The notes beneath the pieces were generated by a model. It worked only from the letters and a program-made list of their open reading frames with translations. It was not told the origin of the DNA and made no database searches. A stretch of 64,000 bases of DNA, taken from assembly GCA_032718475.1 (NCBI GenBank), contig JAUCBJ010004955.1:1-64000 (forward strand). Direction: 5' to 3'. The position numbers and the translations under genes are program-made. Positions 1 through 64,000 of this stretch are shown here, piece by piece; the stretch's first letter is position 1, and each line of letters begins with the position of its first letter. The DNA comes from Nemertoderma westbladi. Its lineage: Eukaryota; Animalia; Xenacoelomorpha.

Positions 1-188
1 AATCGAATTCGGATTATTACTTAAATTATTTGGACTATTCTGTATAACTACATCACTAGAATTACTCTGTACGTCAATATTAGAATCGTTCTGATTTAAA
101 ATAATATTATTACTATTAGGTAACGTATTTCCTGCAATAAAAATTTGGTTAGAGTCGTCCAATACAGTATTATTAATATTAGCGTTAT

Positions 189-1847
189 CTACTGTATTAG
201 TGTTATTACCCCCCCCCCGCTCGTACGATCACACCAGTTTCGTGTCCGTAGTGTGGTCCCTGTCAGTGGAGTATTAATAAACGTATCCACGGCCCCCGGC
301 TCCTCTGAAATGTTCGAGCCTGCCCCTCTCTCAGACACTCCTGCCCGCGCCCGTTCCACCTCGCGCGCGTGTACAGCCGTATACTCTACGAATTTGTCTC
401 GCTGTTTCTCTAACTCTATTCGGCCACTCTCCACTCTTATTACTTTCTCCTTTGACTCTCGTTTTTCCTGCTCAATCAATTCCAGCTCTCTCCTAATCCC
501 CTCTCTTCTTCTCGCCTTACGCTCTTTGCGTTCACTTTCCTCTCTCGCCTCACGTTTCTCGCGTTCGCTTTCCTCTCTCGCCTCTCGTTTCTCGCGTTCC
601 GCATCGCGTTTCTCCTCGCGTTCCCTTCGTTCCCTTCTCTCTCTCGCCTCGCGTTCCTCGCGTTCTCTCTCGCGTTCCGCCTCGCGTTTCTCGCGTTCTG
701 CTTCGCGTTTCTCGCGTTCTGCCTCGCGTTCTCTCTCGCGTTCCCTCTCTTCCCTCAACTCTATCTCCTCACACTCCCTAAGGTTCCTCGCGGCCCTTTC
801 GCCCCTCTCCCTCAACTCTTTAATCGACACCGTTTCCCTCTCTAGCATCACTCTCCCCTCCTCTAGCCGTCTACCTAGTTCTCTATTCGCCTCTACCACT
901 ACATTGAAACGGTGTCTAGCCTCTATCTCTCTCACCCGTCTTTCTTTTTCGGAGGATGTAACAGACTTATCGGTTGCGACGGATTCCCTCCGCCTTCCCG
1001 ACCCGCTGGCTCTCCCCCCCTTTCCGGAACTCCCTCCGACCGACGAGACCGAACCCGCGGGGTCAACCTCGGGTTCGCCCTCCTCTGGTCTGTTCCAACC
1101 TACTGTCTTTATACCCCGGGCATCGATTAAGTATGGCCCTAAGTACACTACCCTAGGTTCTATACTCCCATACCGCCATGAGTCATACAGTTCCTCGGCG
1201 ACCCAAGTCGCTCTCTCCTCGGCCAATCCTCTCTGCCCGAAGCGCACTAGATAATATAAATGTCTATTCGACTCACCTAGTCCTAGGTTCAGTTTTACCT
1301 CGTCTATCCTCTTCCCTTCTCTGGCCTCCTTTATCAGTCTCCGGGTCGCGTTGTAGGCCCGTCGAAGTCGCTCGGAAACCCCGACGTCCTCGTCGCCGAC
1401 CCCTCGTCCGTCTCTCCGGGTTCGACGTCGTACCGGCGGCCCCACCGTCGCCGTTCCGGTGGGCCGTGCGTCGCCCTCGGCCTGCGGTTGGCCGGCGACA
1501 TCGGTGTCGACATCCCCGTCGTCTCTCCGGGTCCGGCGTCGTACCGTCGGCCCCACCGTCGCCGTCTCGGTGGGCCGTTCGTCGCCCTCGGCCTGTGGCT
1601 GGCCCGCGACGTCGGTATCGACATCCCCGCTGTGTGTCGACTCGTCTCTCTCTTCCTCGAGCCCGATCTCTCTATCCTCCGGCTCGATCTCTGGTTCCAG
1701 GCGGTCCCCCTCTACTCGAATCCCCGGTTCGCCCGGTACGGATGGCTCCGGTGTCGTGGGCGTATATCGCCTGGTCGCGGCCTCGCGGATCGTTAGATCG
1801 TCGTCGTCCGGGGTCCGCGTGGGTGTCACTTCACCCGACTCGCTCAT
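189..1847 (-). CDS. Accessory ORF2 of BEL element A: acidic/repetitive N-terminus, chromodomain-like segment, long E/R coiled coil
   Basis: 552-aa ORF in the same orientation as gag and ~480 bp downstream of it. Contains a tandem ~37-aa repeat (GDVDTDVAGQPQAEGD...), the motif IDEV...YYLVRF...EERATWVAEEL and an (EREKREA)n tract. Confidence 0.65.
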   Translation of the reverse strand: MSESGEVTPTRTPDDDDLTIREAATRRYTPTTPEPSVPGEPGIRVEGDRLEPEIEPEDREIGLEEERDESTHSGDVDTDVAGQPQAEGDERPTETATVGPTVRRRTRRDDGDVDTDVAGQPQAEGDARPTGTATVGPPVRRRTRRDGRGVGDEDVGVSERLRRAYNATRRLIKEAREGKRIDEVKLNLGLGESNRHLYYLVRFGQRGLAEERATWVAEELYDSWRYGSIEPRVVYLGPYLIDARGIKTVGWNRPEEGEPEVDPAGSVSSVGGSSGKGGRASGSGRRRESVATDKSVTSSEKERRVREIEARHRFNVVVEANRELGRRLEEGRVMLERETVSIKELRERGERAARNLRECEEIELREEREREREREAEREKREAEREKREAEREREREEREARERRERREREEKRDAEREKREAREESEREKREAREESERKERKARRREGIRRELELIEQEKRESKEKVIRVESGRIELEKQRDKFVEYTAVHAREVERARAGVSERGAGSNISEEPGAVDTFINTPLTGTTLRTRNWCDRTSGGGVITLIQ

Positions 1848-2326
1848 CTTTTGTCTGTTGGTGGCTGGTGGTATCTGAGTCTATTAGGCTAGGGCAGCAG
1901 TTGTTGTTTAGTTACTGTGACGGGATCATCCGGAGATGAACCCGATTTATCCTGTTTTAGTTCACGCGTCCCCGCCGTGTGAAAGAGTGTAAGTTGAGGT
2001 TACTGTTGTTCGTTATATTGTGATCTTGAGACGTGATATAGATATAGATATAGATTGATGTTATACACTGACGTTCACAGGTTGACGGGATGACGGTAAC
2101 TAAAATCCCGGTACTTCCCTAATTGTAACTTACTGTACCACCAGTAACACTGAGATAACTGAGGTAATATGATTACTGCTTACTGGTTATATCGCACGGT
2201 GGCCTTATTGCTACTCAATCGGTGCCAGCCCCCCTCTGATTGGTTGCTACCCTTGTTGGCGCCCTTTGAGGTGTTCCCGTTCACCCCAGCTATTCTCTCC
2301 CTTGTCAGGATACTAACCCCTGACCC

Positions 2327-5300
2327 TTATTGTGTGCTTCTCCTTCCCATTCTGTTGGGGAGACACGAGTTGGTTTGGGACCTAATCTCGTGTCCCCCAA
2401 TATTGCTTATTGGCTTAACTTTGTGGAGTATTGGCGGGATTGATTCGCTAACAGCGTGCAACAAGATATGATGTTTCGCACCACACTTTGCACACCTTAT
2501 GTCAGAGAAACAGGTTCGCCGTTGGTGTCCTTGTCTGAGGCAATTATAACATAACCGCTTATCCCACATGACTTCGCGTCTCTCTGTTAATGATTTCTTT
2601 AGAAATTCATCACACCTATTCAAATGGTGGGTCCCGTCGCACAGCGCACATTTCGGTTTGATGTTACTTACCTTAGTCTGAGTCACATTGTGTACACTGG
2701 CCCTTTCTTCGGGTTTTCTCACCTGAATTCTCTTGGGAGACGTGGGAGGAGTTTTTCTTACCTGTTCCCTCCTGTCATTTGTTCGAGACTTGAATTTACT
2801 TACCTGATCTTTAGGCATTTTATTCACGTAATAAGATCTATCCGTGTCCTTCCCGCTATCTTCTCCTTGAGAAGTCTGGCTTTCGCCGTCATCGGTATAA
2901 CATACTGGTGTTACTTTTCTCCTAGAGACGGGTTTTTCACTTACCTTGTTTTCCGGTGTTTTCTCCCTAGACAGTTTCAGGAGCTGTAATTTCACTTCTC
3001 CATCTAGGAATGACATGAGATCAGCCATGGTAGGGTCTCGCCGTTGTTGTTCCATCATATATAACACTTTCTTATCCCAGCGTGTACCTACTCCACCTTT
3101 CGGTAAAGTAGAAGCCACTGCTCTAATAACCATAGTGTTCTGATACTCATGAGACTTACCTAGCCAATCTAATTGTCTGCAGATCTCCTGGATCTCATCG
3201 GAAAACTCGATAATTCCGCTACTAATAAACTTTCGGGGCGCTACTAACTTTGCATACAAGTACCCAGCGATATTATTCCTATTACCATACCTGATGTTTA
3301 GTGTATCCCAAACTTGTCTTAATCCGTCTGGATGTCCAATAAACTTTAACGCCATTAACTTGGGAGATCCTTCCAAGCACTCGATGAGGTATCTAAGTTT
3401 CTCTCCATTAGATAGTACAGAGTTCTGTATGTTATCTTTGTAATATTCATTAAAAGGTAACCATTTCATCTCATCTCCATTGAACTTGACGATCTCTCCA
3501 ACCTTTACCGCTTGCCGGGCTTCGGTTCTAGCCATTTGACGCGTAAAACTTTCTTGGGCCATCGTGTTATTTAATATCGAGTTATCGGTATATAAATTTC
3601 TCGGATTATGATCCGGTCTATAGGGAATATCATTATCAACAGGTCTATAATTACCCTTAATAGGGTTCACTATAGGAGTTTCTACTTCGCTAGCAGTATA
3701 AATGCGTGTAGGCTCCACACCTTGCGCATGAGATACTTCAGACCTAACGGGTTGACACATTGTTACAGGGGGTGGTGGTATACCCTTTTGTAAATTTACT
3801 AATTTATCGCGCTCTAGCGCGATATTTTGCTGCACTTCTTGCAACTCTAACTTACTTTCCCTCACTGTTCCCTTTAAATGTTGGACAGTCCCTTCCAACT
3901 CTCGGACCTGTTGGGAGGAGCGTATCCGATTCTCCTTCATCTCTCCGAGGAGAATATCCATCCCCCGCCGTCTCTCATCTACCCAATCAACCGCCGAAAC
4001 GGGATCCGCCAACGTCGTAGCGGGCAGACGAGGGACAACGGGCGACAAATTTGGAATATTTCGCTCGGGGTCCAGGACCTGAACTGTCTCCTGGGCAGTT
4101 CTACGGGGCACAGGTAGCTTAGTGCTATGCAGAGGGAATTTATAGGTAGCTTCAGGGAGCACAGGTGTATCTATTACCGAAGGGGTGATTTCAAGAACAG
4201 GCCTACTTATTTCAGGCTCATCTACTATAGTAGGGAGTCTTTCTATTGTAATTATTTGGTCTGTTGGTTCTGTACTCTCTAAGTTGGTGTTATTTAGTTG
4301 CCTTCTAACAGCTGGAGGCAAATCAGGCAATTTCTGACGGTGGAATGTTCTTTTACGTCTGCTTAGGCGGGATCGATTTCCTCCGCCTTCAGTGTCGGTG
4401 GTATCGCCTTCCTCAGATGATGTATAACCTTGTCGTTTGGGAGTAGATCGATTCATCATCTGCATATTACTAGCTGTTAACTGTTTATTAAAGTTATCTT
4501 GCCTCTCTTGAAGATTTTCCAACTCTAGTTGGGTTGTCTCTTCAGATGCCCTCCGTTCTGCTTCTGCCACTGCTATCTTTCTTTCCGCTTCTGCCGCTGC
4601 CGCTTTCCTTTCCGCTTCTACGGCTGCAGCTGCCGCTTTTGCCTCTGCCGCTGCCGCTTTCCTTTCCGCTTCTACGGCTGCAGCTGCCGCTTTTGCCTCT
4701 GCCGCTGCCTCTGCTGCCTTTCTTTCCGCTTCTGCCGCTGCCACTGCCGCTGCTGCTGTCTTTCTATCTTCTATACGTTTTTTCCTTACTTGTTCTTCCT
4801 TTTCTCTAGCGATGCGGAGTTGTTCATCGAATTTAGCTTGGTTCGCAGCTAACCTATCCACATCGATCGCATCTAACACAAGTTTGGCTCCTTCGCTATT
4901 AGGGCTAAGTCCCTCTAGCCTTCTCCTCAACTCTTCATCTCCCAAAAAACGCTGATAGTCTGACAGATAGATATCAATGGCATCCTTCTTATGCGGTTTC
5001 TCTGCCGTCGCTTCACTTTCCACTTGGGAAAAAGTAGCGTCCGTCGATTCTCCATGTGTTGAGCGCTCCTCCAACTGAGCTTTCCACTGAGCTGCTCCTT
5101 GAACCTGGCGTCTCACCCTTTGAAGCCAAGTCTTTACGGCAACTTGCAACGACGTGTCTTGTCTTCTTTTAGAAGCCTCCTCAAAGGCGGATAAGATTAG
5201 CCTAATTCGCAGAACTCTTTCTCTAACTTGATAAAGCAGCTGTCCCTGCTCTTGAGGTCCTTGAGGTTGTTTAAACAGCTGTCTTTCTACTCGCTCCATA

Positions 5301-5935
5301 GAGCTGAAGAATCCCTGTGCGTATCCGGCTGCGGACCTCTTCCATACAGCTGGATCGATGGTTTCCTTGGCTACTCCCATCCGGTGTATGTCTTCCCAGG
5401 CAGCTTCTGATAAATCAAACGGGAGTCCGGGTCCGGGGAAGTTCCATTGCGACTCGACAATAGACTTCAATTCTTCCCTCGTGTACCCCGCATAACTATC
5501 TCTAGTTGATCGTTGACTCCTCGCCCAATCGATCTGGTGTTCTTCCACCGCGATCAATAACCTAGTGAGTACGGCTGCAGGAAGGATGAGAAGGGGATCC
5601 GTATAAACCGCATCCGTCATCTCTGCTCCGCGCTCGGGTGTCAGCTCTACAGTATCCTCACTACTGGAGCTGCTGGGCCGCTGAGGAATAAGTTCTTGAC
5701 TCGCGGGTTGTTGCTGTTCCGCTGCTTCTTGGTCCCGCTTGACCTGAGCTCGAGTGCCTATGATAGACCTACGATGTTGGACTAGCCTAGGTTCTGTTAT
5801 TACTACTGGAGGGATGACCTTCCTCACAGTGGGAGGTGAACTGAATTTACGACCAGACGGTTGTACGTCTCTATCTGAGTCGCAGATAGTTACATCTAAT
5901 ATACTGTCTGACAGGTTCTGCTTAGTATCAGACAT
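2327..5935 (-). CDS. gag: BEL/Pao Gag (DUF1759-like capsid region plus three zinc knuckles), no protease or pol fused
   Basis: KFNGDEMKWLPF...EKLRYLIECLEG...LNIRYG motif; knuckles CALCDGTHHLNRC, CYNCLRQGHQRRTC and CAKCGAKHHILLH, typical of BEL/Pao. The ORF stops ~40 aa after the last knuckle. Confidence 0.9.
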   Translation of the reverse strand: MSDTKQNLSDSILDVTICDSDRDVQPSGRKFSSPPTVRKVIPPVVITEPRLVQHRRSIIGTRAQVKRDQEAAEQQQPASQELIPQRPSSSSSEDTVELTPERGAEMTDAVYTDPLLILPAAVLTRLLIAVEEHQIDWARSQRSTRDSYAGYTREELKSIVESQWNFPGPGLPFDLSEAAWEDIHRMGVAKETIDPAVWKRSAAGYAQGFFSSMERVERQLFKQPQGPQEQGQLLYQVRERVLRIRLILSAFEEASKRRQDTSLQVAVKTWLQRVRRQVQGAAQWKAQLEERSTHGESTDATFSQVESEATAEKPHKKDAIDIYLSDYQRFLGDEELRRRLEGLSPNSEGAKLVLDAIDVDRLAANQAKFDEQLRIAREKEEQVRKKRIEDRKTAAAAVAAAEAERKAAEAAAEAKAAAAAVEAERKAAAAEAKAAAAAVEAERKAAAAEAERKIAVAEAERRASEETTQLELENLQERQDNFNKQLTASNMQMMNRSTPKRQGYTSSEEGDTTDTEGGGNRSRLSRRKRTFHRQKLPDLPPAVRRQLNNTNLESTEPTDQIITIERLPTIVDEPEISRPVLEITPSVIDTPVLPEATYKFPLHSTKLPVPRRTAQETVQVLDPERNIPNLSPVVPRLPATTLADPVSAVDWVDERRRGMDILLGEMKENRIRSSQQVRELEGTVQHLKGTVRESKLELQEVQQNIALERDKLVNLQKGIPPPPVTMCQPVRSEVSHAQGVEPTRIYTASEVETPIVNPIKGNYRPVDNDIPYRPDHNPRNLYTDNSILNNTMAQESFTRQMARTEARQAVKVGEIVKFNGDEMKWLPFNEYYKDNIQNSVLSNGEKLRYLIECLEGSPKLMALKFIGHPDGLRQVWDTLNIRYGNRNNIAGYLYAKLVAPRKFISSGIIEFSDEIQEICRQLDWLGKSHEYQNTMVIRAVASTLPKGGVGTRWDKKVLYMMEQQRRDPTMADLMSFLDGEVKLQLLKLSREKTPENKVSEKPVSRRKVTPVCYTDDGESQTSQGEDSGKDTDRSYYVNKMPKDQVSKFKSRTNDRREQVRKTPPTSPKRIQVRKPEERASVHNVTQTKVSNIKPKCALCDGTHHLNRCDEFLKKSLTERREVMWDKRLCYNCLRQGHQRRTCFSDIRCAKCGAKHHILLHAVSESIPPILHKVKPISNIGGHEIRSQTNSCLPNRMGRRSTQ

Positions 5936-6021
5936 GACTATGTATACCGTTGAATGTCTACTACTGTATTACAGTCTGAGCAAGTCTAGTAACTCAGTAT
6001 TAACTGCTAGCCTAATAATTA

Positions 6022-6312
6022 ATTACCGGTACTGCTACTCAGTGTAGAGTGATATATATATAATATATTAGAATACCGGTATGCTTATAGTATATATAAC
6101 TATTATTACAGACTAGGTTTATCACCGAATACCGGTATAATTTTAGCACAGATATATATAAATATATAATAGGCCTATCGGGAATACCGGTATACAGCTT
6201 ACAGTTTGTAGTATATATAATTCTGGACTAGAATTAATTACAAGTACCGGTATAATGTAAGCCTAAAATTTACAGAAATAAAGATAATAGGCCTATCGTA
6301 AATACCGGTATA
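6022..6312. repeat. Array of (A)TACCGGTA(T) palindromes at ~55-60 bp spacing in the gag leader
   Basis: Motif near 6025, 6073, 6130, 6185, 6245 and 6303 with AT-rich spacers; homologous array in element B at ~34130-34430. Confidence 0.75.
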
Positions 6313-7259
6313 TCAATTATTTTAGAATAATTGAATTTCTGAACTTTAGGGTTACTTGGTTACTTTAACTTACTTTCTTACCGCTATTTGAGCAGTAGAC
6401 CAACTGATATTGAGACCTAATTGTTGTATGGCAGGCCTACTATTTATAAATCGTTAGATTTGATTTATAATATATATATACCCGTTTTAATGGGTTTAGT
6501 CAATGTTTGAAATAAATGTTATTATTTCTGGGGTAATCACTACACAAAGCGGTACGCTTTCAGTGAAGTGTTACGTACAGGACACTAAAACAAATGATTC
6601 TAATTTACCTAAGTTACTTAATTCTACAAATTACGTACAATTCGGGTTGAGATTACAATCTCTAAATAAACACAAAAATTTACAAAAAACACAAAATACG
6701 AATTTTTAGGGTAATTTTACAAGAAGTCTACTAACCAGCCTAACAAAGGGTTAGAAATCTGGTTATTACAACGGACAGGGTACTACGGTATTTGAAATAA
6801 TAAGTAGTAGTAAATACACTGCGTTGTCCAGATAGGAAAATACCACCGCCTGACGACCTATAGCCGTATCGCTATAGGTTCTACGTTATGTATCACGGAG
6901 TGTTCCTACCTAGAAATTAATAGAGCTAATCGAACGTGCCTATTAACCACTTTACAACACAAATATAATGCCTACACTAATTACTTTCGGAAAGCACTGT
7001 ACACTAAACCCTAAATTAGGTACGAGTACTTGTACAACAGATAATCAGTAGTTAAATATACTTGAACAGCTAAAAGAACCACGGCATCTGCTGGAGTGAC
7101 CGATGCACAAAATCACCAGTCTTTACCTACGCCAAGCAGCCCGTGTAGTACCGGGGTTAATTTAACTATAGCGGTATGTATAACAAACACAATTACTGTA
7201 GGAACAAACTTGGGGAATGAATGTTGCGAATAATCGCATAAACTCTGAATAATAAATAT

Positions 7260-8100
7260 TACGCTACGCGCACAAACTACTCAAACAAAATGCAGACTAC
7301 TATCAAGCCTAAACAAACTACAGGACATGCAGACTCCGAAATGATTAGGGAGTATGCGTTCTAACCCAGTAGTACGACTTATTCTTTAATTGGGGGTTTA
7401 CCTTACAGCATTCGCTGCCCCTACTTCCTAACCGTACTTAATCGGACAAGTGATCTACACACGCTGCAATCCGTTCAGACCTAATAACAGCCAGACAACT
7501 ATCCAGCCTACAAATTATCTAAATAAAATTATACGCTACCCGTACAGACTTACACAAACAAAGTACAGACTAAACGATGGCAGACTACTCACAAGCCTAA
7601 ATAAACTACAGGACATGCAGACCCCGAAATGATTAGGGAGTATGCGTTCTAACCCAGTAGTACGACTTATTCTTTAATTGGGGGTTTACCTTACAGCATT
7701 CGCTGCCCCTACTTCCTAACCGTACTTAATCGGACAGGTGATCTACACACACTGCAATCCGTTCAGACCTAACAACAGCCAGACAACTATCCAGCCTACA
7801 AATTATCTAAATAAATATTATACGCTACCCGTACAGACTTATACAAACAAAGTACAGACTAAACGATGGCAGACTACTCTCAAGCCTAAATAAACTACAG
7901 GACATGCAGACTCCGAAATGATTAGGGAGTATGCGTTCTAACCCAGTAGTACGACTTATTCTTTAATTGGGGGTTTACCTTACAGCATTCGCTGCCCCTA
8001 CTTCCTAACCGTACTTAATCGGACAGGTGATCTACACACACTGCAATCCGTTCAGACTTAACAGCAATCAGACAACAGCTCAGCCTACAAATCGTCTGTA
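7260..8100. repeat. ~289-bp tandem repeat (about 3 copies) in the leader of element A
   Basis: CCGAAATGATTAGGGAGTATGCGTTCTAACCCAGTAG recurs at ~7336, ~7624 and ~7913; two diverged copies in element B (~35360-35940). Confidence 0.9.
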
Positions 8101-8269
8101 CAATCTGATCAGGTTTACACGCCTTCTGTTCAATACTGACCTACAAATAAATAAAACTTGACAGAAATAAGTAAACCATATAAAGGAATAAGGGGTGATC
8201 AATCCCTAATCCCTTAAACAGCCTACCGGTATGCAACAATCAAATCGAATAATACTAGTGTACTTATAC

Positions 8270-8420
8270 GGAAGTACCGGTTAGGACAGCTAGGCCTACG
8301 GACCTACAGAAGTACCGGTTCTGGCAGTTGGGCCTACTGACCTACGGCAGTACCGGTTCTAGCGGTTGGGCCTACTGACCTACTGAAGTACCGTTCAGGT
8401 TTACCGGTTGACCGGTACTT
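8270..8420. repeat. ~39-bp tandem repeat (AGTACCGGTT...GGCCTAC(T/G)GACCTAC), about 3.5 copies, next to the primer site
   Basis: Units directly visible starting near 8273, 8311, 8349 and 8387. Confidence 0.8.
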
Positions 8421-8451
8421 TCAACTTTATTGCTTACTGCAATAAAGAAGC

Positions 8452-8463
8452 TATATCCTTTAA
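8452..8463 (-). promoter_or_regulatory. Non-tRNA primer-binding site of element A (TTAAAGGATATA), complementary to LTR 9212-9223
   Basis: Directly abuts the LTR end; no TGG start; 12/12 reverse-complement match inside the LTR. Confidence 0.75.
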
Positions 8464-9666
8464 TGTTCGCGCTTTTAGACCTTTGGCAGTTTAACCCGCC
8501 AATTTAAGATGTCTTCTAGATATTAAATCGCTTTTTAGCCTATGACAAGTATTTGATTCACTACACTAGTCGAAACCAATCTATGCGCGACCATTCACCC
8601 GCTGGATATTCCCGGGAGATTGGGTTCGACGGTTTAATTTTATTGCTATGTAAGCCTAATGTATTATTCGACTGACAGTATTATATAATCTCTGACAATA
8701 TTATTCACCTTCGGGAATATTAACAGTTCCTTTAGGACGTGGCGCTTTATTTATATAAACAGAGTTATGACTTAAACTACTCACAACGATATGGCTTAAT
8801 TATAATTCACATATATGACGCATTCTTTAGGAAATGCTTCTTTAACAGACTCACTCGTACACAATGCTGCACAATACTGCACACTAATCTGCCAATCTTC
8901 ACTGATTTTAGTCACATATAAAAGGAACACAGACTGACTCATGTAGGGTCTATCAAATAACATTAGATTCACTTCAAACCACTTTAACATAAGTCACAAT
9001 CGTTATTGGTAACCTTTCTCTCTTACCTTCGGTATATCAAGAATATTGGGTGCCGGGGTTATTTCTCGTTATTCCAATATAATAATTCATCAACAAATAT
9101 AATGAATAACCGACAACAAATAGCAGTATACGGTATTGATTGAGCAGGTAATTTTAGCAGCAGTTGTTCAAGTGATTAAAAGCCAGTTTGTTTGTTTTGG
9201 CAATCAGTCAGTTAAAGGATATATGTCCTTATAATTAAACCTACTAGTGTTGAGCTAAAAAGCAGAAAGCACAAAACACTAAAAGCCGTTCTTTCGTGGC
9301 TTTGAAAAACTCGTGACTACTACTCTATACGAGGATACTAACTACCCTTATTCCACGAAGTTCCCGTTCAACACAGAGAAAGAGCAGTGAGATAGGAAAA
9401 TTTCAGTTCAGTAGCTCTGTGATAGGTCAAAATCAAGGCTAACTCAAATTCTATTGGGAGATACAAAAACAAGGCTATGACGCAACCTCCCTAGGCTTGT
9501 TGGCCGATTAAACAGAGCCCAGATGCCTGCGTACAGCAAATCAGCCAATAAGCTGGTAACTTGCACTATTTTTAGCTATAGATCCCTTTAGAGAGTATTC
9601 TAGCGACTGGGGGGGGGAACTGGCCAACAAGGCAAACGAATCAGTTATCCCACAAAAGCTTTTACA
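8464..9666 (-). repeat. 5' LTR of BEL element A (1203 bp)
   Basis: Plus strand starts TGTTCGCGC and ends AAAAGCTTTTACA, as in the LTRs of element B. The left ~700 bp align with B; the right ~430 bp (U3) have diverged. Confidence 0.9.
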
Positions 9667-11019
9667 AGTTATAATAAATTTATTTATCCAAATTTAAAAT
9701 GCGTTAAATTATTATTACTGTAGGATAAATCAGCTGGGTTTTCTGACAAATTTTGCAATACATTGGGGTTGTCTGCATGTACCATGTGTACCGGTACTGT
9801 CAGGCTGTACTCAATACTGCAATACTGGTCAGCCGGTACCATACACTGCAGACATGCCATATCATGTAATCTAATTAACCCCGGCAACCCTTGCGGTGAT
9901 TAAAGTTTAGGCCTAATTAGCCCAGTACTAGTAGTAATTAGCCCACCGGTAATAATAATATAATAGTTTAGATAGTTACCGCTAATCATTCAGTCATTGC
10001 TGCATTGGCACGGTACACCGTATTGCTGTACTGCCGTTGTCAGTTGTAGTGCGCACCGTAGGTACCACCCATGGCCTACTACGAGGACTTTGCTGTGAAA
10101 TTAGCGTAGGCTGACTGTGCTGATTATCAGATTATGGTACTGTCAGACTGTGGTACAAGCTATATACTGTTAGGTATACTGCTGTATTGGGGTGGGGTTA
10201 GGAATAATCCATTTGTTTTAGCATTTAATCCCCTTATTTATTATAAAACCATTGGAAATATTCGCAAATGCCGCTCCATTCTGCCATTACTGTCTGAAAC
10301 GCTCCCGACAGTCCGATGTATCTGGACCCGAGCAGCCGAGTTGCTTCAAGAGGTGATTAACGGGGGAATACTACGCAGTGCTACGGAATTGCTTGTTTGT
10401 CAGTACGATTCTATTTGGGTATTTACTACACTCAGACACTGGGAATACGGCGGTCGGTCAGATCGTAATGCGGGCCACTGCCAAGTTCCTCATGCCTCAC
10501 TCCGGTCACCCACCTTGGAGTGCGGTGGGAAGAGTCCCACTTACTGACTTACGTCGACGACTGGACGAATCGACGAGGATTGCGATCTGGGTTTAGCGGC
10601 GGCCCGGATCCTGGTATCGCCTGGGGGAAATGGTTGAACGTCGGGCATACTTGTATCGCACTGGATTACGTTCTCTGCGACGTGAAAGTGTGAAGCGAAT
10701 TCGTTGTCGAATTGGGTCGAAAGCTGCGGGAATTCTACTGTTCTACGGGAGTAAACCGCAGCGGTCCGGTGACAACGGACGGATACTACTGGGATAAGCA
10801 GGTATTTCGATCGAGTTTCTCGTATTCTCGATGCTCGAGGCGGATAGAGAGTTGGTTGTGTTGGACGGTGTTGTTCAATTCTATCAAACGTATTAAATAA
10901 TTGGTAAAATAATAAAAACACACCAGATAAAGATACTGAGCTTATGGTAAAGAGATAGGCCGAACTTACAATTTCCAAATAGATTGTTCATATAATAAAT
11001 ATATTTTTGGTATTTGATT

Positions 11020-11282
11020 TCAAGATAGGGGGGGGGGGGGGGGGACTGGACGCAATAAAAATTAATCCCTCTCCAGGGGAAATTGGACGCAAATAACAAC
11101 AGCTGATTACTCTCAAAAATAAAACTGTAACCTGTTCTATTGTGTTTACTTTATTGTTTTGGTTAAAATAACGTGCCACTGTAACCTGCTCCTTTCCCAA
11201 AATTGAGAAATTAATATTGAGGCGGGATATTAATTCGCCAAGATGGGATTTGCGTCCAGTCCCACCCCCCTCCTATCTCTTG
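11020..11282. mobile_element. Small MITE-like element
   Basis: Inverted termini GATAGG(G)nGGACTGGACGCAA / TTGCGTCCAGTCCCACCCCCTCCTATC. Confidence 0.55.
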
Positions 11283-12150
11283 ATTTTACTAAAAAATAGA
11301 ATACATTGCATTTTACTGTTATAATTACTGTATTGAATAAAATAATTAATTGATTGTTTATTAAACCGTGCTAAGCACGTTGAACTGGAGCTCTAACAAT
11401 TCCCCACTAGCGGCAGACAGGAACTGTAAAAGTCTCTGTAGAATTTCTAATTAAGCAATGCTCTTAGGTAACTACTACTAAATTTCAGATGAATCTGATC
11501 GTTGGTTCTATAATTACAGCTATTTTTACGTTTCTGTTAATTCGCCCCCTAGCGGCAGACAGGGGAACTGTAGAAGTCTGTCTGTGTGTAGAATTTCAAA
11601 ATTTTTTATAGACTACATGTGTACCAAGTTTGGTTCCATTTCATCCTTGATTGACTGACTTATAAGCGTTCAAACATTCCTGCCACAAACATAGCCAGAG
11701 GCAGCCACAAACAAATAAAAGCTGCAGGAACTCTAGCGATAATTAATTAATTAATTATTAAATACTGTTTCAATTAAATTACTTACGAAAATCTAGTCAT
11801 CTTCTTTTAAATATGGACCCTGCATTCGTGGAAAATATAATATTTGATAATTCAGCAGTCAGCCTACGCTAATTTCACAGCAAAGTCCTTGTCATGGCCT
11901 GTGTGTAGTAGGCCATGGTACCACCCTACTACCGGTACCGGCTGACCGGTGGCAACTAGCACTTCAGCACTTGCACAGCAACAGCACTACCGGCGATACA
12001 CAGGTTGGAATTTATGTAGAGTTTGCTCAACAGTACAGATATAAAATAGTTATCTAAATTATATATATTACTATTGACAAGTATTGAAATATATACCGTT
12101 ATTCGTGTTATCAGTATTTGCAACATCTGACATTGAAGAGGTGAGAGAAG

Positions 12151-12481
12151 ATGAATACCGGCACTCAACAAAACCAACGCTTATCACAGGTCGGTATGGT
12201 TACCTCGAAACCGGCGCGACTGTCCACTCGAATACAACTTCAAAACACAAACGCCAACAATAAACTGAAAGCGAATCGAACGTCTTCAGAAGAATCTGTC
12301 ATTGGGACGAAGAAAAGGAAGCCGAAACCACGGGAATGGACCACAGCTAAGATTGAATGCTCCCATTGTCAGAGTTCCTGGACCGAAATTGAAACACCAA
12401 TTGCCGATGGGCTTGATCTCTCAAACCAAAACTTCCTCTGCGGGGTTTGCGTGGCAGTAAAGATTGAAAGTCTGGAAGCTG
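12151..12481 (+). pseudogene. Fragment of a LINE (CR1/L2-like) ORF1 with Cys-rich zinc finger, interrupted by insertion(s); probably resumes near 14420-14560
   Basis: IECSHCQSSW...NFLCGVC...KIESLE (CxxC...CxxC followed by a coiled-coil start). Coding-like sequence breaks exactly where the repeat at 12482 begins. Confidence 0.5.
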
Positions 12482-14366
12482 GCATCCCTAGGTATTATTA
12501 TTATAAAGAGCGTCAGCCTGCGTTTAATAAATATATTTTAATACAAAACAGGTCGAACGCAAAGAGGCTTATAATGAAGACGAGTACTGCATTGATTATA
12601 TTCCTATAAACCACCTGGCTTTGCATATTGAACGTGCGTTTGGAAATAAGTTCGTGCTACCCTTCCGTGGGTGGTAGATGTCGCGGTTATGTATTGGTGG
12701 GTGGGGGGAGGGGGGGGGGGGGTGCAGATTAAAAGGGGTGAACACGTACTGTCCCCCTTTCTTTGATTAATTGGTGGTGTGGGTTAATCTCTCATAACCT
12801 GATTTTGTGATACAGTCGCACAATTTTAATTTGTATCTCATAACTGGGCCTCGTGCTGCGCGAAGGCCCCACGAACGTGTCGTTCTGTCGTGTTCAATTT
12901 TAAACGTTAATAACTCGGCCAATCTTTGATGAAATCTATCCAAACTTGGTACACATGTTGTTTGGCAAAAGTTTAGAAATTTTCCAAGTAGAATTTCCGT
13001 GTGGCCTTCGAGAAGCTAAGATAATAGCAGTTAATTAGTTAATTAAGTTGATTACGGTGAAAACACCATTTTCAACCTGCCTTTTAAAGGAAATTAATTG
13101 TTTTACAGTATAAGATTTAAATAATTATACTTAAAAATTATACAGATATAATCCCCATACGCCATTCTATTATAGTTTTTAATTAGTTTAAGTGATTTGC
13201 TTTAATAAATGTGTCTTTAATTGATCTAAACGTAATTAAACCGCACAATTATTGAGTACAAATTTAATCCTTCCCATTATTGGTCAAGTCTCTGCTGGTG
13301 TGGAGCTAGCTGCTGGGAGTTGTGGCTGTAGACTAACCTGAGAGGAATTGTAATAGAGGCAACCAGTATTGCTATTCCAGCCCAATCACTGAATTGTGTT
13401 TATTATAGGCTGGACGGGCCGCATAACCGTTCGACTATTACTACTATTGCTATCTCAGTTAAATGACAGATATAATAACATAAATACAATCCATGGCATG
13501 GCTGTTGTAGGCTTCTGAAATAGTTTATTCCACAATGTATATGTCTGGTTATTTTTTAATTGAATTTTTGCAAAGTAGTAAAATTAATGTTCTTAAAAAT
13601 AATATTATTATTTTATATGTAACCTAGGAAATTAGCTACATTTTTTCGCTGCAGCTTTAAGAGTGTACATTGATTTAATATTATTTCAATACCCATATTA
13701 CTACATCGGCATAAGATGCGTTGGCGTTGTATCACACATCTCCACATATCACACATCTCCACATAGATGTATCAACAGTTACTCGCACAGTTTCGAAACT
13801 TCGCATAGTTATAACTGTATAAAGATCGTCAGTCTGCGTTTAGGAAAAATATTTTATGACAAAACAGGACAAGCGACGAGCGCAACGAGGCATATAATGA
13901 AGACGAGTACTGCGTTGACTAAATTATTATATAAACCACCTGGCTTCACATATTGATCGCATCCCTAGTTATTATTATTATAAAGATCGTCCTAGCTTGC
14001 GTTTAAGAAATATATTTAAATACAAAACAGGACGAACGCAAAGAGGCTTATAATGAAAACGAGTACTGCGTTTATTATACTGTATTCCTATAAACCACCT
14101 GGCTTTGCATATTTAACGTGCGATTGGAAATAAGTTCGTGCTACCCTTCCGTGGGTGGTAGATGTCGCGGTTATGTATTGGTGGTTGGGAAGGGTGGGGG
14201 GGGGGGGGGGGAGATTAAAAGGGGTGAACACGTACTGTCCACCTTTCTTTGATTGATTGGTGGTGTGGGTAAATTTCTCAAAACCTGATTTTGTGATACA
14301 GTCGCTGCATTTTAATTTGTATATAATAACCAAGCCTCGTGCTGCGCGAAGTCCCCACGAACGTGT
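12482..14366. repeat. Two ~400-bp copies of a non-coding interspersed repeat (12482-12880, 13959-14366) plus a partial copy at ~13815-13955; possibly a non-autonomous Helentron/DINE-like element
   Basis: Direct repeats from GCATCCCTAG to CCCCACGAACGTGT. Nearby CATGTGTACCAAGTTTGG (~11616) and its inverse CCAAACTTGGTACACATG (~12940). Family assignment is tentative. Confidence 0.6.
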
Positions 14367-16184
14367 ATATTTTTATCTGCGCTATTTTATTTATATTCCC
14401 GTATTCTACTGTATAATTTATACTGTAGACTTCTCCCAGAACATCGACCAAGGCACCAGTAATGACAGAACCAACGATATCAACACTCCAGCTCAAACTC
14501 AACTCCATGATCCAAATAACTCCACTTCCTCGACTGCCGAGTTACTCGAATCAGCCTATGGTGGAGTATGGTTCAATATATTATATTATTAGGATATCGC
14601 GGAGACATCACAGTCATAGCAGCGATTGAACAATAAAATCATCGATTTAAAATTACAAGTAAAAACTCACATAAAATATACACAACCTCTTATGCTATGG
14701 CTTAAAATTAAGTAATATATTTATTGAGTACGAATTTGTAATTAAAGTAAAATTATCTAAATATTAACACATTGACTTGTACTAATTTGCTACATAAAAC
14801 GATCCAAACTTTAAAAATCTGTTAAAATCAACAGTAGCTACACCAGCCTTAAAAATATTTAACGAATTAGATGATACTAAGTCGGATGGTAGAGAGTTCC
14901 AAGCTTGTACAATACGATTATTAAATACATTTTGAATTGCTACTGATCGACACGATAGCTGTTGCAGCTTATATGGATGACCGCGCGTCGCCCGCACAGG
15001 CGAAACTGTTTGAAAAATATAGGTAGCACGAATATTGACCAAACCATTAAATATTTTATACACTAAAATTATATCTACTGTATATGTATACGGCGCAGTT
15101 CAAGTGGTTCTAGCTTCAAATATTGTAGCCTACCGGGCATGGTGTATTTTTATCAAGATTGCACCGCATAAATAACCGTCGTGTAAAATAGCGCTGTACC
15201 GATTCTAGCTTATCACATAGCCCAATGAACGGCCTACTTTTAATAAACGGATTCCATACTGAACTGGCATATTCTACAATAGGTCTGGCATACACTTTGT
15301 AAGCAAATAAAATAGCGTTCATATCTTTAGTTGTAAAGCACCGGAATAATAAATTTATTGTTTTATAGCACTTAAAGACTATATTATCTATATGTATTTG
15401 AAAATATAGTTTACTATATTATCTATATGTATTTGAAAATATAGTTTATTGTCCATTTCGACACCCAAATCGCGGTGGCAATGGACATCTGCTAAGAGAT
15501 CTTGATTTATGTAATAATTGGATGTATTTGTACAGTTTCCTATCGATAATACTTTGCACTTCTCTTCTGCAATATTCAACTGCCATGTCTTCGACCAATT
15601 TGCAAATAAATCAAGATCTGACTGCAAAACGCTACGATCATCACTACAATTAAATTAAGAAAATAGTTTAGTATCATCTGCAAATAATCGCGCACTTGTA
15701 GCATTACTAAAAATATGTGGTAAGTCATTTACAAATGAGGAATAACAACGGCCCGCTACATGAACCTTGAGGGACGCCTGACTTAACGCGCTGATATTGT
15801 GAAAAACGATTGCGAATTTTTACTCGTTGAATGCGATCAAATAAAAAGCACTTGAACCAGCGGAGGACGTTCCCTGTTACACCAAGTGACTCTAGTTTAA
15901 CTAGTAACTTACTTACTACTACACTATCGAACGTTTTCGAGTAATCAATATATATAACATCCGTAAATTCGTGTCTATTTACACTATTTGACCAATGAAA
16001 AGTGCAATCGAGTAATTGCAAAACCGTGCTGCGATTTCTCAAGAAACCAAATTGTTGCTTAGATAAAAGATTGTTATTTAACAAATATTCAACTAATTCA
16101 AGTACCAATATACGTTCAAATAATCGGCATACTGCCGATGTAAGTGAAATAGGCCGATAATTAGCTGGTATGGAGCGTTATCAG

Positions 16185-16654
16185 TGTAATGCCGTGTTAC
16201 TATGTAAAGTTGTGCATGCCTGAATATTTAGTAGGAATGGAACTAGAATAACCAGAACTGACATTTAATATATAGTCACATAAATCACTAATAATATAGA
16301 CACTAAGTTAAAAGCATGAAGACCACATATGTAGTGTAGTAAACATTAATTCCCATTTTATTATCTTTTCTTATTCCGTTCTAAATAATATTTGTATGTC
16401 TACCATTAGTTACATTGTAGAATAGATAAAGTAGTTAGTTATGCATGGGAGAGATTATGTAGGATAACATTATATAAAGGCAAGACAGAAAACGGAAGGA
16501 AGAGAAAAACATTTCAGAAACATTAAAATCCTTAACTGTAATATTTTGATTATCATATTTTATTATTATCTCAATTATGTAAAGGTCATAATAAATATAG
16601 AAAACTAAATAAACTTTATTTTATTGAAATATAACATCCATAATAACCTTTACA
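16185..16654 (+). repeat. 5' LTR of the Gypsy element (470 bp)
   Basis: TGTAATGCCG...CCTTTACA, repeated at 20361-20831. Confidence 0.95.
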
Positions 16655-16656
16655 TT

Positions 16657-16674
16657 TGGTGACCCGGACGAGAT
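16657..16674 (+). promoter_or_regulatory. Primer-binding site, tRNA-Trp type
   Basis: TGGTGACCCGGACGAGAT lies 2 nt after the LTR and is close to the complement of the tRNA-Trp 3' end (TGGTGACCCCGACGTGAT). Confidence 0.85.
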
Positions 16675-16701
16675 CTGAACTTGCGAAACTCAAAAAAAAA
16701 A

Positions 16702-16732
<31 letters not shown>

Positions 16733-16757
16733 AAAAAGGAAAAAAAAAAGGAAAGAA

Positions 16758-17657
16758 ATGGCCGAAGGAGAGGAAAACACATTAGAAGAAATGGGTGGTG
16801 GTGATTTCGCAGTTCCACAACAAATCGCACGAGTAACCGTCAAACCTCCGGTATTTTTTCGATCCAACCCGAGTGTTTGGTTCCGGATGTTGGAATCTCA
16901 TTTTACTCTAGCAAACATCACGAATCCGGCTACAAAATTCCACCATGTCATGGCGAATCTTCCTGAAGATGTAGCGCTAAACATCGCAGGAGAAATTAAC
17001 ACTTATGACGAGATTAAATCAACGATATTACAACTTTATCAGAAAACTAAATCTGAACTGCTAGAAGAGGCTCTGGGACAGGTTTCGTTGGATGGGCAGA
17101 AACCGTCCTTAGTTTACCTTCGGATTAAAAGAAAACTAAACGAGTGTAACCTAACCGCTGATGACGACTTAGTGCGACATAAACTTCTGCAAGCTCTACC
17201 AATCAGTGCTCGATCTGCTTTAATAGCACACCAGCAACTGCCACCAGAAGCATTCGCAGCATTGGCCGATACAATCCTACAGTTTACCTCGCAATCCCCA
17301 CAACCAGTTCCTATGTTTAGTTCTGCACCAGTATACCAACCACAACCACCACCACAACCACGAGAATCGGGGATAATTAATCATGAGTACGACTCACCAC
17401 AACATCGACCGTCACGCTCACGTTTTCGTGATAACAACACTCCAGCCCGAGAATATAATACAAAACCAATAAGCGGAGTGATTTACCCATTTTCGGAAGG
17501 ACAGAAGCCGAAAATATGTCGCTTCCATATTTTCTATGGTGAGAAAGCAAGGCGTTGTAAACATTGGTGCCGGTGGCCAGCCGTAAAACCCAGTCATATA
17601 GTGGAATCGTCCAGACCAAACTCCCAAGCCACTTCTCCCACTCGCTCGGAAAACTAA
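16758..17657 (+). CDS. gag: Gypsy Gag (intact, 299 aa) with CHCC motif
   Basis: VKPPVFFRSNPSVWFRMLESHF N-terminal motif; CRFHIFYGEKARRCKHWC knuckle characteristic of the CsRn1 clade. Confidence 0.9.
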   Translation: MAEGEENTLEEMGGGDFAVPQQIARVTVKPPVFFRSNPSVWFRMLESHFTLANITNPATKFHHVMANLPEDVALNIAGEINTYDEIKSTILQLYQKTKSELLEEALGQVSLDGQKPSLVYLRIKRKLNECNLTADDDLVRHKLLQALPISARSALIAHQQLPPEAFAALADTILQFTSQSPQPVPMFSSAPVYQPQPPPQPRESGIINHEYDSPQHRPSRSRFRDNNTPAREYNTKPISGVIYPFSEGQKPKICRFHIFYGEKARRCKHWCRWPAVKPSHIVESSRPNSQATSPTRSEN

Positions 17658-20335
17658 CACCCCTCAGTGCCTCAGCTGCGACCACTGAGGGAGCTGCCGT
17701 CTTTAAAGTTACCGCAGCAATCTCAAACTCGATTGGTGACACTGAACTCAAGCTTCCCTTTCTTATTGACACTGGTTCTCAGGTAAGCATTATTCGTCCT
17801 GGAACAATAAAAAACTTTATTTGGGAATCTACAGATACTCAGTTACGCAGTGCTAGCGGTTCTCCGATAACTGTATTTGGAAAAGTAACTTTACACATTT
17901 TATTATTCCGACGAAAATTCTCATGGACATTTTACATTGCCGATGTACGGGATAATATAATTGGACTTGATTGTTGATTAAAAAGTTCAAAAATATTTAG
18001 TCGCATAGATCTCATTCGAGCCTATAATCAAATAGCAGTAGCTGAAGAAGATATACCCAAAACTGCTGTCACAACTCCATTTGGGCTGTTTGAATTTGTT
18101 CACATGCCTTATGGTCTACGTAATGCTGCACAAACATTTCAGCGCAAAATGAACGAAACACTTGGAGATCTTGAATTTGTATACCTCTACCAAGATGATA
18201 TTCTAATTCATAGCACAGATGTGGAAAAACATATGAAACATTTACGAGTTGTGTTCGAATGCCTCCGCCAACATAACTTGAAGGCAAACTTTGGTAAGTG
18301 CGATTGGTTAAAACTGCAACTAACCTTTTTAGGGTTTGAAGTATCAGCAGATGGGGTTGCCCCACCCAAAGATCGCATAGCTACACTCTCTGCATTACCT
18401 GAACCAAAGAGTTACTCTGAACTTCGCCGTATTATCGGAATGTTCAACTTTTATCGACGATTTGTACCTCAATTCAGCAAAATTGTGCACCCACTACAAA
18501 ATCTATTAGCTTCCACTCAACCTACCTCAAAGAAAATCCCACAACGGAAATTTCTAGACAAAGAATGGACTTTACAACACTCATCTGCATTTGCAGATCT
18601 AAAGTCGGCACTAACTAATTCCATCAAACTCCACCATCCTTCCCTGCAAGACTCCCCGTTGTCCCTGACAACCGATGCTTCTGCAGTTGCAATTGGTGCT
18701 GCACTTCATGAGGTTCACAGTGGAGAATAAACTGTTCCTCTCTTTTTCTATTCACGCCGTCTTACTCCAAAGGAATCAATAATGTCCGCATTCGAAAGGG
18801 AATTACTTGCTGCTTATGACAGCACAGTTTACTTTCGATCAATGATCGAAGGTCGCCATGTGACACTATATACTGATCAGAAACCACTTGTTGGAGCTTT
18901 TACTAAATCCGAGAGTTTATCTCCAAGACAAAATAGACAATTGTCTTATCTCACTGAATTTATTGATCAATTAGAATATATACCTGGCCAAGCTAATATA
19001 GTCGCCGACACACTCTCACGGAATATTGCTTCTACTTATATTGATTATTTTGGTTTAGATGATATTTCTAAATTACAAAAAGAAGAAATGACCCTCCTTC
19101 CAGAAAAACATTCATTGAAACTTAAAATATTTAAGACTGCTACTTTCCAGGACTTACTATGTGATATATCAATGGTACAACCGAGACCTATACTCCCCAG
19201 ACGATGTCGCAAGGTTATATTTGACGAATTACATAAACTAGCTCATCCTGGTGTTAAATCATCAATCCATCTGATTACAGACTGATACATATGGTATGAT
19301 GCCAAACGAGATATTACGAACTGGGTTCGTAGTTGTATACAATGCCAAAAAGCCAAGATTACAACACATGCTAAAGCACCACTGAAAGAGTTTCCACTCA
19401 CTTCACGATTCTCACATATCCACAGTGACATCGTCGGACCCTTACCTACACATTCAAGCCCAGAACGTTACATTGTAACTTTCATAGACTGCCATACTGG
19501 TTGGGTTGAAGCCAAACCAGTAGCCAGCATCACGGCAGAGGATATAGCCACTGCTTTTCTCGACGTTTGGTTTTCACGTTATGGAGTTCCCCTACACATG
19601 ACTACAGATCGCGGATCACAATTTGAATCGGAATTATTATCTCAAGTGTCCAAAGTTATTGGATTTCACCGTCTCCGCACTACAGCATACCACCCCCAGG
19701 CAAACGGAAAGATAGAACGCTTTCATAGAGTACTTAAGAATGCTCTAAAAGCCCGAGGTGAAGATTGGATACAAGCCCTTCCTGTCGTTTTATTCAGCTA
19801 CAGAATTACCCCCTCACACGTAACAGGAATATCCCCATTCGAACTAGTAACAGGATCAAAACCGATGTTACCAGCTATCATGATCAACCCCACTGATAGC
19901 ACTTACAACCTCGAGTTTGTAGATAAGTTACATCAACATATAACACAACTCGGTTTTATAGCACAAACTACAGCCATCGATCAAGACGAGACAAGACGAT
20001 ATTACAAACAAATTCATATTCCAAAAGACCTGGATACATGCGACAAAGTCTTCGTTCGAATCGATCGCATCCGAAAGCCGCTAGAGGCGCCATACAATGG
20101 CCCATTTAAAGTGGGTAGTAGATCGGACAAATACTTTACACTAATAACACCAAAAGGAGAACAAACTGTTTCTATTGACAGGTTAAAGCCCTGTTACGGA
20201 ACTCAGACTAAAGTAAAACAACAACCCGCAAAGGAACGAGAACAGCAACTACACACCGAACCCTCCTATAACACCATCAAAACTCGTAGTGGTTCGAAAA
20301 TTGTACATTTTAATCTTCCTAAAAATAACTCGTGA
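17648..20335 (+). pseudogene. pol: Gypsy pol (PR-RT-RH-IN) in the -1 frame, with an internal deletion of the RT N-terminus and three in-frame stops
   Basis: PR FLIDTGS; RT MPYGLRNA...YQDD; RH TTDAS...ADTLSR; IN HHCC, HSDIVGP, TDRGSQF, GKIERFH, GPF. Stops at 17975, 18728 and 19283. Confidence 0.92.
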
Positions 20336-20360
20336 TTCCATTTCAAAATTGGGGGAGATC

Positions 20361-20831
20361 TGTAATGCCGTGTTACTATGTAAAGTTGTGCATGCCTGAA
20401 TATTTAGTAGGAATGGAACTAGAATAACCAGAACTGACATTTAATATATAGTCACATAAATCACTAATAATATAGACACTAAGTTAAAAGCATGAAGACC
20501 ACATATGTAGTGTAGTAAACATTAATTCCCATTTTATTATCTTTTCTTATTCCGTTCTAAATAATATTTGTATGTCTACCATTAGTTACATTATAGAATA
20601 GATAAAGTAGTTAGTTATGCATGGGAGAGATTATCGTAGGATAACATTATATAAAGGCAAGACAGAAAACGAAAGGAAGAGAAAAACATTTCAGAAACAT
20701 TAAAATCCTTAACTGTAATATTTTGATTATCATATTTTATTATTATCTCAATTATGTAAAGGTCATAATAAATATAGAAAACTAAATAAACTTTATTTTA
20801 TTGAAATATAACATCCATAATAACCTTTACA
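20361..20831 (+). repeat. 3' LTR of the Gypsy element (471 bp)
   Basis: Copy of 16185-16654, preceded by the PPT and followed by the TSD. Confidence 0.95.
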
Positions 20832-23800
20832 TCAGCACATTTCCAAATCGCTGGAATTTCACCAGAATCCATTGAAAGTTGAAAAAGGTGACTAAGTGGG
20901 TGTGCAAGTTCACATCTCAATAGTTTCAATATTGTTGTTGGGATACCGTCTGGGCAGTGACTGTATTTCGCAGGTAATTTGCTCAATACCTTTATAACTT
21001 TACTCGGTGAAAAATTAACATTGGAAAATACAGAATCTGTAGCACGATCTACAACGGGGCAACAGTTATTATCCTCGACTCCCACAGATGAATATTGCTC
21101 AATGAGGCACTGACATTTGTCATCGTCTGATAGAGCAACACTGCCATCTGTTCGAGACAGAGGTGAAACAGTATTAAACGTATTTTTCCTACTGTTTACG
21201 TACTTGTAAAACGCATTTCGATCTCCACTGTTTAATACGTTTAATTCTTTCTTGCAACGAAACTCTCTCATTGCCTCGGAACAATTTACTATGGTTGGTT
21301 TGTACTGGGAGTATACTTAGGCACAAAAAGTTCAAAACTATTTAACATTTCGCTGTGAAAAATATCCCAAGATGACTGAACTGAATTATTATCACTTGTA
21401 ATATTTTCCCAATTTACAGATTGTAAATGGGACTTGATTCCCGGCAGGTCCATCTTCTGGAAACAGAAATGAGTTCCGTTTGGAATATTTTCCTCAGCCG
21501 CTGCACAACGAAAATTAAAACTAAACGCTGAGTGGTCACTGCTATCAAAGTTTGGTAGACTATTAACATTAAAAATATCATCATCAGCAGTATAAGAGAT
21601 CTAACATGTTATTTCCCCTAGTGGGGAAATCAACATATTGATTTAAATCTGTACGCACAAGCATTTCTGAAAATTCTATATTTATAGAACCTGAGTTTTG
21701 GCAGGGGTCCGACCAATTAAATTCCGGATAATTGATGTCCCCCATAATAACTGCTGAATGTGGAACATCACATAGCCAGTCTATCAAGTTACATACTAAT
21801 GTGTTATACCTATATAACGTATTTCTATCTTTATAGCAAGTGTCCAGCGACCTATAAATGCAAACAAATCTAAATTTGTTTCCCACATTGATATCAAGTG
21901 CGATGCACTCAACCTCCTCAAACTCGGAAGGAATAGGAATCTGGAGGGGATGTAGAGACCGTTTACAAATCAATGCAACTCCACCCATTGAACGGCTGGA
22001 ACGATCATCACGGAATATCTCGTACCCCTCCTGGTACTCCCCTAATACAGCAGAATCGGGTGTGGGTGGGTGTAAGTTCGTTTCGCATAATCCAATAATA
22101 GAAAATTCTCCAGAGGAGAGCATTGTTTCTAATTCAGTTTGTTTAGCAGACACTTGCCATGGATTGAACATTTGCATAGGCCTAGTACCCACGTAAATTT
22201 CCCACAGAGTTTGTGTTACTGTTTTTCTTTGTATCTAGGAAGATGACTCCGCGTCACTGTTTCCCGAATGCCGTGTTTCCACTGACGGCAATGATGCCGT
22301 CGAACTCGTCGGTGTTACTGACGGGCCGTGTTTCCACTGACGGCAATGATGCCGTCGAACTCGTCGGTGTTACTGACGGACTTCCCAGCATTAACGGAGT
22401 CGTTTCGCCCGATGTTGGCGCCGGTGCACCCGCGATCGATTCGGATACCGCGGATGCCGATCTCGATAACCGAGGAGGAATGTTTCTACCAGACTTCCTC
22501 CTGGAGGCTTGGTGGTGCTCAGCGACGCGGTATTCCTATTCGGTCAACGTAATTTCCGATTTCCAATCGACTCTCCCTTTAGAGTATCTCGTCCGCAATG
22601 AGTAGGATGCATTCCTGGTGTCGAAAACAATGGATAGGTTGCAGGGTTCACCTGCTGCTTTTGCAGCAGTACGGGCTAGGTAGCAGTGGGCGCGCAACAC
22701 ATCCCGATGGTCTCGCACTTCTGTGGAGATATTTGGGCGAAGAAAAATATTTTGTTAGTTTTGATAGTTTGCTAGTGATGCATCCCGATCCAAGGCAGAT
22801 ATAAATTTGATTTCAATCAATCCCGGGCGAATTGAGTTTGGCGATTTTCTGTGATGGACAACAGAGCAAGGTTCCCATGGTTTACACCCAATAGATTCGA
22901 GCAATGAAGCTACAAACTGGGTGTCGTTATCGTTATTCATTTGCTCTGGTACATTTTCTGCGAAAATGGATTTCTCCATCTCGTAATCGTGGGCATTTGA
23001 GCGAAGTGCATTGGTAACACAGTTTTGTATCTTCTCTTCGAGATTTCCTGCCACTGTAGCCGAACAAACATTCGATTTACTGTTGTCGTTGGATGCAGTG
23101 TTTCGTCCCCGCTTCCTTTTGCCTTAGACCACTCCCCGCAAACATCAGCAACTGTTAGCGCTTTTTGTATATTATGTTCATTCAATCTCAATTTTGTGTA
23201 ATTTGGAGCTTATAATAATTGGAGCTGAGAATTCATGCATCTATGACGTTATACTATACACTGCTGGTCTGACACAATAAACGGGATTGCGCTAGTGTAC
23301 CTGTCAACAAGGGCCGCTTACTGTATCGATCGTAGCTTCCCCTCTGCCTTCCTCTCATAAGTTTGTTTATTCTATAACTTATTTGGTTTAATACGGTATT
23401 TGATTATCTATTGTATTTGACTGAGATACGATACCGGGAGGGTGTGACAACACAATATAACAAGCGAATGGCTGACTAATTAATTCTATAAGGACTCAAG
23501 TGCGGTATTTGTGTTTCTCTTTAGGAAAAACGTATAGTGACTTGCCTCTATGTACGATTATATAAATATTTCTATCGCAATTAATTTATGACAACTCTCA
23601 ATCGTGATATAATTAATAATAAGAGCCTTTCTTATATTAATGGTCTGGTATATCGCCATATATTAATTATTTAGTAAGTCAGAGATAGAACAACACACTT
23701 CTATTCAATTGTCCAGATTACCACTGATACTTAATTGCATAGACCCACCTTATATTTGGCGCGTGTAAATCTCCTTGATTACGTAATATCGGTGGTATAA

Positions 23801-23929
23801 TCAACAATGAGAGCAAATTATGTTTAACGACAGAGCAAATTACAAGTACAAATTATAATTCAATTCAAACAAAGACGTATTAAAGACATTAATTGTACAT
23901 AGACTGACATACCCCAGGATCATCAACTG

Positions 23930-25675
23930 ATACATTATGGGAGAACCTTCATGCACGTTTGACTAAACTGCCAGACCGAAGATACATCTTGCCAGGTGGG
24001 AATGTAGGAAGGGAAGTGGCTGATCAACTCACCACTGAATTGAATAACTTTACAGTTGGGGTATGCCCCTCTGAACTGCCATTGTGCTTCATTGCCACTA
24101 CTGTATTTCAACGGGACCCAGATGTTGCCAAGGGCCCAGACATCAGGCGCACAATATTGCGGCGAATTGACATGTGGGAGAGAGGCAAATTCCTTCAACT
24201 GGTCATTGAAGCAGAGCATTGCTCAAGGAAATTTCCTTCAATCGTGGCACTAATCCCATTAACTCGGCCAGAGTCTATAATCAAAAGATTTGGCTGGTCA
24301 GAACAGGGCAGCTATGTGTCGTGTAACAGATCGAGACAGTGGAGAGTCCTGGACCCTGCTGCTCAAGCAGAGGGCCAGCCTCAAGGTGTAACAGTGAGAG
24401 ATGTGCTGGATCTCAAACACCCACTCCAGATGCCTGTATCGGATAAAGTTTACGAATGCGGACCTCTCCCTCCCTTTGAGGGAGTGGACATAAACTGGAC
24501 AGATGTTTCTCAAGACTTCTCGTACTCTACAGGGTGGTTCTGGTCCAATAGGGGGGGGGGGGGGGGGGGGGGGGGTGGGGGGGACTCCGAATTCTGGAGT
24601 GCCATCCTAACACATTACGACTCACACAGTTCTCGTCTTCGAGAAGCAGTGGCTGGATTGGCCCGTCGATTAGCGAACACAGTAGTTCCTTGGGGCGAGA
24701 TCCGTGCCCTCCGGGCTTGTAAACTAACAGCCCTTGACAAGCAGCCAGGAGTCGGACCAATTGGTGTTGGCGAGGTTCTTTACCAGCTCTTTTGCTGCCT
24801 GCCTCGCGAAAGCAACAAAGATGGACTTCATCACAGAATGTGGAGCAGACCAGCTGTGCACAGGAGTGAAAGCCAGAATCGAGGGAGGTGTCCATGTTAT
24901 GGCCGCACTATTTGTGGATAAGACAACTGAATGTACTATATGCTTCTCGTGGATGCGAGTAATGCGTTCAACAGTCTAAGCCGCCCTGTAGCACCTATTG
25001 AACTGCCGGCGTTATTGGCATCGCTGCTCTCGTCTCGTCTACAATGCCTACAATGGCCATGCATCATTGTATATCCATGGCAGTGAGACCCCCCTCTTTA
25101 GTAAAGGAAGGTGTGACCCAAGGGGACCCATTGGCAATGCTCCTCTATGGGTGCGGCACACTTCCATTGGTAATGGGCACTGAAGGAAGTATCCCAAGCA
25201 GCCAGTGCACTCCAGAACCAGAGTGATCTAAATCCAGTTCGTGCAGAATCCCCAAATCACATGGGGTTTATCACCCCAGACTCAAGGAGTACAGATGGAC
25301 CAACTATTACCGCTAATGCCAGTCAATATCAAAGCCACCAGTGTTGGTATGCTGATGACGCCTCAGCAGCAGGCAGAATGGCCCAGGTATGAGATTGGTG
25401 GATTAAACTACTCCAATTGGGGCCGAAGATTGGATAAAATCCAGAACCAACCAAGAGTTATTTAGTGGTTAAACCTGGATTGGAAGAACAGGCCAATGAG
25501 ATGTTTGGCAGCTGGGGAGTGAAGGTTGTTACAGGCCATCGTTTTTTGGGTGGCTACATCGGTGACTCAGAAGGCAGAGCTCATTTTGTCAGGGAGAAGG
25601 TCACAGGGTTGGTGCGTTCTATAGAACGGCTGTCGAGGTTGCTACTGAATTCCCACAGACTGCCCACACAGGTAT
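23930..25675 (+). pseudogene. Decayed CRE-clade non-LTR retrotransposon RT fragment
   Basis: ALDKQPGVGPIGVGE, QLCTGVKA, DASNAFNSL, GVTQGDPLAMLLY, YADDA and GHRFLGGYIG spread across several frames. Confidence 0.8.
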
Positions 25676-25801
25676 GTCCTCAAAATAATATAGAATTCAT
25701 CATAATATCTTTAATTTAAATTTGTCCCAAATAGGTTGTTTATGTCCCATATACTGTAGGGTGTTTGTGTCCCGTATAGGGTGTTTTTGTCCCAAATAGC
25801 A

Positions 25802-27021
25802 TGTTCGCGCTTTTAAGACTTTTGGCAGTTTAACCCGCCAAATCTATATGTCTTCTAGGTTATAAATCTACTCCAGCCTATGACAAGTATTGAACACCTA
25901 TAATAATTCTAACATTAGCCAAAGCCAGTCTGTGCGCGACCATTCACCCGCTGGATATACCCGGGAGACTGGATTTGGATGCTTTAATTTGATTGCGGTG
26001 CAGGCCTACCGTACTATTCGATTGATCGTTAATATATAATCTCTGACAAATATTATTCACTTTTGGGAAATATTAGCAGTTCCTTTAGGACGTGGCGCTC
26101 TATCTATTTAAACAGAGCTATGACTTACACTATACACAACGGTATGTCTTATAGATCACCAAAGTGCATTCTTTAGGAAATGCTTTGTTACTCGGTCAAG
26201 CACACACAGACTATTGCACACAACTGCACACTGAATTGCCGATATTCACTGATTTTAATCATATATAAAGAGAATAACAACCGACATTTGTAGGGCCTAT
26301 TAGGTAGCATTGAATTCACTACAAACCATGATAATGTATGTCGCAAATTGTTATATGTAACCTGTCTCTCTAACCTTAGTGTATCAAGAAGATTGGGTTT
26401 TCGGATCGTTATCAATATTCTTCCCAATAATAATATGTAAATGAACGATACAATTAACAACGCAGTAAATAGCAGTAAATAATGCAGCGAAAAGCAGTTT
26501 ACGTCAGGGTGCTTAATCAGATGCCGAGGTGCAAAACCGTGATAACCGTTTGATGATCTTATAATTAAAGACACTCTAATGTCAGAAAACATTCCCCGGC
26601 CGGTGTTCTAGGCGTGGGGGAAACGTCAGTACTGAACCCTGTAATTCTGCTGTACAGCTTTTACACAAAGAGGGAATCTCTGATTGGTCGAATGGCAAAA
26701 GGCTCCACGTGGACACAGCTGATAGATGTCGTCATTTTGAGCTGAGCAGAACAAAGAACCAAGGCAAGGCTCCGGGCAAGCTACACGTGTAAAGCTCAGC
26801 CGTTAGCTGTCGTCATAGTAACGACACTGTTTCAAGAGGATCTAGGGCGTTGCGTCATAGAATTGCTAATTATGTCCTCTAAAGTACACATACAGAAGAA
26901 ATAGCTTTTATGTCCCCTAAAAACACCGGTACAGCAATGACACGGCCTTTTATGCCTGCTAAACCAACTACAGAGTACTTTACGGGGAAAATAACCGGGC
27001 AATTCCGCAAAAGCTTTTACA
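25802..27021 (-). repeat. 3' LTR of BEL element B
   Basis: TGTTCGCGC...AAGCTTTTACA; direct repeat of 36295-37514. Confidence 0.95.
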
Positions 27022-30000
27022 CCGCTCCCAGAAAATGGGATTTTAGTCTATAAAATATAAAAATCACAGTTTCTAAAATATAAAGATACTCTAAACAGTT
27101 AGTTTTTCTTGCGCGGACGGCGTTTACGCAGTTTCTTGAGACTAGCAAGAGTCCTTTTCTCTTTGGGGCGAGCCACTTTACCAGGAGGGTTATAACTCCT
27201 GGGTGAAGGGTGCAATACAATTGCATCAGAAGGTTTAGGGTTACGGTCAGTGTCTCGTCCATTTCGATCTGCTTCTCCTCGAGCTGATTTTCCTCCGCTT
27301 GTCGTTGGACACGCTCGTCCAAAACTCTCGCAGAGAATAGAGTTGTCTAAGCTCGATATCTTCTTAGAGATTCAAGATTTCCCAATCGAACTGAGATAAA
27401 GCCAATTCGTTTACCGCTTGGACTTGCTGTTATAACTTACGTTTATCTGAACAAACGCAGGTTTCCTTTCTGATCTTTGTAGAATAGCGTTTAACTCGTT
27501 TCGTACAACGCTCTCCTTCACCTTGATGAAGGGTTGTATCGCGTTAAACTGGGACGACCACACGGTTGAATGGTGATATTAGGTGTCCGCGTCCCAATAC
27601 GGTTAGGTAAGATGGGTGGCTAGCTAGAGCTCGCTGCCGGAGTGTTACCGATTAATTGTTAGGGTAGCACTAGATCTTTGAACAGTGCATACAGCTCGTG
27701 AGGATCCGGGATACCATCAGAATCGAAAGTCTGAGGTCTAATCAAGGAACGAGGTGGTCTGACTGAGTATTCCGGAACTATGATCGTAGGTTTACTTAAG
27801 GATCATCTGAGTCGAGCGAGCGTAGGTGATATGTCGAACAAGTTTCGGTTTCCGTGGATGTTTTTATGTCTTTCCGTTTATTAGTTGGGTCTAGGGCATT
27901 TATCGTAATAATACCAAAGACGCACGTCTGGTAGGGGAAACGCGGATGATATTTATTTGTTGTTACAATGCTTCTATCAAGAATTCCAAATATACGTTAG
28001 AGTTACCGCGTCCATTTGTCTCTCTAATGTCTTTTCTTTCGAGTCGATTTCGAATATAATTTTCGCATTCGCATTTCAGTTTATCGTTCCGACTCCGCTG
28101 GGTAGGATATATCGTGTGAATCGATAGAATGGCCAATGGTTAAGAAGTTCATATACGTACTATTACGATGCGTGTAGCGAGCGGTGAAATTTCCATAGTC
28201 CAATTCACGCGTAAGTTGCTTCGAGGAAATCGTCGGTTCGATATAACGACCATTGTCCTCCGTAGTAGTTGGACTAGCGTCGCCGCGTATCAAACTATCA
28301 ACAAACACTTGTAAAGGTAGAGTATATCGCTCCCCGATACCAAGACCATCTTCTATCAACTCCGTTATATCTGCTATATATGAGTTTATTAATATTATAA
28401 TGAGCTTATAATTAGGCTAGCGAGCGTCGCTGCCTACCCCAATCAGCCCCCGGACAGTGTACGATCCTCAGCGCAAATGTATCGTCGTCGCTGTGTTTTC
28501 CGCCAACGTGTAGCTACACAACAACAACGACACTAGCACGAGTCACTCCACTGTCCGTCCCAAAGGCTTAGATACACTTCAGGTTCTTACTGGAGAGTTA
28601 GGGTTACTTTCACAATTGCGACTCGCTACTGTAAACACACCTTAGTAGTAACATTCGCCTATAAACTCACAAATTCCACACACACAACTGTCACAAATTA
28701 CACACACTCGGGCCATTTGTCCGTTAGTCAGTGCCTTCCAGAATGCCACGTTATTATTATGTATCCTTGGATACTAGCAGTGCGCTATTTATTTCTTACT
28801 ATGCAATGGGGCAAGCTTTCTATTGTTCTTTTTAACTTGTTTCTAATTCTAGCGTGGGTGTTACTATGGTGACATTATGGAAAGCTAGCGGTAGAATTAG
28901 GGTAATTCCAATGCATACAGCTCTGGGATGCTATTTAATAGTAATTCTTTAATGGTCCAATATCTCGTTTATATATGATTTTATAAATTTTATCGGCTAT
29001 TGACTCATACATGGGAGATTCTCACACTCTAACAAACTTAATAAGATGAATCTCCGCTCCCGTGATCTATTAATTAATGGGATTTTGGGAATGTTATAAA
29101 TTGCACAGAATGACAATTTATTAAATTCATTAAAATATGAATTCAAATTTATTCCCTGAAATTTTATTATTTGATAGTGCAATTGACACAATTTGGTTCC
29201 AGAGCAGGTCTGGGGACATAGGATCCTTAATTCTATGAAAATTGTCTTTTAAGAGTATCGGTAAGTGCTACGATATCTTAATCGACTAGAATTGTTAAAG
29301 GATCTGAATTTTACAGATTTTGATTTATAGATTTATAAATATTAAATAATTAATATTTGAGATGGACACCAATTTATTCCAGAACTTGTCTGGGGACGTT
29401 AACCACTGATTCTAGAATTTGTCTTTCAAGTATATCGGTGGGTGCCGCGATATCTTAATCGACTAGAATTACAGATGGTCAAAAGGTTTAACAGATTTAT
29501 TTGCGTTGTACACTACTGTTAAAGGGACATCACGCTACTATATGTATTATTTAATACACGGTATGAGAGCAATATCGCACGAAGCAATTTCAGTGTGAAG
29601 AGGCAAGTCGTTTCCAAGGTCTACCCAGAGCTTGGTTTAGCCGAGACACGAGGATCTGAACTTTGCATTCCTAATACTCTGTCTACCAATAATACTTGAA
29701 TATAGTAGTGGCTTTATTGTACTTTAATAAGTACAGACATTTCATCTTACTGTAGTCACGTATTTATAATATGATACGGACAGTAAGGAAAGAGAAAAAT
29801 AGTTATATCTCGCCGTCACACTAAATATATATTATAAGTAATTACGTACGTAATAAACACTAATATATTGCACTAATCTACTAAATAATCACTAAAATAA
29901 CATTATACTGAATAAAATTAAAGAAAACGATTATAATAAAATTACATAATAATACATACATAAATATAAAATAAAAACAAATATAAAATGATATAGTCAC

Positions 30001-30051
30001 ACGCCCACTCCATATGTTATTACGTTATGGAGTCCCTAGATATTTGTCGGA

Positions 30052-33000
30052 TTAGGGAAGTGGTCGTAGGAAGAGTATCTTGCCTTCCATAGTTTCACAG
30101 TTCCACAGTTTTCGGTCTCTTTCCAGTAAACATAAACGACCAGCTGGGCGATTGAGTTGTTGTGTTACTTTCTCCGCTCCCTTGGCCTGTCTAATCTCCG
30201 CCGTGGTAAGATGAGGAGGCCATTCTTCTTCTTCTTTACTTAAGAAGTCGGATCCACCTAACCAGCCTGGAGTATCTATCAGTTCTTGAGGAGTTGCTCC
30301 TCTGGAAGCAATGTCGGCTGGATTAATCGTCCCAAGGCAATGTCTCCATTGATCTATATTGGAGTTAATATCGTCATTATCTGAGGAGTATGGTGTTCCC
30401 TCAGTTAGTTCGTCCACCTCACTGCTCTCCACTTCCCATTCCTTTACTTGGTATACCTGTTGTTGAGGTGATCTCTCTTTGAGAGTTCTACGGGAAGGGC
30501 CAGTGAAGTACCAACCTACTCTAGTTCTTACCGCATAGGTTTGTAGTGGCTGTGGTTGAGCAGGCTGTTTCTCCAATGTCTCTAGCGCCTCATGCGCGTT
30601 TTGGCCGATGAGTATTTGCACTCCAGGATAATCTGTGTGGAATCGAGGTATCTTAAACTGCTGGATGCTCTCGTCCTCGTCCCAGTTATAAGGTTCTACT
30701 TGGGTAGTAGCGAAGTTCTTTATAGCCACCATTTTTACTGACCTTATACTTTGTTCTCCTAATTTATCCTGGGGGGTGGACAACGCACCTACATAGTAAT
30801 CTGCCGTTATGGTAGATTTCCAAACCTGCATAATTCCTGACATATTCAACTTAGTTCGGAATTTGGGTTGTCCAGCAAAGATGTCTTCGGCTAGTTCTTG
30901 ATCGATGAATGTTCCTGTGCTGCCGGAGTCAAGGAGGGCGTTCACTATGTAACTTTTGTTAGGACCGTGAACTCTTACCTGCACTACAGGAAATTCTCTG
31001 ATTCCTACGTTGGAAGTTGGAGGTTTCCAAGATGGTTGTCTGTCAAAGGTAGTTGGGGGGAACTCATTGTCGGTGTCCTTTTCATACGTAAGTGCTCGAT
31101 ACACTGCGGTATTTATTAGGTAACAGGATTCGTTGGCGTCGGAGAATTCGTCCGTATAGAATCCTTCCATCTCAGATTCTTGATCAGTGTCATTTACATC
31201 ACTGAATTGGACATGTAGTTCGGGCGCACTTACCTGACTCGGGTTGTTTCGTTCGAATTCACTGTGTAACAAGATGTGATGTTTCGCACCGCACTTTGCA
31301 CACTTTACGTCGGAGTAACAGGTTCGCCGTTGGTGTCCTTGTCTGAGGCAATTATAGCATAACCGCTTATCCCACATGACTTCACGTCTGTCTACCAGGG
31401 ATTTCTTTAGGAATTCAGCACACACACTCAAACGGTGGGGCCCGTCGCACAGCGCACATTTTGGTTTGATGTTACTCACTTTACCTTGGGTAACGTTATG
31501 CACTCTCGTTCTTTCTTCGGGCTTTCTTCCGTGAATTCTCTTAGGAGACGTAGGAGGAGTTGTTGTTACCTGTTCTCTCCTGTCACTGGTTCGAGACTTA
31601 TATTTACTTACGTCTTTATAGGTCTTGTTGTCATAGTAAGATTTTGCTGTGTCTTTCCCGCTGTCCTCTTCTTGAGAAGCTTGGCTTTCGCCGTCGTCAG
31701 TATAACACACTGGTGTTACCCTTCTCCTAGAAACGGGTTTCTCACTTACCTTATTTTCCGATGTTTTCTCTCTGGACTGCTTTATGAGTTGTAATTTTAC
31801 TTCACTATCTAAGAAGGACATGAGATCAGCCATGGTAGGGCCTCGTCGTTGCTGCTCATTCATATACAACACTTTCTTGTCCCAGCGTGTACATACTCCA
31901 CCCTTTGGTAAAGTAGAGACTACGGCTCCAATAACCATGGAACTCTGATATTCATGAGACTTACCTAACCAATCCAATTGTCTACAGATCTCCTGAATCT
32001 CATCGGAAAACTCTATAATCCCGCTACTAAGGAACTTTCGGGGGGCTATTAATTTTGCATACAAATACTTAGCTATGTTATCCTTGTTACCATACCTGAT
32101 GTTTAATGTACCCCAAACTTGTCTTAATCCATCTGGATGTCCAATAAACTTTAACGCCATTAACTTGGGAGGTCCTTCCAAGCACTTGATGAGGAATCTA
32201 AGTTTCTCTCCGTTAGATAGTACAGAGTTCTGTATGCTATCTTTGTAATATTCATTAAAAGGTAACCATTTCATCTCATCTCCATTGAATTTGACGATTT
32301 CTCCCACTTTGACCGCTTGGCGGGCTTCTGTTCTAGCCATCTGACGCGTAAAGCTTTCTTGGGCCATCGTGTTATTTAATATCGAATTATCGGTATATAA
32401 ATTTCCCGGATTATTATCAGGTCTATAGGGAATATCATCAACAACAGGTTTATAATCACCCTTAATAGGGTTTGCTATAGGAGTTTCTACTTCACTAGCA
32501 GTATAGATGCGTGTAGGCTCCACACCTTGCGCATGTAATACTTCAGACCTAACAGGTTGACACAATGTTACAGAGGGTATTGGTATACCCTTTTGTATAT
32601 TGACTAATTTGTCGCGTTCTAGCGCGATGCTTTGCTGCACTTCTTGCAATTCTACCCTACTTTCCCTTAATGTTACCTTGAGTTGGTGGACAGTCTCCTG
32701 CATCTGTCCGAGCAGGAGATTCATCCCCCGCCGTCCCTCCTCTACCCACTCGACCGCCGAAGCGGGAGTCGCCAACATTGTAGCGGGCAGACGCGGGACG
32801 ACGGGAGACAAATCTTTGATTTCTCTCTCAGCGTCCAGGACAGGGATATTCTCATGGACTGTTCTACTGGGTACAGGCAGTGTAGTACTGTGTAAAGGGG
32901 ATTTAGAGTTAAGCTCTGGAAGTACAGGGGTCTCTAGCACAGGAGTGGCTTTGGGAACGACAGGCCTAATTATTTCAGGCTCATCAACTATCGTAGGGAG

Positions 33001-34044
33001 TCTTTTGACCTTAATAATTTGGTCTGTGGGTTCTGTATTACCTAAGTCTGTGCTAGCTAGTTGTCTTCTAACCGCTGGGGGCAAATCAGGCAATTTGTGA
33101 CGATGAGATGTTTTTCTACGCCTGCTTAGACGAGATCTATTTCCTCCGCCTTCAGGATCGGTGGTCTCGCCTTCTTCCGATGATATGTATTCTTGGCGTT
33201 TGGGAGTAGATCGACTCATCATCTGCATTTGACTAGCAGTTAACTGTTTATTTATGTTGTCTTGCGTCTCTTGCAGATTTTCCAACTCCAGTTGGGTAGT
33301 CTCCTCAGACGCTCTCCGTTCTGCTTCTGCCACTGCCCTTGCCTCTGCTACTGCTGCTGCCTTTCGGTCCTCTATCCGTCTTTTCTTTACTTGTTCTTCC
33401 TGGACTCTAGCGAGGCGGAGTTTTTCATCAAATTTAGCTTGGTTCGCAGCTAACATTTCCGCATCGATTGCGTCCAACACAAGCTTGGTTCCTTCACTAT
33501 TAGGGCGAAGTCCAGACAGTCGTCTCCTCAACTCTTCGTCTCCTAGGAATCGCTGATAGTCTGACAGATAAATATCAATAGCGTCTCTCTTTCGCGGCTC
33601 CCCCGCTGTCACTTCGCTTTCTTCTTGAGAAGAAGTGGCGTCGGTTGATTCTTCAAAGGTTGGCCGCTCATCATAAACCGTATCCGCCATCTTCGCTCCG
33701 CGTTCGGGCGTCCGCTCAACAGTATCCGAACTACTGGAGCTATCGGGCCGCTGAGAACTAGGTTCTTGGCTAGGAGGTTGCTGCTGTTTGATAGCTGCTT
33801 CTTGATCCCGCTTGACTTGGGCCCGAGTGCCGATGATAGACCTACGCTGTTCTACTAGCCTAGGGTCTGATACTACTACTGTAGGGATGGCCTTTCTTAC
33901 AATAGTAGGTGACTTAGACTTGTATCTAGGATGTTCTATACTTTGATCTTGGTCACAGATCCTTTTAATACGCTGTCTAAGTCTAATACTCATTCTAACA
34001 CTTTCTAAGAGACTGTCTGACAGTGATTGGGTTGCGCCTGACAT
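30052..34044 (-). CDS. gag: BEL/Pao Gag-protease fused in frame to the RNase H tail and the extreme integrase C-terminus
   Basis: Same Gag and knuckles as element A; PR ALLDSGSTGTFI...ILIG...TRVGW. Then directly WRHCLGTINPADIASRG...WP (end of RH) and RPAGRLCLL (end of IN). No YxDD RT motif or DDE core. Confidence 0.9.
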   Translation of the reverse strand: MSGATQSLSDSLLESVRMSIRLRQRIKRICDQDQSIEHPRYKSKSPTIVRKAIPTVVVSDPRLVEQRRSIIGTRAQVKRDQEAAIKQQQPPSQEPSSQRPDSSSSSDTVERTPERGAKMADTVYDERPTFEESTDATSSQEESEVTAGEPRKRDAIDIYLSDYQRFLGDEELRRRLSGLRPNSEGTKLVLDAIDAEMLAANQAKFDEKLRLARVQEEQVKKRRIEDRKAAAVAEARAVAEAERRASEETTQLELENLQETQDNINKQLTASQMQMMSRSTPKRQEYISSEEGETTDPEGGGNRSRLSRRRKTSHRHKLPDLPPAVRRQLASTDLGNTEPTDQIIKVKRLPTIVDEPEIIRPVVPKATPVLETPVLPELNSKSPLHSTTLPVPSRTVHENIPVLDAEREIKDLSPVVPRLPATMLATPASAVEWVEEGRRGMNLLLGQMQETVHQLKVTLRESRVELQEVQQSIALERDKLVNIQKGIPIPSVTLCQPVRSEVLHAQGVEPTRIYTASEVETPIANPIKGDYKPVVDDIPYRPDNNPGNLYTDNSILNNTMAQESFTRQMARTEARQAVKVGEIVKFNGDEMKWLPFNEYYKDSIQNSVLSNGEKLRFLIKCLEGPPKLMALKFIGHPDGLRQVWGTLNIRYGNKDNIAKYLYAKLIAPRKFLSSGIIEFSDEIQEICRQLDWLGKSHEYQSSMVIGAVVSTLPKGGVCTRWDKKVLYMNEQQRRGPTMADLMSFLDSEVKLQLIKQSREKTSENKVSEKPVSRRRVTPVCYTDDGESQASQEEDSGKDTAKSYYDNKTYKDVSKYKSRTSDRREQVTTTPPTSPKRIHGRKPEERTRVHNVTQGKVSNIKPKCALCDGPHRLSVCAEFLKKSLVDRREVMWDKRLCYNCLRQGHQRRTCYSDVKCAKCGAKHHILLHSEFERNNPSQVSAPELHVQFSDVNDTDQESEMEGFYTDEFSDANESCYLINTAVYRALTYEKDTDNEFPPTTFDRQPSWKPPTSNVGIREFPVVQVRVHGPNKSYIVNALLDSGSTGTFIDQELAEDIFAGQPKFRTKLNMSGIMQVWKSTITADYYVGALSTPQDKLGEQSIRSVKMVAIKNFATTQVEPYNWDEDESIQQFKIPRFHTDYPGVQILIGQNAHEALETLEKQPAQPQPLQTYAVRTRVGWYFTGPSRRTLKERSPQQQVYQVKEWEVESSEVDELTEGTPYSSDNDDINSNIDQWRHCLGTINPADIASRGATPQELIDTPGWLGGSDFLSKEEEEWPPHLTTAEIRQAKGAEKVTQQLNRPAGRLCLLERDRKLWNCETMEGKILFLRPLP

Positions 34045-36283
34045 GTTTGTTTGTACAGTTGAATGCCTACTGCTATATTACAGTTAAAGCAAGTCTAGTA
34101 ATTCAGTATCACTGTTAGCCTAATAATTAATTACCGATACTGCTACTCAGTGTAGCGTGATATATATAATATATTAGAATACCGGTATGCTTATAGTAGA
34201 TATATAAGTATTATTACAGACTAGATTTGTCACAGAATACCGGTATATAATTTTAGCACAAATATATATAAATATATAATAGGCCTATCGTGAATACCGG
34301 TATACAGCTGACACTTATATTATATATAAGTATAATTATTACAGACTAGAATTAATTACAGAATACCGGTATGATTTCAGCCTAAATTTATAGAATAAAT
34401 ATAATAAGCCTATTGTAAATACCGGTATGTCAATTATTTTAAAAATAATTGAATTTCTGAATGTTAGGGGTTACTTGGTTACTTTACTTACTTTATTACC
34501 GTTATTTGAGCAGCAGTCCAACTGATATTAAGACCTAAGTGTTGTATAACAGGCCTACTATTTTATTAATAGATTTAGTGGATTTATATGTACCCGTATG
34601 AGGGGTTTTGTTACAATATTGAAATAGATGTTATTATTTCTGGGAAGTAGTCACTACACAAAGGCTGTGCGCTCTCAGTGAAGTGCTACTTATTGGACAC
34701 TAAAACAAATAATTCTACTTCCTAAGTTACTTATCTACGAATTACTTACGATACGGGTGAGATTAAATCTCTAATTAAACACAACAAAAATATTACGTAC
34801 GAAATTTTAGGGTAATTTTACAGGGAACTACAAACCAGTCTAACAGAGTGTTAGATTTTCTGGTTATTACAACGGACAGGATACTACGGTATTTGAAAAT
34901 AATAAGTAGTAGTAAATACACTGTGTTGTCCAGATAGGAAAATACCACCGTCTGACGACCTATAGCCGTATCACTATAGGTACTACATTATGTATCACGG
35001 AGTGTCCCTACCTAGATGTTAATTACCGCGGTCTACCAGAACCAACGTGCCTATTAACCACTTTACAACACAAATATACTGCCTACACACTAATTACATT
35101 CGGAAAGCACTGTACACTAAACCCTAAATTAGGTACAAGTACTTGTACAACAAATAATCAGTAGTTATAAAATACTTGAACAGCTAAAAGAACCACGGCA
35201 TCTGCTGGAGTGACCGGTGCACAAGATCACCAGTCTTTACCTACGCCAAGCAGCCCGTGTAGTACCGGGGTTAATTTAACTATAACGGTATATATAACAA
35301 GCACAATTACTGTAGGAATAAACTTAGGGATATGAATGTTGCAAATAATCGCATAAACTCTGAATAATAAATATTACGCTACCCGTACAAACTACTCAAA
35401 CAAATTACAAACCAAATGCTGGCAGACTACCATCAAGCCCAAATAAATTACAGTATGTGCAGATTCCGAAATAGTTAGTTAGTATGCGTTCTAACCTAGT
35501 AGTACGACTTATTCTTTAGGTGGGGATTTACCTTACAGCTCTGGCTGCCCCTACTTCCTAACCGTCACTTTATCGGACAGACACTCTACACACACAGCAA
35601 TCCCTTCAGACCTAATAACAGCCAGACAACAATCCAGCCTACAAAATATCTGAATAATAACTATTACGGTACCTGAACAGACCACACAAACAAACACAGG
35701 CTAAAACGCTGGCAGACTACTATCAAGCCTAAATAAACTACAGTATATGCAGATTCCAAAATGGTTAGTTAGTATGCGTTCTAACACTGTAGTACGACTT
35801 ATTCTTTAGGAGGGGGTTGACCTTACAACTCAAGATGCCCCAACTTACTAACTGGCACTTTATCGGACAGACTCCACACACGCCGCAATCTCTCCAGACC
35901 CAATCAACAGTCAGACAACAGTCCAGCCTACAATTATCTGAACAATCTGAGCAGGGTTACACGCCTTCTGCTCAATATTAGCCTACTAGTAAATAAAACT
36001 GACAGAAATAAGTAAAAGTCCCAATAAAAAACCAGGGCTGCAGTCCCTAATTTAATATCAAGACCTACCGGTATACAATTATCAAAATCGAATAATACTG
36101 CTGTACCTGTACTGTTGTAAGTACCGGTCCGGATGATCAGGCAGTCAGGCCTACTGGTTACCGGTCAACCGGTACTTTAGTCTTGATCGCTTACGCCGCA
36201 ATAAAGATCCTACAAACTGTTATTGTTCTTACCAGAACAATATTAAACTGTATTTATTGCCTACACTGCAATCAAGAATTTTA

Positions 36284-36294
36284 CAAACGGTTAT
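36284..36294 (-). promoter_or_regulatory. Non-tRNA primer-binding site of element B (ATAACCGTTTG), complementary to LTR 37035-37045
   Basis: Directly abuts the LTR end; 11/11 reverse-complement match inside the LTR. Confidence 0.75.
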
Positions 36295-37514
36295 TGTTTG
36301 CGCTTTTAAGACTTTTGGCAGTTTAACCCGCCAAATCTATATGTCTTCTAGGTTATAAATCTACTCCAGCCTATGACAAGTATTGAACACCTATAATAAT
36401 TCTAACATTAGCCAAAGCCAGTCTGTGCGCGACCATTCACCCGCTGGATATACCCGGGAGACTGGATTTGGATGCTTTAATTTGATTGCGGTGCAGGCCT
36501 ACCGTACTATTCGATTGATCGTTAATATATAATCTCTGACAAATATTATTCACTTTTGGGAAATATTAGCAGTTCCTTTAGGACGTGGCGCTCTATCTAT
36601 TTAAACAGAGCTATGACTTACACTATACACAACGGTATGTCTTATAGATCAGCAAAGTGCATTCTTTAGGAAATGCTTTGTTACTCGGTCAAGCACACAC
36701 AGACTATTGCACACAACTGCACACTGAATTGCCGATATTCACTGATTTTAATCATATATAAAGAGAATAACAACCGACATTTGTAGGGCCTATTAGGTAG
36801 CATTGAATTCACTACAAACCACGATAATGTATGTCGCAAATTGTTATATGTAACCTGTCTCTCTAACCTTAGTGTATCAAGAAGATTGGGTTTTCGGATC
36901 GTTATCAATATTCTTCCCAATAATAATATGTAAACGAACGATACAATTAACAATGCAGTAAATAGCAGTAAGTAAAGCGGCGAAAAGCAGTTTACGTCAG
37001 GGTGCTTAATCAGATGCCGAGGTGCAAAACCGTGATAACCGTTTGATGATCTTATAATTAAAGACGCTCTAATGTCAGAAAACATTCCCCGGCCGGTGTT
37101 CTAGGCGTGGGGGAAACGTCAGTACTGAACCCTGTAATTCTGCTGTACAGCTTTTACACAAAGAGGGAATCTCTGATTGGTCGAATGGCAAAAGGCTCCA
37201 CGTGGACACAGCTGATAGATGTCGTCATTTTGAGCTGAGCAGAACAAAGAACCAAGGCAAGGCTCCGGGCAAGCTACACGTGTAAAGCTCAGCCGTTAGC
37301 TGTCATCATAGTAACGACACTGTTTCAAGAGGATCTAGGGCGTTGCGTCATAGAATTGCTAATTATGTCCTCTAAAGTACACATACAGAAGAAATAGCTT
37401 TTATGTCCCCTAAAAACACCGGTACAGCAATGACACGGCCTTTTATGCCTGCTAAACCAACTACAGAGTACTTTACGGGGAAAATAACCGGGCAATTCCG
37501 CAAAAGCTTTTACA
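36295..37514 (-). repeat. 5' LTR of BEL element B
   Basis: Direct repeat of 25802-27021, followed by TSD TAGCA. Confidence 0.95.
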
Positions 37515-39544
37515 TAGCATGTGACTTTCTCAAAATGATTTTATATAATTTCTAAATGTCATGGAATACTCAAAACAATATAGAATTCACTACCATAGCT
37601 TTAATTTAAATTTGTCCCAAATAGGTAGTTTTTGTCACATATAGGGTGTTTGTATCCCGTATCGGGTGTGAATTGCTTATAATGATTTCAAATAGTTTCT
37701 AAATATACTATTACTACAGTCCCGCTCTCAAAAAGCATTCCTTTGATCAAACATTGATCAAACTTTGATCAAACATTGATCAAAGTTTGATCAAAATGTG
37801 TCCATAGAATATCATTGAAAGTAGCATTGACATTGAAATGACATTGATGGCATATTGAAATGACCTTGAAATCGACGCACCGAAATTCCAGACTTTCTGT
37901 CTCATATTGAAATGACATTGAAATGATTTCAAGGTAACAGTTTACATCTCTCAACTGCGGCAAGCCTTTGAACTCAGATTCCCGCCGAGAACTGGCTTTT
38001 GTTAATGGCCAAGTCGCTATGTGATTGACAGGGCAGTGGATGGAGCTTGCTTGACTTTGTGGATGGACCGCGATTGGATTTACATGGCAGTGTTGTGGTA
38101 GTGTCCCAGACTGAGTCTTGTTCTTGTAGGGCAGGGCCTATTATTACACTAACAACTAGTTCAGAAAAACATCCTTTGGAATATTTTTAAATTATTGTTA
38201 TATTAGAAATTAGTTTCAATGTTCCTTAAATCAGAATCAAGTCCAAAGACCTCCATTGACGTAGCAGCGCGATGGCTGCCGTTGCATTGCATTTGCTTAT
38301 ACAGTAATTGTGTAAATTCGACAAGCTTCCTTCCTGCCCCTGTCTCTAATTATACTAATAAATGTAAATAAAGAAATAAATAAATCCGAGCGCTAGCGCC
38401 AGCGCACCCCCTAAAATACCTTCTAAAAATGTACGTAATTTAATTTTAATACTCTGATAAGGTAATTTTATTGAAAATCTAATTTGTTTTAAAGTAAACT
38501 ATGTTATGTACATCATTAGTTACGTATTTTTTAATTCAGATTAACGTATTTTAATTATAATTTTTTAAATATTAAAAATCAAATTGGGTTAGTAATACTT
38601 ATTAAATTATGCTCATTCATTTTTAATTAATGGAGGGTTTTAACCATCCGGCCGACAAACCACACTTTTGCTCACAGGTCGTTGTAAGACAGGACAAGGC
38701 ATCAATATAACCCCAGTGATCCCATCCCCACTCACCCTCCCCCCACCCACCCCATTATATATAATGTATTGTATTGTAGCCATTAGTATAGTTTAGTACA
38801 CATTACTACCTGCATAGTTCCTTTGCGACTAGGCCAGCTCAGTGCCAGGAGGCCAATCTCTTTGGTTGGCGGCCTCCTGTGTGTGGGTTTGGGGGCGGCC
38901 TCCTGTGTGTGGGTTAGTTGGCTGTCTAATTTCTTGGGAAGACTTTATAGTAAATTTCGAAATTTCGGGGAATTCCATTCCACAGCAGATAATTGGTTTT
39001 ACATGCTGGGGCGGCATAAGCTAAGAGCCATTACACAATATGCTATTGCTATGCCTTTAAGTTGTTAGTGGTCTGTCGCTGTCGGCACCCCAAGCTAATA
39101 ATATACAGCAAATAGCACTGAGACCACTGACTCATGTACTCCCTATGACATAATTTGTTGTGACTCGAATCAATTATTTCTCCTTACAAGAAAGCAACGT
39201 ATTTCCCACTTGTGGCCAGCCAGAAGGCCACAATGTCAACTGATATAATTACACCAAGGGATATTCTCATATTACCCACCCCCCCCCCCCCCCCCCCCCC
39301 CGTTTAGAAAAATGCTTTTGTTTCAAAAAATTTGGAATGTGGATCTTTAATATATATTTATATTATTTTGTTCTCATTTCAACTGGAAAGACTTCAGTAT
39401 GCTTTCACATGGCCTCCCCCTCGGTACGCTAGTCCCCCCCCCCCCCCCCCCATTCTAATGTATTGTAGCCATCCACCCAACACATTGCGTAACTCAGAAT
39501 TAAACTCCACACAGCCCATACCCACCCTTGCTTTAATTACCACC

Positions 39545-39942
<398 letters not shown>

Positions 39943-40336
39943 CTGACTGTGATTGGACCTGTGACAGGACCTGATTGTGGTATTTTGATTAGCGGTGAAT
40001 ATAATTAATACTACAGTATTTTGAATAGAGGTTAACCTTGAATAATACTACGGTATTTTGATTAGACAATATTTGATTTGTGGTATTTTGATTAGCGGTG
40101 AATATAATTAATACTACAGTATTTTGAATAGAGGTTAACATTGAATAATACTAGGGTATTTTGATTAGACAATATTTGATTTGTGGTATTTTGATTAGCG
40201 GTGAATATAATTAATACTACAGTATTTTGAATAGAGGTTAACCTTGAATAATACTACGGTATTTTGATTAGACAATATTTGATTTGTGGTATTTTGATTA
40301 GCGGTGAATATAATTAATACTACAGTATTTTGAATA

Positions 40337-43300
40337 AATAAAAGATATGAAAAAGATATGAGTATGAGAACCCTCCAGGAGAAATACCGGCTCGGTCGTC
40401 GCCCGGGTCAACAAGGACCGCGTCCCTCAGTGGTACACCAGGCTGGGGTCGATAAATTGGCTACTGGAACAGAAGACAGAGAAGAAAGAAGAACAAACCT
40501 GTTGAAATGTAAAAAGACACTAAAGATTGCTACAATGAACGCACGCACGCTGAAAGCACAGAGCAAACAGGGTGACATGGTCGCTCTGGCAATGGAATAT
40601 AACATCGACATCATCTGCATCCAAGAACATCGGATTTGTCATGAAGACACTGCCATGAAGTACAATGACATTGGAAATGGATGGACGTTAGTAACAAGCT
40701 CAGCAGTAAGAAACTCTGGAACTCAGGAATTCTGCTAAGCCCCTTTGCACTTAAGACCCTAAACAACATCGAATCTATAAATTCCAGGGTTATGATCGCA
40801 ACATTTGATGGGAATCCCAAGACAACAGTTATATGTTGCTACAGTCCAACCAATGCATCAGAGCCAGAACAAGCAGTCAAGTTTTATGAAGAACTGACTG
40901 GACTTATTAAGGACATCCCGAAACACAATGTTAAAGTCATTGCTGGTGACCTGAATGCGCAAATTGGCCCAGAAGACATCAAGGGTCACACCTATAACAC
41001 CAGTTCTAACATAAATGGGTACTTACTCTTAGACCTAATGGAAGAATGTGAATTGATACCAACAAACAACACATTCGAAAAGAGTAAGGGGAAGCTATGG
41101 ACCTTTCAATACCCTAATGGAACCAAAGCACAACTGGATTACATCCTTATAAACAAAAAGTGGAGAAATAGCATGATCAACTGCGAGGCATACAGCTCGT
41201 TCAACCTAATTGGTTCGGACCACAGAATTGTGACTGCAGAGATCAGACTCAGTTTGAGAGCCAGCAAACCCAGGACAAGCAAGCAAATCAACTATGACTG
41301 GGAGAAACTCAGAACTGACAATGCTGTAAAGGATGCTTATACAGTAGAAGTTCAAAACCGCTTTGAAGCACTTCAGTCAATGGATGAAGACCAATCCACC
41401 GATTCAATATACCAGAATATAATAACAGCCCACAAGGAATCAGCTAAGAGGCATATCCCCCAGAAACCTAAACGAAAACAGTATGTGCCATGGCAAAACT
41501 CTGAGGTTACTTGTAAGAGAGAAGATCTTAAGATAGCCTACAAAGTTAAAACCGAACAACCAACAACCGAAAACATTAACAAGGTTGAGAAAGCTAAGGA
41601 CGATCTTAAATTGGCCTACAACATCAGCCAGGAAAAGTACATACAGGATATAACTGAAGCAATTACAACTGCTCACATACAGCAACAATCAAGACTTACC
41701 TGGCAAACTGTAAATGAGGTATCTGGTCGGAAAAGTTGTGCAAAGGGGCGCCTCAAAGCCGATAGTCCTGAAGAACGTGTTGGGAAGTGGAAAAATCACT
41801 TCAGCAACTTGCTTGGGCAGCCACCAAACATCGAGGTCAGCCCTACAAGGAAAATATATGACAAGACACTACCTATAGAAACAGGGGACTTCACACCTGC
41901 CGAACTCCAAAGAAGCATTAAAAGCATGTCCAATAATAAAGCGAGTGGATTAGATGAAATCCCAGCGGAGGTATGGAAAACCAGAGTGCTAAATAGACCA
42001 TTATTGAATGTTTGCAACCGGATGTTAAAAGGGGAAAAGCCACCACCAATTTGGACTAAAGGTCAACTAAAGCCTCTCCCCAAGAAAGGAGACCTCGGCA
42101 TACCAACAAACTATCGTGGGATCTGTCTGCTTGTGGTAGCTGCCAAAATATACAATAAAATGATTCTATATAGGATTAGGCCTCACATAGAGAAACTACT
42201 GCGTAAGAGCCAAAACGGATTTCGACCAAGTAGATCAACAATAGCTCAGATACTTGCACTACGGAGACTGATTGAAGGAATCAAGTCAAAGAATCTCCCC
42301 GCAGTCATGACTTTTGTGGACTTCAAGAAGGCATTCGACTCCATCCATAGAGGTAAAATGCTTGAAATCCTAAGAGCTTATGGAATACCAGAAGTAATTG
42401 TTGCTGGCATTGGATTGCTATATTGTGACACAGAAGCGCAGGTACTCTCACCAGATGGTGAAACTGAGTTTTTCTCAATCCTGGCTGGCGTACTGCAAGG
42501 TGACACATTAGCACCATTACTATTTGTAATTGTGCTGGATTACGCAATGAGGACGGCCACAAAGGGTGAAGATCTGGGATTCACACTTCAAGAACGCAGA
42601 AGTAGTAGATATCCGGCAACTACAGTCACAGACACCAACTTTGCGGATGACATCGCCCTGCTCTCTAATACGCTAGCAGATGCACAGCTTCTACTAAATA
42701 AAGTGGAGAGGGCTGCTAAGGAGGTTGGATTGCATATAAATGCTACCAAGACCGAATTCATGACCTTTAATGTTGATGGAAACTTGACAACCATTGATAA
42801 TAATCAACTAAGGCAGGTCGATGACTTCCAGTTCCTTGGATCATGGATAGAGAGTAGCAAAAAGGACATAGAAGTTAGGAAAGCAAAGGCTTGGGTAGCT
42901 CTATCAAAAATGGATACCATCTGGAAATCATATCTCTCCAGGCACCTGAAGACCAAGATCTTTCGAGCCACAGTGGAAAGTGTATTTTTATACGGGGGTG
43001 AGACCTGGACACTGACTAAATCACTTGAACAACGAATTGATGGTTGCTACACAAGACTACTAAGGGCAGCCCTAAACATCAGCTGGAGACAACACATGAC
43101 AAACGCCGAGCTTTATGGTACAATACCACCTGTATCAACCACCCTCCGTGAACGCAGATTAAGATTCAGTGGGCACTGCTGGCGAAGTAAAGACGAGGTC
43201 ATACCAGATCTACTTCTCTGGCAACCAACTCATGGAAAGCGTAGTCGTGGACGACCTGCCATAACATATATAGATCAACTAGAAAGGGATACTGAACTTG

Positions 43301-43391
43301 GGAGAAACGAAATTGCGACAACTATGGAGAATCGGGATCTGGAAGGATCTCATTTCCACTGTCCGAGTTCGCTCGACCTAGTAGTAGTAGT
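40337..43391 (+). mobile_element. RTE-clade LINE, near full ORF (APE + RT), (GTA)n tail, ~13-bp TSD
   Basis: TSD AGTATTTTGAATA (40324-40336, 43392-43404); tail GTAGTAGTAGTAGTA; one frame break near 40725. Confidence 0.92.
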
Positions 43392-43401
43392 AGTATTTTG
43401 A
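40358..43401 (+). pseudogene. RTE endonuclease/reverse transcriptase ORF with an early frameshift (and an altered C-terminal end)
   Basis: IATMNARTL, ICIQEHR (first frame); YSPT, AGDLNA, LDYIL, SDH, NYRGI, VDFKKAFDS, GVLQGDTLAP, FADD, FLGS (second frame). Confidence 0.92.
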
Positions 43402-43794
43402 ATAGAGGTTAACCTTGAATAATACGACGGTATTTTGATTAGACAGAGGTGAATATGATTAATACCACGGTATTTTGATTAGAGATGAATATAAGTAATA
43501 CTACGGTATTTTGATTAGAGGTGAACACTGAAAAATACAACGGTATTTTTATTAGAGGTGAATAAGACTATAGTACAGATTAACACTATGGTATTTTGCT
43601 TACAGGTGAACATGATTAATACTGTACTACAGTATATTGAATAGTGATCAATACTACGGCGATTAATACCAAATACCAGGATATTTCAACCTTATGTTAT
43701 TATTTCGTCCAATTAATTTGTATCATTACACTGTATATATTTTCATATGTTTTATTTTATCCACATGTAATTTTAAACGATTTTAAATTTAAGC

Positions 43795-45890
43795 TGCTGG
43801 GTCCGCTGGGTGACCGGTCGGGAGTCCGGAGGCGTGTTGGACCCAGAGTCCGATATCGAGGTTGGTCAGCAAAGAGTCAAAGTACTCAATATTCTTCGGA
43901 ATAAACACCCGGCTGCGGCGCCTCCCAATAGAGAATCATTAATACAGTGTGGCGATCTGCCTCTCAAGGTCGACGTCGACGTGACGGCGGCACATATCAA
44001 GGAGGTGGCCCGGTGCCTGCACGGTGGCGGCGGTCCCGTGGGTTGCGACTCCACACACTGGCGGGATTATCTGCTCCGCTATGGCGCCCATAGTGAGCGC
44101 CTCTAAGACACAGTTGCTGCAATCACCCAGACTCTAGCGAATGCAGTTGTACCGTGGGAGTCTGTCCGGGCACTTATGTCTGGCCGACTGATTGCGTTGG
44201 ATAAGTGTCCGGGTGTGCTGCCCATCGGAATCGGGGAGTGTCTCCGGCGTATAATGGCCCGCACAATGGCCGCGATCACAGGGGATGTCGTCACCATCAC
44301 GTGTGGCGCCGAACAGCTGCCGGCGGGGACCTCCGCAGGAGTCGAGGCTGCGATACACTCGATGTTGTTGCTGTTTGAGGATAACAGTGACTCGGGTTGG
44401 GGGGTGCTACTGGTGGACGCAGCCAATGCGTTCAACTCGCTCAACCGGGTAGCAGCGTTGTGGAAAGCGCGCTGTCTGTGGCCTTGATGCTCTAGATTCC
44501 TGTTTAACAGTTATCGGGGCCATAGTATCCTTGTCATGAAGGGGACTGATGCAATAATATTCAGCGTGGACGGCGTTACCCAGGGCGACCCCCTTGCAAT
44601 GCTGCTGTACGCCATCGGAGCCCTCCCGTTGATCCGGAGTTTACGGTCCCCTACAGTCCGGGAGAGTTGGTACGCCGACGATTCTGGCGGGGCGGGTGAA
44701 CTCCCAGACTTACTGCGGTGGTTTGAGAAGCTGCTCAAACTCGGCCCAGCTTTTGGTTACTTCCCCGAGACGTCCAAATGCTACCTCGTAGTCGACCCCG
44801 AGTACAGGGACAAGGCTCGCAGAGTCTTCAGTGACCACCAGATAAAGATTGTAACAGGACACGGTTTCTCGGGGGGTTCCTCGGGAGTGCGGTAGAATGA
44901 CGCCAGTATGTGTGGGCGAAGATGGCTGCGTGGGTAGAGGCGACGGACGCACTGGCGACAATCTTTTCTTGTACCTCGTTTCCTTGCACGGGACCCGGTT
45001 CCTGAGTGGTGCGATGGCTGGCACCGAGGAATTCGACCTCTCAGCCCACCGGGACTGCTTGGCGAAGGAGAGGAAGGTCGACCGAGAAGACTGGAGACTG
45101 ACTGAGATCTCGGAGTTCGAGGAGGCACTGGGGGCGATGACAGAACGCCGCTGCCGCACGATCCGCCGAGCGGCGGAGTACAAAACTGGTAGCTGGATCT
45201 CGTTGATTCCCCGGGCAGACCTCCAATACGATCTATCCCCACGTGAGTTTCGTGACGCGATCGCCGTGCGATACGGAAGTCCCCTCCTCGGAGTACACAG
45301 CCGGTGCGACGGGTGCGGGGCCGCCTTTGACCTGAACCATGGGTTGAACTGTAAGAAGGGCGGCCTTGTCATCCAGCGCCACAAATGAGCTGAGAGACAC
45401 TGTGGGCGACCTCGCGCCGTTGGCGTTTGGGCCGCACAATGCAATGCTGGAGCCAGTAGTAAGGGAGCAGTTGGAGGAAGGTGACGGGACAGGGCTGCGG
45501 TGCGATGTAGGGATTAGGGGCGCATTTAATGTGCAGACTCAGGCGTTTATCGATATCAGGTCAACCAACCTTGACGCCGAGTCGTACGTTAACTGCGCTC
45601 CTATGACCGTTCTCGAGGCGGCGGAGGATGAGAAGAAGCGGCTGCTGTAGCAGCTCGTCGCGGCGATTTCTCTCCCTTCGTGCTGTCGTGGCTTCGTGCG
45701 ACGGAGTGTTGGCACCGCAGGCCAATAGACTGCTCAGAGTCATAGCCACCAGACTCCATGCATCCAGGGGGAAACCCTACGCGACAGTCATGGAATGGGT
45801 CCGGACGCGGATCCCGCATGCGGTGGCGCAGTGGCCTGGGGCTAGAGGACGGTGCTGGTCTCCCCTCCATGGCGTTTTAGAACAGTAGTA
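43795..45890 (+). pseudogene. Decayed CRE-clade non-LTR retrotransposon (RT + CCHC + restriction-like endonuclease), 5' truncated
   Basis: ALDKCPGVLPIGIGE, DAANAFNSL, GVTQGDPLAM, YADDS, CDGCG...HGLNCKKGG...RH, RCDVGIRG...FIDIR...EDEKKR; stops and frameshifts. Confidence 0.88.
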
Positions 45891-47426
45891 CAGTAGCAAG
45901 TAGCAAGTAGGTAGGTCAGTTAGTCTAGGCAATAACAATTATTAATCACATGTAAATACGTTTTGAATTTCCCTCCAATATTTGTATCACTTTTTATTAT
46001 TTAAACTGTAATTGCAATTGGTGATGGGTTTCTCTCTATATATGTTAAATTGTTAATAAAGTTTACCTAATCTCTTTTAACAGGGGACCTGCATGGAAAC
46101 GAGTTCTATGAACTCACGCAGTTATCCCGTCAGAACATTTTATTAGATAATCTTTAGCAGATATGAGATGCTTTACCAGATAACGTACACAATTTTGAAG
46201 CACTTGTCTACTACTGTACATCAATTTTATATGATCAGTACTGAACAGTAATACCTATGTATGCCTACTTTTTGACATTAATTTTATACAGTAAAAGTGT
46301 ATGTACAGCACTTAGGTATTTGGTACCATATGTCTAATATTTTTATTTCTGTGTATGTCAGTATGTGCAGGCCTATTTCTGTGTATTCCATGCGATTTTC
46401 TGTCTCTGACAATCTGACAATAAATAACTTCAACTTCACTTCTACTTCAGACTTATTACTGGGTGGGTAGTGGTTCACTCTTAATACAGTACTACAGTAC
46501 CTACTACCGGTACTGCCTGACTGTACTAGGCATATCATAGGTCACAGCAGCACAGGTAAACGAAGAGAAAAACACTAAAAACAGTTATTAGGCCTACATA
46601 TTACAGTATTCATTGTTATTAAATTACAGAATTAAGCCTGTATCGGTAGGCTTACCGGTACGTCTGTCTGTACGTGACAATAACTAATGACCAGATGACA
46701 TACCGACTGATGTCAGACTGAAGACCTGCAGACTGGCAGTCGGGCACTTTGTCAATATTGACATGTGTCAATATTGACATGTAGAGCTAGTTTCTCCAGG
46801 ACTGTATGTTAATGACCCTGTTAAAGCAGTAAAGAAGAGGTGATATATGGAACATGCAGACATGGCAGCATGCTGTAAGGCTGTAAGGTTCAGAGGATAG
46901 CAAATTTCTCTAGTCTTCTGCATTTTTCTCACCAGTCACTAACGGACTAAAGTTATTGATTGTAAGTTGCTGTGCTGTAAGGTTAAGCCTACACCCTACT
47001 GCTGGCAGGCTGGTGATGTTGTAACTTGTAAAGACTGGTGAAATTTGAGGTTTTGTCTCAAATTTGAGGTTTAACCTCAAATTTAAATTTTCACCCCCAA
47101 TAAAAGCATGTTTGCATCGGTGAAATATTTTATTGCATCGATAAAAGTTCTTATTTTATATTATATTTTAACATAGGCCTATTAAAAGTAGAAGTTGCTC
47201 CAACAGTTTCCCTAAGTCGCAGCAACACTCGATATTATGAGTCTAAAAATACCTCAAATTTGAACAAAAAACCCCAATTTTCGACAGTCAGAATTCGAAA
47301 TTTGGGGTAACCCCAAAATTGATGATCTCCCTGACTGATGATGGTTTCATGTAACTGTGCTCCTGTGCCTGTGCTGCTGTGGGATTAAAAAAAGTTGAAA
47401 AAATGGCCATACAACCCCAGCCTACC

Positions 47427-49877
47427 CAGGGTTGGCAACCAATGGTTTTTCTCACCATTGGTTTTTTATGGTTTTTTGGTTTAACCAACTTTTAAAAAAA
47501 GGCGAAAAAATTGGTTTTTTATGGTTTTTCATAAAATTTTACAATTAACGCTGTAAATAGGTACCGGTAATATAAATCAGACTGCACCCGACGGGTAGTC
47601 GCGTTTCTTTTTCATTTTGCACTGTTAGAATGAAAAAATTTCGAACACTTTGAGTTTTGCTCTTGTTTCTTTTTCATTTTGCACTGTTACATGTAGAATG
47701 AAAAAATTTCGCTCACTTTGAGTTTTGCTCTTGTTTCTTTTTCATTTTGCACTGTTAGAAGGAAAAAATTTCGCTCATTTTGAGTTTTGCTCGCGTTTCT
47801 TTAGGCCTATCTTATCATTTTGCACTGTTCAGCTGTTAGAATGAACAAATTTCTCTCACTTTGAGTTTTGCTCGCGTTTCTTTTCATCTGTTCATTTTGC
47901 AATGGTAATGAAAAGGTTTTGCTCGCTTCGCTGGCGTATGTTTCTCGTTCTGTCGTTAACATTGTTAAAATGTGGTGTGCGCGTTTTTTTGGTGCATGCG
48001 CGGTATATTGTCCAATATTGCGCGGCTGAAATATTGTGCGCAGGCGTTGTGCGCGGTTCAGTGGTGGTTTGCAGCCTGGTGCCTGGCGTGCAGTGGAGCA
48101 GTGCAGACGTCTGGACGTTGGTATGTATTTTGTCACATGCTGACATGGGCTGATGGTGGATGGGTTGGATGAGAGTAAGGACAGAACAGAACAGCAGAAG
48201 AAACGCTTCAAACCAGCATACTGCAGTACTGTATGTGGCCTTATTCAGTTATTCCAGTATTTTGTTCTATTGGCAATTGGGCAAGCGCAAGGGTTGTACT
48301 GTCAGACTGTTGTAGGTAGGTCCTACATTTGTATGTATTGCTGTATTGGATTTAAATAAACCACAGAAAAACCATAAAAAACCATAAAAAACCGAAAAAA
48401 ACCATAAAAAACCAAACAATAAAACCAAAACCAAAAATTTTTTTTCAAAAAACCATGGCAGTTAGGTACAATGGCCAAATCTGGCAACCTCAAAAGTTGC
48501 CACATATGGCAATGTTTATTGCCAAATCTGGCAACTTATGGTTTTTCTAATTTTCGCACGCCCAGAAGCAAAATCGCATTTTGGTAAATAGTTAAGTGAA
48601 AAGATCGCGAGATTTAAATATAATTGACCGTATAAGAAAAAAAATCATCGTCTGAATTTCTCTTAGCAATAGGCCGAAATATGCCTAAAATAATTATTGC
48701 CATTTTTGGCAACCATTAGAATTAAAGAAAAATAATGGTTGCCATTTTTGGCAACAATTATTATTGTGCAGCCCTGTCAGTAACTCTGTTATTGTAAATT
48801 ACTTCAAAATTGGTTACTGACTTGCTTACCCTTTTGTCGAGTTGTGATGATTTATAAACATTATTAGTTGATGAAATGTCAGAATGTAGGCCTATTTAAT
48901 ATGTTGTTAATATGTTAATGGACAGATGGATGAGTCTGTAACAGATACCGTACTGGTAGACTGGTATAAGCCCTATCTGCCTATGGTATAGGCATAAACA
49001 AATCTAAAGAATCACATGCTTCAAAGGCTGAAATGGAAATAAACGTAATAATATTTGACAACGTCAGAACGTTAACATCACCAAAAGGCAGCAAGAAGGC
49101 AAGGGGGCATTAAAGTTTGAGAAACAGCGTGATGGAATAGGATGGCTAAAACGTGTGTCCTTATCTGATCTGATCTGACGGTATCTGACACTTGTTCCAC
49201 CTTGGTTCAGAGCCCACCTTGGTGTAGTCAGGTAGTGGTTACTAGCAACTAGCAACTAGGAATGGAAAGATAGATATACTGAACTGATATAGAGCAGTAG
49301 AGTGAAGGATGATTTAGATTGCTGGACAATTGTATCAGCATTATACAGTTACAATATTTAACTACTAAACTATTATTGGTACCGGTACTGGTACAAAGAA
49401 CAGTCAACCACCTTCCCAAGCAGCGCCAGAGATTACTAGCAAAAATCTCAAAAAAGCAAAAAAAAACTATCACCAGTCAGTCTGTGTTTGTGTTATTGTA
49501 TTGACTCTCATTCTCACCTCATTTATTACGATATATTGCTGTATTTGTTAGAACTTAGAATATGCCACTACCTCTATAAGTATAACCTCAACCTTGAACC
49601 TGGCCCTACCCCTTTGCCTTTTTTCTAGGCCTAACATTAACATTTCAGGATCTAAGGAATGACCATACTGCCATAGAAGGACTTAATGACGCAGAACCTT
49701 ATAATCCATATCCAATGAGTTAGTTAAGTTGCCAAATATGGCAACAACGGCTTTATATAGTTGCCAAATCAGGCAATCAGAATTGTTGCCAGATTTTGCT
49801 TGGTTGCCAAATATGGCAATCACAATCATTGCCAGATTTGGCCATTGTACCTAACTGCATGGTTTTTGCCATCCCTG
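47427..49877. mobile_element. Non-autonomous hAT-type element
   Basis: Imperfect TIRs CAGGGTTGGCAA / TTGCCATCCCTG; 8-bp TSD AGCCTACC (47419-47426, 49878-49885); subterminal GGTTTTT/AAAAACC repeats; internal ~60-bp tandem repeat at 47600-47900. Confidence 0.88.
48459..49857. mobile_element. Non-autonomous TIR element nested in the right end of the hAT element; superfamily unresolved
   Basis: 29-bp TIR CAGTTAGGTACAATGGCCAAATCTGGCAA; 5-bp TSD CATGG (48454-48458, 49858-49862); subterminal TGGCAA repeats. Confidence 0.85.
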
Positions 49878-49900
49878 AGCCTACCCTACCTAAGCCATTC

Positions 49901-50872
49901 TGCTAAGTAGGGCATGTACGCCGAACGCGTTCGGCGCACAATTTTTTCCATAATTTGGAGCAGGCGCAGAAAATTGAGAGCGCAGCGCCGCGCAGCGCCG
50001 CACAGCGCGCAGGCACAGAAAATTTAGAGCGCGGCGCAACAGGCGCAGGCGCAGAAAATTGATAGCACGGGCACGGCTCAGACTTCTGGACTTGCACTAC
50101 AGCACTAAGTCAGTACCGGCAGACCGGTAAGTAGACCTACTGACCTACCCGCTCTGCCGCTACCCCTGGCAGTCTGCTGACTACCGGTAAGGTAACAGGG
50201 TAATGACAATACAGATAAGACCGGTCCTACTAATTACCCAACTTTACCCAAATCTACCCAACTTTACCCAAACTTACCCAACTTTACCCCACTTTACCCA
50301 ACTTTTTACCCAACTTTACCCAACTTTACCCCACTTTACCCAATACCACCCAACTTTACCCAATCGAATACCCAACTACCTATCTGCCGACCAGTGATGC
50401 AATACAGTACAGCAGAAGGCTTACTTACTTACTACAGTACCGGACCAGTAGGCCTACTGTCTGACAGTAGCATTCCAGCAGTCTGTCAGACTGTACAGCT
50501 GTAATACAGTAGGTCATAGTAGGAATGGTTTGTATCAGTGTAGGCCTATCTGCCTATGCAGCCATGGCTTCATGTTTATAGTAGCTTATAGTTATAGTTA
50601 TAGTAGTTTATATGTTTATAGTAGCCTCCTACTTGCTACTTGGCTGCTTGGTGTGCTTTAGGCCAGTACAGCAGTAGGCAGGCAGGTAGGTAGGAGATTT
50701 CGCGCAGTATTTCTGCTGTGCGCGCCAATCTCGCGCAGAATTTCTGCTGCGCGCGCCAATCTCGCGCAGTTTTTTTTGCTGCGCACGCGGATTTTGCACT
50801 GTTTTCGACTGCGCAGGCGCACAATTTTTTCTGCGCCGCGTCGCGTTCGGCGCACAAAAAAATCACTTAGCA
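49901..50872. mobile_element. MITE-like element with GCGC-rich subterminal repeats
   Basis: TGCTAAGT...CGCCGAACGCG on the left, inverse CGCGTTCGGCG...ACTTAGCA on the right; internal ACTTTACCCA 10-mer array at 50235-50365. No TSD resolved. Confidence 0.55.
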
Positions 50873-51009
50873 TACGGGAAAACCTAACAGGGCAACGTGA
50901 AACGTGATCCCCTATTGGCTATTTAGGCCTACCTAACAGACAGTTAGGTAAGTATTATATCTCTTTCTCCCAGATAGATCAGACTTTTTATTCTACCTCT
51001 AATCCCTGT

Positions 51010-51677
51010 ATGGAATCCATCCAAAAAGTGCGCCGGATAGCGCGCCGACCAATTTTTATGCGCGCCGCGCGCCGATGCCATTTCGAAGAAAAACCCTGCG
51101 CCAACTAAATTTTTAAGCACGCCGATGCAATTTCGAAAAAACCCCGCGCCAACTAAAGTTTTAAGCGCGCCACACATTGAAACAATTTTGAAGAGCGCCA
51201 TGCCAATGCAAATTCAATTTTGAGGGAGTGTAACCAATCTGTCAATGTCAGTCAGTATCAGTAGTACTGCTGTACCAGTCCCTGCTGCCCTATACAACAG
51301 TTGCCTAACCAGTGGTTAGGCAACTGTTCTATACTTTCTTTTTCTGTTGTATGGTTCAGTGGTTAGTAACCACTGAACCATACAACAGAAAAAGAAAGGC
51401 GAGCGAAGCGAGCCGAAATTTTTAAACAGCTAATGCAATTTTTAAGGCACTTCCATAGCCAGATAGCCTAACTGCCTAATTGTTAAACCTGTAAACTAAC
51501 AAATCGGCGCCGGTTTTTATTTTTGGGAGCGCCACGGGCCAAAGCCGGCGCGCTTTACGATTTTCGAGCACGTCACGCGCCAAAGTCGGCGCGCTTTACG
51601 ATTTTCGAGCGCGCCACATTGGCGCGCTTTTATTGCAAAGTGCGCCGGATTAATCCGGCGCAAAGTGTATGGATTCC
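51010..51677. mobile_element. MITE-like element with GCGCC subterminal repeats
   Basis: TGGAATCCAT...TGCGCCGGAT on the left, ATCCGGCGCA...ATGGATTCCA on the right. Confidence 0.55.
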
Positions 51678-51979
51678 AGTCTGGCTCTAATCACTGTAAG
51701 ATATGCCTATTCCTGTATTCTGTATGTGGGTACGTTTTCGAGTGAATGGCGCAAATTGACAACAAACACAAATAACTGAACTAGGTGTTCAGTGAGGTGC
51801 GTTTTCGGCAGGGCACCGGGTACGTTTTAACCAGGGTACCATACGTTTTCACTTGTTTCCTATCTGTTTATATAACTGTAACTGTACAGCTATTGCCAGA
51901 TTGCTGTAGGCTTAATGTGACTGCGAAAGGAATAGCTGAATAGACTAGATCCAGATTTCTTAAATAATAAAAATACATC

Positions 51980-52474
51980 ATGTTAATAAAGAAGGTTGAT
52001 CGACGTGCGATACATGAGTCGCTATTCCGAGATGGAGTAATGGTCGCCAAGAAAGATTTTACTCCAACCTCAATGCACCCCGAGTTTAAAGAACTAGCCG
52101 TATCCAACCTGATAGTCGTAAAAGCCTTGACCAGTCTAAAATCTCGCGGATACGTAAAGGAACAGTTTGCTTGGAGGCATTTCTACTGGTACCTAACCAA
52201 TGAGGGGATAGAGTTTCTGCGATCGGATCTCCATCTTCCTCCGGAGATCGTCCCGGCAACGTTGAAACGGACGGCGCGGTCAACAGCGGCCCCGACCCGT
52301 CCGACGCGAGACGACGGAGCTGCCAGACGACCAGTGGTCCCGGCGGACCGAGAGGGCTACCGGAGAGCAGACGCAGCCGGAGGGGTGGGGGGCAAGAAGG
52401 AGGAGGTCGGACCAGGGATGGCCCAGCCCGCCTTCCGTGGGGGCTACGGGAGGGGGAAGGGGATGGACCAATGA
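51980..52474 (+). CDS. RPS10: 40S ribosomal protein S10 (eS10), intronless CDS
   Basis: [57 protein letters not shown]-terminal FRGGYGRG; 164 aa with no disruption. Confidence 0.97.
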
Positions 52475-52585
52475 GGGAGCGAGAAGGAGGAACCTATGGG
52501 GACTGGACTGGACCTATTCTGCAGAAAAGGAACTGAGTTAAATACAATTAAAACGGGTTAAATACAGGAAATGCAGTTTATATTT

Positions 52586-52595
52586 AATAAATAAA
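52586..52595 (+). terminator. Polyadenylation signals of RPS10
   Basis: Overlapping AATAAATAAA ~110 nt after the stop, followed by a T/GT-rich downstream element. Confidence 0.7.
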
Positions 52596-52779
52596 GAAAG
52601 TTCTGCCTTTTCATTTTATATGTTTTTGTCACTCCAGTTCAATTCAATATTTTGTTGAATATTTAGCCTCACAATCCAGCCAGATTCAGGATTCTGTTAA
52701 CGCTTTAATTACGGTACACCTAGAGCAGAATTTTATGAGGATTCCAAATTTGAAAATAACCCCGTAAATATAATTTTAG

Positions 52780-55700
52780 CCCGGTGGTGTAGGGCCTACT
52801 TCCTTCACTATTAACCAACCAGACCCCGGTGGTGTACTTCCTTCACTATTAACCAACCAGACCCCGGTGGTGTACTTCCTTCACTATTAACCAACCAGAC
52901 CCCGGTGGTGTACTTCCTTCACTATTAACCAACCAGACCCCGGTGGTGTACTTCCTTCACTATTAACCAACCAGACCCCGGTGGTGTACTTCCTTCACTA
53001 TTAACCAACCAGACCCCGGTGGTGTACTTCCTTCACTATTAACCAACCAGACCCCGGTGGTGTACTTCCTTCACTATTAACCAACCAGACCCCGGTGGTG
53101 TACTTCCTTCACTATTAACCAACCAGACCCCGGTGGTGTACTTCCTTCACTATTAACCAACCAGACCCCGGTGGTATACTTCCTTCACTATTAACCAACC
53201 AGACCCCGGTGGTGTACTTCCTTCACTATTAACCAACCAGACCCGGTGGTGTACTTCCTTCACTATTAACCAACCAGACCCCGGTGGTGTACTTCCTTCA
53301 CTATTAACCAACCAGACCCCGGTGGTGTACTTCCTTCACTATTAACCAACCAGACCCCGGTGGTGTACTTCCTTCACTATTAACCAACCAGACCCCGGTG
53401 GTATACTTCCTTCACTATTAACCAACCAGACCCCGGTGGTGTACTTCCTTCACTATTAACCAACCAGACCCGGTGGTGTACTTCCTTCACTATTAATCAA
53501 CCAGACCCCGGTGGTGTACTTCCTTCACTATTAACCAACCAGACCCCGGTGGTGTACTTCCTTCACTATTAACCAACCAGACCCGGTGGTGTACTTCCTT
53601 CACTATTAACCAACCAGACCCCGGTGGTGTACTTCCTTCACTATTAACCAACCAGACCCCGGTGGTGTACTTCCTTCACTATTAACCAACCAGACCCCGG
53701 TGGTGTACTTCCTCCACTATTAACCAACCAGACCCCTGTGGTGTACTTCCTTCACTATTAACCAACCAGACCCGGTGGTGTACTTCCTTCACTATTAACC
53801 AACCAGACCCCGGTGCGGTGGTGTACTTCCTTCACTATTAACCAACCAGACCCCGGTGCGGTGGTGTACTTCCTTCACTATTAACCAACCAGACCCGGTG
53901 GTGTACTTCCTTCACTATTAATCAACCAGACCCCGGTGGTGTACTTCCTTCACTATTAACCAACCAGACCCCGGTGGTGTACTTCCTTCACTATTAACCA
54001 ACCAGACCCCGGTGGTGTACTTCCTTCACTATTAACCAACCAGACCCGGTGGTGTACTTCCTTCACTATTAATCAACCAGACCCCGGTGGTGTACTTCCT
54101 TCACTATTAACCAACCAGACCCCGGTGGTGTACTTCCTTCACTATTAACCAACCAGACCCCGGTGGTGTACTTCCTTCACTATTAACCAACCAGACCCCG
54201 GTGGTGTACTTCCTTCACTATTAACCAACCAGACCCCGGTGGTGTACTTCCTTCACTATTAACCAACCAGACCCGGTGGTGTACTTCCTTCACTATTAAT
54301 CAACCAGACCCGGTGGTGTACTTCCTTCACTATTAATCAACCAGACCCGGTGGTGTACTTCCTTCACTATTAACCAACCAGACCCGGTGGTGTACTTCCT
54401 TCACTATTAACCAACCAGACCCCCTTGGTGTACTTCCTTCAATATTAACCAACCAGACCCCGGTGGTGTACTTCCTCCACTATTAACCAACCAGACCCCG
54501 GTGGTGTACTTCCTTCACTATTAACCAACCAGACCCGGTGGTGTACTTCCTTCACTATTAACCAACCAGACCCCGGTGGTGTACTTCCTTCACTATTAAC
54601 CAACCAGACCCCGGTGGTGTACTTCCTTCACTATTAACCAACCAGACCCCGGTGGTGTACTTCCTTCACTATTAACCAACCAGACCCCGGTGGTGTACTT
54701 CCTTCACTATTAACCAACCAGACCCCGGTGGTGTACTTCCTTCACTATTAACCAACCAGACCCGGTGGTGTACTTCCTTCACTATTAATCAACCAGACCC
54801 CGGTGGTGTACTTCCTTCACTATTAACCAACCAGACCCCGGTGGTGTACTTCCTTCACTATTAACCAACCAGACCCCGGTGTTGTACTTCTTTCACTATT
54901 AACCAACCAGACCCCGGTGGTGTACTTCCTTCACTATTAACCAACCAGACCCCGGTGTTGTACTTCCTTCACTATTAATCAACCAGACCCCGGTGGTGTA
55001 CTTCCTTCACTATTAACCAACCAGACCCCGGTGGTGTACTTCCTTCACTATTAACCAACCAGACCCCGGTGTTGTACTTCCTTCACTATTAATCAACCAG
55101 ACCCCGGTGGTGTACTTCCTTCACTATTAACCAACCAGACCCCGGTGGTGTACTTCCTTCACTATTAACCAACCAGACCCCGGTGGTGTACTTCCTTCAC
55201 TATTAACCAACCAGACCCCGGTGGTGTACTTCCTCCACTATTAACCAACCAGACCCCGTTGGTGTACTTCCTTCACTATTAACCAACCAGACCCGGTGGT
55301 GTACTTCCTTCACTATTAATCAACCAGACCCCGGTGGTATACTTCCTTCACTATTAACCAACCAGACCCCGGTGGTGTACTTCCTTCACTATTAACCAAC
55401 CAGACCCAGGTGGTGTACTTCCTTCACTATTAACCAACCAGACCCCGGTGGTGTACTTCCTTCACTATTAACCAACCAGACCCGGTGGTGTACTTCCTTC
55501 ACTATTAATCAACCAGACCCGGTGGTGTACTTCCTTCACTATTAATCAACCAGACCCCGGTGGTGTACTTCCTTCACTATTAACCAACCAGACCCCGGTG
55601 GTGTACTTCCTTCACTATTAACCAACCAGACCCCGGTGGTGTACTTCCTTCACTATTAACCAACCAGACCCCGGTGGTGTACTTCCTTCACTATTAACCA

Positions 55701-58700
55701 ACCAGACCCGGTGGTGTACTTCCTTCACTATTAACCAACCAGACCCGGTGGTGTACTTCCTTCACTATTAATCAACCAGACCCCGGTGGTGTACTTCCTT
55801 CACTATTAACCAACCAGACCCGGTGGTGTACTTCCTTCACTATTAATCAACCAGACCCCGGTGGTGTACTTCCTTCACTATTAACCAACCAGACCCCGGT
55901 GGTGTACTTCCTTCACTATTAACCAACCAGACCCGGTGGTGTACTTCCTTCACTATTAACCAACCAGACCCGGTGGTGTACTTCCTTCACTATTAACCAA
56001 CCAGACCCCGGTGGTGTACTTCCTTCACTATTAACCAACCAGACCCCGGTGGTGTACTTCCTCCACTATTAACCAACCAGACCCCGGTGGTGTACTTCCT
56101 TCACTATTAACCAACCAGACCCGGTGGTGTACTTCCTTCACTATTAACCAACCAGACCCCGGTGCGGTGGTGTACTTCCTTCACTATTAACCAACCAGAC
56201 CCCGGTGCGGTGGTGTACTTCCTTCACTATTAACCAACCAGACCCGGTGGTGTACTTCCTTCACTATTAACCAACCAGACCCGGTGGTGTACTTCCTTCA
56301 CTATTAATCAACCAGACCCGGTGGTGTACTTCCTTCACTATTAACCAACCAGACCCCGGTGGTGTACTTCCTTCACTATTAACCAACCAGACCCCGGTGG
56401 TGTACTTCCTTCACTATTAACCAACCAGACCCGGTGGTGTACTTCCTTCACTATTAATCAACCAGACCCGGTGGTGTACTTCCTTCACTATTAATCAACC
56501 AGACCCGGTGGTGTACTTCCTTCACTATTAACCAACCAGACCCGGTGGTGTACTTCCTTCACTATTAACCAACCAGACCCCCGTGGTGTACTTCCTTCAC
56601 TATTACCCAACCAGACCCCGGTGGTGTACTTCCTCCACTATTAACCAACCAGACCCCGGTGGTGTACTTCCTTCACTATTAACCAACCAGACCCGGTGGT
56701 GTACTTCCTTCACTATTAACCAACCAGACCCCGGTGGTGTACTTCCTTCACTATTAACCAACCAGACCCCGGTGGTGTACTTCCTTCACTATTAACCAAC
56801 CAGACCCCGGTGGTGTACTTCCTTCACTATTAACCAACCAGACCCCGGTGGTGTACTTCCTTCACTATTAACCAACCAGACCCCGGTGGTGTACTTCCTT
56901 CACTATTAACCAACCAGACCCGGTGGTGTACTTCCTTCACTATTAATCAACCAGACCCCGGTGGTGTACTTCCTTCACTATTAACCAACCAGACCCCGGT
57001 GGTGTACTTCCTTCACTATTAACCAACCAGACCCCGGTGGTGTACTTCCTTCACTATTAACCAACCAGACCCCGGTGGTGTACTTCCTTCACTATTAACC
57101 AACCAGACCCCGGTGGTGTACTTCCTTCACTATTAACCAACCAGACCCCGGTGGTGTACTTCCTTCACTATTAACCAACCAGACCCCGGTGGTGTACTTC
57201 CTTCACTATTAACCAACCAGACCCCGGTGGTGTACTTCCTTCACTATTAACCAACCAGACCCCGGTGGTGTACTTCCTTCACTATTAACCAACCAGACCC
57301 CGGTGGTGTACTTCCTTCACTATTAACCAACCAGACCCCGGTGGTGTACTTCCTTCACTATTAACCAACCAGACCCGGTGGTGTACTTCCTTCACTATTA
57401 ATCAACCAGACCCCGGTGGTGTACTTCCTTCACTATTAACCAACCAGACCCCGGTGGTGTACTTCCTTCACTATTAACCAACCAGACCCCGGTGGTGTAC
57501 TTCCTTCACTATTAACCAACCAGACCCCGGTGGTGTACTTCCTTCACTATTAACCAACCAGACCCCGGTGGTGTACTTCCTTCACTATTAACCAACCAGA
57601 CCCCGGTGGTGTACTTCCTTCACTATTAACCAACCAGACCCCGGTGGTGTACTTCCTTCACTATTAACCAACCAGACCCCGGTGGTGTACTTCCTTCACT
57701 ATTAACCAACCAGACCCCGGTGGTGTACTTCCTTCACTATTAACCAACCAGACCCCGGTGGTGTACTTCCTTCACTATTAACCAACCAGACCCCGGTGGT
57801 GTACTTCCTTCACTATTAACCAACCAGACCCCGGTGGTGTACTTCCTTCACTATTAACCAACCAGACCCCGGTGGTGTACTTCCTCCACTATTAACCAAC
57901 CAGACCCGGTGGTGTACTTCCTTCACTATTAATCAACCAGACCCCGGTGGTGTACTTCCTTCACTATTAACCAACCAGACCCCGGTGGTATACTTCCTTC
58001 ACTATTAACCAACCAGACCCCGGTGGTGTACTTCCTTCACTATTAACCAACCAGACCCCCTTGGTGTACTTCCTTCACTATTAACCAACCAGACCCCGGT
58101 GGTGTACTTCCTCCACTATTAACCAACCAGACCCCGGTGGTGTACTTCCTTCACTATTAACCAACCAAACCCCGGTGGTGTACTTCCTCCACTATTAACC
58201 AACCAGACCCAGGTGGTGTACTTCCTTCACTATTAACCAACCAGACCCCGGTGGTGTACTTCCTTCACTATTAACCAACCAGACCCCGGTGGTGTACTTC
58301 CTTCACTATTAACCAACCAGACCCCGGTGGTGTACTTCCTTCACTATTAACCAACCAGACCCCGGTGGTGTACTTCCTTCACTATTAACCAACCAGACCA
58401 AGGTGGTGTACTTCCTTCACTATTAACCAACCAGACCCCGGTGGTGTACTTCCTTCACTATTAACCAACCAGACCCAGGTGGTGTACTTCCTTCACTATT
58501 AACCAACCAGACCCCGGTGGTGTACTTCCTTCACTATTAACCAACCAGACCCCGGTGGTGTACTTTCTTCACTATTAACCAACCAGACCCCGGTGGTGTA
58601 CTTCCTTCACTATTAACCAACCAGACCCAGGTGGTGTACTTCCTTCACTATTAACCAACCAGACCCCGGTGGTGTACTTCCTTCACTATTAACCAACCAG

Positions 58701-61700
58701 ACCCCGGTGGTGTACTTCCTTCACTATTAACCATCCAGACCCCGGTGGTGTACTTCCTTCACTATTAACCAACCAGACCCCGGTGGTGTACTTCCTTCAC
58801 TATTAACCAACCAGACCCCGGTGGTGTACTTCCTTCACTATTAACCAACCAGACCCCGGTGGTGTACTTCCTTCACTATTAACCAACCAGACCCCGGTGG
58901 TGTACTTCCTTCACTATTAACCAACCAGACCCCGGTGGTGTACTTCCTTCACTATTAACCAACCAGACCCCGGTGGTGTACTTCCTTCACTATTAACCAA
59001 CCAGACCCAGGTGGTGTACTTCCTTCACTATTAACCAACCAGACCCCGGTGGTGTACTTCCTTTACTATTAACCAACCAGACCCCGGTGGTGTACTTCCT
59101 TCACTATTAACCAACCAGACCCAGGTGGTGTACTTCCTTCACTATTAACCAACCAGACCCCGGTGGTGTACTTCCTTCACTATTAACCAACCAGACCCCG
59201 GTGGTGTACTTCCTTCACTATTAACCAACCATACCCAGGTGGTGTACTTCCTTCACTATTAACCAACCAGACCCCGGTGGTGTACTTCCTTCACTATTAA
59301 CCAACCAGACCCCGGTGGTGTACTTCCTTCACTATTAACCAACCAGACCCCGGTGGTGTACTTCCTTCACTATTAACCAACCAGACCCCGGTGGTGTACT
59401 TCCTTCACTATTAACCAACCAGACCCCGGTGGTGTACTTCCTTCACTATTAACCAACCAGACCCAGGTGGTGTACTTCCTTCACTATTAACCAACCAGAC
59501 CCCGGTGGTGTACTTCCTTCACTATTAACCAACCAGACCCCGGTGGTGTACTTCCTTCACTATTAACCAACCAGACCCCGGTGGTGTACTTCCTTCACTA
59601 TTAACCAACCAGACCCCGGTGGTGTACTTCCTTCACTATTAACCAACCAGACCCCGGTGGTGTACTTCCTTCACTATTAACCAACCAGACCCCGGTGGTG
59701 TACTTCCTCCACTATTAACCAACCAGACCCGGTGGTGTACTTCCTTCACTATTAACCAACCAGACCCCGGTGGTGTACTTCCTTCACTATTAACCAACCA
59801 GACCCCGGTGGTGTACTTCCTTCACTATTAACCAACCAGACCCCGGTGGTATACTTCCTTCACTATTAACCAACCAGACCCCGGTGGTGTACTTCCTTCA
59901 CTATTAACCAACCAGACCCCCTTGGTGTACTTCCTTCACTATTAACCCACCAGACCCCAGTGGTGTACTTCCTTCACTATTAACCAACCAGACCCCGGTG
60001 GTGTACTTCCTTCACTATTAACCAACCAGACCCCGGTGGTATACTTCCTTCACTATTAACCAACCAGACCCCGGTGGTGTACTTCCTTCACTATTAACCA
60101 ACCAGACCCCCTTGGTGTACTTCATTCACTATTAACCAACCAGACCCCGGTGGTGTACTTCCTTCACTATTAATCAACCAGACCCCGGTGGTGTACTTCC
60201 TCCACTATTAACCAACCAGACCCGGTGGTGTACTTCCTTCACTATTAATCAACCAGAACCCGGTGGTGTACTTCCTTCACTATTAACCAACCAGACCCCG
60301 GTGGTATACTTCCTTCACTATTAACCAACCAGACCCCCTTGGTGAACTTCCTTCACTATTAACCAACCAGACCCGGTGGTGTACTTCCTTCACTATTAAC
60401 CAACCAGACCCCCTTGGTGTACTTCTTTCACTATTAACCAACCAGACCCCCTTGGTGTACTTCCTTCACTATTAACCAACCAGACCCCCTTGGTGTACTT
60501 CCTTCACTATTAACCAACCAGACCCCCTTGGTGTACTTCCTTCACTATTAACCAACCAGACCCCCTTGGTGTACTTCCTTCACTATTAACCAACCAGACC
60601 CCCTTGGTGTACTTCCTTCACTATTAACCAACCAGACCCCCTTGGTATACTTCCTTCACTATTAACCAACCAGACCCCCTTGGTGTACTTCCTCCACTAT
60701 TAACCAACCAGACCCCCTTGCTGTACTTCCTTCACTATTAACCAACCAGACCCCCTTGCTGTACTTCCTTCACTATTAACCAACCAGACCCCGGTGGTGT
60801 ACTTCCTTCACTATTAATCAACCAGACCCCGGTGGTGTACTTCCTCCACTATTAACCAACCAGACCCGGTGGTGTACTTCCTTCACTATTAACCAACCAG
60901 ACCCCGGTGGTGTACTTCCTTCACTATTAACCAACCAGACCCCCTTAGTGTACTTCCTTCACTATTAACCAACCAGACCCCGGTGGTGTACTTCCTTCAC
61001 TATTAACCAACCAGACCCCCTTGGTGTACTTCCTTCACTATTAATCAACCAGACCCCGGTGGTGTACTTCCTTCACTATTAACCAACCAGACCCCGGTGG
61101 TGTACTTCCTCCACTATTAACCAACCAGACCCAGGTGGTGTACTTCCTTCACTATTAACCAACCAGACCCCGGTGGTGTACTTCCTTCACTATTAACCAA
61201 CCAGACCCCGGTGATGTACTTCCTTCACTATTAACCAACCAGACCCAGGTGGTGTACTTCCTTCACTATTAACCAACCAGACCCCGGTGGTGTACTTCCT
61301 TCACTATTAACCAACCAGACCCCGGTGGTGTACTTCCTTCACTATTAACCAACCAGACCCCGGTGGTGTACTTCCTTCACTATTAACCAACCAGAACCCG
61401 GTGGTGTACTTCCTTCACTATTAACTAACCAGACCCCGGTGGTGTACTTCCTTCACTATTAACCAACCAGACCCCGGTGGTGTACTTCCTCCACTATTAA
61501 CCAACCAGACCCGGTGATGTACTTCCTTCACTATTAACCAACCAGACCCCGGTGGTGTACTTCCTTCACTATTAACCAACCAGACCCCGGTGGTGTACTT
61601 CCTTCACTATTAACCAACCAAACCCCGGTGGTGTACTTCCTTCACTATTAACCAACCAGACCTCGGTGGTGTACTTCCTTCACTATTAACCAACCAGACC

Positions 61701-62310
61701 CCGGTGTTGTACTTCCTTCACTATTAACCAACCAGACCCCGGTGGTGTACTTCCTTCACTATTAACCAACCAGACCCCGGTGGTGTACTTCCTTCACTAT
61801 TAACCAACCAGACCCAGGTGGTGTACTTCCTTCACTATTAACCAACCAGACCCCGGTGGTGTACTTCCTTCACTATTAAACAACCAGACCCCGGTGGTGT
61901 ACTTCCTTCACTATTAACCAACCAGACCCCGGTGGTGTACTTCCTTCACTATTAACCAACCAGACCCAGGTGGTGTACTTCCTTCACTATTAACCAACCA
62001 GACCCCGGTGGTGTACTTCCTTCACTATTAACCAACCAGACCCCGGTGGTGTACTTCCTCCACTATTAACCAACCAGACCCAGGTGGTGTACTTCCTCCA
62101 CTATTAACCAACCAGACCCCGGTGGTGTACTTCCTTCACTATTAACCAACCAGACCCAGGTGGTGTACTTCCTTCACTATTAACCAACCAGACCCCGGTG
62201 GTGTACTTCCTTCACTATTAACCAACCAGACACCGGTGGTGTACTTCCTTCACTATTAACCAACCAGACCCCGGTGGTGTGCTTCCTTCACTATTAACCA
62301 ATCAGACCCC
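52780..62310. repeat. 38-bp tandem satellite, ~250 copies
   Basis: Unit CCCCGGTGGTGTACTTCCTTCACTATTAACCAACCAGA, head to tail without spacers. Confidence 0.99.
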
Positions 62311-63766
62311 ATGCAGTTTGCGCGGGAAGTTTTGAACTTTGATGGCGATAATCTCTGATTTTTTTTCACATTTATTTCACACGAAAATTACTAGGCCTAC
62401 TCCTCCGTCATTTCTTAACCGTTTTTTGCAATTTTTGATTTATACTGTATGAAAGGTAATTTCATAAGCTTCAATAATATTTCCCCAATTTTTAATGAAA
62501 CGTATTAGAAATAAACATGGGTTTTATTAACCCTTGTATTAACCCACTTTGAGGTCATTTTTGACCCATCGGAGATTTAAACTTACACAATTTTTATCAC
62601 ACATTGATATGTTATCTCGAACTTTTGTGACTTTTATTACAATTTTATAGTACTTCTCAATTAGAAAAACAAAAATGTAAAAATTTGCAAGGGGGTCTAT
62701 TAAATTTTAAAATGTATACACATACTGTCTTATTGAGGTCATATTTGAGTTCATCATGTTTTGTAGCTGTACCATTCAATATCAACGAAAAACTTTTTTC
62801 AAATTTCAACTCAGTTCGCAAAGTTGCCCAAACTTCGATAGATACCAAAATTTTGATTTAGGGATGACAGGAAATATTCCCACAGGTACAGTACATGGCC
62901 TGTTCCGCCCTTGGCGCAATTGAGTCATATTCCCCATTTTTGCGATGATCAACTTCTAGTATTCCTACTGCATTGATATTAGGCCTATGCTCATTAGAAC
63001 CGCAATCTAGAACTGGAGATTATACATTTTGAAGATCTCCGATGACCGCTAAGTCTATTCCGTGTAATCCCGCAAAGACAGCAGAGTCGCTTATTCGAGT
63101 CCCGTCTTTATTCCAGAGTCTTCAAGTTGTCTTATAAACTGATCAGTAGGTCCAATAATAATAAAAAAATTCCCTCTCAATTAACATTTTGTGCTCTTTC
63201 TCGTGGAGACATCCAATTGGCACCACTGAGCATGGAAATTTGCAATAATTGAATGCAAACTCCAAACTTCATCGCATTTACCGATATCGCGATATATCGG
63301 AGCCATTATCTTCTGCCACAGATATCTCGTTCTGGTATCGATATGGGAAAACGGTTTCCATATTTGGATTCAGCATGAAATTCTGCATTAGATAGGATAT
63401 GTTTCAAAAATTCGACTTTTTTGTCAGAAAATGCGCCCCCCCCCCCCCCCCCCCTTAAGTCTTAAGTTTATTTGTAGCCGTTCTATCATACTTGAAAGTT
63501 GAAAGACTTTCTTAGTTTTCTCTTAGTCTCGCGCTCTCTTCACCGTAGTTATCATACAGTATTAAACAGTTAAAGGTAGTACGGGTTGACCTCATGTGAC
63601 TAATGAAATTTAACAAAAGTTATTACAAGCTTTCTCCCAACAGGGCTTCTTCAGGGCATTATAATGAAACTGCGTATATATACAGAGAAACTGCACTGCA
63701 GTTTCACTGTTAATTAATCTTATTATTATTAAATTAATATAATGCATTAATCTTGTTAATATATGA

Positions 63767-64000
63767 AACTATATTAAATTAAACGCATCCCGTAATGACC
63801 TCAGGAATCTCAATGTTTCTCAATTAATGGGAATATCTTCTAGGCAACAACTGGCCAGCCCGCAAGTATCACTTTGTTCCCCGCATGATATTGATCCCCG
63901 AGAATGCATCTGCCTCTCTGTTAACTTCCCACGAGCTGTCAATCAGGAATACCTCGAAGTTTATTTTCTCAAAGAATTCAAACAAGGAGTCACAAATTAC
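63767..64000 (+). other. Open frame running off the window end; possible exon
   Basis: Stop-free frame ...CLSVNFPRAVNQEYLEVYFLKEFKQGVTNY, weakly reminiscent of PARP14/NMI-type RRM-like repeats. Confidence 0.2.

Follow-up and report, generated by a model that had tools for sequence, protein, structure and literature searches.

Probable self-priming from their own LTR in two BEL/Pao retrotransposons of Nemertoderma westbladi

How does a BEL/Pao retrotransposon begin minus-strand DNA synthesis if no tRNA-type PBS follows its 5' LTR? According to the ICTV, replication of Belpaoviridae is tRNA-primed, with an 18-nt PBS complementary to the 3' end of host tRNA-Arg or tRNA-Gly (PMC8742986). The question is raised by element A, located in a 64-kb stretch of DNA from Nemertoderma westbladi (64,000 nt, hereafter the window). 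The original prediction held that element A lacks a TGG after its 5' LTR, that the abutting 12 nt are complementary to a site within this LTR, and that a BEL lineage has switched to tRNA-independent priming. Based on sequence and on the analogy with Tf1, we consider tRNA-independent self-priming from the element's own LTR-derived RNA the best reading for element A and its sister, element B, and a probable one.

Two related BEL/Pao elements in the window

Elements A and B are related to each other (~82-83% identity over leader and gag by blastn within the 64-kb window) and are BEL/Pao (Belpaoviridae) retrotransposons, an assignment made on their proteins. In a Pfam profile search, DUF1759 (PF03564) scored above cut-off in both. 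Both also possess a triple zinc knuckle, the three Cys-His knuckles of which can be aligned with BEL/Pao polyproteins, and the proteins found with B residues 570-1341 contain PF05380 and/or PF03564 in 21/21 cases. Since the proteins are BEL/Pao, A and B do not fall within the Ty3/gypsy chromoviruses (Tf1/sushi). Structural marks of BEL/Pao were found in B as well, namely two TG...CA LTRs, the TSD TGCTA and a purine tract, while A comprises one LTR only. The two elements consist of the following parts:

2454-5968, minus strand: element A gag with DUF1759 and triple zinc knuckle, truncated by a nested insertion
7244-8092, minus strand: tandem repeats of ~280-290 nt in the 2.5-kb leader of A (blastn)
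8464-9666, minus strand: element A 5' LTR, 1203 nt, TGTA...AACA, its 5' edge placed by a 14-nt identity to the B LTR start
25802-27021, minus strand: element B 3' LTR, with a primer copy at 26552-26542 and the TSD TGCTA at 25797-25801 and 37515-37519
27022-27030, minus strand: purine-rich tract before the B 3' LTR, by its sequence a putative PPT
30052-34077, minus strand: element B single ORF encoding gag, zinc knuckles and aspartic protease, then an RNase H C-terminal motif
36295-37514, minus strand: element B 5' LTR, 1220 nt, 10 differences to the 3' LTR

Element B is non-autonomous because RT and integrase are missing from its single ORF, as judged by domain and alignment comparison. No RT/RNase H partner element was found in the 64-kb window. 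The 3 kb between this ORF and the 3' LTR (27022-30051, minus strand) comprise short broken frames, possibly a decayed extra gene, and gave no meaningful Pfam match. With 10 differences in 1220 nt between its LTRs and an intact 5-bp TSD, B is young and moved recently with its present PBS. In element A, a nested LTR element that begins at 2453 interrupts the sequence directly behind the knuckles, and the rest of A lies outside the window. The nested LTR (1978-2453, minus strand; 476 nt, TG...CA) shows CAAT, TATA and TCAGT at canonical spacing. The PBS of the nested element starts with CGG, perhaps a changed TGG, and its repeat-rich ORF (189-1880, minus strand; 563 aa) gave no Pfam or Atlas match.

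The family of A is abundant and diverse. In run X1, 10,005 contigs align to 851 nt of the A LTR region, a figure that is not a copy number. A 20-nt LTR motif gave 0 matches in public metagenome and viral contigs, and a protein search of viral contigs yielded no relative. Besides these elements, the window contains non-LTR retrotransposon sequences, either ORFs or fragments, that encode endonuclease and/or RT domains (40669-43401, plus strand; 21584-22234 and 15725-16177, minus strand). It also contains a 400-nt repeat in two copies (12482-12880 and 13959-14366; 91% identical), inside which there is a run of C and one end of which is tandemly repeated. An intronless RPS10 frame (51981-52474, plus strand), 50-62% identical to animal orthologues among the matches listed, lies beside a 38-bp satellite array that extends from ~52635 onward with ~230 matches to the reference unit. 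The RPS10 matches listed, at least 120, belong to many animal phyla and place the host no more closely than as an animal on a long branch.

The LTR edge and its complement inside the LTR

The 3' edge of the A LTR at 8464 was set by homology to the B 3' LTR, which ends at the 5-bp TSD; two contigs of run X4, which match from 8464 on, back this edge as well. At this edge the sequence confirms that no TGG follows the 5' LTR of A, and none follows that of B, so the 18-nt tRNA-type PBS described by the ICTV is absent from both. Around the edge and within the LTR, A comprises the following features:

8425-8447, minus strand: predicted 9-bp hairpin just 3' of the PBS, its ATTGC/GCAAT core kept in B with different loops
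8452-8463, minus strand: element A PBS of non-tRNA type, adjoining the LTR, TTAAAGGATATA
8483-8502, minus strand: predicted hairpin at the U5 terminus, present in both elements (last 50 nt of A and B: -10.8 and -12.4 kcal/mol)
8633-8638, minus strand: ATTAAA kept in A and B by alignment, candidate poly(A) signal
9021-9026, minus strand: site in R/U5 resembling a splice donor and conserved in B at 36867; a spliced gag mRNA is predicted to use it
9212-9223, minus strand: predicted self-primer of element A, the 12-nt complement of the PBS, TATATCCTTTAA
9223-9225, minus strand: CAT, its register shared by A and B; candidate initiator, with the primer 3' end 13 nt away
9228-9239, minus strand: TTTAATTATAAG motif, the same in A and in the two B LTRs at 12/12 positions, 4 nt before the primer

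The A PBS (8463-8452) is the perfect complement of 9223-9212, just downstream of TTTAATTATAAG as had been claimed. It has a single such site in the LTR and lies at offset 0 from the terminal CA, so that the primer 3' end would sit exactly at the LTR edge. Among dinucleotide shuffles of the LTR, the 12-mer was obtained in 4/20,000, or in 13/20,000 if offsets 0-5 were allowed. The original prediction had further placed the site at the switch between alignable and unrelated parts of the two LTRs, which is approximately right only: the A/B LTR alignment extends to 9051 by blastn and is patchy to ~9140 by MAFFT, and TTTAATTATAAG plus primer form a separate conservation island, not exactly the border itself. 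AG sites were seen just before the A gag start (~5966, minus strand), along with the donor-like site at 9026 (36867 in B); a gag mRNA spliced from this donor would lack both the PBS and the leader of 2.5 kb with its many repeats.

Complementarity in another copy had been named as a test of the idea, and the sister element has a complement of its own:

36213-36223, minus strand: second, displaced PBS-like module in the B leader; it mismatches the primer at one position and has a hairpin of its own
36284-36294, minus strand: element B PBS ATAACCGTTTG, offset 0 from the LTR edge
37035-37045, minus strand: predicted self-primer of element B CAAACGGTTAT, complement of the B PBS
37051-37062, minus strand: TTTAATTATAAG motif in the B 5' LTR (motif search)

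In B, the PBS matches the LTR site over 11 nt, a match reached by 10/20,000 dinucleotide shuffles, and the complement in A and B is thus far beyond chance. The primer 3' end lies 16 nt after TTTAATTATAAG in A and B alike. If both pairs are compared at this fixed register, 11 Watson-Crick pairs are found in each, of which 6 are changed on both sides, 5 are identical and 0 are broken, a covariation drawn from two primer types of one family. Predicted duplex energies are -12.4 (A) and -13.4 kcal/mol (B) for the cognate pairs and -1.1 and -3.3 kcal/mol for the swapped ones. The A/B pair represents a natural compensatory-mutant set. Moreover, in A as in B the paired stretch extends precisely to the LTR edge and no further, the place required for a primer 3' end. 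The matching site of B is the strongest evidence for the self-complement reading.

Could the complement be a relic, i.e., an inverted LTR segment put beside the LTR edge by a replication error and functionless now, or simply chance? Both elements are defective, and in A the site and the motif together make up a near-palindrome (5-bp hairpin, -3.4 kcal/mol). However, two separate events at the same register would be required, and B moved recently with this PBS. In addition, the displaced module of B has drifted by one base while the LTR-adjacent PBS is perfect, though this is one case. We thus regard a relic or chance as very improbable.

Another reading takes the pairing as a structural or regulatory long-range helix, such as a packaging or translation switch, with priming by some host RNA, e.g., a tRNA half. 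Half-tRNA priming exists in Copia lineages according to the accessible text of PMC6317226, and in-silico folding does not favour the helix in B (see below). Nevertheless, we give this reading little chance, since in A and B alike the LTR edge is the precise end of the helix, two PBSs that differ at 6/11 positions cannot both be fitted by a single host RNA, and neither a TGG nor a tRNA-like segment is present in A or B. No second LTR-leader helix of the kind seen in locus L042 (see below) is clearly common to A and B, the best others comprising 9-11 nt. The C. elegans element Cer7 encodes a tRNA-like primer of its own. This solution was rejected for A and B, as no tRNA-like segment was found in either element. 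No tRNA was found in the 64-kb window, and Rfam gave two weak matches, both outside A and B.

Further copies were sought among contigs of the sequencing runs, which we compared with A over 8410-9260; joints have short sides at 80% likeness. Copies match A over motif and primer and then diverge: two joints in X3 (sides of 26-29 nt) resume at 9213, loose contig ends lie at 9209 (X4) and 9210 (X5), and a joint in the B LTR resumes at 37034, adjoining the primer end. These break points near 9209-9213 coincide with the predicted cut, where minus strong-stop DNA would end and jump, and thereby hint weakly at such an event. One X5 contig (organism B) spans the PBS (8424-8506), and both of its differences lie outside it. 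Among the variants listed (40 of 59), none at a level of at least 20% falls inside the A PBS or primer, which carries no weight as evidence. A one-A insertion that turns TATAAG into TATAAAG accounts for about half of the depth in X4 and X5 and for 9% in X3.

RNA start, folding and a candidate mechanism

Judging from its sequence, TTTAATTATAAG might act as a promoter element, mark a 3' splice acceptor or serve as a poly(A)-type signal. Copies with one mismatch are located at 14047 and 38550 in the window; the former was rejected as part of a BEL LTR, since its surroundings are not BEL LTR as far as seen. TATAAG/TATAAAG looks like a TATA box, which would count against self-priming from the 5' copy. 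TATAAG lies only 10 nt before the A primer, and the nested LTR in the window has its TATA 31 nt from TCAGT, the usual distance. If TATAAG acted as a TATA box at this spacing, the RNA would start at ~9203, past the primer, and the 5' primer copy would not be transcribed. The primer would then be available only in the 3' LTR copy, probably of a second co-packaged RNA, and priming would be tRNA-independent but not Tf1-like. The TATA-like sequence, its 12/12 conservation and the canonical spacing in another LTR of the window speak for such a working TATA box. Yet no TCA-type initiator was found 24-40 nt after TTTAATTATAAG in A or B, and it is in this putative start region that other copies cease to match A. 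Furthermore, an RNA cut at its 3' copy would lose its 3' R, so that a second RNA would be needed. Overall, we consider a working TATA box at this position improbable.

For a start at 9224, TTTAATTATAAG is too close to serve as TATA box. In Zam LTRs, an AT-rich stretch immediately precedes a TCAT-type initiator (accessible text of PMC3601003). Candidate starts allowed by sequence signals lie near 9224, 9301 or 9203. For self-priming from the 5' copy we prefer the conserved CA at 9225-9224, which would give a capped 13-mer, while the upstream start at ~9301 (B: 37126) would fit equally. Pairs of TATA-like and initiator-like sequences are found ~80 nt further upstream (A 9329/9301, B 37158/37126), a weak indication obtained by pattern-picking. 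TATA-like boxes also occur 66 and 101 nt before the splice junction in the related loci L056 and L042 (see below), and primers in this BEL/Pao branch may be long ones with a long unpaired 5' part. That the primer represents the first nucleotides of the transcript, Tf1-fashion, may thus not hold. For Tf2, alternative starts decide whether the RNA can self-prime, as stated in the accessible part of PMC5341516.

Folding gave different pictures depending on element and start. With an RNA start at 9227-9223, A is predicted to fold into the helix (P about 0.9); with a start at 9302, the helix is disfavoured in A by 18 kcal/mol. In B, the helix is disfavoured, and forcing it costs 9-10 kcal/mol.

Our model of self-priming builds on the observed family assignment, absence of TGG, complement, fixed register, two-sided changes and loss of RT and integrase in B. 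By analogy with Tf1, we infer an RNA start at or upstream of 9224, the RNase H cut, priming, strand transfer and enzymes acting in trans. A 5' RNA segment ending at 9212 would fold back on the PBS across a loop of ~750 nt. RNase H of a partner copy would cut at the end of the 11-12 bp duplex, after 9212. From the 3' end released in this way, synthesis of minus-strand DNA would begin at the LTR edge itself. Strand transfer would follow into the 3' copy just past the primer, with the enzymes supplied in trans by partner copies. One might speculate that plus strong-stop copying of the primer could rewrite the PBS, which would result in joint turnover of primer and PBS.

Other BEL/Pao loci and known self-primed systems

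As an outside set, we used 75 BEL/Pao loci from metagenome contigs, taken out of the best 80 of 507 confirmed stretches. The 5' LTR end was resolved in 14/75, and every one of the 14 has a PBS of TGG type at an offset of 0-6, recognized by script in 13 and by eye in L036, with self-complements of only 4-6 nt. The Gypsy element of the window served as a further control, with its TGG PBS and a self-complement of at most 5 nt:

16185-20830, plus strand: Gypsy element; LTRs of 470 nt at 99.4% identity, PBS of TGG type, TSD ATCAG, pol interrupted by stops

The PBS of the BEL/Pao pol loci L030, L037 and L050 begins with TGGTGACCC, like that of the window Gypsy, as opposed to the usual BEL TGGTCC type.

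Another 34 loci have an unresolved LTR end and at least 300 nt upstream. A lenient TGG pattern matches 14/34, and 9 of the remaining 20 were read by eye: five are TGG-type and four are not (L042, L065, L056 and the truncated sister L054). A scan of all 34 for direct complements gave mostly chance-level 10-mers. Complements across a predicted GT-AG splice junction in the LTR were found in L065/L066 (11 nt), L056 (13 nt) and L042 (11 nt), located 2-3 nt after CA and reached by 0/100 shuffles each (TGG-type controls: 0/10); L042, L056 and L065 were picked by eye before the junction test, and their LTR ends are inferred ones. Besides its junction complement, L042 shows direct 14-nt and 12-nt leader helices. 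The 14-mer was rejected as primer pairing and is better read as a second helix, the junction complement lying at an earlier CA. For A and B, no splice-built primer above chance was obtained: A gave 11 nt at an unrelated place (7/100 shuffles) and B none.

If the outside loci are ranked against B segments, four of the top five are the L042, L056 and L065/L066 loci. A quick tree of 41 rows, built on gag, protease and RNase H tail alone, comprises B and 40/41 long ORFs, the duplicate L066 being left out. It places B, on a long branch, in a set of 10 rows with SH-aLRT 99, along with all four self-type, three TGG and two unlabelled rows. In a quick pol tree of 25 selected loci, three self-type rows lie within an 8-row subtree that also holds TGG rows. 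Self-type rows are thus mixed with TGG rows, with 3 label changes in the 41-row tree and 2 in the pol tree, which counts against the self-priming reading; a single origin of the self-type rows is conceivable. The covarying pair of B, the clean TGG controls and related families with the same logic support the predicted switch of a BEL lineage to tRNA-independent priming, which we consider likely. More tentatively, and as a reading that could well be wrong, a whole BEL/Pao branch might do without tRNA priming and cut its primer from a longer 5' RNA, in place of the cap-proximal 11-mer of Tf1. This primer would be assembled by splicing in L042, L056 and L065 and ready-made in the high-copy family of A and B, with primer and PBS rewritten together and each subfamily priming only itself.

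The main text of a BEL/Pao survey (PMC3118150) does not mention primer, PBS or tRNA, and the Sinbad paper (PMC554778) mentions neither PBS nor tRNA. The accessible parts of PMC8220671, PMC12451622, PMC3286476 and PMC6934838 hold nothing on BEL/Pao priming. Within the literature covered, largely open-access main texts, our search found no report of BEL/Pao self-priming. In a family defined as tRNA-primed, self-priming would be a variation on a mechanism already known from Ty3/gypsy and Ty1/copia. If true, BEL/Pao would be the third independent superfamily with self-priming after these two, and loss of tRNA-dependence would represent a recurrent solution. Such elements would be freed from the host tRNA supply and might escape silencing by tRNA fragments. 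Self-priming would also explain the blanks that PBS-based annotation leaves for them, and a simple screen is offered by the self-complement at the LTR edge, either direct or spliced.

Compared with the ICTV description of Belpaoviridae, A and B agree in the DUF1759 gag, the triple knuckle, the protease, the RNase H tail, a Metaviridae-like order, 1.2-kb TG...CA LTRs and the 5-bp TSD, and differ in lacking the tRNA-Arg/Gly PBS. With the splice-junction-primer loci L042, L056 and L065/L066 they share the absence of TGG, a self-complement of 11-13 nt at the CA end and, in the case of B, the same half of the tree. In contrast to these loci, the complement of A and B is contiguous in DNA and the PBS offset is 0 instead of 2-3.

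Among known elements, descriptions or predictions of self-priming exist for Tf1/sushi, for Tcn1 and for the TAR lineage of Copia (accessible text of PMC6317226), as well as for Tj1 (part of PMC4600332) and Tf2 (part of PMC5341516). For the TAR lineage of plant Ty1/copia (Houba, Osr-1), the accessible text of PMC6317226 predicts it from a complement of at least 10 nt located 0-5 nt after the 5' LTR. Such a complement is present in A and B as well, although they belong to another superfamily and kingdom and also show two-sided covariation. In Tf1, bases 1 to 11 of the transcript anneal to the PBS, and RNase H cleavage falls between base 11 and base 12 (PMC7175516 and PMC4600332, accessible parts). 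Like Tf1, Tf2, Tj1, the Tf1/sushi group and Tcn1, A and B possess a non-tRNA PBS at the LTR with a complement of ~11 nt to their own LTR. Regarding the Tf1-type criteria, they show an edge complement of at least 10 nt (12 and 11 nt, offset 0) and compensatory change. Unlike Tf1/sushi and Tcn1, they are BEL/Pao and not Ty3/gypsy, the loop between primer and PBS comprises ~750 nt, B is non-autonomous and the cut is a predicted one. While the Tf1 primer consists of the first RNA bases, the A/B primer is placed by its sequence only and the start is not fixed to it. Taken together, A and B stand outside the Tf1/sushi group and, by this analogy, quite likely work like Tf1.

Follow-up and report, generated by a model that had tools for sequence, protein, structure and literature searches.

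Putative Self-Priming of Reverse Transcription in BEL/Pao-Derived LTR Elements of Nemertoderma westbladi

Two related LTR elements, A and B, located in a 64,000-nt stretch of Nemertoderma westbladi DNA (the window), probably initiate reverse transcription by self-priming of the Tf1 type, in a BEL/Pao-derived family described as tRNA-primed. In the DNA of each element, a PBS devoid of TGG abuts the LTR and pairs with a site in the element's own LTR. Two flanking duplexes, one between the LTR and its end and the other between the LTR and the leader, are predicted to keep this PBS open in a three-duplex "pretzel" resembling that of Tf1.

Two BEL/Pao-Derived LTR Elements

Element B, a pol-deleted LTR element, was delimited by its LTR pair and TSD. 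Element A is present with its 5′ LTR and gag, and a second A LTR is absent from the window.

37514-25802, minus strand: element B (BEL/Pao-derived, pol-deleted), delimited by LTR pair and TSD
36295..37514, minus strand: 5′ LTR of B, 1220 nt, TG..CA, from LTR-LTR comparison
25802..27021, minus strand: 3′ LTR of B, 1220 nt, from LTR-LTR comparison
37515..37519, second copy 25797-25801: TSD of B, TAGCA, 5 bp
30052..34077, minus strand: B ORF, 1341 aa from stop to stop, with Gag (DUF1759, Cys/His knuckles), protease, and Pao RNase H tail
27022..27029, minus strand: candidate PPT of B, a short purine-rich tract preceding the 3′ LTR
8464..9666, minus strand: 5′ LTR of A, 1203 nt, TG..CA
2327..5968, minus strand: A gag ORF, 1213 aa from stop to stop (DUF1759), ending past the Cys/His knuckles

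The LTRs of B (36295-37514 vs. 25802-27021) are 99.2% identical. Their 10 differences, all substitutions, together with the 5-bp TSD mark B as a young element that inserted recently. An identical 20-nt tandem repeat is found on both flanks of B (25721-25799 and 37611-37669), and the insertion therefore took place in a minisatellite-like region. Between the ORF and the 3′ LTR (27022-30051, minus strand), about 3 kb contain only short ORF pieces of up to ~110 aa, possibly the remains of a decayed additional gene.

A Pfam scan recognized PF03564 (DUF1759) above cut-off in the Gag of both B (E 1.9e-11) and A (E 1e-11), and Cys/His knuckles are visible in the translated ORFs of both elements. The B protease matched an alignment of 32 relatives with a probability of 98.7, and the RNase H tail matched the same alignment with a probability of 96.9 (41% over 54 columns). 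Neither RT nor integrase was detected by Pfam in the B ORF, and no RT is encoded by A or B inside the window. As B lacks an RT, it must borrow one, which we infer comes in trans from a helper element. For the same reason, its structure must be read in trans, with cis signals defined by natural covariation.

The gag genes of A and B share 82–83% DNA identity across two long blocks, and A is a sister subfamily of B. Downstream of the A gag lies an E/R-rich ORF of 563 aa with internal repeats (189-1880, minus strand), which has no Pfam family and no usable Atlas match; it may be part of A or of another insertion. The 150 best relatives of the Gag-protease region of B are 23–37% identical to it. 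Among 10 relatives scanned, DUF1759 was found in nine and Peptidase_A17 (Pao domain) in eight, and on this basis we regard A and B as BEL/Pao-derived by homology and as a divergent lineage. Since no TGG stands in the first 24 nt past either LTR, we name them BEL/Pao-derived and not canonical tRNA-primed members. A 5-bp TSD is typical of BEL/Pao; together with the TG..CA ends and LTRs of 1220 (B) and 1203 nt (A), it agrees with what is expected of this superfamily. The LTR size range given for BEL/Pao is 0.2–1.2 kb (PMC8742986).

Protein searches returned distant relatives only, giving no clade assignment inside BEL/Pao. Searches for related loci by protein or by alignment gave 10 and 9 pattern matches, respectively, none of which was confirmed. 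Viral contigs queried with an 18-nt LTR motif yielded no match. Both matches of a metagenome scan are due to chance, the similarity ending at the 20–26 nt motif.

A PBS Complementary to the Element's Own LTR

The PBS and the candidate primer of each element are located as follows.

36284..36294, minus strand: PBS of B, 11 nt, adjoining the LTR end, without TGG, ATAACCGTTTG
37035..37045, minus strand: candidate self-primer of B, LTR positions 470-480
8452..8463, minus strand: PBS of A, 12 nt, abutting the LTR end at 8464, TTAAAGGATATA
9212..9223, minus strand: candidate self-primer of A, 12 nt

An initial annotation of this DNA had proposed that the sequence following the LTR is perfectly complementary to a site in the LTR, in B as in A, and that it differs largely between the two elements. 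Both statements hold. In B, 36294-36284 is the exact reverse complement of 37045-37035 (11 bp), and in A, 8463-8452 pairs with 9212-9223 over a perfect 12 bp. The two PBSs are identical at five of 11 positions; the other six have changed, and all six changes are compensated in the partner site. The primer site lies 740–750 nt upstream of the PBS in the element's own LTR, and the 3′ LTR of B carries an intact copy of it (26542-26552). In A as in B, the duplex begins at the first base past the CA of the LTR and contains neither G-U pairs nor bulges.

The same annotation considered such matches very unlikely to occur by chance, and shuffling bears this out. The complement of the B 11-mer was found in 5 of 20,000 dinucleotide shuffles of the B LTR, or 31 of 20,000 when offsets of 0–5 were allowed; for the A 11-mer (8462-8452), the corresponding counts are 15 and 58 of 20,000. 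At leader offsets past the PBS, no LTR complement exceeds 9 nt in A or 8 nt in B. Crossed primer/PBS combinations form no duplex (+1.2 and +0.2 kcal/mol) versus −11.6 and −12.7 kcal/mol for the cognate ones. In a Gypsy element of the same window, used as control, the PBS is of the TGG type and the LTR complement at offsets 0–7 does not exceed 5 nt. We consider it extremely improbable that the pairing is due to chance, or that part of the LTR was copied into the leader by a single template switch. The post hoc discovery of the site and the fact that only two elements, A and B, are seen in phase leave this reading some room, but the shuffle counts, the homologous position of two different sequences, and a third compensated state described below all argue against it.

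The control, a Gypsy-type LTR element (16185-20832, plus strand), has 471-nt LTRs that are 99.4% identical, a DUF7041 Gag, and pieces of RT, RNase H, and integrase broken by stops.

As a test for a PBS of the tRNA 3′-end type, TGG was searched for and found nowhere in the first 24 nt past either LTR; the window contains no tRNA gene. This test leaves room for internal tRNA matches and thus for a primer made of host RNA, such as a tRNA fragment, the pairing then having a structural or regulatory role as a packaging, translation, or dimerization switch. We judge this quite improbable: in both elements, no base separates the CA of the LTR from the start of the duplex, and structural helices tolerate the G-U pairs and bulges from which the primer duplex is free.

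Variation of the PBS and Primer Site in Public Contigs

Seven public runs from four studies were listed, none of them recorded as RNA, and six hold part of the B LTR. Contigs of four of them (X1, X3, X4, and X6, the last perhaps derived from RNA) were compared with B, and 40 of the 166 differences were listed. Among those listed, one falls in the B PBS and one in the B primer site. At 36289 in the PBS, G>T accounts for 980.7 of 980.7 depth in X1 (two contigs) and 1198.6 of 1567.3 in X3 (three contigs), with no cover in X4 or X6, contig depth being distinct from copy number and one run possibly being the source of the window itself. At 37040 in the primer site, C>A accounts for 6240.5 of 7855 in X1, 9568.9 of 11340.8 in X3, and 198.6 of 198.6 in X4, with no cover in X6. 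These are partner positions, and the variants, which are unphased because the contigs are too short, turn a C-G pair into an A-U pair. Pair 6 thus carries three different letters across A, the window copy of B, and the B-type contigs, which is hard to fit to priming by one host RNA.

Element A was compared with the contigs of two runs at 90% likeness, giving 22 differences in all. One of them, 8459 T>G in the PBS, occurs at 6.4% and 8.2% of depth; the PBS and primer site are otherwise without differences above 2% in A-type contigs. No change at the partner position 9216 is among the 22, and this at most leans against the pairing. Position 9216 is near a contig boundary: it lies 4 nt from where most A-type contigs stop matching, two joints rejoin at 9213, and the X1 depth on A drops from ~281,000 (9203-9231) to ~1,000 (9174-9202), so that a partner variant could be clipped. 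The conserved block of A-type contigs ends at about the 3′ edge of the primer. An X6 contig aligning at 36305, from a run labeled as another organism, joins an A-type PBS to the LTR end; this run may simply include DNA of the same host.

The covariation between PBS and primer site had been taken to imply selection on pairing rather than on sequence, with a self-encoded primer free to drift between families. A self-encoded primer is supported by the compensatory variants in the contigs and by the Tf1-like flanking duplexes, whereas selection on pairing is one possible cause of the covariation and templating another. In the retroviral mechanism, the primer sequence is transferred back to the PBS during plus-strand synthesis. 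Covariation of PBS and primer can therefore arise by templating, and may signal use as a primer, not necessarily selection.

Predicted Duplexes Flanking the PBS

When the PBS is constrained to stay unpaired, both flanking duplexes appear in the minimum-energy folds of A and of B. The predicted structures are as follows.

36482..36498, minus strand: LTR arm of the predicted LTR-leader duplex of B, 16 bp
36259..36275, minus strand: leader arm of the same duplex, 8 nt past the PBS
8639..8655, minus strand: LTR arm of the predicted LTR-leader duplex of A, 14 bp, partner 8432-8446
36427..36432, minus strand: LTR arm of the predicted short duplex with the LTR end in B, partner 36298-36303
8585..8590, minus strand: LTR arm of the predicted short duplex with the LTR end in A, partner 8467-8472, 6 bp
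36315..36334 in B and 8483-8502 in A, minus strand: predicted 7-bp hairpin, 20 nt before the LTR end, identical in both

Among the 14 pairs of the LTR-leader duplex shared by A and B, two have changed on both sides and one on one side, and none is broken. Because re-copying of the primer cannot template this helix, it is better evidence of selection on structure than the covariation of PBS and primer. In B, none of 300 shuffles matched the duplex (−26.8 kcal/mol); among 19 other leader 30-mers, three pair with the LTR more strongly than the duplex arm. In A, shuffled LTRs form on average a stronger best duplex (−17.9) than the predicted one (−16.0), and the best leader duplex, located elsewhere, is reached by 98 of 300 shuffles. 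The short duplex with the LTR end has five of six pairs in the 5′ LTR of B, and the two LTRs of B differ at that letter. In the A/B alignment, 98.7% of cells pair at the 40 named pairs versus 31–38% when slid, the structure having been derived from the same two sequences and MAFFT having gapped two PBS columns, with four of the six primer changes counted. As to the hairpin, a U5 stem-loop is reportedly required in Tf1, going by the title of a paper.

A nested fold of the whole A 5′ RNA includes the primer duplex from a start at 9223 or 9225 and omits it from 9240 or 9283. The nested fold of the B 5′ RNA never includes it, with a penalty of 9.9 kcal/mol. The primer duplex crosses the leader helix; nested folding therefore picks one or the other and is unreliable.

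Two observations in this region may speak for a structural role of the pairing. First, a local hairpin of the leader arm, of −6.0 in A (8432-8446 with 8424-8430) and −3.5 in B, can compete with the LTR-leader helix. Second, conservation between A and B is far stronger in the part of the LTR 3′ of the primer than in the 5′ part: the regions 36436-36620 and 8594-8767 contain invariant blocks of 20–26 nt, have the highest contig depth, and are likely a structured RNA signal.

The LTR arm of A contains AATAAA (8644), and one may speculate that the LTR-leader helix could mask this poly(A) signal only where it lies in the 5′ LTR. No Rfam family matched the window at gathering; the four LTR matches (E 1.6–4.7) are all far below it, giving no known ribozyme or RNA family in the LTR. 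Tandem units of ~289 nt are found in the 5′ leaders of A (7292-8092, 2.8 copies, 96% alike) and B (35359-35946, two copies, 84%), and 38-nt repeats lie directly beyond the A PBS (8267-8393).

Transcript Start and Origin of the Primer

A and B share an AT-rich motif near the primer site and, further downstream, a candidate poly(A) signal.

37051..37062, minus strand: AT-rich 12-mer of B, invariant between A and B, TTTAATTATAAG on the minus strand
9228..9239, minus strand: A copy of the AT-rich 12-mer
36476..36481 in B and 8633-8638 in A, minus strand: ATTAAA, candidate poly(A) signal beside the duplex arm

The plus-strand motif CTTATAATTAAA occurs in the window only at 9228, 26558, and 37051. 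The initial annotation placed the primer 3′ end 16 nt from it in both elements, which is correct (9228−9212 and 37051−37035), and the minus-strand CA that it proposed as initiator, with its A at 9224 or 37047, is present in both. A CA-initiated 5′ end of 13 nt is one candidate; as pairing stops at 11 nt in B and 12 nt in A, an 11-nt primer starting at 37045 or 9222 fits equally, and the start may also lie elsewhere.

Candidate roles for the 12-mer are a core promoter element, a TATA box, or a 3′-end signal. It is the only conserved AT-rich element and sits 6–17 nt before 37045, too near to be the TATA box of a 5′-terminal primer. As a TATA box, it would place the start ~9 nt downstream of the primer 3′ end; as a 3′-end signal, it would make the RNA terminate at the edge of the primer. 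In both cases, the copy of the site in the 3′ LTR would be the primer, the site belonging to U3 in the first and ending R in the second. The RNA would then fold end to end or pair with a second genome, a cut at the duplex edge freeing the 3′ OH.

We consider such priming from the 3′ LTR copy fairly unlikely, with evidence on both sides. TATAAG begins 21 nt before the primer 3′ end in A and B, a distance that suits a poly(A) hexamer. A TATA-like sequence is absent at 30 nt ahead of the primer, and the A and B LTRs have none in common at any other place. A TATAAAG variant exists in A-type contigs, at 25,486 of 292,266 depth in X3 (8.7%) and 538 of 506,386 in X1 (0.1%), and the site is intact in the 3′ LTR of B. 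Against this, a long 5′ extension of the primer would offer no natural stop for plus-strand copying, yet the complementarity has a sharp limit of 11–12 nt, and an RNA that yielded a U3 primer would lose its 3′ R. The shared ATTAAA further downstream would be an ordinary poly(A) signal, and in the pretzel precedent, as given in the available text of PMC10085805, the primer is 5′-terminal. One specific form, in which the genomic RNA loops, the 3′ LTR site pairs with the pretzel-held PBS, and a cut 16 nt past the AT-rich motif makes the primer, is in our view unlikely. If true, priming from the 3′ LTR copy would be a route unlike both tRNA priming and that of Tf1, in a superfamily described as tRNA-primed.

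The shared ATTAAA and the sharp 11–12 nt limit favor a 5′-terminal primer over the 3′ LTR copy. The position of ATTAAA downstream of the primer could give R a length sufficient for strand transfer. With a 5′-terminal primer, transcription would start at, or at most 2 nt from, 37045 in B or 9222-9223 in A, and the primer is predicted to enter the pretzel as a helix crossing over a loop of 740–750 nt. By analogy with Tf1, RT/RNase H supplied in trans would cut at the 3′ edge of the primer and extend it. Plus-strand synthesis would then re-copy the primer into the PBS, so that both could drift together.

Splicing was also considered. As a splice acceptor, the 12-mer, which ends in AAG, is not favored; A and B share no upstream GTRA donor-like site except the first bases of the LTR. 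A splice-made primer was rejected: of the 5073 (A) and 5603 (B) GT/GC-AG introns, none gives a match across the junction that reaches the length of the contiguous one.

Comparison with Known Priming Systems

As in Tf1/Tf2 of Schizosaccharomyces pombe, Tj1, Tosmo1-3, and the Tf1/sushi group, the PBS of A and B follows the CA of the LTR, complements an LTR site of 11 nt (12 nt in A), and shows no tRNA 3′-end match, as far as the accessible portions of PMC7175516 and PMC4600332 describe these elements. The Tf1 primer has 11 nt, bases 1–11 being released by RNase H (PMC7175516, available portion). The three-duplex pretzel with two PBS-adjacent helices is described for Tf1 in the available text of PMC10085805 and is a prediction in A and B. 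Similarly, the 5′ end and the cleavage were demonstrated for Tf1, according to the available parts of PMC7175516 and PMC10085805, and are assumed for A and B. Unlike the Tf1/sushi elements, which are Ty3/gypsy chromoviruses, A and B have a Pao-type Gag, and B a Pao-type protease and RNase H tail; they are not members of this group. The distance between their primer and the PBS, 740–750 nt, greatly exceeds that in the short LTR of Tf1, which measures ~350 nt. Unlike Tf1, B is also without its own RT.

A and B resemble Belpaoviridae (Semotivirus) in their DUF1759 Gag with knuckles, the Pao-type protease and RNase H tail of B, the 1.2-kb TG..CA LTRs, and the 5-bp TSD of B. They differ from the ICTV description of this family, in which an 18-nt PBS complements the 3′ end of a host tRNA that acts as primer (PMC8742986), in having no TGG-type tRNA PBS. 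The BEL/Pao element Achilles has a tRNA-Tyr PBS (available text of PMC4580426), and the ICTV profile calls BEL/Pao replication poorly understood (PMC8742986).

Self-priming was also predicted for the plant elements Tcn1 (gypsy) and TAR, Houba, and Osr1 (copia), from an LTR complement of at least 10 nt starting 0–5 nt after the 5′ LTR (PMC6317226, accessible part). A and B both have such a complement. These plant elements belong to other superfamilies, and the survey, in the part available, omits BEL/Pao; they suggest that self-priming recurs outside Tf1/sushi. Among the titles returned from the full-text literature searched, none concerns self-priming in BEL/Pao; subscription papers and Repbase Reports lie mostly outside this literature, so an earlier note is possible. 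It is likewise unreported in the accessible portions of PMC3601003, PMC4600332, PMC4580426, PMC8220671, PMC554778, PMC7175516, PMC13524379, PMC6934838, PMC5443660, PMC5341516, PMC10085805, and PMC6317226.

If Tf1-type self-priming by A and B is true, the self-primer and the three-duplex architecture, including RNase H cleavage of an RNA-RNA duplex, arose or persisted in a third LTR superfamily. Such elements would no longer depend on the tRNA supply of the host or be subject to control by tRNA fragments, and BEL/Pao families annotated without a PBS would be accounted for. An LTR complement at the LTR edge offers a simple genome-scale test for self-priming.

Other Repeats in the Window

The window consists of eukaryotic, repeat-rich DNA. 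A non-LTR retrotransposon ORF of 910 aa with endonuclease and RT domains is located at 40669-43401 (plus strand). From ~52600 onward, the sequence is occupied by a large satellite of 38-nt units, for which 230 overlapping family members of 300 nt were listed.
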